Below, one piece after another: positions 1 through 64,000 of a stretch of 64,000 nt of DNA (position 1 is its first letter; the number at the start of each line of letters is the position of its first letter). The stretch is taken from contig VXPQ01000032.1 in assembly GCA_009839485.1 (NCBI GenBank), forward strand, positions 90,982-154,981, written 5' to 3'. Below the pieces are notes generated by a model. That model was not told where the DNA came from and ran no database searches. It saw nothing but the letters and a program-made list of their open reading frames with translations. The translations under genes were made by a program, and so were the position numbers. This DNA is from Bacteroidetes bacterium SB0662_bin_6. Lineage in GTDB: Bacteria > Bacteroidota > Rhodothermia > Rhodothermales > VXPQ01.

Positions 1-339
1 ATCTCTGGCCGTGAAGGAACCGGCGCCCCGGATCACAAGATGAATGGTGCCATCTTCCGCCTCTTCGGTCGCACGAAAGCGCACTTCCTTGAGATTCAGA
101 ATGATATCGGCCACATCTTCGGTTACGCCGTCGATCGTCGAAAACTCATGCTGTACGCCGTCGATCCGCACCCCTGTGATGGCAACGCCTTCGAGCGAGG
201 ACAAAAGAACACGCCGCATCGCGTTCCCGATCGTTACGCCGTATCCGCGTTCGAGGGGTTGTAACGAAAACTGCCCGGAAAACTCCGATGCATCGTCAAT
301 CTGAATGCCGTCCGGCATATGGATTACATGATTGCTCAT
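1..339 (-). CDS. rpoA: DNA-directed RNA polymerase alpha subunit, N-terminal part (gene runs off the left edge)
   Basis: Hand translation of the reverse strand from ATG at 339 gives [88 protein letters not shown]..., which matches the conserved RpoA N-terminal domain. It lies directly downstream of rpsD as in alpha operons. It is absent from the ORF track because no stop codon falls in the window. Confidence 0.9.
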
Positions 340-420
340 GGCTTCTCAATCGGTCAAAGTATTGCAGGGGTGAAATAGCGGATGCCGTAACACATCGGTT
401 CGGCAAGAATCGTCAGGCAA

Positions 421-1023
421 CTACTTCGAATACAACTCGACGATCAACTGCTCGCGGATATTTTCCGGAATGTCTTCCCGGGCCGGCATATCCAGCATTT
501 TGCCTCGGAGATCGCCGCGATCAACCTCGAGCCAGGCGAAAGCCCGGCGGTTCTGTGCAACCGACTCGACGATCGGGCGCATGGTGCGGCTTCTCGGTCG
601 AACCGCAATCGTATCGCCCGGACGAAGTTGCGCCGAAGGGATATTTACGATCCGGTCATTCACCATGATGTGTCCATGGTTTACCAATTGCCTCGCCTGG
701 CGCCTCGTACGCGCAAAACCAAGACGGAACACTGTATTGTCCAGTCTGGCTTCTAAAAATTTCAGCAGGTTTTCCCCGGTGACGCCTCTCTTTCGGGATG
801 CCTTTTCGAACAGGTTGCGAAACTGCCGTTCCTGGAGGCCATACGTATACCGGGCCTTTTGTTTTTCCTTGAGCTGCACGGCGTATTCGCTCTCTCTGGA
901 ACGGCGTCCCTGTCCGTGCTGGCCCGGCGGGTACAACTTGCGCTCAAGCGCCTTGCTCGGACCGAAAATCGGTTCCTTGAAACGCCGGGCAACTTTCTGT
1001 TTGGGGCCTCTATATCGAGCCAT
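421..1023 (-). CDS. rpsD: 30S ribosomal protein S4
   Basis: 200-aa ORF starting MARYRGPKQKVARRF... and ending ...LIVELYSK, a typical S4. Position between rpsK and rpoA. Confidence 0.97.
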   Translation of the reverse strand: MARYRGPKQKVARRFKEPIFGPSKALERKLYPPGQHGQGRRSRESEYAVQLKEKQKARYTYGLQERQFRNLFEKASRKRGVTGENLLKFLEARLDNTVFRLGFARTRRQARQLVNHGHIMVNDRIVNIPSAQLRPGDTIAVRPRSRTMRPIVESVAQNRRAFAWLEVDRGDLRGKMLDMPAREDIPENIREQLIVELYSK

Positions 1024-1086
1024 TATCGCTGTTTTCTGTGCTTAACTTTCTTCTATCTGCCTGATCGACAAGTAGCGCTGCTACGA

Positions 1087-1497
1087 TCACACGCGGCGGC
1101 GTTTCGGGGAACGACAGCCATTATGAGGAATGGGCGTTACATCCCGGATGGATGCAATATCGAGCCCCGCGCTGGCAAGCGCCCGAATGGCCGACTCCCG
1201 CCCCGAACCAGGACCCTTCACATACACATCTACACGCCGCAGACCCAGGCCATGCGCCTCTTCGGCGGCGGTCGTAGCCGCTACCTGCGCCGCATACGGC
1301 GTATTTTTGCGGCTGCCTTTGAAACCCATCTTGCCGGAACTGGACCACGAAATAACATTTCCGTACTGGTCCGTCAAGGTTACGATCACGTTATTGAACG
1401 TGGCCTTGATGTGCGCCTGTCCATTCGACTCGACGATAACGTTTCGTTTCCGTGCCGATCGACCGGAACGCCCCGATTTTTGCTGCTTTTTCGCCAT
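1087..1497 (-). CDS. rpsK: 30S ribosomal protein S11
   Basis: 136-aa ORF containing ...[18 protein letters not shown]...[14 protein letters not shown]...[20 protein letters not shown], the S11 signature. Confidence 0.97.
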
Positions 1498-1533
1498 ATA
1501 ACCCTGAATTTACGAGAGGTCGAGACAGTACGA

Positions 1534-1914
1534 TTATTTCCGCGGCGCCTTCTTCTTTCCGGCCACGGTCTTCCGGCGTCCCTTGCGTGTACGTGCATTC
1601 GTACGCGTGCGCTGTCCACGTACGGGAAGTCCCCGGCGATGCCGGAGCCCCCGGTAACAGCCGATGTCCATCAATCGCTTGATGTTCATCTGCACTTCCG
1701 AACGCAACTGCCCCTCGACAAGGTACTCGTCCTCAATGAGGCGTCGCACACTCCGGGTCTGCTCCTCCGTCCAGTCGCTCGGATGCACATCGTGCTTGAT
1801 ACCGACACGATCAAGGATTTCTTTAGCGCGAGAACGCCCAATCCCGAAAATCGAGGATAAGGCAATTTCTCCGCGTTTATCTGGAGGTACGTCTACTCCG
1901 GCTATTCGAGGCAT
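1534..1914 (-). CDS. rpsM: 30S ribosomal protein S13
   Basis: 126-aa [17 protein letters not shown]...[27 protein letters not shown], an S13 signature. Confidence 0.97.
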
Positions 1915-1974
1915 ATAGTTTCAGGTTTCCCGGCAGCGTCCGTTCGGAAACGCCGCACCATACACCGAAGGGTT

Positions 1975-2091
1975 TCAACCCTGTCGCTGCTTGTGCTTCG
2001 GATTTTTCTTGTTGATGACGTAGATGCGCCCCTTGCGACGAACGATTTTGTCGTCGGAACTGCGCTTTTTGACACTGGCACGAACTTTCAT
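1975..2091 (-). CDS. rpmJ: 50S ribosomal protein L36
   Basis: Below the ORF-track size cutoff. Hand translation of the reverse strand gives [38 protein letters not shown] (38 aa), a textbook L36. Sits between map and rpsM. Confidence 0.93.
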
Positions 2092-2151
2092 GGGTTCGCT
2101 CGGTCTCGTTCTTGAAAAACAAAGGTATAGCCGTTACGTAACGCGCATCGG

Positions 2152-2979
2152 CTACGCAGGTTCATAAATTTTGTATGTAGTCGGCGAACCAAACGCAACG
2201 CCGGACACTTCTTCGATATACTCGAAGGTGCTTAGCACTTCAGCCTGGCCGGCACACACAACCACCATGTGCTCATAATGCGCGGCGGCTTTCCCATCCG
2301 CTGCACGAATAGCCCAGCCGTTCGGGTCCGTTACGATTCTGGCGGTCCCGAGGTTGATCATGGGTTCAATGCATAGCGTCATACCGCGCACCAGTCGGGA
2401 TCCGGTCGCCGGTTCGCCGACATTCGGGACATTGGGCTTCTCGTGAAGTTTTTTGCCGATGCCATGGCCTACGAGTTCCCGCACTACGCCGTATCCTCTG
2501 CTTTCACAATACTCTTGTATAGCAAAGGATATATCCCCGACGCGCCTTCCCGTCGTCGCATGCTCAATACCCTTGTACAAGGCTGCGTACGTCGTTTCGC
2601 ACAAAGCACGCTTTTCGTCAGAAATCCCGCCGACGGCAAAGGTATAGGCGCTATCGCCGTAATAGCCATTCAGCCGCACACCGCAATCCACTGACAGCAA
2701 GTCCCCCTGTTGAAGGGGGCTGTCATCCGGAATGCCATGTACTATCGTATCGTTCACGGACGTACAGAGCGTGCTGGGAAACACCAGGTTACCCACACGA
2801 TACCCCTTGAACGCCGGTTCGGCGCCATGGTCGCGGATGAATGCTTCCGCTATCCGATCAAGCTCGCGCGTAGTGACACCCGGCTCAATGTACCGTGCGA
2901 TCTGGCCGAGCGTCCGCCCGACAAGCTCCGCGCTTTCCCTGAGACGCTCGATTTTATATGCGCTTTTCGTCAAGGCCAT
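2152..2979 (-). CDS. map: Type I methionine aminopeptidase
   Basis: ORF 2152..3024. The sequence from MALTKSAYKIERLRESAELVGRTL... through ...VHGIP...DCG...GYYGDSAYTF...HGIG...EPMIN matches MetAP. ATG at 2979 is preferred. A GTG at 3024, 2 nt after the secY stop, is an alternative start. Confidence 0.9.
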   Translation of the reverse strand: MALTKSAYKIERLRESAELVGRTLGQIARYIEPGVTTRELDRIAEAFIRDHGAEPAFKGYRVGNLVFPSTLCTSVNDTIVHGIPDDSPLQQGDLLSVDCGVRLNGYYGDSAYTFAVGGISDEKRALCETTYAALYKGIEHATTGRRVGDISFAIQEYCESRGYGVVRELVGHGIGKKLHEKPNVPNVGEPATGSRLVRGMTLCIEPMINLGTARIVTDPNGWAIRAADGKAAAHYEHMVVVCAGQAEVLSTFEYIEEVSGVAFGSPTTYKIYEPA

Positions 2980-3026
2980 GGGCTCGAGAAAACGGAGACG
3001 GTCTTGCGACCGGACTACCGCCACTA

Positions 3027-4343
3027 TTACATATATCGTCCTCGAACACGCCCGCTTTTCATGAAGCCATCGTAATGGCGCATGAGCAAATGGCTTTCGA
3101 TCTGCTGGAGCGTATCCAGCGTCACTTGCACGAGAATAAGCAGACTCGTCCCTCCGAAGAAGGTGGCAAAACCTGGCGAGACGCCCGCCTGCATAGCGAA
3201 TGCAGGAAGAATCGCAACAAGTCCGAGGAAAATCGATCCGGGCAAGGTGATTTTCGTCAGGATGTTGTCGATGAACTCACTGGTCTGCTTGCCCGGCCTG
3301 ATCCCGGGAATAAATCCACCCTGCCGCTTCATGGTATCCGCCATTTCCCTTGGGTTGACTGCAATAGCCGTATAGAAATAGGTAAAGAATACACAGATCA
3401 CGAAGAACACGGTCGAATATCCCCAGCCGGAAATGTCCGAGAACCAGCGTCCAAATTCGACCATGAAGGCACTGTCGGGAAAAAACGATGCGACCGTCGC
3501 CGGAACGAACATGATCGACTGCGCAAAGATAATAGGCATGACCCCCGCCGCATTGACGCGAAGCGGAAGATACTGGGTCGTGCCGCCGTAGACTTTGCGC
3601 CCCACCACGCGCTTCGCATACTGCACAGGAATGCGGCGCGTACCCTGAGAAACCAGCACGACCCCAAGCGTCACGAGTGCCCATATACCAATCTCCATCA
3701 GGAAGATGAAGAGATTATCCTTGAGCGTAAACTCGTTGAAAAGGGCATTGGGCAAAAAGGCGATAATGCTCACCATAATGACGATGGATATACCATTCCC
3801 GATCCCGTTTTCCGTAATGCGCTCCCCAAGCCACATAACGAAGACGGTACCGGCGGTCAGCACAATTACCGTCGAAACCATAAAAAACGTGGAATCGATA
3901 ACGATCGCCTGACCGGTCGCTCCATACTGCAGGTTGATCGCATATCCGATGGACTGAAAAGCGGTAATGCCTACTGTCCCATACCGTGTGAGCTGGGTAA
4001 TTTTCCGGCGGCCTTCCTCGCCCTCGCGCTGAAGCTTCTGGAAATAGGGAACGACCGCGCCCAGCAACTGGATGATAATGGAAGCGGTGATATACGGCAT
4101 GATGCCGAGTGCGAAAATACCGGCCTGACTGAAGGCCCCCCCCACAAACATGTCCAGAAAACCGAAAATGTCGTTCGGATTTCCCTGTGCATTGACATCC
4201 GCCAGAATACCGGCATCCACGCCGGGAAGCGTTACGTACGCCCCCAGCCGATACACGAGGAGTAACCCGACCGTGTACAGGATCCGGCGGCGGAGCTCAT
4301 CTATCTTCCAGATGTTGCGTACGTTCTCGCCGATACTCGCCAT
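3027..4343 (-). CDS. secY: Preprotein translocase subunit SecY
   Basis: 438-aa polytopic ORF with ...LGIMPYITASIIIQLL...FIPGIRPGKQT... Standard position after rplO. Confidence 0.96.
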   Translation of the reverse strand: MASIGENVRNIWKIDELRRRILYTVGLLLVYRLGAYVTLPGVDAGILADVNAQGNPNDIFGFLDMFVGGAFSQAGIFALGIMPYITASIIIQLLGAVVPYFQKLQREGEEGRRKITQLTRYGTVGITAFQSIGYAINLQYGATGQAIVIDSTFFMVSTVIVLTAGTVFVMWLGERITENGIGNGISIVIMVSIIAFLPNALFNEFTLKDNLFIFLMEIGIWALVTLGVVLVSQGTRRIPVQYAKRVVGRKVYGGTTQYLPLRVNAAGVMPIIFAQSIMFVPATVASFFPDSAFMVEFGRWFSDISGWGYSTVFFVICVFFTYFYTAIAVNPREMADTMKRQGGFIPGIRPGKQTSEFIDNILTKITLPGSIFLGLVAILPAFAMQAGVSPGFATFFGGTSLLILVQVTLDTLQQIESHLLMRHYDGFMKSGRVRGRYM

Positions 4344-4382
4344 AATGGAGTGTTGGATAGAGGACCGTTGCCGGTCCGTACA

Positions 4383-4844
4383 TTAGTCGAGGACGGTTGC
4401 CTTGCCTCCGGCCGCTTCAATCTTTTTTCTCGCGGAGGCGCTGAAAGCGTGCGCAGTAACCGAAAGCCCCTGCGGGGAATCACCGCCCCCGAGAATTTTA
4501 ATCCGATCAGCCTTGCGCGCAACCCCGGCGCCCACAAGCACCTCGGGCGTCACCTCCGCGGCAGCATCAATTCTCCCCTCGTCTACAAGGCGTGTGATCC
4601 AGGAAAGGTTTACGGCACGGTATTCGACGCGGAACCGGTTGTGAAATCCGAATTTTGGAACACGGCGCTGAAGAGGCATTTGACCTCCCTCGAACCACGC
4701 GGGAATACGTGCTCCCGCACGGCTCTTCTGACCCTTCGTCCCCTTCGTGGAACTGTGACCGCCCTTGCCCGAACCCACGCCGCGGGCAATGCGCTTCCTT
4801 TTCCGAGTAGCGCCCTTAACAGGCTTCAGATTGCTGAGATCCAT
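4383..4844 (-). CDS. rplO: 50S ribosomal protein L15
   Basis: 153-aa ORF MDLSNLKPVKGATRKRKRIARGVGSGKGGHSSTKGTKGQKSRAG..., an L15 signature. Confidence 0.96.
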   Translation of the reverse strand: MDLSNLKPVKGATRKRKRIARGVGSGKGGHSSTKGTKGQKSRAGARIPAWFEGGQMPLQRRVPKFGFHNRFRVEYRAVNLSWITRLVDEGRIDAAAEVTPEVLVGAGVARKADRIKILGGGDSPQGLSVTAHAFSASARKKIEAAGGKATVLD

Positions 4845-4916
4845 AATGTATTTTGAATGGGCGCCCGTCCTCGGACGGAAGCCAGGGAATGAAAAACGCC
4901 CGGTTTCTAAAGCGGA

Positions 4917-5099
4917 TCAGGCTTCGGTAACGGTAACGAGATGTCGAACCTTGTCGACCATCCCTCGCAGTTGCGGAGAGTCCGTATGTTCGACACGCTG
5001 ATGCATCCGCCGGATACCGAGCGCCTTCAGGGTACGAACCAGACGCTTCGATGAACCGATTGCGGATTTGGTCTGGGTTATGATAATCTTGTTCGCCAT
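4917..5099 (-). CDS. rpmD: 50S ribosomal protein L30
   Basis: The last 60 aa of track ORF 4917..5339 read MANKIIITQTKSAIGSSKRLVRTLKALGIRRMHQRVEHTDSPQLRGMVDKVRHLVTVTEA, an L30 pattern. ATG at 5099 verified on the sequence. Confidence 0.93.
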   Translation of the reverse strand: MANKIIITQTKSAIGSSKRLVRTLKALGIRRMHQRVEHTDSPQLRGMVDKVRHLVTVTEA

Positions 5100-5151
5100 A
5101 TCCTTGTACCATCTGACCGCGAGCCATCGCACGCGAAAACCCGATGAGCGT

Positions 5152-5676
5152 TTATCCCTCGAACACCCTCTTGAGTGAAACACCGCGGCGTTGGGCCACC
5201 TCCATAGGATCTTCGATCCGTTCCAGGGCCTGCATCGTTGCAGAGACCTGATTGTGCGGATTGCTGGATCCAAGAGATTTTGAAAGGATGTCCCGGATGC
5301 CGGCACATTCCAGTACAGCTCGTACTCCTCCTCCGGCAATCACGCCGGTTCCGGGGGCTGCGGGCTTCAACAACACCTTCCCGGCATCCTGTCGCCCCAC
5401 GATGGGATGTGGAATCGTGTTGTCCTTGAGCCGAACGCGAATCAGGTTCTTCTTCGCATCTTCCGTCCCTTTTGAAATGGCATCGGCCACCTCGTTCGCC
5501 TTGCCGAGACCGGCTCCGACCGTTCCCTGCCCGTCGCCTACTACCACGACGGCATTGAATGAAAAACGGCGACCACCCTTGACGACCTTCGCCACACGGG
5601 AAACGGATACAAGCCGCTCCTGCCAATCCTGGCCTTCCGCCGCTTCACGCCGTCGTTGCTCCTTTCGTGCTGCCAT
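5152..5676 (-). CDS. rpsE: 30S ribosomal protein S5
   Basis: 174-aa ORF with ...[37 protein letters not shown]..., an S5 signature. Confidence 0.97.
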
Positions 5677-5715
5677 ACAAAACCTGAATGAGTGTATCTA
5701 ATGTCTCGTAAGAAA

Positions 5716-6069
5716 CTACAGTTGTAATCCCCCTTCGCGGGCGCCGTCCGCCAGGGCTCGCACACGCCCGTGGTACCGGTAGCCATTCCTGTCGAACACA
5801 ACCCGTTCAATACCCTTCTCGAGGGCGCGGCGGGCAAGATGCGCTCCAACGGCTTTGCTGACTTCCATGGGCGTATCGCCGACGATGTCAGACTCCGTGC
5901 TCGAAGCCGCAGTTAGGGTAACACCCGCCCGATCATCGATCAGTTGTGCATATATGTACCTGTTCGAACGAAAGACGGAAAGACGGGGACGCAAAGAGGT
6001 CCCTGCGACCTTATCCCGCATGCCGCGCTTTACGCGTCGTTTCCGTTCCTGCTTTTTATGCGCCGCCAT
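5716..6069 (-). CDS. rplR: 50S ribosomal protein L18
   Basis: 117-aa ORF with ...RPRLSVFRSNRYIYAQLIDD...FDRNGYRYHGRVRALADGAREGGLQL, an L18 signature. Confidence 0.96.
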   Translation of the reverse strand: MAAHKKQERKRRVKRGMRDKVAGTSLRPRLSVFRSNRYIYAQLIDDRAGVTLTAASSTESDIVGDTPMEVSKAVGAHLARRALEKGIERVVFDRNGYRYHGRVRALADGAREGGLQL

Positions 6070-6123
6070 GATTCCTGTCGGATACTCAAATCAAGATGCT
6101 GAGGGTTGCGTCGGGAGAGCCAT

Positions 6124-6678
6124 TTATCGAGCCGCCGTCTTCCCGGCCTTGCGACGAACATATTCGCCCACGTAACGAATCCCTTTGCCCTTGTACGGCT
6201 CGGGGGGGCGCAGCGCCCGGATCTTTGCAGCCACCTGCCCGACGATTTGTTTGTCGGTTCCTTCGATTGTAACCACCGTGTTCTTGCCCCGCTGGGCTTC
6301 TACCGTAACAGAAACCGTCTCCGGCGGCACAAAATAAATCGGATGCGAAAAGCCAAGAGCCAGTTCGAGAACCCCATTGTTCACCGAAGCACGGTAACCG
6401 ACTCCGATCACTTCCAGTTGCTTCCGATACCCTTTCGTGACCCCCTCGACCGCATTGTCGATCAGCGAACGATACAACCCGTGCATCGCCTTATGACGCT
6501 TCTGCTCGTCGGGGCGCCGGACTACGATACTTCCGTTCTCTTGCACCACCGTAATTTCAGGAGCGACCTGAATGGACAGTTCTCCCCTGGGCCCCTTGAC
6601 GGTCACAAGATTATCCTCCGAGATATCCACGGATACGCCGTCGCCCGTCTCAATGGGTTGGTTGCCTACGCGAGACAT
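6124..6678 (-). CDS. rplF: 50S ribosomal protein L6
   Basis: Track ORF 6124..6744. The L6 match begins at MSRVGNQPIE (ATG at 6678, verified) and includes ...KGPRGELS...GVGYRA...PEPYKGKGIRY. Confidence 0.95.
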   Translation of the reverse strand: MSRVGNQPIETGDGVSVDISEDNLVTVKGPRGELSIQVAPEITVVQENGSIVVRRPDEQKRHKAMHGLYRSLIDNAVEGVTKGYRKQLEVIGVGYRASVNNGVLELALGFSHPIYFVPPETVSVTVEAQRGKNTVVTIEGTDKQIVGQVAAKIRALRPPEPYKGKGIRYVGEYVRRKAGKTAAR

Positions 6679-6747
6679 GTTTCTTCTCTCTAAGGGTTCA
6701 CGGATAGTGTGGGCGTCCCTGCAACGAGCAGGGAATCGTTTCAAAAA

Positions 6748-7149
6748 TCAATAAAGATACGCAAGCACCTCGCCGCCAATGTGCGCCTTGCGTGCCTCCT
6801 TGTCGGTCATCATGCCACGGGATGTGGACAAAATAGCTATCCCCAATCCGTTCATCACACGGGGCAATTCATTCGCCCTCGTATACCGGCGCAAGCCCGG
6901 TGTGGAGACACGTTTCATCATGCGAATGACCGGCTCACCCTGCGCATCGTACTTCAGACGGATTCGAATGAGTCCCTGCTTTCCATCATCCACATTCAGG
7001 TAACTGCGGATGTAGCCTTTATCCAGCAAAATCTGCGTGATTGCGCGTTTTTGCTTCGAGGCGGGTATATCGACATACTTTCGGCCGGCCTGCTGGCCGT
7101 TCCGAATGCGCGTCAGATAATCTGAAACCGGATCTGTAATGCCACTCAT
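6748..7149 (-). CDS. rpsH: 30S ribosomal protein S8
   Basis: 133-aa ORF MSGITDPVSDYLTRIRNG...GIAILSTSRGMMTDKEARKAHIGGEVLAYLY, an S8 signature. Confidence 0.97.
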   Translation of the reverse strand: MSGITDPVSDYLTRIRNGQQAGRKYVDIPASKQKRAITQILLDKGYIRSYLNVDDGKQGLIRIRLKYDAQGEPVIRMMKRVSTPGLRRYTRANELPRVMNGLGIAILSTSRGMMTDKEARKAHIGGEVLAYLY

Positions 7150-7170
7150 ATCGTCTTGGGTCGAAAAACG

Positions 7171-7440
7171 TTACCAGGATGCCTTGCGCACACCGGGTAT
7201 CTTACCTTCAAGCGCCATCTCGCGAAAAGCGATACGGGAAATGCCGAAATCCCGCATATAGCCCCGGGCACGGCCCGTAAGGGGGCACCGGTTGTGCAAC
7301 CGGACGGGGCTTGCGTCGCGTGGAAGTCGTTGCAGACCGACCCAATCCCCCTGTTCCTTGAGCAAGCGGCGTTTTTCGGCATACTTCTCGACAGTACGCC
7401 GCCGCTTCCTTTCGCGAGCCATCCAACTGGTTTTCGCCAT
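7171..7440 (-). CDS. rpsN: 30S ribosomal protein S14 (long, 89-aa form)
   Basis: [24 protein letters not shown]...[40 protein letters not shown], an S14 signature. Confidence 0.96.
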
Positions 7441-7504
7441 ACGTGTAAGATGTTATTAATTGCAGGTGTCTAATGCAGGAGGGACAAAGTGACTGTATAC
7501 AGGG

Positions 7505-8077
7505 TCAGGCAGCTACGGATCGTTCTTCCCGCCGCACAAAAGGAATCCCGAATTCCCTCAGGAGCGCGTGCGCCGCATTGTCTGTCGCCGCCGTCGTTAC
7601 AAAAGTAATGTCCAGTCCACTGATCCGGTCAATCTTGTCCACATCGATTTCGGGAAAGATGATCTGTTCCCGGATGCCCAGTGTGAAATTACCCCGGCCA
7701 TCGAAACTGCGGTCCGATACGCCGCGAAAGTCGCGCACACGCGGCAATGCCAGCGTAATGAGGCGGTCCACAAACTCGTACATGTAATCTCCGCGCAATG
7801 TCACGAAACAGCCGATAGGCATACCCTGCCGCAGTTTGAAATTCGAAACACTCTTCCGCGCTCTCGCCACCTTGGGCTGCCGGCCCGTGATGCGCCGCAA
7901 TTCGTCCATGGCGTTGTCCAGCGCTTTCTTGTCCGCAGAAGCATCGCCCACCCCTTTGTTGACAACGACTTTCTCCAGGCGAGGGACTTGCATAACATTC
8001 CCATATTCCAACTGCTTCATCAGCGCAGGAACGATCTGCTTTCGATACCGGTCCTTCAATCTTGGTGTGTAGGCCAT
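7505..8077 (-). CDS. rplE: 50S ribosomal protein L5
   Basis: Track ORF 7505..8098 starts at a TTG. The L5 match starts at [20 protein letters not shown] (ATG at 8077, verified) and includes ...[16 protein letters not shown]... Confidence 0.95.
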
Positions 8078-8149
8078 CTTTCCAATCTCAATGGGCAAGG
8101 TGTGGAGAAATAACGCCCCGCAATCGCGCGTTTCGTGCGGGCGTATGCC

Positions 8150-8503
8150 TCATGCAAGCTCTTCCCCCGTGGTTTTTGCATATCGGACCCATTGTCCGCG
8201 CCCTGTTTCCGGATCCGTAATACGCTTGCGCCCCACCCGTGTCGGATTTCCGTCCGAAGCGATGGGTTGTACATTGGACACATGGATAGGCACTTCTTTC
8301 TCTATGCGTCCCCCCTGGGGATTGGCGGCATTCGGTTTTTCGTGATGGAAGCGAAGGTTCACCCCCTCGACAATCACACGCTGCTTCTCCGGAAAAATCA
8401 CCAGGATTTTCCCTTCGTACCCACGATAGTTGCCCGCAATCACGCGTACGCGATCCCCCTTCTTGACGTGCACCTTCTTTTGTGCGTTGTGTTTTCTCGG
8501 CAT
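8150..8503 (-). CDS. rplX: 50S ribosomal protein L24
   Basis: 117-aa ORF with ...[23 protein letters not shown]... (KOW motif). Position between rplN and rplE. Confidence 0.95.
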
Positions 8504-8508
8504 GACTG

Positions 8509-8877
8509 CTAAAGCACCTCCGGGGCAAGGGAAACAATGCGCATAAACCGTTTTTCGCGCAATTCGCGGGCCACAGGCCCAAAAATACGTGTGCCGCGCG
8601 GCTCGTCCTGAGGATTCAAAAGCACGGCAGCGTTTTCGTCGAAGCGGATATACGAGCCATCCTTGCGGCGAAGCTCTTTCTTCGTACGCACCACCACAGC
8701 TGGGGTAACGTCTCCTTTCTTGACAGCGCCTCCCGGCATAGCGGACTTGACCGTCACAATAATCCGATCACCGATGCGCGCATAACGCCGACCGCTTCCA
8801 CCAAGCACACGGATACACAGCACCTCTTTGGCGCCGCTGTTATCCGCAACGGTAAGTCTCGACTCCTGCTGAATCAT
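8509..8877 (-). CDS. rplN: 50S ribosomal protein L14
   Basis: [27 protein letters not shown]...[24 protein letters not shown], a textbook L14. Confidence 0.98.
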
Positions 8878-8900
8878 GGCTTCCCTGAGAGTGTTGGGGG

Positions 8901-9191
8901 CTATCTGGCCCGTTCGAGGACTTCGGCAAGACGCCAGCGCTTGCGCTTGCTAAGCGGGCGCGTTTCCATGATGCGAACGGAATCTCCCCGCTTCGCATCG
9001 TTGCTTTCATCATGCGCCATCAACTTCGTCGTCTTCTTGATGAACTTACCGTATATCGGATGCTTGATCTGGCGCTGCACCGCCACCAGGATCGTCTTGT
9101 CCATACGATCACTGATGACAACGCCGATACGCTCCTTACGCGCCGACCGGCTTACCTGCTGCGCTATAGCCTCTGTGGTGTCTGTACTCAT
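8901..9191 (-). CDS. rpsQ: 30S ribosomal protein S17
   Basis: 96-aa ORF with ...[21 protein letters not shown]...[45 protein letters not shown], an S17 signature. Confidence 0.96.
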
Positions 9192-9204
9192 AATTTTTTC
9201 CGGT

Positions 9205-9402
9205 TCAGGCCTCGTTTTCCTGCTCGCGAAGGATGGTCTTCAGCCGCGCAACCAGTCGCCGCTTACGGCGCAGCAACGTCGGATTCTCAATCTGCGCGAT
9301 GGCATGCTGAAAATGCAGCCGACGCAATTGATCTTCCTCCTCGTCAATGCGTTTTCGGACCTCTTCCAGACCGAGTTCACGAATTTCTTTTGCCTTCAAC
9401 AT
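9205..9402 (-). CDS. rpmC: 50S ribosomal protein L29
   Basis: Track ORF 9205..9414 begins at a TTG. ATG at 9402 gives [34 protein letters not shown]..., an L29 pattern. Confidence 0.93.
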
Positions 9403-9423
9403 GGCGCGCTCCAATGATAATCG

Positions 9424-9864
9424 CTATCGTCCGACAGATTCCTGGGGCTGATAATCCGGGCGCATTACAAACTTTGTCTTGATCGGCAACTTGTGCCGGG
9501 CAAGCCGAAGCGCCTCTCGAGCCAATTCTTCCGAAATACCGCCGCCGATCTCGAACAGGATGCGTCCGGGCTTCACATTAGCAGCCCAGTACTCCGGAGA
9601 GCCTTTCCCCTTCCCCATACGGGTTTCCGCCGGCTTTTTCGTAATCGGCTTGTCCGGATAAATGCGGATCCACACTTTGCCGACACGCTTCATGCGACGC
9701 GTCATGGCAATACGTGCAGCTTCAATCTGCCGGCTGGTGATGCGCCCCGGCTCCAGAGCCTTGATACCAAAATCTCCAAAATTGATATTTGCCCCCCGGT
9801 GCGCATTCCCTCTGATGCGTCCCTTCTGGTACTTTCGGTACTTTGTACGCTTCGGCATTAACAT
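9424..9864 (-). CDS. rplP: 50S ribosomal protein L16
   Basis: [19 protein letters not shown]...[12 protein letters not shown], an L16 signature. Confidence 0.97.
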
Positions 9865-9907
9865 GGCTATCCTCTATCTCAAATCCCTGAGTGACAGAAA
9901 GCAATGG

Positions 9908-10651
9908 TCAGGACGCTTGGTCGCCATCACGTGACCGACGGCCCCGGCGTTTGCGAGCCGGCGGCTGGAACTGCTGCTGCATTTGCTGCCGCTGCGCCTG
10001 GATATTCGGACTCAGATCAGGCTGACCGAGAATTTCGCCCCGGTATATCCATACTTTCACGCCGATAGAACCATAAATGGTGTGGGATGTCGCCTGCGCG
10101 AAATCAATGTCCGCCCGGATCGTGTGCAGAGGAACGCGGCCTTCAAGATACTGCTCCGTACGGCCCATTTCCGCTCCGCCAAGACGTCCTGCAACACGAA
10201 TGCGAATGCCTTCCGCACCCATGCGCATAGCTGCCGTAACCGCTTGCTTCATGGCCCGTCGGAACGAAACGCGGCCTTCCAACTGCTGAGCCACGTTCTG
10301 AGCAACCAGTTCAGCATCCAGTTCAGGGCGCTTGATCTCGTTGATGTTTATCCGAATGTCCTCTTTGTTCGTCAGTTTCTTGATTTCCTCCCGGAGCTTC
10401 TCCACCTCGCTCCCGCTGCGGCCAATGACCACGCCGGGACGGCTCGTATGTAACGTCAGGACCACGCTCTTCAACGTGCGTTCGATAACGCAACGGCTTA
10501 ATCCTGCACGACGCAGGCGCGTCGCCAGATACCGGCGAATTTCTTCGTCCTCAACAAGTTTTACCGGGAGATCCCGGGCTGCATACCAGTTGGAATCCCA
10601 ACCCCGAATGATGCCCAATCGAAACCCGACCGGATGTGTTTTCTGACCCAA
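9908..10651 (-). CDS. rpsC: 30S ribosomal protein S3 (with basic/Gln-rich C-terminal tail)
   Basis: MGQKTHPVGFRLGIIRGWDSNWYA...GRLGGAEMGRTEQYLEGRVPLHTIRADIDF, an S3 signature. Confidence 0.97.
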   Translation of the reverse strand: MGQKTHPVGFRLGIIRGWDSNWYAARDLPVKLVEDEEIRRYLATRLRRAGLSRCVIERTLKSVVLTLHTSRPGVVIGRSGSEVEKLREEIKKLTNKEDIRININEIKRPELDAELVAQNVAQQLEGRVSFRRAMKQAVTAAMRMGAEGIRIRVAGRLGGAEMGRTEQYLEGRVPLHTIRADIDFAQATSHTIYGSIGVKVWIYRGEILGQPDLSPNIQAQRQQMQQQFQPPARKRRGRRSRDGDQAS

Positions 10652-10700
10652 TGTCTTTCTCTTTTTAGCGTGTCATGTCCTGCGGTTACGTAATGGCGCC

Positions 10701-11084
10701 TCACACGTCCTCTTCCGGCTGTTCCTCTTCGGTCTCGCCCGTCGTAGCCACTACCACAGTCAGGTGGCACGAACGTTTGAGTATAGGGTGCGCACGACCA
10801 CGGGATACCGGACGAAATCGTTTCATGCGTACCCCTTCGTCCGCTCGTATCTCCTTTACTACCAGATCACCTTCTTCGAACCGGTCATCCGGATTCCTGT
10901 CCATCAGGTTGTAGACCGCCGATTGAATCGTCAATTCGACCGGGCGTGTTATCCTGTGCGGCTGGTAGTGCAGAATGCTGAGTGCATCGGCAACCGTTTT
11001 CCCGCGAACGAGATTGATCACCGTACGCATCTTGCGAGGCGAACTCCGAATATGTTTCCTTATGGCGCGTGCTTCCATATTCAT
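10701..11084 (-). CDS. rplV: 50S ribosomal protein L22
   Basis: Track ORF 10701..11132. The L22 match begins around MNMEARAIRKHIRSSPRKMRTVINLVRGK (ATG at 11084, or 11078). It has an acidic C-terminal tail. Confidence 0.93.
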   Translation of the reverse strand: MNMEARAIRKHIRSSPRKMRTVINLVRGKTVADALSILHYQPHRITRPVELTIQSAVYNLMDRNPDDRFEEGDLVVKEIRADEGVRMKRFRPVSRGRAHPILKRSCHLTVVVATTGETEEEQPEEDV

Positions 11085-11153
11085 CGTGCGTCCTGGTACA
11101 CTATGCGAAGGCCGGCAGGGCCTGCGCAGCAATGCGGAGCGCGATTTTTGCTG

Positions 11154-11438
11154 TTATCGTTTCATACGCTTGTCCGCGCTCTTCCCGGCGTGTCCCCGGA
11201 AAGAACGTGTAGGCGAAAACTCGCCCAATTTGTGTCCGACCATGTTCTCCGTCACATACACGGGGATAAACTGTTTTCCATTGTGTACGGCGAACGTATG
11301 CCCTACGAATTCCGGCGTGATCATGGAATCCCGACTCCAGGTTTTGATCACCTTTTTTGAGTTACTCTTGTTCAAGGCATCCACCTTGCGTTGCAACTTG
11401 AAGTGAACGTAAGGTCCTTTGCGCAGGGAACGTGCCAT
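11154..11438 (-). CDS. rpsS: 30S ribosomal protein S19
   Basis: [15 protein letters not shown]...[44 protein letters not shown], an S19 signature. Confidence 0.97.
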
Positions 11439-11485
11439 CTTGCTGTAATCTGATCTCTCCGGAAGCGATCAGGCGCGAAATGCAC

Positions 11486-12310
11486 CTATCGGTTTCGACG
11501 CCGGATAATGTATTTGTCGGATTGCTTGTTTTTCTTGCGTGTCTTGTACCCCTTGGCCGGCACGCCATGCGGAGAACGCGGAAGCCCTCCGGATGCCTTT
11601 CCTTCCCCGCCGCCCATCGGGTGGTCCACCGGGTTCATCGCCACGCCGCGCGTCTTCGGACGTATGCCGAGCCACCGGCTGCGTCCGGCCTTTCCGATAT
11701 CTATGTTCATATGATCCGGATTGCTCGCGGTACCGATGGTCGCCATGCACTGCACGGGAACAAGGCGGGTCTCTCCGGAGGGAAGTTTGAGCGTGGCGTA
11801 CTTTCCTTCGCGCGCTGTGAGCTGTGCGCCGGCGCCGGCTGAGCGAGCCAGTTGCGCTCCTTTTCCGGGGCGCATTTCAATAGCATGCACCTGCGTGCCG
11901 AGAGGAATGTTGGACAGCGGAAGACAGTTGCCCGGTTCGGGCGGCGCATCCGGACCATTCTGAAGGGTCATACCCACTTCCACCCCATCCGGAGCAATGA
12001 TATAGCGCTTTTCCCCGTCAGCGTACGCCAGAAGCGCGATGCGGGCCGAACGATTCGGATCATACTCGATGGTAGCAACCCGTGCCGGGATCCCCGTTTT
12101 GTCGCGCTTGAAATCAATGATGCGATACCGCCGCTTATGCCCCCCGCCCTGGTGACGAGTCGTAATCCGACCCGTGTTGTTACGACCGGCCTTGTGCTTC
12201 AACGGAGCCAGCAAACTTTTCTCGGGCTTCGACGAGGTAATGTCGTCGAAAGCATCGAGCGTATATTGCCGTCTGGCGTTGGACGTCGGCTTTACTTTCC
12301 TGATGGCCAT
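11486..12310 (-). CDS. rplB: 50S ribosomal protein L2
   Basis: 274-aa ORF with ...[22 protein letters not shown]...[13 protein letters not shown]..., an L2 signature. Confidence 0.98.
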
Positions 12311-12359
12311 GGGTTATAAGCGATTGTATAAGGGGCAAGCCCCTGCTTCGCAATGCGTA

Positions 12360-12701
12360 TTAAACCTGTTCGAAAAAGTCGATCGGTTCCGAATCCGGGT
12401 GAAGCGTTATGATAGCCCGCTTGTGTCGTGCAGTGCGTCCGTGCACAATCCCGCGCCGGGTACGCTGACTGCGCTGCTTGCCCCGGACGATATAAGTGCG
12501 AACCTTTTTGATCGAGACAGACGGATAACGCTCCTGTACCGCCTTTTTGATCTCCACCTTATTGGCGTCCAGCCGAACATGGAATGTATAATGATTCTCT
12601 TCCATGAGCCTTGTCAGCTTTTCGGTAACCAGGGGCTGGATGAGTACGTCGTTAGGCATGGCGATTTTTTTCGTCGATCCGTTCGCAATATCGCGGCTCA
12701 T
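12360..12701 (-). CDS. rplW: 50S ribosomal protein L23
   Basis: ORF contains ...DVLIQPLVTEKLTRLMEENHYTFHV...VRTYIVRGKQ... ATG at 12701 overlaps the rplD stop (ATGA coupling). An internal ATG at 12659 would give a more typical 99-aa L23, so the start is uncertain. Confidence 0.9.
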   Translation of the reverse strand: MSRDIANGSTKKIAMPNDVLIQPLVTEKLTRLMEENHYTFHVRLDANKVEIKKAVQERYPSVSIKKVRTYIVRGKQRSQRTRRGIVHGRTARHKRAIITLHPDSEPIDFFEQV

Positions 12702-13345
12702 GCCGCAGCTTTTTCATCTGATCCCAGCAACTGAGTGAGGAGCGCCAGGGCTCCTTCCTCAAGCACCACTACATCTGCCTGGAGAATATCGAGGGTCGAA
12801 ACATGCCGTGCCTCCTTAACCCGAACGCGTGAAAGGTTGCTGCTCGAACGATATACCTCCGGACTATGCGCTTCCGTAAGCACAAGCACCTTATTTCCGG
12901 AAAATCCCATCGTCGTCATGAGTTCGGAAAGCTTCCGGGAATTGGGCTTGTCATACTGCAGATCTCCCACCACACACAACGCATCGCCCTGCGCCTTGTA
13001 ACTGAGCGCGGAACGGCGGGCAAGACGGCTCGCCTTCGTATTCATTTTGAAATCGTACTGCCGCGGACGCGGGCCAAAAAACGTGCCGCCACTCCGGCGA
13101 ATCGGCGATTTTCTGGAGCCTGCACGCGCATACCCTGTACCTTTCTGGCGATACATCTTTCTGGTGCTCCCCCGCACTTCGCTGCGTTCCTTCGTTTTAT
13201 GCGTTCCCTGCCGGGCATTTGCCTGTATTCTCCGCACATCCAGCCAAATGACATGGTCATTTGGTTCGATGGCGAACACGGAAGGGTCCAGTGCCGCCTT
13301 ACGCCTTGTCTTACTCCCGTCAGAACCGAAAACTTTGGCATTCAT
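12698..13345 (-). CDS. rplD: 50S ribosomal protein L4
   Basis: Track ORF 12698..13366. The L4 match runs from MNAKVFGSDGSK (ATG at 13345) through ...RGSTRKMYRQKGTGYARAGSRKSPIRRSGGTFFGPRPR. Confidence 0.94.
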   Translation of the reverse strand: MNAKVFGSDGSKTRRKAALDPSVFAIEPNDHVIWLDVRRIQANARQGTHKTKERSEVRGSTRKMYRQKGTGYARAGSRKSPIRRSGGTFFGPRPRQYDFKMNTKASRLARRSALSYKAQGDALCVVGDLQYDKPNSRKLSELMTTMGFSGNKVLVLTEAHSPEVYRSSSNLSRVRVKEARHVSTLDILQADVVVLEEGALALLTQLLGSDEKAAA

Positions 13346-13414
13346 AATGCATCCGGACATGTGCATCCCTGCAGGGGCGAGCGGCGGAGTATCCTCCGGC
13401 CCGAAACAAGGCGA

Positions 13415-14050
13415 TCATTTCTTTTTATGGATAGTGACAAAGCCTCCTCTGGGACCCGGTACAGCGCCCTTCAGTAAAAGCACATGCTGTTCACCCAGCA
13501 CCTGCACCACTTCAAGATTCTGCACGGTCGTACGAGCGTTACCCTGGCGCCCGGCCATTTTCATGCCGGGAAACACGCGGGAAGGATCGGAGGATGCGCC
13601 AATAGATCCTGGAGCACGCTCCCGATTATGCTGCCCGTGCGTGCGCGAGCCGACCCCCTTGAAACCGTGCCTGCGCACCACGCCCTGGAAACCTTTCCCC
13701 TTCGAAATACCGACGACATCCACGATGTCCCCTTCCTCGAACACATCATCCACGGTGATTTCGTCCCCAAGAGACACCTCTTGTCCGGCAAAATCACGGC
13801 GAAATTCGACCAGCTTCTGCCTGGGTGAGGTACCCGCCCGTTCAAAATGACCGCGCCGGGCGCGCGTTACCCGCCCGGCCTTGCGTTCGACCGCCGCGAG
13901 TTGCACCGCGTCGTAGCCATCCGCCCCATCGGCGGACTTGACCTGGGTGACCACATTCGGCGTTACTTCGACAAGCGTACAGGGAATATTATTCCCGACC
14001 TCGTCGAATACACTGGTCATGCCAACTTTTCTGCCAATCAGCCCGCCCAT
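13415..14050 (-). CDS. rplC: 50S ribosomal protein L3
   Basis: [17 protein letters not shown]...[13 protein letters not shown]...[11 protein letters not shown], an L3 signature. Confidence 0.97.
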
Positions 14051-14055
14051 GGTTA

Positions 14056-14520
14056 TTACTGCTTCTGAACAGTGATTGTGACCGTCCCCTCGTACGGCGT
14101 ACTCGGGTTGAAAATGGGGTTAATGAATGCCGAAGAGGCCGAAAGACTCACCTGCGTGTCGCTTTGAAAAGCATACATGAACGGGAGACTCGCGCCTATG
14201 AGTGTCGTCAACGTGAGTGTCCGTGCGCCGTCATCCACCGCATAGGTTCCGGGAAGCGTCAAGTCCTCGCGTCCCGAATCATCCTTGTAATCCACCGTAA
14301 TCAGGAAAGCAGGATTTTCGTCGCCCGCCTCAAATACGGCAGTCAGACTGTTCACAAGCGCCACCAATTCCGCCGATTGATCTCCATTGCTATCCCTGAT
14401 GCCCGTAGCCAGCCAGGTTCCGACAAACCTTTCCGCATCGGAAGGATCGTCGTCGTTCGAATCGCACCCCACGACCAGGAAAACCAGCAAGGCCAATATG
14501 GACAGTACCCTACGTGTCAT
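14056..14520 (-). CDS. Small exported lipoprotein, lipocalin-like (function unknown), embedded in the S10 operon
   Basis: Track ORF 14056..14541 has a TTG start. ATG at 14520 gives [19 protein letters not shown]|DSNDDD..., a signal peptide plus lipobox Cys. The mature part begins ...[10 protein letters not shown], as in lipocalin-like beta-barrel domains. It is flanked within 5-30 nt by the rpsJ stop (14550) and the rplC start (14050). Confidence 0.75.
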
Positions 14521-14549
14521 CGTTCTTTTGCCCGGATTCAACTCAGGGT

Positions 14550-14861
14550 TTACACTTTGATCTCCACATCGACGCCACTCGGAAGCTCCAGCTTCATGAG
14601 CGCATCCACGGTCTTGCTACTGGTGGACAGAATATCGATCAGGCGCTCGTGGCTTCGCGTCTCGAACTGCTCCCGACTTTTCTTGTCCACATGCGGGCTG
14701 CGCAGCACGGTATAGACCGACCGCTTCGTAGGAAGGGGGATCGGTCCACTCACGACAGCACCGGTTGACTTCACCGTACGGAGTATTTTACCCGCACTCT
14801 TGTCGATCAGTCGATGATCGTACGACCTGAGCTTGATTCGAATTTTCTGATTTACCGCCAT
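14550..14861 (-). CDS. rpsJ: 30S ribosomal protein S10
   Basis: Track ORF 14550..14882. The S10 match runs from [22 protein letters not shown] (ATG at 14861, verified) through ...[29 protein letters not shown]. Confidence 0.96.
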
Positions 14862-14919
14862 GATCCTTCCGGTCACCGCCACCGACCCATAGAGCCGGCG
14901 GCGGCTATACCTTGTTCTG

Positions 14920-16116
14920 CTAATCCAGTATCTTCGTCACCACGCCGGCGCCCACGGTACGGCCACCCTCGCGAATCGCGAAACGCAAGCCTTCCTCCAT
15001 CGCCACCGGCTGAATCAGCTTCACCTCGAACTGCGTATTGTCGCCGGGCATCACCATCTCCACGCCCGAAGGCAATTCGATATCCCCTGTTACATCCGTG
15101 GTACGGAAGTAGAACTGCGGGCGATACCCCTTGAAGAACGGCGTATGACGCCCTCCCTCATCCTTGGACAATACATACACCTCGCACTCGAAATGGCGAT
15201 GGGGCGTAATAGAGCCCGGCTTGCAAATCACCATTCCGCGCTCAATAGCATCCTTGTCGATGCCACGGAGAAGTAACCCCACATTATCCCCCGCCTGACC
15301 GGTGTCAAGAAGTTTCCTGAACATCTCCACACCCGTCACCGTGGAGCTTAACTTCTCTTCCTGCATACCCAAAATATCCACCGCTTCACCCACATTGACG
15401 ACGCCGCGCTCGATGCGTCCCGTGGCGACCGTCCCGCGACCCGTAATGGAGAAAATGTCCTCCACAGGCATCAGAAAGGGCTTGTCCATCTCGCGAGCCG
15501 GCGTCGGAATATAGGTGTCCACTGCCGACATCAACTCGATGACCTTGTCCTCCCACTCCGATTCGCCATTCAGCGCACCCAGGGCGGAACCTGAAATGAC
15601 CGGCGTATCATCTCCGGGAAACTCATACGCATCCAGCAGTTCCCGAACCTCCATCTCGACGAGTTCCAGTAACTCCTCGTCATCGACAAGGTCTACCTTG
15701 TTCAAAAACACCACGATGTAGGGTACACCCACCTGACGAGCAAGCAGAATGTGTTCCCGGGTCTGCGGCATGGGGCCATCGGTTGCCGCCACCACGAGGA
15801 TCGCTCCATCCATCTGGGCCGCTCCCGTAACCATGTTTTTGACATAGTCCGCGTGTCCCGGACAATCCACATGGGCATAATGCCGCGCTTCCGTGGCATA
15901 CTCCACATGCGCCGTAGCGATCGTGATGCCGCGTTCGCGCTCTTCAGGGGCATTGTCGATGGAATCGAACGAACGGATTTCATTCGCCGGATCTTCCACG
16001 CGACGATTCAAAACCAGCGTAATCGCTGCCGTCAGCGTAGTCTTTCCGTGATCCACATGCCCGATCGTGCCTATGTTCACGTGAGGCTTATTGCGTTCAA
16101 AAGTTTCCTTGGCCAT
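14920..16116 (-). CDS. tuf: Translation elongation factor Tu
   Basis: 398-aa ORF with [33 protein letters not shown]...[12 protein letters not shown]...NKVD, a textbook EF-Tu. Confidence 0.99.
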
Positions 16117-16185
16117 GGCTGAATGCTTCTGTTTGGCGATAAGGTGTTCAGAAAAATGGTTTTAGTGAGGGTGGGGCGCCGGCGG

Positions 16186-18282
16186 CTATGCTGCAACGGC
16201 TCCGGCGTTTGACGAAACAATCTCTTCGGCGATGCTCTTCGGCACTTCTGCGTAATGGTCAAATTGCATCGTATAGATGGCCCGTCCTTGCGTGATGGAT
16301 CGGAGGTCGGTTGAATACCCGAACATCTCCGACAGGGGTACGGATGCGGCGATGCCTTGTGCATCCTGACGCGGAGCCATGCTCTCGATACGGCCCCGGC
16401 GGCTGTTCAGGTCACCAATCACGTCCCCCATGTACTCCTCCGGCGTGATCACTTCCACCTGCATAATGGGTTCCATCATAACCGGCTTTGCCTTCCGGGA
16501 CGCACTGCGAAAAGCCATGCGGCCCGCGATCTCAAAGGCGTTCTGGTCAGAATCCACGTCGTGGTACTTCCCGTCATAGAGACGGGCCCTGACACCTTCG
16601 ACAGGATAACCGGCCAACGGCCCTTGCATCATAGCAGCCTTGATGCCCTTCTCTACGGAGGGAATAAACTCCTTCGGAATATTTCCTCCCTTGACTTCGT
16701 CGGCAAATTCGAAGCCCACGCCATTCTCTGTGGGCGTGAACTCAACATGCACCTCTGCAAATTGCCCGCGGCCCCCTGTCTGCTTTTTGTGCACGTATCG
16801 TTCGTCACAGGAAGCAGTGATCGCTTCGCGATACGCTACCTGCGGGCGGCCGATATTGGCAGCGACCTGGAACTCACGTTTCAGACGGTCCACGATGATT
16901 TCAAGGTGTAATTCACCCATCCCCGCAATGATCGTCTGTCCCGTTTCCTCGTCCGTACGGACTACAAATGTCGGGTCTTCCTCAGACAACTTCATGAGGC
17001 CCTGTGACATCTTGTCCCCGTCCGCCTTGGTCTTAGGCTCGATCGCGATGCGAATGACCGGCTCCGGAAATTCCATGTGTTCGAGAACAACCGGATGTCC
17101 GGGATCACATAACGTGTCTCCCGTCCTGATCTGCTTGAGCCCGACCGCTGCCGCAATATCTCCGGCTACCACGCGCTCAATATCCTCCCGATGGTTCGCA
17201 TGCATAAAGAGAATACGTCCGATCCGTTCCTTGTTCTGCGAGGAGGCGTTCAGCACCTGGGAGCCCTTATTGAGCGTGCCGCTGTACACGCGGAAAAACG
17301 TCAGTTTTCCGACGTAGGGATCCGTTGCGATCTTGAATGCAATGGCGCTGAACGGGGCGGATGGATCGGGGTTGCGCTCGAGCGCCTGGCCGGATCTCGG
17401 ATGAATTCCGGACACGGCCGGAATGTCGACAGGACCCGGCAGGTAATCAATGGCGCCGTCCAGCAAACGCTGGACGCCCTTGTTTTTGAACGCGGAACCA
17501 CAAAAAACCGGTGTAATATCGATGTTTAATGTAGCTGCACGGACCGCCGTCCTGATTTCCTGCGCCGTGATCTCCTCGCCTTCGAGATACTTCATCAGAA
17601 GCGCATCGTTGTACTCCGCAATCGCTTCAAGAAGGTGAATGCGCCAGTGTCTGGCTTCCTTCCTGAGGTCTGCAGGGACATTGATTTCATCCCATGTCGC
17701 CCCCTGAGATTCGTCGTGCCAAACAATAGCCTTGTCCTCGATCAGATCGATCACGCCCCGGAACATGTCCCCTGAACCAATAGGAATCTGCACAGGGATG
17801 GGATGTGCTTTCAGCCGTTCGCGCATCATCTGCACGGTATTCTCGAAATCGGCTCCCGTGCGATCCATCTTATTGACAAAGGCGATACGCGGCACACCAT
17901 ACTTGTTGGCCTGACGCCATACGGTCTCGGATTGGGGCTCCACTCCTCCTACAGCGCAGAAAAGCGCAATAGCTCCATCAAGCACACGCAGGGAACGTTC
18001 CACTTCGACCGTGAAATCCACATGACCCGGCGTGTCAATAATGTTGATGCGATGATCTTTCCAGAAACAAGTGGTTGCCGCACTCGTGATCGTAATGCCA
18101 CGCTCCTTTTCCTGCTCCATCCAGTCCATCGTAGCACCGCCCTCGTGTACCTCTCCCATACGATGGAGGCGACCCGTATAAAACAGAATGCGCTCCGTCG
18201 TGGTGGTTTTGCCCGCATCAATATGGGCCATGATCCCGATATTGCGGGTTTTTTCAAGAGGTATCGTCTTTACGCTGGCCAT
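16186..18282 (-). CDS. fusA: Translation elongation factor G
   Basis: Track ORF 16186..18306 has a TTG start. ATG at 18282 gives [37 protein letters not shown]...DTPGHVDF... Confidence 0.98.
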
Positions 18283-18354
18283 AATCTTGCTTTTCGATGG
18301 ATCCAACCCTCGCCCCTGAACAAGCGGCCACAGGCTGTAAACAACATCTTGCCA

Positions 18355-18822
18355 TTAAAACCGAAAATGAGCGAATGCTTTATTGGACTCAGCCATTCTG
18401 TGCGTATCGTCTTTCTTCTTCACAGACCCTCCCTCTCCATTTGCAGCAGCCTGTAACTCATTCGCAAGCCGCAAGGCAAAGCTCTTGTCGCTGCGGGCTC
18501 GCGCATATCTGATAATCCACCGGAATGCCAGCGCTGTACGGCGCTCGGGGCGCACTTCGACGGGTACCTGATAGGTAGCCCCGCCTACCCGGCGGCTCCG
18601 CACTTCAATAAGCGGCGCCACATTGTTTACGGCCTTTCTGAACACCTCGATGCCCGGCTCGCCGCTACGCTCTCCTGCAATCTCGAACGCATTATACACA
18701 AGTCTTTGCGCCGTGCTTTTCTTGCCATCTTTCAGCACACTGCTGATAAAACGGCCCACGAGCTCGTCGCCATAGACGGAATCTTCGACCGCCTTGCGTT
18801 TTTCTGCTCTGTTTCTGCGCAT
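18355..18822 (-). CDS. rpsG: 30S ribosomal protein S7
   Basis: 155-aa ORF with ...KDGKKSTAQRLVYNAFE...EVRSRRVGGATYQVPVEV..., an S7 signature. Confidence 0.97.
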   Translation of the reverse strand: MRRNRAEKRKAVEDSVYGDELVGRFISSVLKDGKKSTAQRLVYNAFEIAGERSGEPGIEVFRKAVNNVAPLIEVRSRRVGGATYQVPVEVRPERRTALAFRWIIRYARARSDKSFALRLANELQAAANGEGGSVKKKDDTHRMAESNKAFAHFRF

Positions 18823-18884
18823 GATTCAGACGCTGTTTCGATGCAAATCAGACATTCCGTCTCTGAACAATAAAATCCGGTGCG

Positions 18885-19259
18885 TTACTTCCGCGGCCTT
18901 TTTGCACCGTACTTCGACCGACTCTGCATGCGATCCCCCACGCCCGCCGTATCCAGTGCGCCACGTACAATATGATACTTCACGCCGGGCAGGTCCTTTA
19001 CGCGCCCGCCGCGCACAAGCACAATCGAATGTTCCTGCAAATTGTGCCCCTCGCCCGGAATGTAGGCGATCACCTCATAACCGTTCGTAAGCCGCACCTT
19101 GGCTACCTTGCGAAGCGCAGAGTTGGGCTTCTTCGGCGTCGTCGTGTAGACGCGCGTACAGACGCCCCGCTTCTGCGGACTGCCTTCGAGCGCCGCAGCT
19201 TTGGTCTTTCCAGGCTTTCGGGCCCGGCCCTGGCGAACGAGCTGCTGAATAGTTGGCAC
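18885..19259 (-). CDS. rpsL: 30S ribosomal protein S12
   Basis: [12 protein letters not shown]...[67 protein letters not shown], a textbook S12. Confidence 0.99.
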
Positions 19260-19359
19260 GGTATAGGTATCGGTTCAATGTGGGTGGTGCACGCATCAGG
19301 ATGCCGTGGAGCCGTCTCGAACGATTCCATGGCAGAAGCCAGAATAACGCAAGCCGAAT

Positions 19360-19388
19360 AATATAATACTTCTCGAGTTTTGATTCAA
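19360..19388 (-). promoter_or_regulatory. Candidate sigma70-type promoter of the str/ribosomal supercluster
   Basis: The reverse strand reads TTGAAT (19388-19383), a 17-nt spacer, then TATATT (19365-19360). It lies about 95-100 nt upstream of the rpsL ATG and immediately downstream of the ftsH terminator hairpin. Confidence 0.55.
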
Positions 19389-19407
19389 TGAAATCGGTTA
19401 AGATCAA

Positions 19408-19442
19408 GTAAAAAATTACAACGGCTCGAGAAGCAGCCGCTG
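19408..19442 (-). terminator. Intrinsic terminator after ftsH
   Basis: The reverse strand reads CAGCGGCU-gcuucucg-AGCCGUUG, an 8-bp stem with one G-U pair, starting 3 nt after the ftsH stop. It is followed by UAAUUUUUUAC. Confidence 0.65.
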
Positions 19443-19444
19443 CA

Positions 19445-21574
19445 TCAGATTTGTGTACTGCCGGCAGCTTCGCCTGTCTCTTCAGAGTTTGCCTTGGCAT
19501 CCGGGGCGGTCTCCTCGTCAAATTCCGCATGCGAATCGTCTGCAACAGCTCCGTTTCCACCAGCCTCCATACTAACTTTCTGATCAGGAGCGCCGTTCAG
19601 CGTAATGTATTCACCATACGGGCGGGGCCCGAGAATCTCGACAATCTCTTTCGGACCCAGCACCTCTTTTTCCAGTAATGCCTTCGCCATGTCTTCAAGC
19701 GATGTACGCTTCTCCTCCAGCAATGTACGCGCACGCTCGCGAATTTCATCAATGATGACCCGCACTTCCTCGTCGATAATACGAGCAGTTTCGTTGGAAT
19801 ATGGTTTCTCGAAAACCGGCGCATCCTGATCCCGGTTCGAGCGATTATAAGAGACACTGCCGATCCGCTCGCTCATGCCGTAGTAGACCACCATGGCATA
19901 CGCCATCCTGGTAATGCGTTCGAGATCATTCTGCGCCCCGGTCGAGATACGTCCGAATACGATTTCCTCGGCAACGCGTCCGCCGATGGCCATGGTCATT
20001 CGATCCAGCAACGCCTCTTTGGTGTAGAGATATCGTTCTTCGGGGAGATACTGGGCATAGCCGAGCGCAGCCAGACCGCGTGGTATAATCGATACTTTGA
20101 CAACCGGATCGGTATTCTCCAGAAACCAGCCTGTAATGGCGTGTCCCGCCTCGTGGTAGGCAACAATCTTTCGCTCTTCCGGCGAAATGAGTTTGTTCTT
20201 CTTTTCAAGCCCGGCGATCACCCGATCGATCGCACGCTCGAAATCCTCCATCTCGATGGAGTCCTTTTCTTCCCGGGCGGCAAGCAAGGCCGCCTCATTG
20301 CATACATTGGCGATTTCGGCGCCTGCAAAGCCCGGTGTTTGCCCGGCCAGCACCTCCATATTCACCTCATCATGCAACACCAACCGGCGGGTATGCACCC
20401 TGAAAATTTCCGCGCGCTCACGCCGGTCCGGTTTGTCTATCATGATCTGCCGGTCAAAACGGCCGGGACGCAGCAATGCACTGTCAAGCACGTCCGGGCG
20501 ATTGGTGGCGGCCATGATAATGACCCCCTTGTCGGTATTGAACCCGTCCATCTCGACAAGTAGCTGATTCAGCGTATTCTCGCGTTCGTCGTTGGCCCCC
20601 ATCATCATACCGCGCCCGCGAGTCCGTCCGATAGCGTCAATTTCGTCGATAAAAATGATGCAGGGCGCCTTCTCCTTGGCCTGTTTGAAAAGATCCCGCA
20701 CACGGGCGGCGCCTACCCCCACGAACATTTCGACAAAATCGGATCCGGACAGGGAAAAGAAAGGAACTCCGGCTTCCCCGGCGACAGCCTTCGCCAGCAA
20801 GGTCTTGCCCGTCCCCGGAGGACCCACGAGCAGCACGCCTTTGGGGAGTTTGCCACCCAGCTTGATGAACTTTTTCGGATTCGTCAGAAAATCGGCTACT
20901 TCGGCAACCTCTTCCTTGGCCTCGTCGAGTCCCGCCACATCCCTGAACGTTAACTGCTGATCGCCCATAGCGTCGAAAAGCACTGCCTTGTTCTTTCCGA
21001 TATTGAGGACCTGAGATCCCGGATTCATACGTCGAATCAGAAAAATCCACAGGAAAACAATAAGAAGCAGGGGGAAAATCCATGCCAGCATGCCCCCGAA
21101 CCACCGCTCCTCGACACGTGCCGAAAATTCCACAGTGGATTGATCATCGGCGCCGGCCTGCGCATTGTAATCCAGCAAGAAATCGGTCAGATTATGGTCG
21201 TCAGGCTTCGTACTGGAAAACTCAAGAGGGGTCTCTTCGGAACGGCCGGTAAGAAAATTGTTTGTCGGCTCCGGTACCTCGACCAGCCCCCGTTCGACGG
21301 CTTCGGGCGTATACACCCCCTCGATACGCTGATCGTTGACAACGACCACCTTATCGACATACCCGTTCTCCACATGCTGAAGAAATATTTTGTAGTCGAT
21401 CGGATTCGATGACCCGACAGACCGGAAGAGCAAAATGTGGAAGAGCAGCATCAGAAATACCGCCAGATATATCCACACGGCAAGCTTCGGCCTGCGTTTC
21501 AGCGGCCGCGAGCTGTCCTCTCTGGACGAATTGTCCACTTCCGGTTGTGTGTGTTCAGGGCCGGTTTCCGACAT
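19445..21574 (-). CDS. ftsH: ATP-dependent zinc metalloprotease FtsH
   Basis: Walker [12 protein letters not shown] second region of homology, zinc motif HEAGHA, and two N-terminal TM segments. Track ORF extends to 21700. ATG at 21574 (MSETGPEH...) or 21601 is more plausible, so the start is uncertain. Confidence 0.95.
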
Positions 21575-21750
21575 ATCGAATCGGTTGCGCCAGTGCGGCA
21601 TTACCTCCGTCAAGCTGTTTACCGCATCATGGGGCGTTATATACGCAGGGGCGAACCTTATGTACCATGTAACACATGGGGCTGTTCCTCCTGGAGACAA
21701 CTACGCATCGGAGGGGAGAACGAGACAAATAGTCCCGCCCGAATGGGAGG

Positions 21751-24747
21751 CTACGGAAGAATCAGTGGTTGAACACGGGGGCTTTCCGCAAGCTGTCCAA
21801 GCATAAACCCAAGCCCTTGCAGCGCTGCAGCGGCAGCCTCTTCATCCGGAAAATGTCCAAGTACGGCGCGATACACAATCCTGTCATTTACCGAGCCGAT
21901 CACTACAGCCGCGCGAAGACCCTGCTGGATGTATGGAGCCACAAGCATTTCCATAGGTTCGCGTTCGGTGTGAGCGCCGAGCACAATCGTGAATCCGCCC
22001 AACTCAGGCTGTATGCCCCCTCCACCATACAAGGAAAATTCACCGCTCGGGATCACGGACAGAGCCGTCTCATTGGAAGGTGAGGGCGCTTCCTCAGGAG
22101 ATAAAGGCGCCTCGTCCGTAGAGAAACGGGTTTCCTCAGGGGGAAAGAACACCTCGTCAGGAACGGCGGGAATCCCGCCGGTCTGCCCGCCGGCGAGGGA
22201 ATCCGGGAGAGACGCACCGGCAAGTGTATCGGATGCTACAGAGTCTACAGGGGCTTGCAAGGCCTGGAGTTCCTGATCCAGCATGTCGAGAATATCTCCG
22301 GCTCTGTCCGCATAGGTCGTGGAGGGATACAACGTTCGGACGCCGGCATATACCGAACGGAGGTCAACCATATCCGTGTCGGCGGAAGCGAGAAGATCAC
22401 TTTGCGGCGCAACACCGTCCTCAGGCGGTACAATCCCCGTATCCGGGATAGCGTACTCTTCTGAATCTTCCGGAGGAAAACCTGTGCCGGTTTCCTGCTC
22501 TTGAGCCGGCAGCGCGTCTGCGGAAGAGGGAAAGGCGGCGGCAAGTTCCAGAATGCCCGCCCGCGCAAGCACTGAATCGGGAAGTTCTATGGGCAACGGA
22601 CCGAACACATCCAGCGAATCGGAAGTCGCCCATTCGAAATAAATGCGCCCCGCTGCAAACAGCGCCCTCGGCGCCACTTCCATATTTCGATACCGCGAAG
22701 CTATCAATACCATGCGGTTGAGTGCTTCCTCGTACGCCCCGCGGCGCCATCGAATCACCGCCGCGTCGTATTCTTCCAGCGCCACGGCGAGGCTGTCGAA
22801 CACTTCCACCGGCTCAAGGCCAAGCTCTATGCGGACTCTGGCCGCAAAATCAGAATCCGGATAGTCGGACAACACCTGCCTGTATATCCCTTGCGCACTG
22901 GCGATATCGCCTAATGAGCGCTGCACTTCGGCCAGTGCGTAAAACGCTCGCTGAGCCACTTCCGCATCAGCATCTTTCTCGATCACCATGCGATACCAGA
23001 CTGCTGCGGAATCCGGCTCATTCATTGAAAGAAAAAGGACGTTCCCCAGTTCGTACCGGGCCAGCGCCCGTTCCCCTTCCATAATCACCTGACTCAGCGA
23101 ATCGCGCGGAACGTCCGAAATATCGATCAACGGCAACGCATACATACCTATGCCGTCCATCCCGCTGCCCGACCCGGCAAGCCCCTCTCTGGAACCGGGA
23201 CGATCGGTCTCACTCAAGGCAATCGTCACGGCTTCTATACGGCGCCAGTTGGGCACATGAGGACGTTCACCCCAGCGCGCCACAAAGTTCATGCGCGCTT
23301 CCTGTACGCGAGTACGATCGCGGTGATACAGAAAACCGGCCTCACCGGTATCGGTGGAACTGGAACCTGCACCCACACCTCCCGCACCCGTCCGGGAGGC
23401 CGCATCCTGGAAGCCGCGTTCCGCTTGCAATTGTTCTGCACGCCGGCGCTCTTCGGCAAGTTCTTCGGCCTTCTGCTGCTGCAATGCAAGAATACGCTCA
23501 TCGAATGCCTCGTCGGGCAAGCGCCCCAGTTCAAGCAGCGAATCCATACGTGCAATGTCATTGCGCACATTGGCAAAACCGGCAAACACTTCGGCCTGAC
23601 GGGCGGCATCCGTCACAGCTTCCGGAGTGTATTGAAAAGCTTGCCCGGAGCCTGACGAGGAGGAAGGAATCGATGTGCGGGCGGTATCGAAGTGCGCAGA
23701 GGCAAGAAGGTAATCTTTGAAAACATCCCGGTACAGTTCGGCCAGTGCATAGTGGGTCAGCCCCCTGATATTCTGGCCTATGTTTTCTCCCTCATACAGG
23801 ATATGCCTATACATGGCAAGCGCATCCCGAGGTTGTTCCTGTGCCTGATAAATACGGCCGCGCACGTACGCAAGTTCGAAGCGCCGGTCATAATGCTTGT
23901 CGTCGCGATCCATGCGACGTAATGCGTCAAGAGCCGCAACTCCATCGAGGTACATGCCCTGTACACGCACAATACTCAACGACGCGGCATAGCCAAGTTC
24001 ATACGGGGGACGCGCCTTGAACACGCGTCCGTAGGCCTCGACCGCCTCTTCGTACCGCTCCAGTGTTTCGTACACCTGGCCGAGCAAAAAGGCCCCTTTA
24101 GCCCGGAGATCGTTGCTGCGCACATCCGGCAAACCCGCCTCAAGTTCAACAGCCGCTTTTTCGAAATCTCCCTGTTTAACGAAAAGTTCGCCGAGGGCAA
24201 GGCGCAGACGCGCCACGGATCGTCGAGACATCCCTTCCCTGTCCAGGCTGCTCGCAAGATGTTGCTGCGCCGATTCGTAGGCGCGCGCCGCCATCAGTGT
24301 CCGGGCCAGCCATATCCGGGCATCCTCTTCAAGACCGGTCTCGAAGGCAATCACTTCACGGAATTTCTGCTCAGCCCCTACATAGTTTTCCTGATAGAAA
24401 TAGGATTTCCCGATAAGTATGAGCGCATCGTCCACCCATTTGGAGCGCGGATGGTCGCGCAGCACATTGGCGCTTCGCTCTATCGCATTCTGAAAATTGA
24501 CATTACCGCCCGACCGGGGCGGGCCGCCGAAGATACCGATATACCGCGTCCGGTCTACGGGTTGTTGGGAGGACTCCATGGCGTCAACGCCATTCTCATA
24601 GTCCTGCCCTGCGTTATAGAACGTGTTGTAATAGGAGGTGAAATTGTCGTAATGCTTCCCAACGAAAGAATTGCCCCCGCAGCCGGCTGCGGCGAAAAAC
24701 AGGATGGCCGCAAAAAGACAGGTGCCGGTGCGAGCGGAAGACGACAT
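21751..24747 (-). CDS. Large TPR-repeat lipoprotein with C-terminal SPOR-like domain
   Basis: 998 aa. The N-terminus MSSSARTGTCLFAAILFFAAAGC|GGNS is a signal peptide with lipobox. The first ~700 aa carry many TPR-like A/Y/L helical repeats. A Pro/Glu/Ser-rich linker follows. The C-terminus FTIVLGAHTEREPMEMLVAPYIQQGLRAAVVIGSVNDRIVYRAVLGHFPDEEAAAAAL fits the SPOR (septal peptidoglycan-binding) pattern. Confidence 0.7.
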   Translation of the reverse strand: MSSSARTGTCLFAAILFFAAAGCGGNSFVGKHYDNFTSYYNTFYNAGQDYENGVDAMESSQQPVDRTRYIGIFGGPPRSGGNVNFQNAIERSANVLRDHPRSKWVDDALILIGKSYFYQENYVGAEQKFREVIAFETGLEEDARIWLARTLMAARAYESAQQHLASSLDREGMSRRSVARLRLALGELFVKQGDFEKAAVELEAGLPDVRSNDLRAKGAFLLGQVYETLERYEEAVEAYGRVFKARPPYELGYAASLSIVRVQGMYLDGVAALDALRRMDRDDKHYDRRFELAYVRGRIYQAQEQPRDALAMYRHILYEGENIGQNIRGLTHYALAELYRDVFKDYLLASAHFDTARTSIPSSSSGSGQAFQYTPEAVTDAARQAEVFAGFANVRNDIARMDSLLELGRLPDEAFDERILALQQQKAEELAEERRRAEQLQAERGFQDAASRTGAGGVGAGSSSTDTGEAGFLYHRDRTRVQEARMNFVARWGERPHVPNWRRIEAVTIALSETDRPGSREGLAGSGSGMDGIGMYALPLIDISDVPRDSLSQVIMEGERALARYELGNVLFLSMNEPDSAAVWYRMVIEKDADAEVAQRAFYALAEVQRSLGDIASAQGIYRQVLSDYPDSDFAARVRIELGLEPVEVFDSLAVALEEYDAAVIRWRRGAYEEALNRMVLIASRYRNMEVAPRALFAAGRIYFEWATSDSLDVFGPLPIELPDSVLARAGILELAAAFPSSADALPAQEQETGTGFPPEDSEEYAIPDTGIVPPEDGVAPQSDLLASADTDMVDLRSVYAGVRTLYPSTTYADRAGDILDMLDQELQALQAPVDSVASDTLAGASLPDSLAGGQTGGIPAVPDEVFFPPEETRFSTDEAPLSPEEAPSPSNETALSVIPSGEFSLYGGGGIQPELGGFTIVLGAHTEREPMEMLVAPYIQQGLRAAVVIGSVNDRIVYRAVLGHFPDEEAAAAALQGLGFMLGQLAESPRVQPLILP

Positions 24748-24772
24748 AAGGCGGCAGTCGAATGTGCTGCGC

Positions 24773-24823
24773 AGAAAAGAAAGAAAACGTGAAGAACCCC
24801 GGCCAGAACGCAGGAAACCGGGG
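24773..24823 (-). terminator. Probable intrinsic terminator after pyk
   Basis: The reverse strand has CCCCGG-15 nt-CCGGGG (24823-24797) followed by the U-rich run UUCUUCACGUUUUCUUUCUUUUCU. It lies 24 nt downstream of the pyk stop. Confidence 0.45.
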
Positions 24824-24846
24824 AATAGTATACGCTATCCTATATG

Positions 24847-26280
24847 CTATATGCGGCTTACCTGAATCATGTTGGTTCGCCCCTTTGCGGGCAACGGCAT
24901 CCCTGCCGTAATGACGATCAGGTCCCCGGAACGGACAAGGCCTTGCTCCCGCAAAACGGAGTGGACAATCTGGACCCCTTCGTCGGTACCCCGCTGGAAC
25001 GGGATCAGGAACGATGTGGTTCCCCAGAGAAGATGCAACCGGCGCATCACTCTTTCGTCATCGGTGAACGCATGAAGAGGCATCCCGGGACGATGACGGG
25101 CGATTGCACGCGCCGTAGTTCCCGTAGCCGTAAGACAAGCGATGGCGACGGCCCCTACCTGCTCGGCCAGATCAACCGCCGTAAAGCTTACCGATTCCGT
25201 AACGTCCTCGGAGATAAAACGCCGCTCCACGGGCTTGGAAAGCGGGCTCTGGTATTGCCATCGATGCCGTTCGGCTTCCTCAACAATCCGGGACATGACT
25301 TCGACGACCCGGACCGGATGTTTCCCCACCGCCGTTTCGCCGGAAAGCATAACCGCGTCACTCCCGTCAAGCACCGCATTGGCGACATCGCTTGCCTCGG
25401 CCCGCATCGGACGAGGGTTGCTGATCATGCTCTCGAGCATCTGCGTTGCCGTAATCACCGGTTTGCCAGCCACAATACACTTGTGAATGATCATTTTCTG
25501 CGTGGACGGTACCTGTGAGATAGGCATTTCAATACCCAGATCCCCGCGCGCCACCATGATACCCTCGCTTGCCTCCAGGACAGCATCGAAACGGCGAACA
25601 GCTTCCGGTTTCTCGATTTTGGCTAACGCCATGATATCTTTGCCCGACGCACGAATACGTTGCAGCAAGTCGATTATGTCGGACTCGTCGCGCACGAACG
25701 ACAGGGCGATCATATCCACATCCTGTGACAAGCCGAACGCAAGGTCGCGCTGATCTTTTGCAGTAAGCGCCGGCGCAGACGTTTTGATGTCGGGCAGATT
25801 GACCCCTTTGCGGGAAGACAAGGGCCCGCCGACAATCACCTCGGTAACGACATCGGAGTCGATAATGTCAACTACCTGCAATTCGAGCAAGCCGTCGTCG
25901 ATCAGGATACGCCCGCCCACACTGACATCCTTGGCCAGCAGGTCGTACGTAACCTGCACCCGCTCTGCCGTGCCATATTCGATGGGTTCGGCGGTCAGCG
26001 TCAACCGCTGCCCCTTGCTGATGGGAATGGCGCCGTTCCCGACCTGCCCAAGCCGGATTTTGGGGCCCTGCAGATCCTGCAGGATGGGCACCACTTTCTC
26101 CTGGTCGTCAGCGGCCTCACGCACATAACGGATAAGCCGCGCATGATCATCGTGGCTGCCGTGAGAAAAGTTGAGCCGGGCAATATCCATACCCGCCCGA
26201 ATCAACTCCCGGATCGTGCCGGGATCGGACGAAGACGGTCCCAGAGTACAAACAATTTTGGTGCGTCGCCTCATAGCCAC
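24847..26280 (-). CDS. pyk: Pyruvate kinase
   Basis: 477-aa ORF with MAMRRRTKIVCTLGPSS...ARLNFSHG...MVARGDLGIE...TQMLESM..., pyruvate kinase signatures. Confidence 0.96.
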   Translation of the reverse strand: MAMRRRTKIVCTLGPSSSDPGTIRELIRAGMDIARLNFSHGSHDDHARLIRYVREAADDQEKVVPILQDLQGPKIRLGQVGNGAIPISKGQRLTLTAEPIEYGTAERVQVTYDLLAKDVSVGGRILIDDGLLELQVVDIIDSDVVTEVIVGGPLSSRKGVNLPDIKTSAPALTAKDQRDLAFGLSQDVDMIALSFVRDESDIIDLLQRIRASGKDIMALAKIEKPEAVRRFDAVLEASEGIMVARGDLGIEMPISQVPSTQKMIIHKCIVAGKPVITATQMLESMISNPRPMRAEASDVANAVLDGSDAVMLSGETAVGKHPVRVVEVMSRIVEEAERHRWQYQSPLSKPVERRFISEDVTESVSFTAVDLAEQVGAVAIACLTATGTTARAIARHRPGMPLHAFTDDERVMRRLHLLWGTTSFLIPFQRGTDEGVQIVHSVLREQGLVRSGDLIVITAGMPLPAKGRTNMIQVSRI

Positions 26281-26298
26281 AGGATACTCTGATCAAGT

Positions 26299-26688
26299 CT
26301 ATCCGTACACTTCATCCGGATCAAACACGCGCTCGCTGTCCGTAATAAGACGTGCATGTTCATACCGGCGATAAAAACATGACTTGCGCCCGGTGTGACA
26401 GGCAGCTCCTCCATGCTGCCTCACCTTAAAGAGAAGCGCATCGCCGTCGCAATCGATCCGAATTTCCTTAACCTCCTGAATATGACCGCTGGTTTGCCCC
26501 TTCACCCAGATTTCCTGACGAGAGCGGCTCCAATACGTCATGACGTTCTCTTCGAGTGTGCGTTGCAGGGTGTCCCGATTCATCCAGGCAAGCATCAGCA
26601 CCTCGCCCGTTTCGTGGTCTTGCGCAAGTGCCGCAACCAGTCCGTCGGGACCGAATTTTACTTGTTCGAGCAATTCATTCCTGTCCAT
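26299..26688 (-). CDS. hisI: Phosphoribosyl-AMP cyclohydrolase (monofunctional HisI)
   Basis: Track ORF 26299..26943. The HisI match begins at [41 protein letters not shown]...[22 protein letters not shown]...[11 protein letters not shown]...[17 protein letters not shown] at 26688 verified. Confidence 0.9.
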
Positions 26689-26853
26689 GATTCCATATTC
26701 GGTTTTGCTGCCGGATGAGGATTGCTTCCAACGCCCCGCCCACAAACGGATGGTATAGTACGGGTACGCAGGAACCGGGGTTGTCCTCGCCGAATTACAC
26801 GGAATTCCTACCGAACGGTTCTCTGTGCGTTCTTCTGTCCTCACCTTGCGTTC

Positions 26854-27129
26854 ATGCACCGCGTGATCACATATGTGGTACGTATTCCACGCATTTTCCT
26901 CAAGGGACTGGTGCGCTTCTACCAGTACGTGCTGTCTCCGCATATGCCGTCCAGCTGCCGCTACACGCCCTCATGTTCGGAATACGCCGTGGAAGCTCTC
27001 GAGAAATACGGAGCATTGAAAGGAACGGTGCTGGTTATTCATCGCCTCCTGCGATGTGCTCCATGGGGCCGGGGAGGATACGATCCACCGCGCTGGTATA
27101 ACGAAAAAGAAGTGGCGAAGCATCCGTGA
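26854..27129 (+). CDS. yidD: Membrane protein insertion efficiency factor YidD
   Basis: [61 protein letters not shown] is the YidD signature. Track ORF starts at 26722. ATG at 26854 gives a typical size. Confidence 0.88.
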
Positions 27130-27629
27130 GCTACGACGAACACAAGCAAGCCGCTCAAAACACCCCCGTGCGCGCCGGGGTGATCACGGTCAGCGATACG
27201 CGGACGGAAGCAACGGATACCAGCGGTCGATACATCGTGGAAAGCCTCGCGGCAGCCGGGGTCGAGATCATAGAGGCCCGTATCGTACCCGACATCCCGG
27301 AACGCATCGAGTCAGCCCTGGATGAACTGGTCACGCACTGCGAGGTAATCGTGACCACGGGCGGCACGGGCATCAGCCGGCGGGACACAACCATTGAGGT
27401 GGTAACCCGGAAATTCGAGCGAACGCTGCCGGGATTCGGCGAAATTTTTCGGATGCTTTCCTATGAGGAAATCGGATCAGGCGCCATGCTTTCGCGCGCT
27501 GTTGCAGGAATGTGGAGCAATGTGCTTGTCTTTTCCCTTCCGGGTTCATCGCATGCCGTGCGCCTGGCAATCGACCAATTGATCCTGCCGGAAATTCATC
27601 ATCTCGTCTGGGAAATGATCCGGCAATAA
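27126..27629 (+). CDS. moaB: Molybdenum cofactor biosynthesis protein B / MogA-type molybdopterin adenylyltransferase
   Basis: 167 aa with ...[10 protein letters not shown]...[13 protein letters not shown]...PGSSHAV..., the MoaB/MogA fold signature. The GTG start overlaps the yidD stop by 4 nt (GTGA). Confidence 0.85.
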
Positions 27630-27768
27630 GCACAGCCCGAAAACAACCCGCGTAAAAGCAGGGCCTTCGCCGGAGGATGCCCGGTTACCATGCAGGCACT
27701 TCCGCAGCATCCTGCCGTTATACATTGGTTTGTAAAGAATCCGAATCGCAACCGCATAGCACGCCCCA

Positions 27769-29298
27769 ATGCCGGAAAAAATCTTCCGCATGTATAATTC
27801 GCTGACGCGAAGCACGGAGACCATCGAGCCGGCCCAGTCAGGCCACCTGCGATTCTACGCGTGCGGCCCCACGGTCTATTCCTATGCCCATATCGGGAAT
27901 TTCCGCTCGTTTCTGACCGCCGATCTCGTGCTGCGAACCGCGCAAGCCATCGGATGGAAAACGACCTATGTTACCAACATCACGGATGTGGGACACCTGA
28001 CCGAAGACGACATCGCGGATGCGGAAGGGGAAGACCGCATGACGAAAGCGCTGCGATCGAAGGAAGGGGAACGCTTTGCAAATATATGGGACCTGGCGCG
28101 CTATTATACAAACACGCTGCTGTCCGACTGGCAGGCGCTCAATCTCCGCGAACCCGATGTGCGCCCGCGAGCTACAGATCACGTAGCACAGCAAATCCGT
28201 GATGTAGCACGGCTATTGGAAAAGGGGCATGCCTATGAAACGGCGCAGGGCGTCTATTTCTCGGTGACTTCCTTCCCGGAATACGGCAAGTTGTCCGGCA
28301 ATGTATTGTCGAACCCTTTGGACGAAGGCGTTCGCGATGTGGTGCAGGACCCGGAAAAAAGAGATGCACGCGATTTTGCGCTGTGGAAGAAGGATCCCGG
28401 CCATCTTATGGTATGGCACAGCCCATGGGGATGGGGCTTTCCGGGATGGCATATCGAATGTTCCACTATGGCGCAGGCCTATCTCGGAGCGTCTTTCGAT
28501 CTGCACACAGGAGGCGAGGATAACAAATTCCCCCATCACGAATGTGAAATCGCGCAGGCTGAATGCCTCACCGGCAAGCCGTTTGCCCGGTACTGGCTGC
28601 ACACGCGCTTCTTGCAGGTGGAAGGCGAAAAGATGGCTAAAAGCGCGGGAAATTTTTTCACCGTCCGCGAGCTCGTCGGCTCCGAATCGGAAGGAGGACA
28701 CGGTATCCATCCTCTCGCGCTTCGCCTTGCGCTGATCTCGGGGCAATACCGGAAACCCCTCAATTTTACCTTCGATCAACTCCAGGCGTCTGCAAAACAT
28801 ATCCAGCGGTTCGAGGAGGCCATAGACCTCGCAGAGCATGGGATCGCTCGCGGCGCACCCGGCAAGAACCATCTGGCGGAACCGCTTGAGAAATTGTACG
28901 AACGGGCACTTGACGCCATGCTGGACGATCTGAATACGCCGGAAGCCATCGCCGCCTCCATCGAGGGAGCAAAATTGATCCTGAGGTCCGGGCAGGAGCT
29001 CAGCGAGGGCCCGGCGCAATCCGCAAAAACCTGGCTGGATAACATCAATAGCCTGCTGGGGATTGTGCATCAGGAAACTCTCCGAGAAGCAAGGCAAACC
29101 CCTGAAGGCGACGCTGCAGAGAACATGTTTGCCCGGGAGGTGGAAGAATTGCTGCGTCAACGCGCCGAAGCCCGGACACAGCGCGATTTCGAGCGGGCCG
29201 ATGCCCTCCGGGACCAACTCGACGAGATGAATGTCGAAATTATGGATACTCCGGAAGGTACGCGGTGGCGCCGCAAAATAACCGGTTCTGTTTCATAG
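27769..29298 (+). CDS. cysS: Cysteine--tRNA ligase
   Basis: 509 aa with the HIGH-type motif YAHIGNFRS, WGWGFPGWHIECS, and the KMSKS-type motif KMAKSAGN. Confidence 0.96.
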   Translation: MPEKIFRMYNSLTRSTETIEPAQSGHLRFYACGPTVYSYAHIGNFRSFLTADLVLRTAQAIGWKTTYVTNITDVGHLTEDDIADAEGEDRMTKALRSKEGERFANIWDLARYYTNTLLSDWQALNLREPDVRPRATDHVAQQIRDVARLLEKGHAYETAQGVYFSVTSFPEYGKLSGNVLSNPLDEGVRDVVQDPEKRDARDFALWKKDPGHLMVWHSPWGWGFPGWHIECSTMAQAYLGASFDLHTGGEDNKFPHHECEIAQAECLTGKPFARYWLHTRFLQVEGEKMAKSAGNFFTVRELVGSESEGGHGIHPLALRLALISGQYRKPLNFTFDQLQASAKHIQRFEEAIDLAEHGIARGAPGKNHLAEPLEKLYERALDAMLDDLNTPEAIAASIEGAKLILRSGQELSEGPAQSAKTWLDNINSLLGIVHQETLREARQTPEGDAAENMFAREVEELLRQRAEARTQRDFERADALRDQLDEMNVEIMDTPEGTRWRRKITGSVS

Positions 29299-29332
29299 CG
29301 CATCCCAATGCGCCGCTTTACACCCTATTTCA

Positions 29333-30316
29333 ATGCGTATCCGCCCGCGAAGACTACGAGCGAATTCCGGCATACGCCGATTGGCCCGGGAGACCCATCT
29401 TGCGACAGATCACCTCATTGCACCGTTGTTCGTGGTCGAAGGCAAGGGAATCCGCGAGGAAATCGCCTCCATGCCTGGTCAATACCGGTTGAGTCTCGAT
29501 GAAATGGCAAAGGAAGTGCGTGAACTGGCCGAACTCGGCATTCCGGGTATTGCGCTATTTCCGAAGATCGAGGATGCATTGAAGGATGTGCAAGGAAGTG
29601 CATCGCTGGATCCGGAGGGCCTTATCCCGCGAGCCATTCGGGCGGCCAAAGAGGCGGCGGGGACGATGCTGGTCATCACGGACGTGGCCCTGGATCCGTA
29701 CTCTTCGGACGGTCACGACGGAATCGTGAAAAAAGGACGCGTACAAAACGATGAAACCCTGGAACTGCTGGCCGGCATGGCCGTCGTGCAAGCCGATGCA
29801 GGGGCAGATATCGTCGCCCCGTCGGATATGATGGACGGGCGGGTGAAAACGATCCGCAACGCACTGGATGCCCACGAACATACAGAGGTCGCCATCCTTT
29901 CCTACACGGCCAAATATGCATCCGCCTTCTACGGCCCCTTCCGGGATGCCCTTGATTCTGCGCCGAGGACCGGCAGACACATCCCCGCAGACAAAAAAAC
30001 GTACCAGATGGACCCCGCCAATGGAGAGGAAGCGCTTCGCGAACTCGAACTGGACCTTGCAGAAGGAGCCGATATGGTGATGGTTAAACCTGCCCTCCCT
30101 TACCTGGACGTGATTTACCGGTTGCGACAATATTCGACCGTCCCCGTAGCCGCATACAATGTAAGCGGGGAATACGCTATGCTTGCCGCAGCGGCGCGAA
30201 ACGGATGGATTGACCGGCAGAAAGCCATGATGGAATCACTGACGGCTATCCGGCGGGCCGGAGCCGACATTATCCTGACGTATTTCGCAAAAGAAGCCGC
30301 AAAACACCTGAACTGA
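29333..30316 (+). CDS. hemB: Porphobilinogen synthase (delta-aminolevulinate dehydratase)
   Basis: MRIRPRRLRANSGIRRLARETHL...PLFV..., ...VAPSDMMDGRV..., ...MVKPALPYLD..., all ALAD signatures. Confidence 0.95.
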   Translation: MRIRPRRLRANSGIRRLARETHLATDHLIAPLFVVEGKGIREEIASMPGQYRLSLDEMAKEVRELAELGIPGIALFPKIEDALKDVQGSASLDPEGLIPRAIRAAKEAAGTMLVITDVALDPYSSDGHDGIVKKGRVQNDETLELLAGMAVVQADAGADIVAPSDMMDGRVKTIRNALDAHEHTEVAILSYTAKYASAFYGPFRDALDSAPRTGRHIPADKKTYQMDPANGEEALRELELDLAEGADMVMVKPALPYLDVIYRLRQYSTVPVAAYNVSGEYAMLAAAARNGWIDRQKAMMESLTAIRRAGADIILTYFAKEAAKHLN

Positions 30317-30320
30317 GTCC

Positions 30321-30848
30321 ATGACAGAAACCCGTGAAACCCTTCGCATCGTCCATCTTGACTACAGCCATCTCGGTGGAGGGCTAAGCCGCATGATGGA
30401 CCGCTTCAGAGATGAAGGCACGCTGACTGGTGAACCCGATGCGGACGCTTTCCTGCGTAATAATCCGGCGGGGGTACTGCTCGGGCTTCTTTACGATCAG
30501 CGAGTTCGGGCGGAATATGCGTTTACAGGGCCGATCCGCCTGCACGACCGCCTTGGCCATCTGGATCTTCCATTGATTGCGGACATGAAGCCAGAGAAAC
30601 TGCAATCCCTGTTCGCAGAAACGCCGGCTGTACATCGCTTTACCAACAAGATGGCCGAATACACGCAACAGGTGGCCCGCTTTGTGACGGATACCTACGA
30701 CGGGGATGCTTCGCGTATCTGGAGTGACGGAGCTGCATTCCCTGTGATCGAGAAGCGGGTACGTGCGCTGCCCGGATTCGGAGCGCTCAAGGCAGCCAAA
30801 ATGAAGTATGTGTTGCACTACTTCGGCTATCGCGACTTTTCGGGATAA
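30321..30848 (+). CDS. HhH-GPD-type base-excision-repair-like protein (uncharacterised family)
   Basis: 175 aa. ...NPAGVLLGLLYDQRVRAEYAFTGPIRLHDRLG... and ...LPGFGALKAAKM... resemble the small HhH-GPD-like family. Starts 5 nt after the hemB stop. Confidence 0.6.
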   Translation: MTETRETLRIVHLDYSHLGGGLSRMMDRFRDEGTLTGEPDADAFLRNNPAGVLLGLLYDQRVRAEYAFTGPIRLHDRLGHLDLPLIADMKPEKLQSLFAETPAVHRFTNKMAEYTQQVARFVTDTYDGDASRIWSDGAAFPVIEKRVRALPGFGALKAAKMKYVLHYFGYRDFSG

Positions 30849-30891
30849 ATCTGCGGGCGCTCCAGTGCCCTGCGGAGCATGGACCGGCGCA

Positions 30892-32403
30892 TCACCGCTT
30901 CCAGAACGCCGGAGCCAGCAGGATGAGCACGGTAAACAACTCGAGTCGGCCGGCCATCATCAGAAAAGAAAGCACCCACTTCCCAAGTACAGGAATGTCC
31001 GCATAATTGCCGGTAGGGCCGAGCGAACCGAAGGCCGGGCCGATATTGCCGACACTTGCAATGGCGGCGCTGAATGCACTGAGGAGATCAAGGCCCAGCA
31101 CAAACATGATCATCGTACCAAACCCGATCCCCCCCACGTAGAGCACAATGAACGAAAGTACGTTGCTCAAAATGTCTTTGGGAACGACATCTCCGCCCAA
31201 CCGCACGTGAATGACTGCCGCAGGATGCAATAATTGCCTGATCTCACGGAAGGAGTTTTTGAACATCAGCATGTGCCGGATAATTTTGACCCCGCCGGAT
31301 GTCGAGCCAGCCATGCCGCCACAAAAAAACAATAGAAATATGATACCTACGCCAAGCGGCGGCCATATCTGATAGTCCGCAATGGTGTACCCGGTGCTTG
31401 TCATGATGGCAACCGTCTGAAAGGCTGCTCGGCGTAACGCATCCGACAGCGTCGCATACCCCTCGAAGGCGCCCGCTTCGCGCCCGGCCCATGGCATGGC
31501 GCCCACCGTCGTGTCCCAGATACCAATGGCGACAAGCAGCATCGCCACAAGAGCAATGGCCGCATACACCCGAAACTCGCCGTCCCTGAAAAGCAGACCA
31601 GCGCGCCCCTTCAACATGTGGTAATGCAAAACAAAATTCACGCCCCCGATAAACATGAATACGGTAATGACCCACTCCACATAGGCGGAACCATACTCCC
31701 CGATCGAACTGTCCTGCGTGGAAAACCCGCCGGTGGCCATCGTGGTGAAGGCATGATTAATGCTGTCGAAAAGCGACATGGCCGGCAGCAGAAGCAGGAC
31801 CTGAGCCACTGTAAAACCGACATAGATGAACCACAACCGCCGGGCCGTTTCGCGTACGCGGGGGGTAATTTTGTCAGCGGACGGCCCCGGGACTTCCGCT
31901 TTGAAAAGCTGCATGCCGCCGATGCCCAGAATCGGCAGAATCGCAAGGGTGAGCACGATAATGCCCATACCCCCCAACCATTGGGCAAGGCTCCGCCAGA
32001 ACAAAAAGGCATGGGGAATCTCCGATATCGCCGGATTTCCACCTCCACCCAGGATCGTGGCGCCGGTCGTGGTAAACCCGCTCATCGTTTCAAAAAAGGC
32101 GTCGGCGTAGGAATCCAGTACACCGCCCAGCACGAATGGGACCGAGCCGACCAGCGACAACACAAACCAGGAAAGGCCCACGACGGCAAACCCCTCTCGT
32201 ATGCCGAGATCCCCGGAAAAATTCTTCAGGCCGCGCCACATCACAAATCCGGTCAGGCAGGAAAACGCTGCCGTAACACCGAACGTCCACCACGCCGCCT
32301 CGCCATAGTATACCCCAACGACCATGGGCAACAGCAAAGCCGCCCCCAGAAACATGAGCAACACGCCAAGGGTGGCGAAAACAGCCTTTATATGAAGAAG
32401 CAT
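30892..32403 (-). CDS. trkH: Trk-type potassium uptake protein, membrane subunit TrkH
   Basis: 503-aa polytopic ORF with repeated pore-loop-like motifs (...TTTGATILG..., ...TMATGGFST..., ...MTSTGYT...) typical of TrkH/KtrB. Confidence 0.9.
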   Translation of the reverse strand: MLLHIKAVFATLGVLLMFLGAALLLPMVVGVYYGEAAWWTFGVTAAFSCLTGFVMWRGLKNFSGDLGIREGFAVVGLSWFVLSLVGSVPFVLGGVLDSYADAFFETMSGFTTTGATILGGGGNPAISEIPHAFLFWRSLAQWLGGMGIIVLTLAILPILGIGGMQLFKAEVPGPSADKITPRVRETARRLWFIYVGFTVAQVLLLLPAMSLFDSINHAFTTMATGGFSTQDSSIGEYGSAYVEWVITVFMFIGGVNFVLHYHMLKGRAGLLFRDGEFRVYAAIALVAMLLVAIGIWDTTVGAMPWAGREAGAFEGYATLSDALRRAAFQTVAIMTSTGYTIADYQIWPPLGVGIIFLLFFCGGMAGSTSGGVKIIRHMLMFKNSFREIRQLLHPAAVIHVRLGGDVVPKDILSNVLSFIVLYVGGIGFGTMIMFVLGLDLLSAFSAAIASVGNIGPAFGSLGPTGNYADIPVLGKWVLSFLMMAGRLELFTVLILLAPAFWKR

Positions 32404-32549
32404 AGCGCGCTTCCGGAAAGGGATGTCATGGGGTGTCGCACATGCTTTTACATTGGATGAAACCGTGGCGACCCATGTAAAAGTAACCCAGGACTATCAA
32501 GGAAACACGGGGACTCTCCCTGCTCTGAAACACCAGAGCACGTACGAAA

Positions 32550-33905
32550 TCACGATTTTGCGGCAAACTTGCGCTCGATGTCGTCCATGCGAGAAGGCAT
32601 GGCGAACACGATAGCCTGATCCCCGGCGGTTATGTGCGTATCTCCAGTGGCAATGAATACTTCGCCTTCATGTAATACGGCGCCAATGAGTGCGCCAGAC
32701 AGCAGTTGCAATTCTCTGAGAGGCTTTTGGGATATCCACGACCGGGGTTTAGCCTCGATTTCGACGATCTGGGCATCCAGACCATGTATGGTGGCCACGC
32801 TCCGCACATGCGTTCCACGCAGATAACGGTGAATCTCTCGGGATACAGCCAGTTTTTTACTGACAGCTGCATCCAGGCCGATACTCTGACTGATCGGGAT
32901 GTACGTATTCTTGGAAAGCAACGCTACGGTTTTCCTGACGCCGAGATGCTTTGCCATGAGACAGGTAACCAGATTCGATTCCTCGTCATCCGTCACCGCT
33001 ACAAAGGCATCCATTTCACCCAGCCCCTCCTGAACCAGTAAATCTATATCGGTGGCGGCGCCGTGGATGACGAGCACATTCTTCAATATCTCCGCCAGTT
33101 TCGCCGCCCGCTCCTTGTTTGGCTCCACAAGTTTCACGGTCTTGTTCTTTTCGCATCCGAACTGGGAAGCGACCCCCACACCCACTGCGGTTCCGCCAAG
33201 AATCATGATGTGATTTGCCCGGGTCTCCGCCTTGCCCATCATAGCAGATATATATCCCATGTATTTCGGCAGGGCAAGCACAAAAACCTGATCACCTTGC
33301 CGGAGCGTATCGCTGCCCCCGGGAATAATCGTACGAGCGCCCCGGCTAATGCCCATTACGCGAAACTGCACATGGCTATGGGCCGCCGCTATATCCTGGA
33401 GTTTTTTTCCCGCAACGGGGGCATCAGGATCAATCCGGAGACCCATCAACTGCAACCGGCCATCGGCGAAATCGAGAATGTCGGTGGCGCTGGCGCGGCG
33501 CACCAGCCACACCACTTCATTGGCGGCGCTTTCTTCCGGGTGAATGACAAGATCAATCCCGAAATCGCTCGTCTTGAGCACAGACTGGGCACGAGTGATT
33601 TCATCAGACCGGACACGGGCAATCGTCGTGGATACACCGAGTCGGTCCGCCAGCATACAGGCAATGATATTCACTTCGTCCACGGGCGTTACAGCGATCA
33701 GCATATCCGCCCTGGTTATACCTGCCTCATCAAGCACCTCCGAGGATGTACCATTGCCGACAATGACCATCACGTCGAGTTTTTCATGAACCTGACGGAT
33801 GGCGTCGGCATCCTGGTCGATGACCACGACGTCATGCTCCTCGCGTGACAGCATACGGGCCACATCGTAGCCTACTTCACCGGCTCCTACGACAATTATG
33901 CGCAA
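32550..33905 (-). CDS. trkA: Trk system NAD-binding subunit TrkA
   Basis: 451 aa. Two Rossmann motifs (MRIIVVGAGEVG..., ...IMILGGTAVG...), each followed by a TrkA-C/RCK_C-like segment. Confidence 0.93.
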   Translation of the reverse strand: MRIIVVGAGEVGYDVARMLSREEHDVVVIDQDADAIRQVHEKLDVMVIVGNGTSSEVLDEAGITRADMLIAVTPVDEVNIIACMLADRLGVSTTIARVRSDEITRAQSVLKTSDFGIDLVIHPEESAANEVVWLVRRASATDILDFADGRLQLMGLRIDPDAPVAGKKLQDIAAAHSHVQFRVMGISRGARTIIPGGSDTLRQGDQVFVLALPKYMGYISAMMGKAETRANHIMILGGTAVGVGVASQFGCEKNKTVKLVEPNKERAAKLAEILKNVLVIHGAATDIDLLVQEGLGEMDAFVAVTDDEESNLVTCLMAKHLGVRKTVALLSKNTYIPISQSIGLDAAVSKKLAVSREIHRYLRGTHVRSVATIHGLDAQIVEIEAKPRSWISQKPLRELQLLSGALIGAVLHEGEVFIATGDTHITAGDQAIVFAMPSRMDDIERKFAAKS

Positions 33906-33981
33906 TGCAAAACCGCAGATATGGGATCAGCGCAACAAAGGATACTCCCGGTTCTTCGAACGCAAGGTGTGCAGGAAAGGT

Positions 33982-36900
33982 TCAGGAAGCGGTGGCGCTG
34001 TCGTCGATCAAAGGAAAACGCACCTCAAAAACAGTTCCCTTGCCGACCTCTGTCGTAAATCCGATGGTTCCCCGCATCTCTTCAACACTCTTCCTCACGA
34101 TAGCCAATCCGAGTCCGGTACCGCTTGTTTTCGTCGAGAAGTGCGGTTCAAAAATTTTCTGGGCCACCGCTTCTTCAATCCCCGATCCATTATCGACCAC
34201 ATAGCTGCATCCCCATACCTTTCCAGCCACCTCTTCCAGTTCGGTGCGCACCTCGACCCTGCCCGTTTCCGGCGCTGAAATAGCCTGGAGGGCGTTTTTG
34301 ATCAGGTTGATGTAGGTACGGCGCAATTCCGCCCGGTCGGCTTCGATAAAAAGCGGAGCTTCGGATAAAGCGGATCGGATACCGATCTCACTTTCTTCCT
34401 GCATCAATGAAACGGCTTCCCGGATCACGTCATTCATATCTATACGCTGCATCTCGCGGGAGGGCATCCGGGCAAACGCATGAAACTCGCTCGCTATACG
34501 CGCCAACGAATCAATCTGCTCGATCAGCGTACCCGTAATGCGGTCGAAAACCTGACCAAATCTATTCCGGGCGTCCAGCTCGTTCCCCCGGTCCGTGAAA
34601 GCCTGACGCAGATGCTGCACGGACAGTTTCATGGGAGTAAGCGGATTCCTGATTTCGTGAGCCACCTGTCGCGCCATTTCCCGCCACGCAAGCTGACGTT
34701 CCTGCCGGGCCAGCTTGATCTGACTCTCGGAAAGCTGTTGCTGCATTTCATTGAATGTTTCGACAAGTTCCCCGATCTCATCGCGCGAATCAACCGGAAG
34801 TGTATTGCCGAAACGTCCCACAGCAACCGCCTTCAGGCCGGATCGAAGCCGGGCGATCGGCTTCGATATGGCGTTCGCAAGCAACAACCCCGTCAGCACC
34901 ACAAGCAGCACGAGAAGCAACAACGAACCGAAAAGGTAAGCGACGGTATCCGCACGTTCCTCCTCAATGATTTCCTGCTCGGGAAGAATGGGGGTGGAAA
35001 CGACATAACGCGGACTTCCCTCTTCTCCGACAAACGCCCTGAATCCCGCCATATACGTAAAACTTCCTACGCGCTCGTCGGTGAACGTAACCCGGTCCGC
35101 ATCGGTGTACAATGCCTTGTACGCCTCGATCGGCAACCGCCGATCTACGAGCCGGTCACGAATCAGTTGCGGGCGGCTGAGGCGGGAGATCGTATGCCCT
35201 TCATATACATTCAAGTCAATGCCTACGCGGGCTGCCAACGAATCGATAGGCATGCGGTCAAGCACGCTGGATGGACGTTCGCCGTGGCGCGCCTCTGCCG
35301 CCAGTACCTGTTCGACGCGATCAAGGTGCCGGTGGAGCCACCGCTGTACGGATTGCCTGCTTTCGACCGTGACTGCTTGCTCTCCCACCACACCGACAAG
35401 ACCTACCAGGATAATGCCAATTCCGATAAGCGCGTTCAGCACCTTGTCCCGGAAGCGAATATGGGGAGCTGGCAATAGCCCCCTCCGGTGACGAACCCGG
35501 ATGCCGACCAGGTAACATAACAACGCGATCACAAGACCGCCCATGGTCAGGCGCAACAGGTAATACAAGTGATCGAACAGGGTAACGTGAGGAGCACGCA
35601 CCGCAAACACCTGCATCGCACCCGGAAATGAATCCATCGCCGGCGCAGGTTCTCCACGCATATAGTAGCTCTGCCAGGCGCCTCCTTCCAATCGCTCGTT
35701 CCTCCAGACAGCCGGTTCATGCAAGAGCGCTTGCGTCACGTCTTCCGGAAGCCGGTATCGTTCGAAATCACGCCCGGTACTCCGAAACAGAAAACCGTCG
35801 CGAAACTCCGCCCCGGAAAACGTATCGAACAAGGCATCGTTCGAACCGGAAGGCAATAATACGCCGGAAATCGGCGTGCCGCCCTCTGCAAACGAGACGC
35901 GTGGCCCCTCCCCTTGAGCGAATGCCTCCGCAGCCGCAATCATGCGCACATGCCGGCTGGCATCCAGCCCCAGATAAAACATGGGGTACAGCAGAAAGGT
36001 CACAAGAAAAACCAGCGGGAAAAGATTCCGAAGCGTGATGAGGTTCATCAGCTGAGCCGACCGCAACATGCCAAGACACACCAGCCCGAAAACAGCTGCA
36101 AGCATATAGCCCAATACGGCAAGAGGAAGCACGGTCCCGATCGGAGTAAGCATATACACTGCGACGACAGGTACGGCAACAGAGAATCCCGCAAGGCCCC
36201 CGAAGGTCCAGGGAGAGCTCCGGGGCGCCAACCGATGAAGTGCTTCCGTAACCGCTACCCATGTCACACCCGCGGCAAGCAGAATCACACCGATCTGCAT
36301 CAGCACAAGACTGCAAAAAACGACCAGCAGATGCAGATCGGGAATAAGCCCCCCCTTGGCAAAAAAGTCGAATGTGCTATGCAAGGCCACATGTCGTGTT
36401 ACAAGCGCCGGTAAAAACAGCAGACCCGCAAGGATACCTGTGCATGCCGCCACCACCCCGGCAAGAACCATCCGCGAAATGCGACGTGGACGGAACAGCC
36501 GGTCTCGTACTTTCCGGAGTGCGCCGACCCATTCCAGGAAAGCCCCGGAAAAGGCAACCAGAAACAGAATGGTGATCAACAATTCGCCGGTGGAGCCAAG
36601 CACCCCTCCGAATAATCCGGACGAAAGATGTGTGGGGTCAAAAAGCGGGGCAAGAGGCGTCTTGCCTTGTTGCCACCGGGACGGAACGTTCATCTCCAAC
36701 AGGATGAAGCGAAGCAACCACCAGTATACAGCACACATCGCGAAGCCTCCTACCACAGCCCACCACCGGTTACGGCTCGGCTTCGCCTGCAAACGCCGAA
36801 CCTCCCGGCGATACAGGCACCACATTCCGCCCATCGTCCAGAAGAAGAACAACGTGGTCCAAAGCGCCATGAGATGATTGGGCAGCACAGCAGCAAGGGC

Positions 36901-37653
36901 CGTCATTTGCCTGACGGAAGGAGCGTCTACGGTAACAAGGCCCAGTACCGTGCCATCTACACCCTGCAGCAAACGTGAGAAAGGTGCAGCCTCTTCAATG
37001 GACACATCGAATGTCAGCTCCACAGGCAGTTTCGCCAGCCTTCGCCATTTAGGAACGAGGCTCACATCCTTGATATATTCGTTGTGGACCGGCGGAGCAT
37101 ATTCTACAAGGCGCATTGCCCTGATAACACCCAACACGCGGGTATCACGTGTTATCGGACGCCATGCAACAATTGCCTGACGAAATGCCCCGTCTTGTGC
37201 AATGCCCGTGTGCAACCCGGTGGGGGATTCCGCTAAATCCGGAGCTGTATCCATGGGCATACTGAATCCATTCCAGGCTACCAGTTCCATCTCCGGAGTG
37301 TACAACTCAACAGATGTTCCGTAGGGTACCGCCATTGCGGAAAAGTAGCGCACGAGTGCTGCCGAATCGGGCTTTGCAAGGGCTCCCTGTGCAGCAAGAG
37401 CCTCCATGACTTCCGGAGCGGAGGCAATGCGTCCGGCGCGTTCGAAGAGATCACGCTGCATAACGCCGAAGTCACGGTCAATGCGATCCAGCGCCGCCGA
37501 GACCACCTTTCCCCGGTACACCTGGGGAGCCTTCTCAATTCGGGCACTGCGTACCTCCCGGAACATCCACGTGAGGGGTATCAGCAAAAGAAGCCCCCCT
37601 GCCACCACCATGAAACGCATGAAGCGTCCTCGAACCGGAAAGAATTTTTTCAT
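33982..37653 (-). CDS. Very large multi-pass membrane sensor histidine kinase (HAMP-HisKA-HATPase; no receiver domain)
   Basis: HAMP ...KPIARLRSGLKAVAVGRFGNTLPVDSRDEIGELVETFNEMQQQL, H-box ARQVAHEIRNPLTPM (NtrY-like), N/G boxes ...DNGSGI..., ...GTGLGLAIV... About 950 aa of N-terminal sensor region carries many TM segments and at least two extracytoplasmic blocks. Track ORF extends to 37776. ATG at 37653 (MKKFFPVRG...) is preferred. Confidence 0.88.
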   Translation of the reverse strand: MKKFFPVRGRFMRFMVVAGGLLLLIPLTWMFREVRSARIEKAPQVYRGKVVSAALDRIDRDFGVMQRDLFERAGRIASAPEVMEALAAQGALAKPDSAALVRYFSAMAVPYGTSVELYTPEMELVAWNGFSMPMDTAPDLAESPTGLHTGIAQDGAFRQAIVAWRPITRDTRVLGVIRAMRLVEYAPPVHNEYIKDVSLVPKWRRLAKLPVELTFDVSIEEAAPFSRLLQGVDGTVLGLVTVDAPSVRQMTALAAVLPNHLMALWTTLFFFWTMGGMWCLYRREVRRLQAKPSRNRWWAVVGGFAMCAVYWWLLRFILLEMNVPSRWQQGKTPLAPLFDPTHLSSGLFGGVLGSTGELLITILFLVAFSGAFLEWVGALRKVRDRLFRPRRISRMVLAGVVAACTGILAGLLFLPALVTRHVALHSTFDFFAKGGLIPDLHLLVVFCSLVLMQIGVILLAAGVTWVAVTEALHRLAPRSSPWTFGGLAGFSVAVPVVAVYMLTPIGTVLPLAVLGYMLAAVFGLVCLGMLRSAQLMNLITLRNLFPLVFLVTFLLYPMFYLGLDASRHVRMIAAAEAFAQGEGPRVSFAEGGTPISGVLLPSGSNDALFDTFSGAEFRDGFLFRSTGRDFERYRLPEDVTQALLHEPAVWRNERLEGGAWQSYYMRGEPAPAMDSFPGAMQVFAVRAPHVTLFDHLYYLLRLTMGGLVIALLCYLVGIRVRHRRGLLPAPHIRFRDKVLNALIGIGIILVGLVGVVGEQAVTVESRQSVQRWLHRHLDRVEQVLAAEARHGERPSSVLDRMPIDSLAARVGIDLNVYEGHTISRLSRPQLIRDRLVDRRLPIEAYKALYTDADRVTFTDERVGSFTYMAGFRAFVGEEGSPRYVVSTPILPEQEIIEEERADTVAYLFGSLLLLVLLVVLTGLLLANAISKPIARLRSGLKAVAVGRFGNTLPVDSRDEIGELVETFNEMQQQLSESQIKLARQERQLAWREMARQVAHEIRNPLTPMKLSVQHLRQAFTDRGNELDARNRFGQVFDRITGTLIEQIDSLARIASEFHAFARMPSREMQRIDMNDVIREAVSLMQEESEIGIRSALSEAPLFIEADRAELRRTYINLIKNALQAISAPETGRVEVRTELEEVAGKVWGCSYVVDNGSGIEEAVAQKIFEPHFSTKTSGTGLGLAIVRKSVEEMRGTIGFTTEVGKGTVFEVRFPLIDDSATAS

Positions 37654-37758
37654 GATGGGGTTATGATTCGGACAAGGCCGCAACAATAACAAGGCGGGAA
37701 ATCTGGCAAAGTTCTTTGCGGGTGTGTATACTCTGCGCTGGTTAGAGCGGGAAACAAC

Positions 37759-40700
37759 ATGATAAGAAAGTCGCAAATTTCATGCCTGACACTACTACTG
37801 TTGCTGCCGATCGTAGCGACAGCCCAAAATGTGACTATATCCGGTGTCGTAACGGACACGGATAACCAGGTGCTTATCGGTGCAAACGTATCCATTACCG
37901 ATTTGCTGCTTGGTGCTTCGACAGATATTGAAGGCCGCTACTCTTTTGAGGTGCCGTCCGTTTATGCAGGACAGTCTTTCGATCTTAAGGTCCAATATAT
38001 CGGCTATTCACCGCAGACCCGGGCCGTCACCATCTCGCCCACGGCAATGACGGAGCACTTTGTGCTTGCCGAGGATTTTTTCAATCTGGATGAGGTCGTC
38101 GTAACGGGGGTGGCTGAAGCCACCCCGAAAAAGAAGCTTGCCTTCACGGTAGATCAGGTCGATAGAGACCTGGTTGAACTTGCGCCGGCGCGGAGTCCTC
38201 TGCACGGCCTGCACGGGAAAGTGGCTGGAGCCAGCGTAATTGCTCAGAGCGGACAGCCGGGTGACGGAATTTCCGTGCGGCTGCGCGGGTCCACCAGCAT
38301 TTCGGGCAGTTCGCAGCCACTCTACATCGTTGACGGTGTCATTCTCGGAGCCGATCAGGTCGACATCGATGCACTGGATATCGAGAATATAGAGATCGTC
38401 AAGGGCGCTTCCGCATCGTCACTCTACGGATCCCGCGCGCAAAACGGAGTCCTTCAAATTTCGACCAAGCGGGGCGATCACATCCCTGTAAACCAGACAC
38501 GCGTGACGATCCGTAATGAGATCGGCACGAACTTTATGCCACGCAAATTTATTCCCAACAATTCGCACAACTATCGGATGAATGCTGCCGGAACCTCTTT
38601 TGTCGATGCAGACGGGAACGATATCCCTTACGGATCCGCGACCGTCATTGACGGGAGTACAGCGGTATCCTTTTTGGACAATCCGTATCCGGGAGTAACC
38701 TATAACGCGTTCGACGAATTTTTTAATCCGGGTAATACATGGACCAATGCCATCGCAGTAAGCCGCAACACGAGAACTACCAACTTTCTTTTGTCATTTG
38801 CGAATCTGACAGAAGAAGGTATCATTGTCGGCCAGAAAGGATATAATCGAAAAAGTGTTCGCCTTAATATGGATCATCACCTGAAACGTACATGGGCTAT
38901 TTCACTCTCAAGTTTCTATTCGACCTCTACGCGTGATGCACCAAATGATGTGGATATCAATCCGTTTTTCGGCATCATGTTTACAAGTCCCGCAGTGAGT
39001 CTTTTGGAGCGGGATGAAAACGGTGAACTCAAAGTGCGCGCCGATCCCTTATCTATTGAAGACAACCCGCTCTACATTATCGAGAACGTCGATGAAGTCC
39101 AAAAACGCTCTCGTATATATGGCAACTTGCGGCAAACCTGGGAGCCTATAGACTGGTTTGACCTCGAAGCCAATCTGAGTTTCGACCGCTCGGACCGCGA
39201 TGGCCTGGAGTTTTATGACAAGGGATATCAGCAGATTGGCAACAATAGTAAGGAAGAGGGCGAAATCGAGCGGAGCAATGCCCTGTCCTCCGCCCTGAAT
39301 GCCAACGTGACGGCTTCCTTTCGCAAGCAATTCGATCGCCTGGTTGCCCGCACACAGTTTCGCTGGGCAAAGGAGGATTTCACCAATGAGGCGGAATTCA
39401 TCAGCGGCAGAGGACTCGCAGCGGCAGGACTTTCGGACCTTTCCAATATCAACACCGATGATAAAATCATCAGCTCCAGCAGTACAACGATCCGTTCCGA
39501 GGGCTTTTATGGCCTGGCAGGCGCGGACTATGCCGACCGCTACATCATCGACGCATTAGTGCGTCGCGATGGCAGCTCGCTTTTCGGTGCGGAGGAGAGG
39601 TGGCAAACCTATTTCCGCCTCAGCAGCGCATATCGCCTATCGGAAGAAACCTGGTGGCCTGCCAGGGATGCGCTTCCTGAATTCAAGCTGCGAGCTTCGT
39701 ACGGCACCGCAGGCGCACGTCCATGCTTTGAGTGCCAATACGAAACGTTTTTTCTCTCCAATGGCCAACTAAGTAAATCGACCCTTGGTAATGAACTGCT
39801 GAAACCCGAATTGCAGAAAGAAACCGAACTGGGACTGGAATTTTCTGTTTGGAATAAGGCATTTGTCGAATTGATATATGCAGATTCCAGAGTGGAAGAT
39901 CAGTTGTTGCTCGTTCCATTGTCTGCCTCAGTAGGATATGAAGGACAATGGCAAAATGCCGGAACCCTCGAGTCTAATACCATAGAGGCATCTGTCCGTG
40001 CATCGTTGTTCCGGAATGCTTCCGGCAGTCTGGATATAGGTGTTGTTTTTGATCGTACACGTCAGGAAATCATCGAGTTTTCTCCCCCGGCGTTCCGGGG
40101 AGGCCCCAAGAATGCCTTCTATATTCGGGAGGGAGAAATTCTGGGAGCCATGTACGGGGACAAGTTTCTGACGGCTCTGGACGAACTGCCCACAGGCGTT
40201 GCAGAAAATCAGTTCCAGGTTAATGATCACGGCTATGTGGTATGGGTCGGCCCGGATAATACCTATACGGACGGCATTGCCAAAAACCTTTGGGGAACTT
40301 CCAGCGACCAAATGACGACCCCCTGTGGGGACAAGTCGTACGGATGGGGCATGCCGATTCTATTCGAGAATGAAGAATGCACGGCATTCTCCAGAATTGG
40401 TAATACCCTCCCCGACTATAATCTGGGAATAAACACCACATTACGCTGGCGCGGAATCACCGTCTATATGCTCTGGAATGCACAGATAGGCGGCGATATA
40501 TACAACGCTACGGCTCAGTGGGGCTACAGGGATAACAGACATAGGGATCAGGACCAGGCAGGTAAGTCCGACGCGCTCAAGAAGACGGCCAATTACATGC
40601 AAGCGCTCTACCACGCGAACGGGACAAACAACCACTTCGTCGAAGAAGGCGACTATGTGAAGCTGCGTGAATTCACGGTGGAATATACCCTCGGCAGAGA

Positions 40701-40926
40701 GCGGCTTTTACGGATGTTCGGCAACGCATTAGGATTACATCGCGTGAGCTTTGGCATCACCGGCCGTAATCTGCTCACCTTCACAAACTATTCGGGGTTT
40801 GATCCCGAAACCGGTCGGACCAGCGAAAACGCCACGGTTGGCGGAGATGCATCGTTGTTCCGTGTGGACCAGTTTCGCTATCCGAACTACCGCAACCTTA
40901 CAGGCAGGGTCACCATTGAGTTTTGA
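37759..40926 (+). CDS. SusC/RagA-family TonB-dependent outer-membrane receptor
   Basis: 1055 aa. Signal peptide ...PIVATAQ, an N-terminal carboxypeptidase-regulatory-like domain (ISGVVTDTDNQVLIGANVSI), a plug (DEVVVTG...), a long beta-barrel and a terminal aromatic residue (...RVTIEF). Confidence 0.92.
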   Translation: MIRKSQISCLTLLLLLPIVATAQNVTISGVVTDTDNQVLIGANVSITDLLLGASTDIEGRYSFEVPSVYAGQSFDLKVQYIGYSPQTRAVTISPTAMTEHFVLAEDFFNLDEVVVTGVAEATPKKKLAFTVDQVDRDLVELAPARSPLHGLHGKVAGASVIAQSGQPGDGISVRLRGSTSISGSSQPLYIVDGVILGADQVDIDALDIENIEIVKGASASSLYGSRAQNGVLQISTKRGDHIPVNQTRVTIRNEIGTNFMPRKFIPNNSHNYRMNAAGTSFVDADGNDIPYGSATVIDGSTAVSFLDNPYPGVTYNAFDEFFNPGNTWTNAIAVSRNTRTTNFLLSFANLTEEGIIVGQKGYNRKSVRLNMDHHLKRTWAISLSSFYSTSTRDAPNDVDINPFFGIMFTSPAVSLLERDENGELKVRADPLSIEDNPLYIIENVDEVQKRSRIYGNLRQTWEPIDWFDLEANLSFDRSDRDGLEFYDKGYQQIGNNSKEEGEIERSNALSSALNANVTASFRKQFDRLVARTQFRWAKEDFTNEAEFISGRGLAAAGLSDLSNINTDDKIISSSSTTIRSEGFYGLAGADYADRYIIDALVRRDGSSLFGAEERWQTYFRLSSAYRLSEETWWPARDALPEFKLRASYGTAGARPCFECQYETFFLSNGQLSKSTLGNELLKPELQKETELGLEFSVWNKAFVELIYADSRVEDQLLLVPLSASVGYEGQWQNAGTLESNTIEASVRASLFRNASGSLDIGVVFDRTRQEIIEFSPPAFRGGPKNAFYIREGEILGAMYGDKFLTALDELPTGVAENQFQVNDHGYVVWVGPDNTYTDGIAKNLWGTSSDQMTTPCGDKSYGWGMPILFENEECTAFSRIGNTLPDYNLGINTTLRWRGITVYMLWNAQIGGDIYNATAQWGYRDNRHRDQDQAGKSDALKKTANYMQALYHANGTNNHFVEEGDYVKLREFTVEYTLGRERLLRMFGNALGLHRVSFGITGRNLLTFTNYSGFDPETGRTSENATVGGDASLFRVDQFRYPNYRNLTGRVTIEF

Positions 40927-40943
40927 ATGACGGGAGATACAAA

Positions 40944-42608
40944 ATGAACGTGTTGCGCAGCATGCGGACCGCAGTATGGATTTCCTTTCTCGTCTTCACA
41001 TGGACCGGATGTGCGGACCTGGTGGTCGAGAACGACAACAGCCCTGACAAAAGTCAGGTGCTGGCCGACCCCAACGATGTGGTCAATCTTATCGGGAGTT
41101 CCTTTCTCGACTTCTGGCGCGCCAATGTGTGGCAAAACGGGCAAATGCCCCTTACGGCAATCGCGGATGAATATTCCTATTCGTGGGCTAATTTTGCCGG
41201 ACGGCATCTCTCTTCCGAGCCACGCGTTGCTTTCGACAACAGCCCGACATTCGCCTACGCCGACGCAATGAAGGAGCCCTGGGACAATAATTATCTGGCC
41301 ATTTCGAATACCTCGGACGCGTTGTCTATCATCAACCAGGATGAGTCGGCATTCGAAGAAGCAGCCAAGCTCAAAGCGTTCGCCAGGTTTATCCAGGGTC
41401 TGTGCCATGGTTACATTGCACTGCGCTACGATCAGGGTTTTACGGTGGATGAAGATTCGGATTTGACTACGCTGGAGTTGAAACCCTACCCGGAGGTTAT
41501 GGAGTTTGCCCTTCAAAAACTGGAAGAGTCAATCGCCATAGCTAACAGCAACCCCTTCACCATTCCTGCTGAAGACGACTGGATATTTGGGCTTACTGTC
41601 ACCAATGAAGATCTGGTCCGACTGGCCCATTCCTTTATGGCGCGGTTTATTGCCTCGGTCGGACGGAGGCCTGCCGAGCGGGCAAGCACCAACTGGGCAT
41701 TGGTAATACAGCATGCCGAACAGGGCATTACGGAGGACTGGGCCCCTGTAGGAAACGATTCGGGAGAACTCGAATGGGATCCGACCAAGGCATGGGGACA
41801 AGAAGGGCGTTCATGGTCTCGCGCAGATTATCGTACGATCGGCCCTGCGGACAAATCGGGAGGTTTCCGGAACTGGCTTAACCAACCGGTTGAAGATCGT
41901 AGCGTATTTGACATTTATACTTCGGACAGGCGCATCGTGGGGCCGGAAGACGGGATGGAAACCATCGTGGCGGGCGAGCAGCGTGACAGAGCGGGTGCTC
42001 ATACAGCAGGAACCGTGCTCACCTACCCTCAGAACAGCGGAACCGACTTCGAATACTGGGGCGTTCCGGGTCCCTTTCCACCCTCTCGAGGCACCTACCA
42101 CTATTCGTCCCACACACATAAGAGATACCGTGCATATCTGGACAACGGCAACAACGGTCCCATGGTCCAATTCAAAGTAACGGAACTGGATATGCTTATT
42201 GCCGAAGGGTTGCTGCGAACCGGAGGAAGTACTGACAGAGCAGCTGAACTCATCAATAAAACGCGTGTGGAGCGGGGCCAATTGAATCCTGCTTCAGGCT
42301 CAGACGCGGTCGGTAGCCCTGACGACGATCAGAGCCCTATGGATGACGCCAGTTTATGGGCAAAACTCAAACACGAAAAAAATATAGAATGCTATCTGGC
42401 CGCAAGCGGCAGAGCGTACTTTGACAAGCGTGGTTGGGGGGACCTGGTGCCAGGAAGCCCCCTTCATTTCGCCGTACCGGGCGGTGAACTTGAAGTGCTC
42501 CAGATACCCATCTATACCTTTGGAGGACCAGGAGGTGAGGATGCAGCTTCCAAGGCGGGCCGCGGCGCCTACCGCACAAGCAACATCTACATTGAGCGTC
42601 CCAAGTGA
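40944..42608 (+). CDS. SusD/RagB-family nutrient-binding outer-membrane lipoprotein
   Basis: ATG at 40944 gives MNVLRSMRTAVWISFLVFTWTGC|ADL (lipobox). Size, position directly after susC and helical TPR-like composition fit SusD. Track ORF starts at TTG 40923. Confidence 0.85.
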   Translation: MNVLRSMRTAVWISFLVFTWTGCADLVVENDNSPDKSQVLADPNDVVNLIGSSFLDFWRANVWQNGQMPLTAIADEYSYSWANFAGRHLSSEPRVAFDNSPTFAYADAMKEPWDNNYLAISNTSDALSIINQDESAFEEAAKLKAFARFIQGLCHGYIALRYDQGFTVDEDSDLTTLELKPYPEVMEFALQKLEESIAIANSNPFTIPAEDDWIFGLTVTNEDLVRLAHSFMARFIASVGRRPAERASTNWALVIQHAEQGITEDWAPVGNDSGELEWDPTKAWGQEGRSWSRADYRTIGPADKSGGFRNWLNQPVEDRSVFDIYTSDRRIVGPEDGMETIVAGEQRDRAGAHTAGTVLTYPQNSGTDFEYWGVPGPFPPSRGTYHYSSHTHKRYRAYLDNGNNGPMVQFKVTELDMLIAEGLLRTGGSTDRAAELINKTRVERGQLNPASGSDAVGSPDDDQSPMDDASLWAKLKHEKNIECYLAASGRAYFDKRGWGDLVPGSPLHFAVPGGELEVLQIPIYTFGGPGGEDAASKAGRGAYRTSNIYIERPK

Positions 42609-42713
42609 CAGGAAGCGGATTAAACAATACGTCAAGTTGTTTCACGAAAGAGACTGACGTACCCGCGCCTCTCGCTCCTTGACATGGCCGGCCCGCGTGA
42701 TAAGGTCTTCCTC

Positions 42714-45700
42714 TTAATTACGCACGATGGTAAGATTTTTGGCCCCGGGCTCGATCGCCTCCATAGTCTCTGTACCGTCCGCCCAGCGTACCCAGACATC
42801 CTGGACCTTTCCGGCGCCATATCCCATCAACAGCGTCGTCGAAGACTGACTCCAATATCCCGACCCCGCCGACACTATCCGGACCGGTCCCCAGTCGCTC
42901 TCGCCATAGCGAAGCCGCACAAGCGCGCCTATAGCGGGCCTGCCTGATTCGCTGAGGCGAATCCGCAAGCCGGATTGCGCCCGCTTGTTCCGAAAAAGGT
43001 TCGTCTCTGCCCCGTTTTGCGTCACCACCATGTCAAGCCGCCCATCCTCGTCGTAATCGCTCGCAGCAACGGCCCGTTGTTCCCCGTATACCTTTATCCC
43101 GGACATATCTCCCCTGGCGCTCGTAAAACTACCGTGGCCATTGCCCATCAGCCAAAGTCCCCGGCCCGCATCAAGGCGAGGCGTACCAGACGGCAGGGCA
43201 AACATGTTCTGGCCGATAAAAAGGTCCTCGTTCCCATCGGAATTCAGGTCGCCGACCACCATGCCGAAACCCGCTGTCCATTGTGCCTCAACGGGAAGCG
43301 GATGTACCTCAAAACCGGATTCTCTATTGAGAAAGACCGTGGAAGCAAGCCATGTCGCGTTCTTGTATGCGCCTCGGGCCAACCGAGGGCCGATCATTTC
43401 GTCAAGGGTTGAAGCTGCATACTGACGAAAGGTGCGCACTCGCCGGCGCACCAGAGGCAATCCGGCCGAAAGGGCAACCAGTTTGCGTGTTGGAACGTAC
43501 CCCCCCACAACCTGCTCATATCTGGCCTCCACGATATCCATCCGGTTGTCCAGATCGAAATCTCCGTAGTACAGTCGCAAGTCGTGCCCGTCACGTTCCG
43601 GTCGACCATACGGCGAATTCCATCCCCAGTTCGTCGCGACAATGTCCAGGCGCCCATCCCCATTGAAGTCCCCCAGTCCAACGCCTTGCCACCACCCCTT
43701 GTAGTTCTCCAATCCATAGGAGGCCGTGACATCTTCAAACTTGCCTGCGCCCAGCCCTCGAAACACCTGTATGGAACCCCATTCGGTAGCCAGTATCACA
43801 TCCTGGTTGCCATCTCCGTCGAGATCGCCAATAGCTATTCCACTCACAAGACCGGGACGGTCAAAGACCTGTGAGCTTTCATCGTACACAAAGCGATCTT
43901 CTTCATTCCAATACACCACCGATGAAGCTGCTTCAGGATAGCGTCCGGGAACATGCCGCCCCCCGGCAAGGATATCCATATCTCCATCTCCATCAAGGTC
44001 CCCAAGCGAAAGAGGCCCTACACTCGAAGAGCCGAATGGAAGACGCTGAATCCGTTCAAAGGAGCCTTCCGGTCGAACACGATAGATATCGACGGTAGAG
44101 GGAGCATACGGCCGCGCTTCATAGCCTGATATGCCGACCGCTACGAGCGCCCCTGCCTCGACACGCTCCAATACAACAATCCCCGTTTGATCCCCCGGGC
44201 TTTTTTCACCGACGGACCGCGGGGCTTCCAGGCGGCCGGTCCCGGTGTTACGAAGTAACGTCAGGCGCCCTCCACGGCCATTCCCTATGAGCAAATCATC
44301 ATCTCCATCCCCGTCCACATCAGCCCATGCCGCTGCGGGCCCCTGTCGGCTAAGTTTCCATGGAAGAAGAGGCTGCTCCCGAAAATCGTCAAAGAAGGGC
44401 TCGTGATGTTCATGCACAATCCGGATTTTTTCAAAGTATGGATCGGGTTCGGTTAAATGTTCATTCGTCGTACGTCGAACGACAGAAGATTCAAATATTT
44501 CATAATGCCTGTTGGCCTGCACCCTCTCGACAAGCGTACGCCCGCCACTGCGCCACAACACTTCAAGTCGCATATCTTGTGCATCGCCGGCGGCAAAAGA
44601 AACCAACGTCTCACTGGAAGAAAGGTATTGCCCCCCGGCAATGATTTCCTTTTCCTGCACCGGCAAGCCCCCGCCCGAAAGGCGGACTTTCGCTCCGATA
44701 CCCTTCGTGTTCGGAAATAATCCCCGCAGGCTTACCGCCACACGGGAATTGGATGTATGGTTGCGAAACAGGGCGGCGGGCCGGTTCAGGCGACTGACAA
44801 CCACATCAAGATCGCCGTCACGATCCAGATCACCCAAAGCCAGCCCGTGGGAGACATCGGCTTCATAGCCCAGGCCCCAACCATCGGCAATTTCTTCAAA
44901 GGTCCCGTCTCCCCGATTACGAAAAGCGATGTTTTTGAGATCAAGGGGTGGAAACAGCAGCACTTCATCCCGCCACGCTTCTCCGGAGGATATCGTCGCC
45001 ATGCGCATGCGCGTGTCCGCATCCATGGCGTCATAGGCATGCCCCGTGGCCAGCAGCAGATCTTCCCAGCCATCCAGGTCCACATCCAGAAAAGCACTGC
45101 CCCAGGTCCATTCGGAGGCATGAATTCCGGCCATGTGGGCAATCTCGGAAAAGGCGCCGTCTCCCCGGTTGAGAAAGAGCGTGTTTTGCATCTCCTGGGG
45201 ACGGTTGTCTATGTCTCCTGGATCGGATAATTCGGGAAACTGCAGGCCGGGCTGCTGCCTGTGGCGTCGTCGATGATCACGGCTAAGCATGTCTGCCTGA
45301 AAAAGATCCGCATCGCCGTCTCTGTCCATGTCGGAAACAGCCACAGCCATAGTAGACTGGCTCGTCTTGCGGAAAGTCAGGCGAGGCACTGCCCTGAAAG
45401 TCCCCTGCCCATCGCCAAGCCAGAAATGATCCGGACTCTCAAAATCATTGCATACCAGCAGGTCAGGCGCCCCGTCCCCATTGATATCCTGAAACCGCAC
45501 AGTCAAAGCCCAATCACGAGGCGCCTCCTGCAATGCCCGACCCTCTTCGTCAAGGAATGCTCCCCCGGTAAAGGACTGAGGGGTAAAGCGCCCTGCGCCG
45601 TCATTGATATAGTAGCCATCCACCTCACCGCTTTCGAAACGCATCACGCGATCCTTTTGCACACGAACGACATAATGCCGATCAAAAGGCGGTGTAATTA

Positions 45701-46388
45701 CGTACCTGTTGCCCTCTCGCTTTACCACGCGTTCAAAAGCGCGCTCATGCGGGGGATACATATCCCGCACCGTCCGGGTCTTGTAGTTTCCGACGTACAA
45801 ATCAAGATCGCCGTCCCCGTCCGTGTCCGCCAGCGCCACCGTAGTACTTCCCCGGCGAGAAAACAGGCCAAGCGAATCGGGGGATTCCACGAAACGGCCC
45901 TGCCCGTCATTGAAAAACACGGCATTGGGTCCCCCCATAGCCGTAACCAGTACATCCAGATCCCCGTCTCCATCCACATCCGCCATTGCAGTTCCGGTCG
46001 AGAAGCGATCCGGCGCTGCCACACCCGCACGCTGCGTAATGTCTTCGAAGCGCCACCCGCCCAGATTTCGATAAAGCACATTTGGCCCACTGAGGCGAGT
46101 CAGATAAATATCCGGCCATTCGTCTCCGTCCACATCCCCTACAGCCACGCCCGATCCGTTCAGGTAGTGACGATTCGCCAGAAATTCCTTCTCCTCGATG
46201 CTGTTGATCGCATCTACTCCGGTGCGGCGCTGCCCCATAGGATCAAACCCGGCGGTCACAGAACCGGAGACATGCAAATTTCGCCATCGATGGCTCGATT
46301 CTTCATGCCATAGGTTATCGGAATCCGGACTACAGCCCCCAAAACAGAGAAGAATCGCAGCAGACAAACAGGCTCTAAGCAGATTCAT
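42714..46388 (-). CDS. FG-GAP/VCBS-repeat protein with C-terminal ASPIC/UnbV domain (CRTAC1-like), lipoprotein
   Basis: 1224 aa. Signal plus lipobox ...LLCFGGC|SPD. More than 12 repeats of the D-x-D/N-G-D-G-x-x-D calcium-binding FG-GAP type (GDVDGDEWPDIY, DVDGDGDLDV, DTDGDGDLDLY...). C-terminus ...VRLRYGESDWGPVRIVSAGSGYWSQSSTTLLMGYG is typical of ASPIC/UnbV. Confidence 0.88.
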   Translation of the reverse strand: MNLLRACLSAAILLCFGGCSPDSDNLWHEESSHRWRNLHVSGSVTAGFDPMGQRRTGVDAINSIEEKEFLANRHYLNGSGVAVGDVDGDEWPDIYLTRLSGPNVLYRNLGGWRFEDITQRAGVAAPDRFSTGTAMADVDGDGDLDVLVTAMGGPNAVFFNDGQGRFVESPDSLGLFSRRGSTTVALADTDGDGDLDLYVGNYKTRTVRDMYPPHERAFERVVKREGNRYVITPPFDRHYVVRVQKDRVMRFESGEVDGYYINDGAGRFTPQSFTGGAFLDEEGRALQEAPRDWALTVRFQDINGDGAPDLLVCNDFESPDHFWLGDGQGTFRAVPRLTFRKTSQSTMAVAVSDMDRDGDADLFQADMLSRDHRRRHRQQPGLQFPELSDPGDIDNRPQEMQNTLFLNRGDGAFSEIAHMAGIHASEWTWGSAFLDVDLDGWEDLLLATGHAYDAMDADTRMRMATISSGEAWRDEVLLFPPLDLKNIAFRNRGDGTFEEIADGWGLGYEADVSHGLALGDLDRDGDLDVVVSRLNRPAALFRNHTSNSRVAVSLRGLFPNTKGIGAKVRLSGGGLPVQEKEIIAGGQYLSSSETLVSFAAGDAQDMRLEVLWRSGGRTLVERVQANRHYEIFESSVVRRTTNEHLTEPDPYFEKIRIVHEHHEPFFDDFREQPLLPWKLSRQGPAAAWADVDGDGDDDLLIGNGRGGRLTLLRNTGTGRLEAPRSVGEKSPGDQTGIVVLERVEAGALVAVGISGYEARPYAPSTVDIYRVRPEGSFERIQRLPFGSSSVGPLSLGDLDGDGDMDILAGGRHVPGRYPEAASSVVYWNEEDRFVYDESSQVFDRPGLVSGIAIGDLDGDGNQDVILATEWGSIQVFRGLGAGKFEDVTASYGLENYKGWWQGVGLGDFNGDGRLDIVATNWGWNSPYGRPERDGHDLRLYYGDFDLDNRMDIVEARYEQVVGGYVPTRKLVALSAGLPLVRRRVRTFRQYAASTLDEMIGPRLARGAYKNATWLASTVFLNRESGFEVHPLPVEAQWTAGFGMVVGDLNSDGNEDLFIGQNMFALPSGTPRLDAGRGLWLMGNGHGSFTSARGDMSGIKVYGEQRAVAASDYDEDGRLDMVVTQNGAETNLFRNKRAQSGLRIRLSESGRPAIGALVRLRYGESDWGPVRIVSAGSGYWSQSSTTLLMGYGAGKVQDVWVRWADGTETMEAIEPGAKNLTIVRN

Positions 46389-46691
46389 ACCGAAGCGACT
46401 TCACGGTCCGTATTACTTCGGAGATAATGATTCGGAATGGTCTCTGGGAGCATTGCAGGGGTATTCAGAAATGGACGGAAAAACCGGGCTGTCTTTTTCG
46501 TGGATTTACGTGTACTGCCTCGCCGGGTTATGCCGCCTTCGTGATCGGTTTTCATTTACAGAATACGTTGTCGGGTGTTCGGTTTGCAAGTCCCTTCCAG
46601 GGGGCCAATAGCAAATTCTTTCACCCCTTTTCCATAAACCACTTCATTTATGTACTATGTAAAATGGTAGCCGCAATCGGAAACGTGCCGG

Positions 46692-46859
46692 GGGAACGTG
46701 GATCCCACCGGCTATCGCAGCGTCTACGACGAATCCAAACGCTTTGCGGAAGCCATGACCATGGCGTATCATCGCTACCATGCCGTGGATACGCGGATCG
46801 TGCGCATATTCAACACCTTCGGTCTCCATATGCGCCTGGATGCCGGACGAGCGCTGCCT
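46692..46859 (+). pseudogene. Internal fragment (about 56 codons) of a UDP-glucuronate decarboxylase / SDR-type NAD-dependent sugar epimerase-dehydratase gene
   Basis: The frame reads [56 protein letters not shown]. This is the conserved central block of UXS-type enzymes (catalytic YxxxK region ...Y.E.KR.AE... and DTRI.RIFNT.GP.M). No Rossmann N-terminus lies upstream, and the downstream frame degenerates immediately. Confidence 0.7.
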
Positions 46860-46942
46860 CCGGGACAATGTGCTGCCCATCGTAGTAACGCTCCCCATCA
46901 ATCCGCGTATATTTTTTTAAAGCATTTAACACACCGAATACC

Positions 46943-47839
46943 TTGCAAAATATTCATCTCGAACGGCTGGAGTCCGAAGCCATATACATCATGCGTGAAA
47001 CGGCCGCACAATTCGAACGGCCATGCCTGATGTTCTCGGGTGGTAAGGATTCTCTCGTCATGGTGCACCTCGCCCGGAAAGCGTTCTGGCCAGCGCCTAT
47101 TCCGTTCCCCCTCTTACATGTGGACACCGGGCACAATTTCCCGGAAACGCTTGAACTGCGAGACAGGCTGGTAAAAAATATCGGCGCGAAATTGATCGTC
47201 CGAACCGTACAGGAATCCATAGACCGGGGGCGTGTCCAGGAAGAAGAGGGGCCGAACGCAAGCCGCAACATGCTGCAAATAACCACCCTGCTCGATGCGC
47301 TGGAAGAACTCAAGGTGGACGGTGCTCTCGGCGGTGCACGGCGCGACGAGGAAAAGGCCCGCGCCAAGGAGCGTTTCTTCTCGCACCGGGACAGTTTTGG
47401 GCAATGGGATCCCAAGAACCAGCGCCCGGAACTGTGGCATATTTTCAATGGAAGAAAGCGTCCTGGAGAGCATTTCAGAATTTTCCCATTGAGCAACTGG
47501 ACGGAACTGGACATATGGGGGTACGTCCTCATGGAAAGCATTGAGATTCCGTCCATGTACTTCGCCCATGAACGCGAAATTGTAGACCGGAACGGTGTGC
47601 TTCTCGCAAAATGTGACTATATCTCTTTGCTCCATGGCGAAACCTGGGAACAGGAAACGATCCGTTTTCGGACCGTGGGCGACATGACATGCACAGGTGC
47701 AATCCGGTCCACCGCTGCAACATTGGAAGAAATCATTGAGGAGGTTGGATCAGCTCGCGTCACCGAACGCGGAGCACGCGCCGACGACATGCGCTCGGAG
47801 GCTGCAATGGAGGACCGCAAAAAACAAGGCTATTTCTAA
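46943..47839 (+). CDS. cysD: Sulfate adenylyltransferase subunit 2
   Basis: ...[32 protein letters not shown]... (PAPS-reductase-fold PP-loop). 298 aa with a TTG start at 46943. Confidence 0.93.
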
Positions 47840-47907
47840 CGATCCCGGACGGATCGAAACTTGCCCGCATCCACTCGAATACCGGCTCTTTCGACCACTG
47901 CCTTTCA

Positions 47908-49791
47908 ATGGATTTACTACGATTTACCACAGCAGGCAATGTAGACGACGGCAAATCGACGCTGATCGGCCGCCTCCTCTACGATTCGCGAGCCATTCAC
48001 CTGGATCAATACGAAGCCATTGAGCGCGCCAGTGCAAGCCAGGGCAACGGCGCAATCAATCTGGCCTTGCTCACAGACGGACTGCGCGCAGAGCGCGAGC
48101 AAGGGATCACTATCGACGTGGCATACCGGTATTTTTCCACCGCGCAGCGAAAATTCATCATTGCCGATACACCGGGACATATCCAGTATACACGCAATAT
48201 GGTAACCGGGGCATCGACCGCCGAACTGGCTATCATTCTGATCGATGCACGTAATGGCGTATTGCAACAATCACGCCGGCACGGATTCATTGCTTCGTTG
48301 CTCCAGATTCCCCACATACTGGTGGCGATCAATAAAATGGATCTCGTGGGGTACTCCGAAGAAACATATCGGGAAATCGTCGCCGACTACAGGGAATTCG
48401 TCCGGAGAGTAGATATCGACGATGTCGTTTTCATCCCCATTTCCGCACTGGCGGGGGACAATGTCGTCGAACAAAGCGATCAGATGGACTGGTACAGGGG
48501 ACCGACCATTCTGCACCACCTTGAAACGGTAAAGGTGGGCGAAGGACGTAACGTGGTCGATTTCCGGTTCCCGGTGCAATACGTAATACGCCCGAACCAG
48601 AATTTTCGCGGGTATGCGGGGCGCGTCGTATCGGGGTCCATTGCGCCGGGCGAGGACATCGTCGTGCTTCCGTCCGGTCGGGAAAGCCGTGTGCATTCCA
48701 TCGTCTATATGGAGGACAATATTCAACGGGCCCGCGCAGGCGATTCGGTCGTAATTACGATGGAAGACGACATCGATATCGGGCGTGGAGACATGATCGT
48801 CCGGCGCCGCAACCAGCCCCAGATCACTCGCAGTATCGACGCCGATATATGCTGGATGAGCGAGCAGCCGATGCAAACGAATCGGCGATGGATTCTTCAG
48901 CATACCACCCGAAACATTCAGGCAGTCGTCGGTAATGTGATCTATCGCATGAATGTCGATACACTCCATCGCGAAACAGCAGACACCTTCCGTCTGAACG
49001 ACATCGGACGAATCGAATTTGAATTGGCCGACCCGATTTTCGTCGATGCGTATCGGGTCAACCGGGAAACCGGAAGTTTCATCCTGATAGATCCGGAAAC
49101 CAACAATACAGTGGCTGCCGGCATGATCCGTGGCGCAGCGCAGCACGTTCCGCCGGTCGGACGCGTTGCTACCATGGAACGTCCTGTTTCCCCGGGGGTC
49201 GTGTGGACCGAATTGTACATTCCGAGGGAAGAACGCGAAAAACAACAGGGACACCAGGCCGCAGTAATCTGGCTGACAGGACTTTCCGGATCAGGCAAAT
49301 CGACCATTGCACGAGCGCTGGAAAAACGTCTCTTCGAGCATGGTGTGCGTACCATGTCGATCGACGGCGACCAGGTACGTCACGGGCTGTGTGGCGATCT
49401 GAGTTTCTCCGAGGCGGATCGGACCGAAAACATTCGCCGCGTCAGCGAAGCGGCCCGATTGTTCTTCGAACAGGGCAGCATTACCATCTGCGCTCTCGTA
49501 TCACCTTACCGGCAAGATCGCGCGTACCCCAGGCACATCATTCCGGAAAAACATTTCTTTGAAGTGCACGTGGATTGCGACCTCGAGATATGCAAGGATC
49601 GCGATCCGAAAGGATTATACAGGAAAGCGCTCGACAACGAAATTCCCGAATTCACGGGCATTTCGGCGCCGTACGAACCCCCGGAAAATCCGGAACTGCT
49701 ACTACAGACCCATGTCCTGTCCGTAGAGGAATGCGTCGACCGGATCATTGCCCTGCTCGTAACGCAAGGCATCATGAAGGACATGTCATAG
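47908..49791 (+). CDS. cysNC: Bifunctional sulfate adenylyltransferase subunit 1 / adenylyl-sulfate kinase
   Basis: N-terminal GTPase (AGNVDDGKSTLIGRLL, DTPGH, NKMD) fused to a C-terminal APS kinase (VIWLTGLSGSGKSTIA...). 627 aa. Confidence 0.95.
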   Translation: MDLLRFTTAGNVDDGKSTLIGRLLYDSRAIHLDQYEAIERASASQGNGAINLALLTDGLRAEREQGITIDVAYRYFSTAQRKFIIADTPGHIQYTRNMVTGASTAELAIILIDARNGVLQQSRRHGFIASLLQIPHILVAINKMDLVGYSEETYREIVADYREFVRRVDIDDVVFIPISALAGDNVVEQSDQMDWYRGPTILHHLETVKVGEGRNVVDFRFPVQYVIRPNQNFRGYAGRVVSGSIAPGEDIVVLPSGRESRVHSIVYMEDNIQRARAGDSVVITMEDDIDIGRGDMIVRRRNQPQITRSIDADICWMSEQPMQTNRRWILQHTTRNIQAVVGNVIYRMNVDTLHRETADTFRLNDIGRIEFELADPIFVDAYRVNRETGSFILIDPETNNTVAAGMIRGAAQHVPPVGRVATMERPVSPGVVWTELYIPREEREKQQGHQAAVIWLTGLSGSGKSTIARALEKRLFEHGVRTMSIDGDQVRHGLCGDLSFSEADRTENIRRVSEAARLFFEQGSITICALVSPYRQDRAYPRHIIPEKHFFEVHVDCDLEICKDRDPKGLYRKALDNEIPEFTGISAPYEPPENPELLLQTHVLSVEECVDRIIALLVTQGIMKDMS

Positions 49792-49800
49792 GATACTCTG

Positions 49801-51570
49801 ATGCCCTGGCAAGCCTGGTTCACCCTTATAATCATTCTGGTTATGATCGTGGCCCTTGTGCGCGAATGGGCACGGGTGGATGTAACCATTCTGTTGGCGT
49901 TGAGCACCCTTCTCCTGGCCGGAGTAGTAACCCCTATTGAAGCTTTTTCGGGGGTTGCATGGGAAGCGGTCATTACCATTGCCGCCCTGTACGTGGTAGC
50001 CGCCGGCGTTCATCAAACAGGGCTGCTCACCTGGATAGATCGCTGGCTGGTGCAGTCCGGCGGCACAGTGACATCGCTTCTTTTCCGTGTTATGACGCCT
50101 GCCGCAGTGTTGTCCGCCTTTCTGAACAACACCCCGGTGGTCGCCATGCTCATACCTCGAATGCAGGCAGTGGCCCGAAAAACCGGCATATCGGTATCGA
50201 AGTTGTTGATGCCTCTCTCTTTCGCTGCGATTGCAGGAGGGATGATCACGCTTATCGGCACCTCGACGAACATCATTGCTTCAGGACTTATTCGCGAGGC
50301 CGGCCTGCAGGAATTCGGGCTGTTTGAATTTGCCTGGATAGGTCTGCCCGCGGCCGTCCTGACCGTGGCGTACCTGTCTCTTGTCGGGCATCGGCTAATG
50401 CCGGACACGACCCCCGGCGACCGGGACAAGACGGATACACTGAATTACCGGTTTCGCCTGTGCGTACCTCCCGGCTCACCCCTCGCGGGCATGTCGATCC
50501 AAAAAGCGAATCTCCGGTCACTGGGCGACGCCTACCTCGTATATATCCGGCGTGGTCAGGATACAATTGGCCCGGTCGCTCCGGAAGAGATCATCCGGGA
50601 AGCAGACATTCTCACGTTTATCGGGCGTACGGATGCCAGGGAGCGTCTGCTTCGCGAGACCGATTTTTTTGCACATCCCACCAAAAACAAGCAGGATAAC
50701 CAGGAAACGGACCCCCCTCTGTTTCAAGCAGTGATTTCAATAAATTCGACCCTGGCCGGCAAAACGCTGAAGGACGTCAGCTTCCGGGAAAAATACGAGG
50801 GGGTTGTACTCGCCATCCATCGCAAGGACGAATCGATCCGTGGAGCGCTCGGCAAGGTTCCCCTCAAACCGGGCGACCTTCTTATCATCGAAGCTCAAAA
50901 GGGGTTTGACCGCCGCTGGAGCCAAAGCGAGGGCGATTTTTACCTTGTCACGCAAGATATTCGGAAGCAACAGCCGATAGATGAAAGAACAGGGCTGGTT
51001 CTGGCCATGCTGGCCATACTGATCACCTTGCATATCGTCGGTGTGCTCCCCCTCTCCGCAGCAGCCTTTACAGGTGCACTGGGCATGATTCTGATCGGTT
51101 TTTTGCGCGGCACCCAGTTGCGCCAATCCGTGGATATCGGCGTTATCCTGACGATTACAGGAGCTTTCGGTATCGGACACGCTGTCCAGACAAGTGGTCT
51201 GGCAACAGGACTGGGACACACCATCGCAACGATATTACCCGGCCAGCATCCTCTCATAGCGTTGCTGTTTCTGTACCTTGGCACCATGCTCGTCACAGAA
51301 ATCATCACGAACAGCGCCGCGGTTGTTATCATGATTCCCATTGCCCTGGTGACAGCCGTCGATATCGGTATGGAACCGCGCGCCGTAGCTCTGGCGGTGA
51401 CAATAGCGGCGTCGGCAAGCTTCCTTTCCCCGATCGGGTATCAAACGAATCTGATGGTGATGGGCGCTGGCGGATACCGGTTCAGGGATTATTTTCGGGC
51501 CGGGCTGCCCGTAAGCATCGCTGTCATGGCCATCACACTGGCCGCCGTGTATCTGAAGTGGCTCGGATAA
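49801..51570 (+). CDS. SLC13/DASS-family anion permease with two central TrkA-C (RCK_C) domains
   Basis: 589 aa. Polytopic N- and C-terminal halves flank two RCK_C-like segments (...PGSPLAGMSIQKANLRSLGDAYLVYIRRGQDTI... and ...NSTLAGKTLKDVSFREKYEGVVLAIHRKDE...). Starts 10 nt after cysNC. Confidence 0.85.
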   Translation: MPWQAWFTLIIILVMIVALVREWARVDVTILLALSTLLLAGVVTPIEAFSGVAWEAVITIAALYVVAAGVHQTGLLTWIDRWLVQSGGTVTSLLFRVMTPAAVLSAFLNNTPVVAMLIPRMQAVARKTGISVSKLLMPLSFAAIAGGMITLIGTSTNIIASGLIREAGLQEFGLFEFAWIGLPAAVLTVAYLSLVGHRLMPDTTPGDRDKTDTLNYRFRLCVPPGSPLAGMSIQKANLRSLGDAYLVYIRRGQDTIGPVAPEEIIREADILTFIGRTDARERLLRETDFFAHPTKNKQDNQETDPPLFQAVISINSTLAGKTLKDVSFREKYEGVVLAIHRKDESIRGALGKVPLKPGDLLIIEAQKGFDRRWSQSEGDFYLVTQDIRKQQPIDERTGLVLAMLAILITLHIVGVLPLSAAAFTGALGMILIGFLRGTQLRQSVDIGVILTITGAFGIGHAVQTSGLATGLGHTIATILPGQHPLIALLFLYLGTMLVTEIITNSAAVVIMIPIALVTAVDIGMEPRAVALAVTIAASASFLSPIGYQTNLMVMGAGGYRFRDYFRAGLPVSIAVMAITLAAVYLKWLG

Positions 51571-51595
51571 CCACATCCCGCGCACAAGGAGCCGG

Positions 51596-52552
51596 CTATA
51601 CGACCCGGTACGGGATATGCCTCGCGCCGCTGAGCACAGCCTGAACTGCTTCAGCGCACATTTCCGCCATTCTCAAACGCGTCGCATGCGTTGCGCTCCC
51701 AAGATGCGGCGCCATCACCACATTGTCGAGATCGAAAAGCCCCGGATGTACCGAAGGTTCATCCTCGAATACATCCAGGCCCGCCGCCCGAATCGTGCGG
51801 TTGCGAAGCGCATCGACAAGGGCTTCTTCATCCACCACGGCGCCACGCGCCGTATTCACCAGGATGGCGGACGGCTTCATACGCGCAAGCGCCTCGCGCC
51901 CGATGAGACCCTGGCTGGATTCATTGAGGCTGCAATGCAAGGAAACCACATCGCTGATTTCCAAAAGCGTATTCATGGAAACAAGACGGGCGCCCAGTTT
52001 CTGCTCCACGGACGGATTAGCGGGGGAACGATTGTGGTAGCATACACGCATTCCGAAACCTATAGCGCGGCGCGCCACGGCAGCCCCGATTCTACCCAGG
52101 CCCACGATACCTATCATACCACCACTCAGATCAGCGCCCAGCATGAGATCCGCTTCCCACCTTGAAAACTCCCCGGCTCGTACATACCGGTCTGCCGGCA
52201 CCACATTCCGTGCTGCTGCCAGAAGCAACGCAAACGCCATATCCGCTGTGGCTTCGGTGAGTACACCCGGAGTATTCGTAACAACGACTCCCCTGGTGCG
52301 CGCCGCTTCCAGATCAATATTGTCGTACCCCACCGCATACTGTGCGACCACCTTAATCCCGGGGCAGGCGCTCAATACCCGGTCGGTCACCGGATCCGAC
52401 AATAGCGTGATCAGTGCATCAGCCCCCTGGGCAATATCGATCAACTGGTCCTCATCCGGACCGCCGACGGAAAACTCATGCTGGACAATCTCGTGGCCAT
52501 TCAGCAGATGCAGCCCCCCTGAAGGCAACGGTCGCGTTACAACGATGCGCAT
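51596..52552 (-). CDS. D-isomer-specific 2-hydroxyacid dehydrogenase (glyoxylate/hydroxypyruvate reductase type)
   Basis: 318 aa with the NAD motif IGIVGLGRIGAAVARRA and the ...NTARG...D..AL... / ...AGLDVFE.EP... pattern. Confidence 0.9.
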   Translation of the reverse strand: MRIVVTRPLPSGGLHLLNGHEIVQHEFSVGGPDEDQLIDIAQGADALITLLSDPVTDRVLSACPGIKVVAQYAVGYDNIDLEAARTRGVVVTNTPGVLTEATADMAFALLLAAARNVVPADRYVRAGEFSRWEADLMLGADLSGGMIGIVGLGRIGAAVARRAIGFGMRVCYHNRSPANPSVEQKLGARLVSMNTLLEISDVVSLHCSLNESSQGLIGREALARMKPSAILVNTARGAVVDEEALVDALRNRTIRAAGLDVFEDEPSVHPGLFDLDNVVMAPHLGSATHATRLRMAEMCAEAVQAVLSGARHIPYRVV

Positions 52553-52764
52553 GACGGACGAAATAAATCAGAAACGGAAGCCACAAGAAAAACAAAACCG
52601 GGCATAAAGTACATGCAAAGCGTCTGCTATACGTAATGAAGAATGTTTTTTTCAAAGGCCCTGGAGCCTCAACCTCTATGGAACACCGCGGACAGAAGAA
52701 CATCGACATGACCGGGGGACCTCCGGGAAACCGGCAAGGGGGGGCGATGGTTACCGCAAGGGTT

Positions 52765-52800
52765 TAGGGCCTGTTAACACTATGCAGCGGCGCTCTGCGG
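52765..52800. repeat. Left copy of a 36-nt inverted repeat (partner at 56542-56577)
   Basis: TAGGGCCTGTTAACACTATGCAGCGGCGCTCTGCGG. Its reverse complement recurs at 56542-56577 with 1 mismatch, and the inner 30 nt are identical. It ends 25 nt upstream of the glycosyltransferase ATG. Confidence 0.9.
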
Positions 52801-52825
52801 CGTCCCGATCTCTACGGTCATCGAA

Positions 52826-54016
52826 ATGAAGATTCTGTTCATTGTGCAGGGGGAAGGGCGAGGACATCTCACGCAGGCGCTCGCACTGCAAACCATGCTG
52901 TGCGGGGCCGGGCATGAATTGGTCGGTGTACTCGCCGGGAACGTTCGTAATCGGGAGATCCCTGAGGTATTTGCACAACGAATCAATGTACCGATTCGTC
53001 GTTTTGGCTCGCCGGGTTTCAGTATCGGGAAGGAACAGCGCGCTATTAATTCACTCGATACGCTCATCGAAAACGTCGAGCGCATACCCGCCTTCAAGCG
53101 CAGCCTGAAAATTCTCGACCATACGATCAAAACCGTTCAGCCGGATCTGGTGCTGACTTTCTACGAACCGATGGCCGGCGTATACCAGGCGTTTTATCGC
53201 CCGAACGTACCCTTTGTAGCCGTCGGACATCAGTACATGTTCGATCATCCCGTATATGAATTTGCGCCTGGCAGGCCGGTTGACCGGTCGGCCATGAGGC
53301 TGTTCACCCGACTGACCGGTTTCCGGGCTACATGGAAACTCGCGTTATCCCTGTATCCGGCGGAAGACCTCCCGGATGCTCGCCTTTCGGTGATCCCTCC
53401 ACTTCTACGCGAGGAAGCACTGACTCTGCAAAACAACAGGGTCCAGGAGGATTTTTTTCTGATCTACCTCCTGAATCGTGGCTATGCGGAGCAGGTAATC
53501 GAATGGCACGAAAAACACCCGACGCAACGCCTGGAATGCTTTTGGGACAATCCGGAAGTCGATGACATCGTAGAGTACAGCGAGACCCTTCGCTTCAATC
53601 GGCTGCACGACACCAGATTTCTTGAGCTCATGAGCCGTTGCAGCGGCCTGGTGTGCACAGCCGGCTTCGAATCGGTTTCCGAAGCACTCTTCCTTGGCAA
53701 ACCTGTACTGGCCGTGCCGGTCGAGGGACACTATGAGCAACTGTGCAATGCTTTCGAAATAGAAAAAATGGGATGCGGAATCCGAAGCGACAAATTCGAC
53801 ATGAATCTGCTAACGAAATTCACCGCGCAGCACGATGCGACGCGAGACGACTTTCGCAGATGGGTCCTGAAAGCGGAAAAACGCGTGCTATCCATCCTGG
53901 AGGCTATAGGCACAGACCATCTCCCTTCAACCGGCAGCACGCTCAGTGGACCTGAACATCCCCAGAAACTCGCCCCTCCTGCGTCGCCCCCTAAGTTACC
54001 TGAAGCGAACAGCTAA
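52826..54016 (+). CDS. Glycosyltransferase (GT-B fold; MJ1255/TIGR00661-like, UDP-glycosyltransferase type)
   Basis: 396 aa. The N-terminus MKILFIVQGEGRGHLTQALAL is typical of this GT family. The C-terminal half ...TAGFESVSEALFLGKPVLAVPVEGHYEQLCNA... is the nucleotide-sugar-binding region. Confidence 0.8.
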   Translation: MKILFIVQGEGRGHLTQALALQTMLCGAGHELVGVLAGNVRNREIPEVFAQRINVPIRRFGSPGFSIGKEQRAINSLDTLIENVERIPAFKRSLKILDHTIKTVQPDLVLTFYEPMAGVYQAFYRPNVPFVAVGHQYMFDHPVYEFAPGRPVDRSAMRLFTRLTGFRATWKLALSLYPAEDLPDARLSVIPPLLREEALTLQNNRVQEDFFLIYLLNRGYAEQVIEWHEKHPTQRLECFWDNPEVDDIVEYSETLRFNRLHDTRFLELMSRCSGLVCTAGFESVSEALFLGKPVLAVPVEGHYEQLCNAFEIEKMGCGIRSDKFDMNLLTKFTAQHDATRDDFRRWVLKAEKRVLSILEAIGTDHLPSTGSTLSGPEHPQKLAPPASPPKLPEANS

Positions 54017-54078
54017 CATGACCGGCGCATAACCGGAGCGACGGAAACGAATCCGCTGCATACGCCTTCGTATCTCGC

Positions 54079-55098
54079 TCAGGGCGCGCCCGGAGGAATA
54101 GGGGTTATCTCCGCATGATCGCCGATGTTCAGTACCTGTGCGCCCGGATGCACATGGGCATATCCGCCGATAAGTGAATCCGCCAGCACCGCACCCCGCA
54201 CCACTGCATGGGCAAATACAATAGATTGCTCAATGACGGAGCGGCGTACATCAGCACCCGCCTCAATTGAAACATAAGGGCCCACCACAGAATCGACGAC
54301 GCGCGCATCCGGCCCGATATATACAGGGGGAATGATGATACTGTTTTCCACATCCCCCTGGAATGTGCCTGCGTCTTCCTTTTCAAGAAGACGCCGGGTC
54401 GTCTCCATGAGCGCGGATACGGTGCCGCAGTCGAGCCATTCCGTTACAGAGGCTGTCGTAAAGGCATCGCCGCGCTTTATCATGCGATCAAATGCATCGG
54501 TCAGCTGAAACTCCCCTCCCTTTCCGCGCAGATTATCGGCGATAATCCCTTCGATCGCCCCCTGAAGTTCCCTGAGCTCACGTACATAATAGATGCCGAC
54601 AAGCGCCTCGGTAGATATGGGTTCGGATGGTTTTTCAACCAGTTCCACAACCCGATCACCCTCCCGTACCGCCACTCCGAATCGGCTGGGGTCCTCAACA
54701 TGTTTCACCATAGCGACCACATCGGCATCCTTGAAATCAAGGTCCGCATCCATGTCGAAAACCGTATCCGCAAAGGCCACGACGCCAGGGCCTTGCAAAT
54801 ACTCCCGGGCTGCGTCCACCGCATGGGCCGTGCCTTCCGCGGTCTCCTGTACGGCAAATTTGGGACGCATATCGTGCCGGATGCATATCTCCCGCAGCAT
54901 TTCATACACATTTTTTCCGAAATCCGGCCCGAGCACAAAAACCCCTTCATTCAGACGTACGGGCAACACGCGATTGAACGTATCCACTATTCTCTCCACC
55001 ATACTACGCCCCTTTACGGGAAGCAGGGGCTTGGGCGTAACATGCGAATGGGGGCGAACGCGCGTACCCCGCCCCGCCATGGGAATAATGAGCTTCAT
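54079..55098 (-). CDS. Sugar-phosphate nucleotidyltransferase with C-terminal left-handed beta-helix
   Basis: MKLIIPMAGRGTRVRPHSHVTPKPLLPVKGRSMVERIV is the NTP-transferase signature. The C-terminal hexapeptide-like repeats follow (...VVGPYVSIEAGADVRRSVIEQSIVFAHAVV...). Confidence 0.85.
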   Translation of the reverse strand: MKLIIPMAGRGTRVRPHSHVTPKPLLPVKGRSMVERIVDTFNRVLPVRLNEGVFVLGPDFGKNVYEMLREICIRHDMRPKFAVQETAEGTAHAVDAAREYLQGPGVVAFADTVFDMDADLDFKDADVVAMVKHVEDPSRFGVAVREGDRVVELVEKPSEPISTEALVGIYYVRELRELQGAIEGIIADNLRGKGGEFQLTDAFDRMIKRGDAFTTASVTEWLDCGTVSALMETTRRLLEKEDAGTFQGDVENSIIIPPVYIGPDARVVDSVVGPYVSIEAGADVRRSVIEQSIVFAHAVVRGAVLADSLIGGYAHVHPGAQVLNIGDHAEITPIPPGAP

Positions 55099-55405
55099 AA
55101 AACAGATCCTCTATCAGACATCCGGGAAACCGTTGTCGCCGGACAAACACTTTGTGAACATGAAATACATAGAAAAGTGCCGCCGGGAATGCACGACAAA
55201 GAATGGCAAGGAGCGACATATCCATGGAAAGATACGAATATCTTCCTGAGCGACGATGCGGAAGAACATCGTCAGGATCACTATCTTGTACAATAGTAAG
55301 CAGGAAAAATCGTTTTTTCAGTCGTATAGGGAACCCAATTCCTATGCGTATGTATTTCGATGTTGGTTCCACCCTGTCCAAGTTCCATAGTCGTACAAAC
55401 ACGCA

Positions 55406-56248
55406 ATGACAATGAGTACTTTCAAGTCCTTTGCAGTGCTTGCACTGCTTTTCTGCCTCACAATGGGGATCCAGACCTCTCCGGTTCAGGCCCAGGCCTA
55501 CAAGGAAGCGTTCAACGCCGCCATAGAAGCCGCCAGAGCCAATGACTACCCCACAGCCCGGGACGAGTTCGCACGTGCCGCTGAATTGGCAAGCCAGGAA
55601 AATGATACGGAAATCGCTACGAAATCGGCCAGCAACGCAGCGATTATCGACTATAATATAGGCAAGGGACTCGTGGAGCAGGAAAATTTCGCAGGCGCCC
55701 TTGAACGTTTCAACGCCGGTATCGCGATGTATCCGAGCTACGTAAACAATTACGAAGGCAAGGCGCTTGCCCTGAAAAAGTTGGAACGGGTCGAAGAAGC
55801 CATCCAGGCGTACGAAGCCCTGATCGCTTTTGGAAACGAGCACAGCGACAGTCAGGCGTTGCGCAAGGGGGAAACAGGGATCCGCGACCACTTTAATTTT
55901 CTGGCTTCTTCCGCATTGGGCCGTCGAGCCGAACCGTCGGCCTCCGATGCCCGGGAAGCCATTGCCAGTCTGGAAGAACTCCAGGAGCGCGTCGATCCGG
56001 ATGCGGATACCTACTTCTATCTTGCCGTCGCCCACAATGCGCTGGGCAACTACGAACAGGCCGTATCTCTTGCCGATCAGGCGCTCAGCCTTCACCGCGG
56101 CAGTCGAACGGACGCAGCAAAAATTCACTTCACGAGAGGTGAAGCGCTCATGTACGCCGGGAATATCACGGCCGCCAAGGAATCGTTCGAAAATGCCCGG
56201 TTCGGCAGCTACAGGAGCCCGGCCGAACACTATCTCGAAACTCTTTGA
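55406..56248 (+). CDS. Secreted TPR-repeat protein
   Basis: 280 aa. Signal peptide MTMSTFKSFAVLALLFCLTMGIQTSPVQAQA, then several TPR-like repeats (...YPTARDEFARAAEL..., ...FAGALERFNAGIAMYPSYVNNYEGKALALKKLERVEEAIQAYE...). Confidence 0.75.
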   Translation: MTMSTFKSFAVLALLFCLTMGIQTSPVQAQAYKEAFNAAIEAARANDYPTARDEFARAAELASQENDTEIATKSASNAAIIDYNIGKGLVEQENFAGALERFNAGIAMYPSYVNNYEGKALALKKLERVEEAIQAYEALIAFGNEHSDSQALRKGETGIRDHFNFLASSALGRRAEPSASDAREAIASLEELQERVDPDADTYFYLAVAHNALGNYEQAVSLADQALSLHRGSRTDAAKIHFTRGEALMYAGNITAAKESFENARFGSYRSPAEHYLETL

Positions 56249-56310
56249 CAACGCATCGTACTTCTGGGTGCTGCATGGACCTCGTGCGTACGACATCCCT
56301 GCACTGACAA

Positions 56311-56577
56311 GGGCCTGTTACCACTATGCAACGATGCTCTGTTCCGTCAGGCACGGCGTCAATCAAGGCGCGAGGAGTGAAGTTTGGTGGTTCCAAATGA
56401 GCGACGAGCAACGAAGAGTGACGCCGTGACCGGCGGAACCCGAAGGGCGGGGCCTGTTTTCCCGCCATGCGGCGTTGCCGCTCGCTTATGTGGCTGGGCC
56501 ACACTGCGCTCGCGGCGCCTGGCCTGGCTGAAAAACAGGCCCCGCAGAGCGCCGCTGCATAGTGTTAACAGGGCCTA
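56311..56577. repeat. 267-bp nested-palindrome element (MITE-like or structured RNA) with ~31-nt terminal inverted repeats
   Basis: The left arm GGGCCTGTTACCACTATGCAACGATGCTCTG (56311-56341) matches the 52767-52797 copy at 27/31 and pairs with the right arm 56542-56577. Inner helices: 56341-56361 with 56419-56439 (18/21), and GGGGCCTGTTTT (56449-56460) with AAAAACAGGCCCC (56531-56543). No credible ORF. Confidence 0.7.
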
Positions 56578-56685
56578 GGGCCGTCGGAAAAGATAAAACC
56601 ATTCGTCGATCCGGAACACGGCACGATCCAGTGAATATCGAAGATACGAATCTCTACCCGGGCACCACGACCCTGACCGCTATTT

Positions 56686-57519
56686 ATGGGAAAAATTATT
56701 TCGGTTGCGAACCAGAAAGGCGGCGTGGGCAAAACAACGACGGCGATCAATCTTGCCGCATCGCTGGCGGCAATGGAGCATTCTGTCCTCCTTGTAGACA
56801 TTGATCCCCAGTCCAACACCACCTCCGGAACCGGCATACAGGACGGAACGCGCGGTCATTCCATCTACGAGGTGCTTATCGGCAACGCCGAAATCCGGGC
56901 TGTCGTACAAAAGACGGAGATTGCATCGCTCCATGTCGTGCCGAGCCACATCAATCTGGTCGGCGCCGAGATCGAAATCGCGGACCTGCCCAGGCGGGAG
57001 TACCGCCTCAAACGAGCCTTCGACACCATCCGGACGGACTACGAATTCATCGTGATCGACTGCCCGCCCTCTCTCGGGCTGCTCACGGTCAATGCGCTCA
57101 CAGCGTCCGACTCGGTAGTAATCCCTCTGCAAACCGAATACTTTGCCCTCGAGGGGCTTGGGCAACTCCTGAATACCATCCGGATCGTCCAGCAGCGCCT
57201 CAATCCGACCCTCGAAATAGAAGGGGTACTGCTGACGATGTTCGATACCCGACTCCGTCTGGCAAACCAGGTAGTGGACGAGGTACGGCAATACTTCGGC
57301 GACAAGGTGTTCAAAACGATTATCCAGCGCAACGTGCGACTTTCGGAAGCGCCCGGCTTCGGAAAACCCGTGTTGCTCTACGACGCGGTGTCTACAGGTG
57401 CGCGCAACTATATCGCGCTGGCCCGCGAGATCGTACAAAGCAATCCTGTCACCGTACCGGAAGAAAACGACGAAAACGTTGCCGATTCGGATACGCCGTC
57501 GGTCGAATACGTACAATAA
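56686..57519 (+). CDS. parA: Chromosome partitioning ATPase ParA/Soj
   Basis: MGKIISVANQKGGVGKTTTAINLAASLA... is the deviant Walker A motif. 277 aa. Confidence 0.95.
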   Translation: MGKIISVANQKGGVGKTTTAINLAASLAAMEHSVLLVDIDPQSNTTSGTGIQDGTRGHSIYEVLIGNAEIRAVVQKTEIASLHVVPSHINLVGAEIEIADLPRREYRLKRAFDTIRTDYEFIVIDCPPSLGLLTVNALTASDSVVIPLQTEYFALEGLGQLLNTIRIVQQRLNPTLEIEGVLLTMFDTRLRLANQVVDEVRQYFGDKVFKTIIQRNVRLSEAPGFGKPVLLYDAVSTGARNYIALAREIVQSNPVTVPEENDENVADSDTPSVEYVQ

Positions 57520-57548
57520 AATAAGCCTCACGCATCCCCTGTTACACC

Positions 57549-58448
57549 ATGGCACCACGAAAAGAAGCGCTGGGACGCGGGCTGAGCGCCATTCTGGAAT
57601 CGAACGAGGAGCCGCTTGCGCCCGGTCGTTCGACCGAACGAATCCGTCAGATCAGTGAGATCGACATCGCGCTCATTCGGCCGAATCCCTTTCAGCCCCG
57701 CAGGGATTTTGATGAAGAGACACTCATCGCACTGGCGGATTCGATCGAGCAACTCGGGCTTATTCAGCCCGTCACGGTGCGAACGGGGGGGAGCGGTTAC
57801 GAACTCATTTCCGGAGAACGACGCCTGCGGGCGGCGCGTCGGGCCGGCCTCGAACGCATACCCGCCTATGTTCGGGAGGTGGATGCGGATAGCATGTTGC
57901 AAATGGCTATCGTCGAGAACATCCAGCGAGAGGACCTCAATCCGATCGAGGAAGCGCTTGCCTACCGGCGCCTGATGGAAGAATGCGAAATGACCCACGA
58001 AGACGTTGCGCGCAGCGTCGCCAAAAGCCGGTCTGCCGTAACCAACATGCTGCGCCTGCTCCGGTTGCCGCCAATCATCCAGGCCAGCCTCCGCGACGGG
58101 GACGTGTCGGTCGGCCATGCCCGTGTCCTGATCAACATAAAGGACGAAAAAACGCAGATAGCGCTCTTCAACGCGATCAAGGCAGAGGGACTGTCCGTAC
58201 GGGAAATCGAGCGAAGGGTACGGGAAACCCGCCGGACGGATGGCAGAAAAAACAAAAAGGCGGACAGCCCTGAAACAGACTTACCCAAAAGGGACGCCCT
58301 GCAACTCGAGCAATACACGGTGCAACTTCGCAATCACCTGGGCACCCGGGTAGGTATCCGGCATCAGGGCGACGGCGGCCGGATCGAAATCGATTATTAT
58401 TCCGGCGACGATCTGGAGCGGCTTCTCGAATTGATCACAGGAAAATAA
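57549..58448 (+). CDS. parB: Chromosome partitioning protein ParB/Spo0J
   Basis: ...IRPNPFQPRRDFDEETL..LA.SI...GLIQPVTVR...YELISGERRLRAA... are the ParB boxes, followed by an HTH. 299 aa. Confidence 0.95.
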   Translation: MAPRKEALGRGLSAILESNEEPLAPGRSTERIRQISEIDIALIRPNPFQPRRDFDEETLIALADSIEQLGLIQPVTVRTGGSGYELISGERRLRAARRAGLERIPAYVREVDADSMLQMAIVENIQREDLNPIEEALAYRRLMEECEMTHEDVARSVAKSRSAVTNMLRLLRLPPIIQASLRDGDVSVGHARVLINIKDEKTQIALFNAIKAEGLSVREIERRVRETRRTDGRKNKKADSPETDLPKRDALQLEQYTVQLRNHLGTRVGIRHQGDGGRIEIDYYSGDDLERLLELITGK

Positions 58449-58450
58449 TC

Positions 58451-59116
58451 GTGGATAGCCGGATCGGTTACGGCGTGGTCGTCCTGTTGGCATGCATGGC
58501 GGGCTTCCCGGCGACGCGTCACGTAGCAGCACAACCTGATACAACCGTTGCGGCGCATGACCTTGCCCCCCGCACTGTACTTTGGCGAGCCGCCGTACCC
58601 GGCTGGGGCCAACTCCGCAATCGCCAATACTTCAAGGCAGCCGTTGTCTGGGGCGGTCTGGCAGGTTTTACCGGAGCAATCATCCATACAAATCGGCGAT
58701 ACCAGACGTATGGCCATGGCTACCTGTGGGTCATCCGGGATATCTCCACGGCAAACGTTCCCGCAAGCTACGAGCAAGACTACCTGGGACTGCTCAACGA
58801 ACTGGGGGTCTCCCCCGAAGAAGCTGCGTCGGACGCCTTCCAGAACAGGTTGGCCGGCCTGTTTCGCCAACAACGCGATGCTCTCCGAAGAAACCGCGAC
58901 ATGCTGTATATCGGCGCCGGCGTATTCTACGGGCTTTCGATCCTCGATGCATACGTCCACGCACAACTGCTCGACTTCGATGTAGGCGAGAATCTGGCAT
59001 TTTCCCTCCAGCCCGCAGGCATTTCGGCCACATGGCGATTCAGGGGCCGGAACACTACTGCCGATCCGGCGCAAAGCCCGGGATGCCAGACGAAAAAGAA
59101 ACCATGCGGATATTAA
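58451..59116 (+). CDS. DUF5683-family membrane protein
   Basis: ...RAAVPGWGQLRNRQYFKAAVVWGGLAGF... is the DUF5683 motif. Position directly after parB is common in Bacteroidota. The GTG start lies 3 nt after the parB stop. Confidence 0.75.
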   Translation: MDSRIGYGVVVLLACMAGFPATRHVAAQPDTTVAAHDLAPRTVLWRAAVPGWGQLRNRQYFKAAVVWGGLAGFTGAIIHTNRRYQTYGHGYLWVIRDISTANVPASYEQDYLGLLNELGVSPEEAASDAFQNRLAGLFRQQRDALRRNRDMLYIGAGVFYGLSILDAYVHAQLLDFDVGENLAFSLQPAGISATWRFRGRNTTADPAQSPGCQTKKKPCGY

Positions 59117-59250
59117 TATCGAAAATTGCTTATTTTACCCCGTTAATGCGTTAACGCTACTTTGTGGGGACATTTTCCACGCATTCCGTCTGCTTACTTC
59201 GACAGGGGGCCCGTTCCCTGGCCATACAGCCCGAGACGAATCACGATAAT

Positions 59251-60600
59251 ATGACGACGTCCCTTGATTCCCAGTCAGAGTGCCATGACGGTGCGTCAGT
59301 GGATACCTGTGCGGCGAAAGAATTGACACTGTTCGAAAAATGCCACCGATTCTTTGACGAATCGACAGATTACGGACGGGCCAAAAAAGCCGGCCTGTAT
59401 CCATATTTCCGTATGATCGAACGGAACGAGGGTACCCGCGCTATCCTGAACGGGCGCGAGGTCATTATGGCCGGCTCCAATAATTATCTGGGGCTCACGT
59501 CTGACCCCCGTGTACAGGAAGCCGCCTCCAGCGCCATCAGGAAGTACGGCACCGGTTGCACCGGGAGCCGGTTCCTCAATGGTACGCTCGATCTGCATAT
59601 CCAACTGGAAGAGCGGCTCGCCACCTTCATGAAAGCACCGGGCTGTGTGGTGTTTTCGACAGGGTATATGGCGAACGAGGGGGTGATTCAGGCTCTTGCG
59701 GGCAAGGGGGATTTCATCTTCTCCGACAAGGATAACCATGCCTCCATCACCGCGGGTACGCGCGCGAGCATGGGGGAGACGATCCGTTTTCGGCACAACG
59801 ACATGGATCACTTGCGGAGATTGCTTGCCAAGGCCTGCAGGACCCATCCGGAAGCAGGCAAGTTGATCGTTACGGACGGGGTGTTCTCCATGAGCGGCGT
59901 CATTGCGAAGGTGCCGGAACTGGTGGAACTCGCCGAAGAATTCGGGGCGGCGCTATTGCTTGACGACGCGCATGCCTGCGGCGTCATTGGACCGGGCGGG
60001 CGCGGATCGGCGGCGCATTTCGGTCTCAGCGACCGGGTGCCCCTGACCACGGGAACGTTCTCGAAGAGTTTCGCCTCGATTGGAGGATTCTGTGTGGCGG
60101 CGAGGGATATCGTCGAGTTTGTTCGCCATCGCAGTTCCACGCACATGTTCAGCGCCTCCATGCCGCCGCCCAGTGTGGCTACGGTCCTTAAATGCCTGGA
60201 CATCGTGGAAACCGAACCCGAGCGCCTCCAGCGCCTCTGGGAAATTTCGGACTATATGCGTGACGGCTTCCGGAATTTCGGATTCAATATCTGGACCAGT
60301 CAGTCCCCGGTCATTCCGGTCGTTATCGGCGACATGCTGACCTGTTTCAAGTTCTGGCATGACCTGCTCGAAGAAGGCGTCTTCGCCAATGCAGTCGCCC
60401 CTCCTGCCGTACCGCAGGGCCAATCCCTCATGCGTACCTCCTTCATGGCGACGCACTCAAACGACGAATTGGATTTTATCCTTGAAAAATTCACCCGGGT
60501 GGGCATAAAACACGGTATCGTCAACAGAAACGGTACGGCAACGTTCGAAGAGCACGAGAAATACCTGGCGGAGACGGTACAGGCTGATGCCCAGCCATAA
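59251..60600 (+). CDS. PLP-dependent alpha-oxoamine synthase (serine palmitoyltransferase / 8-amino-7-oxononanoate synthase family)
   Basis: ...GSNNYLGL..., ...DDAH..GV.G..GRG..., and the PLP-lysine context GTFSKSFASIGGF. Track ORF starts at 59164. ATG at 59251 (MTTSLDSQ...) is preferred. Confidence 0.88.
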   Translation: MTTSLDSQSECHDGASVDTCAAKELTLFEKCHRFFDESTDYGRAKKAGLYPYFRMIERNEGTRAILNGREVIMAGSNNYLGLTSDPRVQEAASSAIRKYGTGCTGSRFLNGTLDLHIQLEERLATFMKAPGCVVFSTGYMANEGVIQALAGKGDFIFSDKDNHASITAGTRASMGETIRFRHNDMDHLRRLLAKACRTHPEAGKLIVTDGVFSMSGVIAKVPELVELAEEFGAALLLDDAHACGVIGPGGRGSAAHFGLSDRVPLTTGTFSKSFASIGGFCVAARDIVEFVRHRSSTHMFSASMPPPSVATVLKCLDIVETEPERLQRLWEISDYMRDGFRNFGFNIWTSQSPVIPVVIGDMLTCFKFWHDLLEEGVFANAVAPPAVPQGQSLMRTSFMATHSNDELDFILEKFTRVGIKHGIVNRNGTATFEEHEKYLAETVQADAQP

Positions 60601-60642
60601 AGCCATGCCGGTCGTACCCGGGCCTGCCATTCCTCTGCTCGT

Positions 60643-61785
60643 ATGACCACACGCTCCGTGACCATTCGTCCCGTCCGCTCCCGGAGTGATCTCAAGGCAT
60701 TCATTGATTTCCCGTACCGCCTGTACCGAAACTATCCGGCCTGGATACCTCCGCTCCGGCAGGATATGCGCCACACGCTGAACCCGAAGAAGAACGCCTT
60801 TTTCGAGCACGGCGCCATCTATCCGTTTCTTGCCCGCGACGCTTCCGGAACCGTCACAGGGCGCATCGCCGCCATCGTAAACGGCATGCATCTCAAGACC
60901 TACGAGGATAACCTGGGCTATTTCGGGTTCTTCGAAACCATCGAGGAGTATGCGGTAGCGGAAGCGCTCCTCGACGCCGCTTCCGATCGCCTACGGGAAG
61001 AGGGCCTGACGGGAGTGCGCGGACCCACGAATCCCTCCATCAACGATACCTGCGGCCTGCTGGTGGATGGGTTCAACAAAGAGCCGGGGGTTCTCATGCC
61101 GTACAATCCCCCCTACTACGAACCCTTTCTGGAGCGGTACGGCTTCGAACGCGCAATGACTATGTGGGGGTATTACATCCACAAGAAGTACGTGAAGACC
61201 GCCAAACTCGAACGCGGCGTCGAGATCGTCAAAAAGCGCAATCCGGGCGTGACACTGCGCACCCTGGACATGAAGCGATTCGACGAAGAAGCGCAGACCA
61301 TCCGTGATATCTACAACGATGCCTGGGAAAACAACTGGGGGCATGTCCCGATGACCGAGGCGGAATTTGCCCAGCTTGCCCGGCAAATGAAGCAGATCGT
61401 CGATCCGAACATCATCTATTTTGTGGAGGACGACGGAGTGCCCGTGGGATTTTCGGTATCGCTGCCCAACATCAACCAGTTGCTCAGGCACGTACGCAAC
61501 GGGCGGTTGTTTCCCTTCGGAGTGTTCCAGTTGCTGATCCGGGAAAAATTCGGTGGAATCACGGAAGTCCGCACCCCCATCCTCGGCGTCCGGAAGAAAT
61601 ACCACGGACGCGGCTTGGATGCTATCCTCAACCTTGCGGCCATCCGCGACGGCGAGAAAAAAGGCTACGAGGCAGGCGAATTGAGTTGGGTTCTTGAATC
61701 CAATGTGCGCCAGCGGAATGCACTCATTTCTTTCGGGGGCGTCGTCGACAAGGAATATGCGATGATGGAAAAGGCCCTGACATAG
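60643..61785 (+). CDS. Uncharacterised ~380-aa protein, GNAT-like N-acyltransferase fold suspected
   Basis: 380 aa. MTTRSVTIRPVRSRSDLKAFIDFPYRLYRNYPAWIPPLRQDM... and ...VRKKYHGRGLDAIL... (acyl-CoA binding-like R/Q-x-x-G-x-G/A). The coding call is solid. The function is a guess. Confidence 0.6.
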   Translation: MTTRSVTIRPVRSRSDLKAFIDFPYRLYRNYPAWIPPLRQDMRHTLNPKKNAFFEHGAIYPFLARDASGTVTGRIAAIVNGMHLKTYEDNLGYFGFFETIEEYAVAEALLDAASDRLREEGLTGVRGPTNPSINDTCGLLVDGFNKEPGVLMPYNPPYYEPFLERYGFERAMTMWGYYIHKKYVKTAKLERGVEIVKKRNPGVTLRTLDMKRFDEEAQTIRDIYNDAWENNWGHVPMTEAEFAQLARQMKQIVDPNIIYFVEDDGVPVGFSVSLPNINQLLRHVRNGRLFPFGVFQLLIREKFGGITEVRTPILGVRKKYHGRGLDAILNLAAIRDGEKKGYEAGELSWVLESNVRQRNALISFGGVVDKEYAMMEKALT

Positions 61786-61869
61786 GGCAATGCGGCAGGC
61801 GCCCTATGGATCGGACAGGATGCCCTGACCCTCCGGCGCTTGCGTTCCCAATCTCCATGAAATAAGGAA

Positions 61870-62268
61870 GTGCAAGGAATGTCCAAAGCCAGAATCGGAA
61901 CGTTCGACGACTTGCTCCGGATCACGGAAGAACCCCTCCGTCCCATCGCGCAAGCGCTGCGGGAGCTGGTTTTCGAGATCGATCCCGGCGCCTGCGAGGT
62001 GGTCCGCCTCGGTTACCGCTCTGCAACCTACGGCGTGGGATCAAGGCAAATGATTGACGGCTATGTCTATATTCTGCCTTACAAGCGATGGGTTAACCTC
62101 GGCTTCTATCAGGGCGTGGCTCTGGCGGACCCGGAGGCCCTGCTTGAGGGAACGGGCGCACGCCTGCGCCATGTGAAGATGCACTCTCTGGAAGATGTGA
62201 GCCATCCGGCGGTTCGAGGGCTTATCGAAAGCGCTCTGGCCGAGCGCAGGACAACGCTTGGTCGCTGA
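61870..62268 (+). CDS. DUF1801 (YdhG-like) domain protein
   Basis: 132 aa with a ...PLRPIAQALRELVFEIDPGA...YGVG...VYILPYKRWVNLGFYQG... pattern. Start is either GTG 61870 or ATG 61879. Confidence 0.65.
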   Translation: MQGMSKARIGTFDDLLRITEEPLRPIAQALRELVFEIDPGACEVVRLGYRSATYGVGSRQMIDGYVYILPYKRWVNLGFYQGVALADPEALLEGTGARLRHVKMHSLEDVSHPAVRGLIESALAERRTTLGR

Positions 62269-62447
62269 TTTCTGCTCGACACATGCAGAATACAATGCAG
62301 GCTCCTGGCAAGACGATATTTCAGGATACTCTATTTCTTGCCATGGCAACCCTGGGAACATTGCATCTGACCGTGGCGGATGCTACCATGAAAAATGATC
62401 GGTTTCCTTGAAAACCGGACCCCAATCGCATACATGCGGAGGTGAAC

Positions 62448-62975
62448 ATGCACAGAGCACGATCTGTATGGCAAAGGTTTGCGACCCTGACGGCAGTAGT
62501 CATACTTGGGGCGTGGTGCCCTGAAGTGCTGGGTCAGATACAACCATTGGAAGGCGCACCCCTGGCAATGCTGGAACAAGGGCACGTAGAACAGGAACTG
62601 GCGCCGTACGGACCGGGGATGGCCCGGGACAGCCTGCTTCCCGTATCGTCTGTCTTTGTGGAGGCCACAACGGTAGAAATACAGACACTATACGAGAAAG
62701 ACGAACAGCGGGCGGAGTTTAACTACCGAGGCCGGACTATGGTAATCGGCGGCACGGTGTACAGGGCAGAGGGCGATTATATCAGATTCATCAACTACAA
62801 TATAGTCCGGTTCGACGGACGCCGGAGCAAAGGCGTAAAGTGCTACTTTTCCGAGCGACAGAAGCCGCTTGTGAATATCCTCAAAAGAGGGGACCGGATC
62901 GCTATGGAAGGGGTTGTCCTGGGGTATGGCCCGCTCCGGGAGTACATCGAGATCGACCCCTGCATCATACTGTGA
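62448..62975 (+). CDS. Secreted hypothetical protein with OB-fold (tRNA_anti-like) C-terminal domain
   Basis: ATG at 62448 is preceded by GGAGG at a 6-nt spacing. The signal-like N-terminus is MHRARSVWQRFATLTAVVILGAWC... The C-terminus ...YRGRTMVIGGTVYRAEGDYIRF...VKCYFSERQKPLVNILKRGDRIAMEGVVLG resembles OB-fold putative-lipoprotein domains. Confidence 0.6.
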   Translation: MHRARSVWQRFATLTAVVILGAWCPEVLGQIQPLEGAPLAMLEQGHVEQELAPYGPGMARDSLLPVSSVFVEATTVEIQTLYEKDEQRAEFNYRGRTMVIGGTVYRAEGDYIRFINYNIVRFDGRRSKGVKCYFSERQKPLVNILKRGDRIAMEGVVLGYGPLREYIEIDPCIIL

Positions 62976-63087
62976 TCGGACTGTCGGTCCGGGGTTTTCG
63001 AGTATAAGTTCCCTATAATCCCCTGAAAATCATCTTCAAACCGGGCATTATGTCCTATTACAGCAGATTATATGGGGATTTTTGTGC

Positions 63088-63205
63088 AAAAATCGACAAA
63101 AATGTCCATTTTCGAGCAAAAATAGCACAAAATGAACTAAAAATGGCCAAAAATTGGGAAAAATAGCTGAAAACGGGTACAAAGGCGGCCAAAAACAACA
63201 AAAAA
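63088..63205. repeat. Array of helically phased A-tracts (predicted intrinsically curved, AT-rich DNA)
   Basis: A4-A6 runs start at 63088, 63098, 63118, 63129, 63139, 63149, 63159, 63170, 63181, 63191 and 63200. Spacings are 10, 20, 11, 10, 10, 10, 11, 11, 10 and 9 bp. A T4 run at 63109 fills the one skipped turn. The stretch is visibly AT-rich in an otherwise GC-rich window. Confidence 0.85.
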
Positions 63206-63236
63206 CGCCGGCTGTAATAACAACCGGCGTTTTTCC
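63197..63236 (-). terminator. Intrinsic (bidirectional-looking) terminator; strongest on the minus strand
   Basis: Stem ACGCCGG (63205-63211) pairs with CCGGCGT (63224-63230) around a 12-nt loop. On the minus strand it is followed by UUUUUUGUUGUUUUU. On the plus strand it is followed by UUUUU. Confidence 0.7.
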
Positions 63237-63742
63237 TGCCTGGATGTGGGATAAACCCACAAATTTACATGCTCACTGGTATTCCTATCCGCGACCGGCC
63301 TCCCGCGATTCCTTCACATCGCCGAAGCGACATTCCGAAAACGGGATTCGGGAGGCCTGACTCCCGCGCCGTCGCACACTGACCGAAGTCAGTTTCGACA
63401 CCACGTCGTGACACATGCCCGGCTACCGGTTTCCCGATTGCTGGACAGCTGAACCGCATGGGCAGACGGTTCAAGCGCCACAGGCCTTCTGGTTACCCAC
63501 GCTTCCTGTATCCACACACTCTCCACAGCCAACGCTCCCCGACTTCCTTCACCGCGCTTGCACACTCCACGTCGGCATTTCTGCCGCCGCTTCACCGTGT
63601 GCTTGCGCTCCGGAAAGCCGGCTTTGTCAACCGCTTCATCGAGCCTATGCATACCCCGCACCGGAGTGAGGGGGACGGACGCACGGGCGCCTCATGCAGC
63701 CAGAGTACTCAGTCGCTTCAAGGAACGGTGCCCGAAGGCACT
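63198..63742 (-). ncRNA. Candidate ~545-nt highly structured non-coding RNA of unknown family
   Basis: Bounded by a near-consensus promoter (63749-63777) and the terminator at 63197-63236. Many stable capped hairpins are present: GUGCC-UUCG-GGCAC (63727-63742), CGGCA-GAAA-UGCCG (63573-63586) inside an extended 55-nt helix (63554-63608), UGAACCG-10 nt-CGGUUCA (63450-63473), CUGAC-UUCG-GUCAG (63379-63392), and UCGC-UUCG-GCGA (63319-63330) inside a 9-bp long-range helix GGCCUCCCG/CGGGAGGCC (63297-63357). All six-frame ORFs here are Arg/Cys/Pro/His-rich and not protein-like. Confidence 0.55.
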
Positions 63743-63748
63743 GAATGC

Positions 63749-63777
63749 ATTATAAGCGCCCGCATCAGCCGCGTCAA
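63749..63777 (-). promoter_or_regulatory. Near-consensus sigma70-type promoter with AT-rich UP-like tract
   Basis: The reverse strand reads TTGACG (63777-63772), exactly 17 nt, then TATAAT (63754-63749). The upstream sequence GAAATAAATTTTGTTC is AT-rich. The predicted start is an A at about 63742. Confidence 0.6.
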
Positions 63778-63850
63778 GACCCTGAACAAAATTTATTTCA
63801 CAAGTTGTTAACAAAGTGTACACCGTTCGAAAAAAGGGTGTGTATAAACG

Positions 63851-63880
63851 AAAAGCCCGACCTGGTATACAGGCCGGGCT
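63851..63880 (-). terminator. Intrinsic terminator of an unidentified minus-strand transcript entering from the right edge
   Basis: The reverse strand reads AGCCCGGCCUG-uauac-CAGGUCGGGCU (10/11 bp) followed by UUUUCGUUUAUA. Confidence 0.55.
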
Positions 63881-64000
63881 CCCGGTGCCCACTAAAGCGC
63901 GACTGATACCCCGCGGCCCGGTTAACAGGAGGAAATAACCGTGCCGGAAGGGGCCTCCAGCGCATGAGGTAGGGACAAGGTAAGACATAGCAATGAATAA

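Follow-up and report, generated by a model that had tools for sequence, protein, structure and literature searches.

A structured RNA family of the Rhodothermales and its candidate small RNA partner

Introduction

Few large structured RNAs are, to our knowledge, known in bacteria, and each of these (RNase P, tmRNA, OLE, GOLLD, ROOL) opened new biology. The OLE gene is linked to oapA, the gene of a protein partner, and we know of no DnaA boxes associated with it. GOLLD and ROOL are often associated with prophages or tRNAs and form homo-oligomers. In the ColE1 system RNA I is encoded in cis as a full antisense transcript, and RNA II serves as the unterminated precursor of the primer at the plasmid origin. 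Known sponge RNAs are short, often derived from mRNAs or spacers, and carry one site. A two-RNA conformational switch or ribonucleoprotein scaffold of the kind discussed below has, as far as we know, no described precedent in bacteria. The abstract of one OLE study describes that RNA within a ribonucleoprotein complex and as containing a kink turn that serves protein recognition (PMC9723947).

The locus described here lies close to one end of the window, the whole stretch of 64,000 nucleotides of DNA that was analysed, where a first-pass annotation had placed a stand-alone structured RNA of no recognisable class.

Results

The large RNA is encoded on the minus strand, with RNA position n corresponding to window coordinate 63743-n, and the proposed unit is delimited by three features.

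63198 to 63742, minus strand: large structured RNA, 545 nt, its ends and expression predicted from sequence signals only
63749 to 63777, minus strand: sigma-70-type promoter of the large RNA, TTGACG-17 nt-TATAAT, with 11 of 12 consensus matches
63200 to 63235, minus strand: intrinsic terminator ending the large RNA, 16 stem pairs and then a U-run, in a sequence that is bidirectional

The TTGACG-17-TATAAT promoter of the first-pass annotation is confirmed on the minus strand at 63777-63749, and its position makes the A at 63742 the predicted start of the large RNA. Two promoter-like sites occur in the 1.6-kb region compared with 1.2 +/- 1.0 in shuffled sequences, so a single site by itself is weak evidence; 57 of 71 distinct related loci, however, have the pattern TTGACN-17-TANNNT at the equivalent position. 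The proposed terminator is likewise in place, with its 16-pair stem and U-run at 63235-63200, and terminators are present in 65 of the 79 extracted family loci. The next gene 3' of the large RNA (62442-62975, plus strand), encoding a tRNA_anti-like OB fold, is convergent and the large RNA is terminated before it, in agreement with the earlier view that this is not a leader or riboswitch. Having a promoter and an intrinsic terminator to itself and no co-oriented gene downstream, the large RNA is organized as a stand-alone RNA gene.

The sequence of the large RNA is conserved in relatives across one bacterial order, and at least 69 species-level genomes carry it in single copy, every one of them labeled Rhodothermales, Rhodothermia, Bacteroidetes or unclassified. 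The length of family members ranges from 0.4 to 1.06 kb (2.6-fold), which places the 545 nt of the window at the short end, and no internal repeats or extra copies of the large RNA were found within the window. Guide RNAs of mobile elements (omega RNA, bridge RNA, retron RNA) were considered and rejected, the RNA being single copy in 69 genomes with rhomboid, purQ-like, GT2 and GNAT genes as its neighbors. A metagenome scan gained four informative variants, about half of its 120 hits being chance matches in coding DNA. The literature search on Rhodothermales RNAs and on structured RNAs associated with DnaA boxes returned nothing relevant.

No Rfam 15 family, with SRP, HEARO and the cobalamin riboswitch among those covered, reaches its gathering score in the whole window, and at E<=10 the region returns only terminator-driven noise below half of the gathering score. 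The same holds at the gathering score for 11 related loci, of which L010 has no hit at E<=1, and ARAGORN finds no tRNA or tmRNA gene in L001 (7800-9000), so the earlier statement that the RNA belongs to no recognisable class stands. The reading as a divergent form of some known class (RNase P, tmRNA, 6S, OLE, GOLLD, ROOL, raiA, group I/II intron) would account for the size and the ornate fold and for nothing else, and is extremely improbable given the negative covariance-model and ARAGORN results.

The region contains short, overlapping ORFs in several frames. Among close relatives the variable columns divide by position modulo 3 as 39/33/37 and the indels measure 1, 2, 25, 37 and 58 nt, so that the large RNA has no coding signal, neither codon periodicity nor indels in multiples of three, as expected from the claim that no protein-like ORF is present. 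Protein coding would agree with stop-free stretches that are longer than in shuffled sequences (median 169 versus 116 codons) and with the 222-amino acid ORF that a gene caller placed across the L012 homologue. The 2.6-fold difference in family length is a further argument against it, and a cis-regulatory leader is contradicted by the terminator after the large RNA and by a downstream gene that is convergent or variable. A coding region or leader has next to no probability on these data.

The minus strand folds at -256.3 kcal/mol (z = -5.7) compared with -199.8 kcal/mol (z = -3.4) for the plus strand. The UUCG- and GAAA-capped hairpins of the first-pass annotation are located as three UUCG loops (RNA positions 7-10, 356-359 and 417-420) and two GAAA loops (162-165 and 310-313), and UUCG tetraloop words are 15-fold enriched in 61 family members. 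The elements of the fold are as follows.

63728 to 63741, minus strand: H1, 5'-terminal UUCG hairpin, RNA 2-15, 100% paired in 34 sequences
63690 to 63726, minus strand: invariant 5' strand of the large RNA, which holds the next five elements
63726 to 63721, minus strand: P1a, GUUCCU
63716 to 63711, minus strand: P1b, GCGAC(U)
63716 to 63708, minus strand: helix II site, GCGACUGAG
63706 to 63702, minus strand: P2 5' strand, ACUCU
63697 to 63690, minus strand: helix I site, GCAUGAGG
63483 to 63701, minus strand: arm A, a rod of variable length, about 225 nt here and reaching about 740 nt in relatives
63482 to 63407, minus strand: arm B, whole
63449 to 63474, minus strand: arm B hairpin, loop core GCCCAU invariant, covariation at 8 of 8 pairs of the stem
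63464 to 63458, minus strand: arm B loop UGCCCAU, the helix III site
63365 to 63405, minus strand: arm C, UUCG-capped hairpin of the minimum-free-energy fold, RNA 338-378, kept in close relatives
63364 to 63360, minus strand: P2 3' strand, GGAGU, pairing with the P2 5' strand
63357 to 63297, minus strand: arm D, GGCCUCCCG...CGGGAGGCC, with a UUCG tip and a base 92% paired
63296 to 63291, minus strand: P1b', GGUCGC, closing-helix 3' strand, P1b being 83% paired
63286 to 63281, minus strand: P1a', AGGAAU, closing-helix 3' strand
63245 to 63261, minus strand: additional 3' hairpin confined to the close clade of the window

The 5' and 3' ends are paired through P1a and P1b, which with P2 close a multi-arm junction of arms A-D, and arm A is an expandable rod. 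The transcript opens with a UUCG hairpin, as had been described, in which covariation appears as UA to CG and CG to UA double changes (H1). In P1b the changes are one-sided GC to GU with CG and AU exchanged at one pair, and in arm D GC and AU are exchanged at two base pairs and 3 of 3 tip pairs covary. P2 also covaries, the helix formed with its own partner averaging 6.8 pairs compared with 5.4 across lineages, and the arm B hairpin has 87.5% of cells paired compared with 33-47% in slid controls. Alignment A3 is 89.2% paired compared with 81.7% in shuffles, with 0 of 500 shuffles reaching this value, and contains 14 pairs with changes on both sides, its slid controls being 32-47% paired. Compensatory changes in alignment A3, the arm B hairpin and P2 are thus above the shuffled and slid controls, and covariation in the aligned sequences supports the 5' hairpin, the 5'/3' closing helix, P2, the GCCCAU-loop hairpin and the GGCCUCCC/GGGAGGCC arm. 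In L040 and L059, H1 is expanded into a tandem array.

Kink-turn-like modules were defined by a 3-nt bulge and tandem sheared G.A/A.G pairs with a canonical and a non-canonical stem at the sides, and only structure-consistent modules were retained. The generic scan is not enriched (913 hits versus 785 in shuffles), and the candidates are three nested modules and one alignable module. The three modules in arm A are formed by RNA 99-108/219-225, 141-152/175-183 and 186-195/128-138; the alignable module has a 3-nt bulge of variable sequence, an invariant GA/GA and covariation in both flanking stems. The promoter, the terminator, order-wide conservation, covariation and the absence of an Rfam match support the earlier reading of a stand-alone structured RNA, and it is almost certain that the large RNA is a genuine structured RNA founding a new family of the Rhodothermales.

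A second transcription unit is predicted directly upstream on the same strand.

63846 to 63970, minus strand: candidate partner small RNA, about 120 nt, directly upstream of the large RNA
63969 to 63962, minus strand: small RNA segment 1, CCUCAUGC
63906 to 63899, minus strand: small RNA segment 2, UCAGUCGC
63892 to 63886, minus strand: small RNA segment 3, GUGGGCA
about 63885 to 63846, minus strand: small RNA terminator hairpin and U-run

At the level of sequence signals this is a gene of about 100-120 nt with its own promoter and terminator, the promoter extending past the end of the window, and a small RNA with all three segments is found in nearly all loci. Alternatively, one precursor of about 0.9-1.4 kb could contain both RNAs as domains, the helices then being long-range and intramolecular; this would fit the finding that nearly all loci have the two on one strand, separated by about 100-200 nt. 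In nearly all loci, however, the small RNA ends in a strong GC-rich terminator hairpin followed by a run of 4-6 U residues, a near-consensus promoter precedes the large RNA, and conservation in the spacer is limited to DNA-type signals (boxes, promoter). One common transcript accordingly has little probability.

The small RNA is complementary to the three most conserved segments of the large RNA. It is colinear antisense to large-RNA nucleotides 26-53, with its own hairpin substituting for the complement of the P2 strand, and its (A/G)UGGGCA is complementary to the arm B loop. For the predicted helices I, II and III, pairing across 54 distinct loci amounts to 87-89% compared with 18-52% in slid controls, the helix I and II strands on the large-RNA side being fixed by the search pattern. 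At the ninth pair of helix II, 32 loci have C:G and 6 have U:A, and the last pair of helix I is formed in 44 of 54 loci compared with 33.3 expected; for each, 0 of 2000 permutations that ignore phylogeny reach the observed pairing. At its ends helix III covaries weakly, with 127 and 638 of 2000 such permutations reaching the observed pairing. Rhodocaloribacter litoris has GCGAUGGAG in the large RNA and CUCCGUCGC in the small RNA, so that a U-A pair becomes G-C and the second change is a wobble, and in L213 nine pairs are retained by rearrangement. Lineages without the UGCCCAU hairpin in the large RNA also have a small RNA without AUGGGCA. The change in L148 is uncompensated (large RNA GCGAUUGAG, small RNA CUCAGCCGC) and leaves one A.C mismatch, the clade of the window has A opposite G at the ninth pair of helix II, and a recognisable small RNA was not found in L209. 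The helices of the window itself are short (8, 8 and 7 pairs), with one 8-mer match expected by chance, and the case for pairing therefore rests on family-wide conservation. Conserved complementarity with compensatory changes, as in trans-encoded base-pairing RNAs, is found across the family, apart from L148 and with the large-RNA strands pattern-fixed. Pairing of the large RNA with the small RNA is likely to be real, and the large RNA is probably not a solitary actor and has a base-pairing partner.

The rhomboid gene and the small RNA gene are conserved neighbors, with the large RNA usually downstream of the rhomboid gene, which lies on the conserved side of the large RNA in 46 of 61 loci. 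Conservation does not extend to the OB-fold gene on the other side, the synteny put forward for checking in the first-pass annotation, and what lies downstream in relatives is DUF1801 only, a GT2 gene or some other gene. The rhomboid locus of Rhodothermus sp. has no intergenic gap. In the close relative L007 an LRR gene is present in place of both RNAs, from which the pair may be dispensable. The small RNA of L084 reads CCUCACGC, and 10 of 10 contigs with the rhomboid gene of this locus stop at the large RNA promoter.

Between the two predicted genes, upstream of the -35 element of the large RNA, DnaA-box-like sites are present.

63794 to 63847, minus strand: DnaA-box-like sites TTATACACA and TGTGAAATA

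The first site (63847-63839) is a perfect match to TTATNCACA and the second (63802-63794) has two mismatches to TGTGNATAA. Family-wide, DnaA-box-like 9-mers are enriched 47-fold at -100 to -50 and 17-fold at -150 to -100, with at least one such site in 65 of 72 loci. The sites thus form a cluster across the family, the window itself having one perfect box and one with two mismatches, and DnaA binding is predicted from the consensus only. Over the whole window 39 boxes occur compared with 29 expected, which is no global enrichment, and another repeated box, CCGTTATTG, lies beside the small RNA promoter. On these matches the chances that DnaA controls the large RNA are about even.

The strong and position-specific enrichment, together with perfect TGTGGATAA boxes in several loci, would also suit an oriC or a datA/DARS-like DnaA-titration element, whose transcripts would act through transcription or R-loops and not through their folds; parA and parB at a distance of 5-7 kb, a phased A-tract region at 63060-63200 and a GC skew that is negative over the entire window point the same way. 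However, the strand-specific covariation, which includes G-U pairs, and the closed 5'/3' pairing indicate selection on an RNA fold. Seven loci with flanks of about 5-15 kb show no GC-skew sign change at the locus, both flanks being slightly negative in six of them and L010 running from -0.09 to +0.005, and the flanking genes converge on the locus and do not diverge. No dnaA is present among the ORFs scanned (37.8-64 kb), and the A-tract region is not seen in L008, L010 or L012 and lies about 600 nt away from the boxes. An origin or titration element is therefore very unlikely.

Discussion

The reading preferred here, with somewhat better than even confidence, is that the large RNA is a stand-alone, trans-acting and highly structured RNA, a short-form member of an unclassified Rhodothermales family, working with the small RNA as a two-RNA switch or scaffold. 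The small RNA would dock on the large RNA through three helices, with helix I formed by CCUCAUGC.GCCU and AGGC.GCAUGAGG, helix II by CUCAGUCGCG and CGCGACUGAG, and helix III by a loop kiss between the small RNA and the arm B loop. Together with P2 and the small RNA hairpin these would build an intermolecular four-way junction. The small RNA GUCGCGU duplicates the large RNA's own 3' strand, and helix II and P1b share nucleotides, so that docking must displace or pre-empt the closing helix. The pair would then act as a two-RNA conformational switch or a bipartite scaffold. More speculatively, the kink-turn-like modules of arm A may recruit protein, and DnaA on the box array upstream of the -35 element may set the level of the large RNA.

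The complementarity data are equally compatible with a decoy, in which the small RNA is an mRNA regulator with three seeds and the large RNA titrates it, its fold serving stability. The small RNA has the classic layout for this role, a 5' seed, a hairpin, a single-stranded linker and a Rho-independent terminator, and the upstream boxes of the two genes differ, suggesting independent regulation. Against this, the large RNA retains a covarying architecture of 0.4-1 kb, in which the docking site has a competitor in the closing helix, whereas known sponges are short and simple, and the colinear antisense around P2 gives a precise four-way junction geometry. The decoy is on balance unlikely, and a switch or bipartite scaffold as opposed to a simple decoy falls slightly short of an even chance. 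The complete proposal, a bipartite device in which an RNA of 0.4-1 kb is contacted at three points by one of about 100 nt, the two forming a four-way junction and the closing helix being displaced, with ties to DnaA and replication, is advanced more tentatively.

The family is restricted to one order and has a predicted built-in partner, the docking geometry of which can be predicted and is open to compensatory mutation. Arm A is modular, with about three-fold length variation and kink-turn-like candidates for protein binding. The DnaA-box array at the promoter hints that a structured RNA is connected with the control of replication, and DnaA dependence, if true, would tie production of the large subunit to replication status. 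Roseithermus sacchariphilus and Rhodocaloribacter litoris are cultured hosts with complete genomes, which makes the family directly testable.

Among the known systems, the OLE RNA (RF01071) resembles the large RNA as a stand-alone RNA of about 600 nt with many conserved hairpins and a function that was long obscure. There is no match in sequence or structure, OLE belongs to another phylum (Bacillota), and the OLE abstracts mention no partner small RNA, whereas the large RNA has a candidate partner. GOLLD and ROOL are also large, ornate, bacterial and variable in length; unlike them the large RNA is single-copy, chromosomal and syntenic with the rhomboid gene, and has no covariance-model match. 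The ColE1 RNA I/RNA II pair is similar in that a structured RNA of about 550 nt is bound in its 5' part by a small one of about 100 nt, through loops and a single-stranded segment, its binding decides the folding of RNA II, and DNA signals of replication initiation are nearby in both systems. The small RNA described here is in contrast tandem-encoded and would pair through three short segments, and the long RNA has a terminator and a closing 5'/3' helix, at a locus with no skew-marked origin. Sponges of the chb-ChiX and SroC-GcvB type share the feature that one RNA bears sites complementary to the seeds of a small RNA, but the large RNA has three such sites on a covarying scaffold of 0.4-1 kb. 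The T-box, finally, is a structured RNA that recognises a second RNA at several points, including a loop-loop or loop-strand contact; it is a cis-acting leader sensing tRNA charging, whereas the large RNA is stand-alone and its candidate partner is a dedicated small RNA.

Transcription Unit and Fold of the Large RNA

The large RNA is a 545-nt unit on the minus strand of the window, running from 63742 to 63198 so that RNA position n corresponds to window position 63743-n, and is bounded by the following elements.

Elements of the large RNA unit
63777-63749, minus strand: promoter TTGACG-17-TATAAT, 11 of 12 consensus matches
63235-63200, minus strand: terminator ending the unit, 16-pair stem with a U-run
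62442-62975, plus strand: OB-fold tRNA_anti-like protein gene, the next gene, convergent with the large RNA

The promoter, the dedicated terminator and the convergent next gene are all present as described in the first-pass annotation, whose observation as a whole is correct as written. The promoter places the inferred start at A63742, and 57 of 71 distinct loci have a promoter of the form TTGACN-17-TANNNT. The spacer that separates the bidirectional terminator from the OB-fold gene holds ~130 bp of A5-6 tracts with ~10-11-bp phasing (63060-63200), which look like intrinsically bent DNA and are not seen in the related loci L008, L010 or L012. The ORFs in the large RNA region are short and overlapping, in line with the earlier remark that none is protein-like. 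Variable columns split 39/33/37 by phase, giving no codon periodicity, and indels measure 1, 2, 25, 37 and 58 nt; the region is therefore non-coding.

The 545 nt fold on the minus strand with -256.3 kcal/mol (z = -5.7), and the complementary strand folds much worse (-199.8 kcal/mol, z = -3.4). The minimum-free-energy fold begins with a 5' UUCG hairpin (H1), followed by nucleotides 17-32 paired with 447-462 (P1a and P1b, joining the 5' and 3' ends), which together with the short helix P2 (37-41 with 379-383) close four arms, A-D. UUCG-loop words are 15-fold over-represented in the family. Covariation, proposed earlier as the check on the helices, is found above shuffled or slid controls in H1, arm B, arm D and P2. 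The first alignment, in which the 5' block of 34 sequences was fused to the P2'/arm D/P1' block, has 89.2% of cells paired compared with 81.7% in shuffles (0 of 500 reach it), with both-sided changes at 14 pairs and pairing falling to 32-47% when the partner strand is slid. H1 pairs in 100% of cells and shows double changes, and arm D has a GC to AU switch at two pairs of its base and covariation at three of three pairs of its tip. The arm B hairpin, whose loop core GCCCAU is invariant, covaries at all eight pairs and is 87.5% paired, compared with 33-47% when slid, and P2 occurs in the coherent variants ACUCU/GGAGU, AAACUCU/AGAGUUU, UGAGUCUC/GAGACUCG and AUCUCU/AGAGAU. The changes in P1b are mainly one-sided, GC to GU, because its 5' strand was fixed by the search pattern, with a CG/AU exchange at one pair; the one-sided changes fit an RNA on the minus strand. 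The fold of the large RNA is under selection.

In the window, arm A has three internal loops that are nested and kink-turn-like in form; in each, one strand consists of a canonical stem, a 3-nt bulge and GA, and the opposite strand carries (G)GA followed by a stem. One module can be aligned across clades (CACAC-GGU-GA...GGA-GUGUG in the window; GCUC-NNN-GA...GA-GAGC in L008, L013 and L063), with GA/GA invariant and the bulge and both flanking stems changing. This is likely a kink-turn signature, graded below proof because a generic kink-turn scan gives no enrichment over shuffles. Longer family members carry repeats of the modules, suggesting a candidate protein-binding scaffold of variable valency.

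Distribution and Novelty

The window matches the Rhodothermales metagenome-assembled genome GCA_009836085.1. The first relatives' loci were retrieved via the neighbouring GNAT-like protein and carry the same RNA, with 87% identity to the window in L004 and 69% in L006; in L008, L012 and L010 (Rhodothermaceae bacterium RA) it is recognisable at a length of ~1 kb. Conservation in relatives, for which the first-pass annotation had called, extends to 69 genomes with a single copy each, found by exact match to the invariant 5' motif with one genome per species and all labelled Rhodothermales, Rhodothermia, Bacteroidetes or unclassified, Roseithermus sacchariphilus among them. The length ranges from 401 to 1062 nt (median 765), and nearly all of the added sequence separates the 5' block from a conserved hairpin located ~200 nt before the 3' end. 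Of the 61 loci with enough DNA, 46 have a co-oriented rhomboid protease gene upstream; the OB-fold gene, suggested earlier as a syntenic marker, is no conserved neighbour in the relatives' loci.

Rfam 15 gives no match at gathering score in the whole window, and at E<=10 the area 62900-64000 returns solely terminator look-alikes below half their thresholds. L010 is without a match at E<=1, as are ten further loci at gathering score. ARAGORN finds no tRNA or tmRNA, and full-text literature searches return no paper describing such an RNA. The impression of an RNA of no recognisable class is thereby upheld, and the large RNA is a genuine structured RNA outside the Rfam 15 families and not found in the searchable literature.

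Several loci depart from the common arrangement. The RNA of Rhodothermaceae bacterium RA is nearly identical to that of R. sacchariphilus (L010 12810-13060 compared with L016) apart from a ~190-nt insertion exactly within the invariant UGCCCAU loop; it has no Rfam match, group I introns included, and could be an intron-like or mobile element in a functional loop. In two Rubricoccaceae-type genomes (L040 and L059) at least 10 tandem ~33-nt units, each a UUCG hairpin, replace the single 5' hairpin in the 330 nt upstream of the 5' motif. Ten independent contigs with one rhomboid allele (L084-L094) all end ~300 nt past the gene, exactly at the large RNA promoter, which points to an assembly-breaking repeat there. 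A close relative whose GNAT protein is 84% identical (L007) has a gene for a 1128-aa LRR/T9SS-tail protein instead of both RNAs (11143-14958), and a Rhodothermus sp. (L083 5612-5671) has no gap after the rhomboid gene; some lineages may have lost the pair or moved it elsewhere. In one relative (L006 12778-13706) the stretch separating the RNA locus from the rhomboid gene holds small ORFs and a fragmentary AAA_21/AAA_15 ATPase ORF, which suggests a variable insertion spot. Elsewhere in the window, at 46943-51570 and 37759-46388 and unrelated to the large RNA, lie a sulfate-assimilation set (PAPS reductase-like, CysN/C-like GTPase-APS kinase, CitMHS/TrkA-C transporter), a TonB-dependent receptor and a 1224-aa FG-GAP/ASPIC protein.

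A Probable Partner Small RNA

Probable partner gene
63970-63846, minus strand: small RNA, a conserved unit in the gap from the rhomboid stop codon to the large RNA promoter; fold z = -3.5

The small RNA unit has a promoter-like TTGNNN-17-TATNTT, a predicted transcript of ~90-125 nt and a strong terminator at its end. Three segments are complementary to the large RNA: CCUCAUGC(N)GCCU at the 5' end to AGGC(U)GCAUGAGG (about 42-53, helix I), CUCAGUCGCG past a variable hairpin to CGCGACUGAG (about 26-36, helix II) and, after it, (A/G)UGGGCA to the UGCCCAU loop (279-285, helix III). The three sites are the most conserved stretches of the large RNA, and in 54 distinct loci the helices are 87-89% paired compared with 18-52% when slid. 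Because the core strands hardly vary and two are fixed by the search pattern, the informative evidence sits at helix edges and in rare variants. At the ninth position of helix II, 32 loci have C:G and 6 have U:A, and the end pair of helix I forms in 44 of 54 loci, where 33.3 would be expected; none of 2000 permutations attains the observed pairing in either case. In Rhodocaloribacter litoris, missed by the search pattern, large RNA GCGAUGGAG faces small RNA CUCCGUCGC, a G-C replacing a U-A pair and a second change giving a wobble. A coordinated rearrangement leaves L213 with 9 pairs, L122 has a G.U pair, and nine lineages with no UGCCCAU hairpin in the large RNA also have a small RNA without AUGGGCA. 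Against the pairing stand an uncompensated A.C mismatch in L148, the lack of a recognisable small RNA in L209, weak covariation at the ends of helix III, and helices of 8, 8 and 7 pairs in the window itself, not significant alone. On balance, the large RNA probably has a dedicated RNA partner.

DNA Boxes Upstream of the Two Promoters

Box-like sites
63794-63847, minus strand: a perfect box at 63847-63839, plus a weaker one
L008 16480-16540, L012 16120-16190, L010 13930-14000, L082 5640-5700: copies of CCGTTATTG

An array of TGTGGATAA/TTATNCACA boxes, 47-fold enriched across the family, lies directly upstream of the -35 element of the large RNA, often as direct repeats ~11-12 bp apart with one inverted box; TGTGGATAA is perfect in several loci. 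The density of 9-mers at most one mismatch away from TTATNCACA is 23 per kb between -100 and -50 of the large RNA start and 8.3 per kb between -150 and -100, with a background of 0.49 per kb (72 distinct loci). By the established consensus we take these 9-mers to be DnaA boxes, making the array a putative set of replication-initiator sites. The locus is probably not oriC itself, as GC skew shows no sign change there in seven loci, the flanking genes run toward it and no dnaA gene was found nearby among the ORFs scanned between 37.8 and 64 kb; with parA and parB 5-7 kb away and skew negative over the whole window, an origin a little beyond the locus is possible. The different box CCGTTATTG flanks the small RNA promoter, one copy abutting the -35 element and the other ~55-75 bp further upstream, and may be a regulator site.

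Proposed Two-RNA Mechanism

The small RNA is a colinear antisense of nucleotides 26-53 of the large RNA, save the complement of the P2 strand, in whose place stands its own hairpin, so that docking would create a four-way junction of helix I, helix II, P2 and the small RNA hairpin. Helix III, as a kiss with the arm B loop, would tie in that arm. Since helix II and P1b occupy the same large RNA nucleotides, and the small RNA's GUCGCGU has the same sequence as the 3' strand of the large RNA itself, either helix would preclude the other. Toeholds may be provided by the unpaired J1/2 UGA(G), by the helix I site and by the loop; alternatively, the small RNA may trap the 5' strand co-transcriptionally, with the competing 3' strand still 0.4-1 kb away. 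In the main rival reading the large RNA acts simply as a decoy, titrating a small RNA that targets mRNAs. The docking geometry and the exclusion between helix II and P1b make a two-RNA switch or bipartite scaffold the preferred reading, offered here as a testable proposal.
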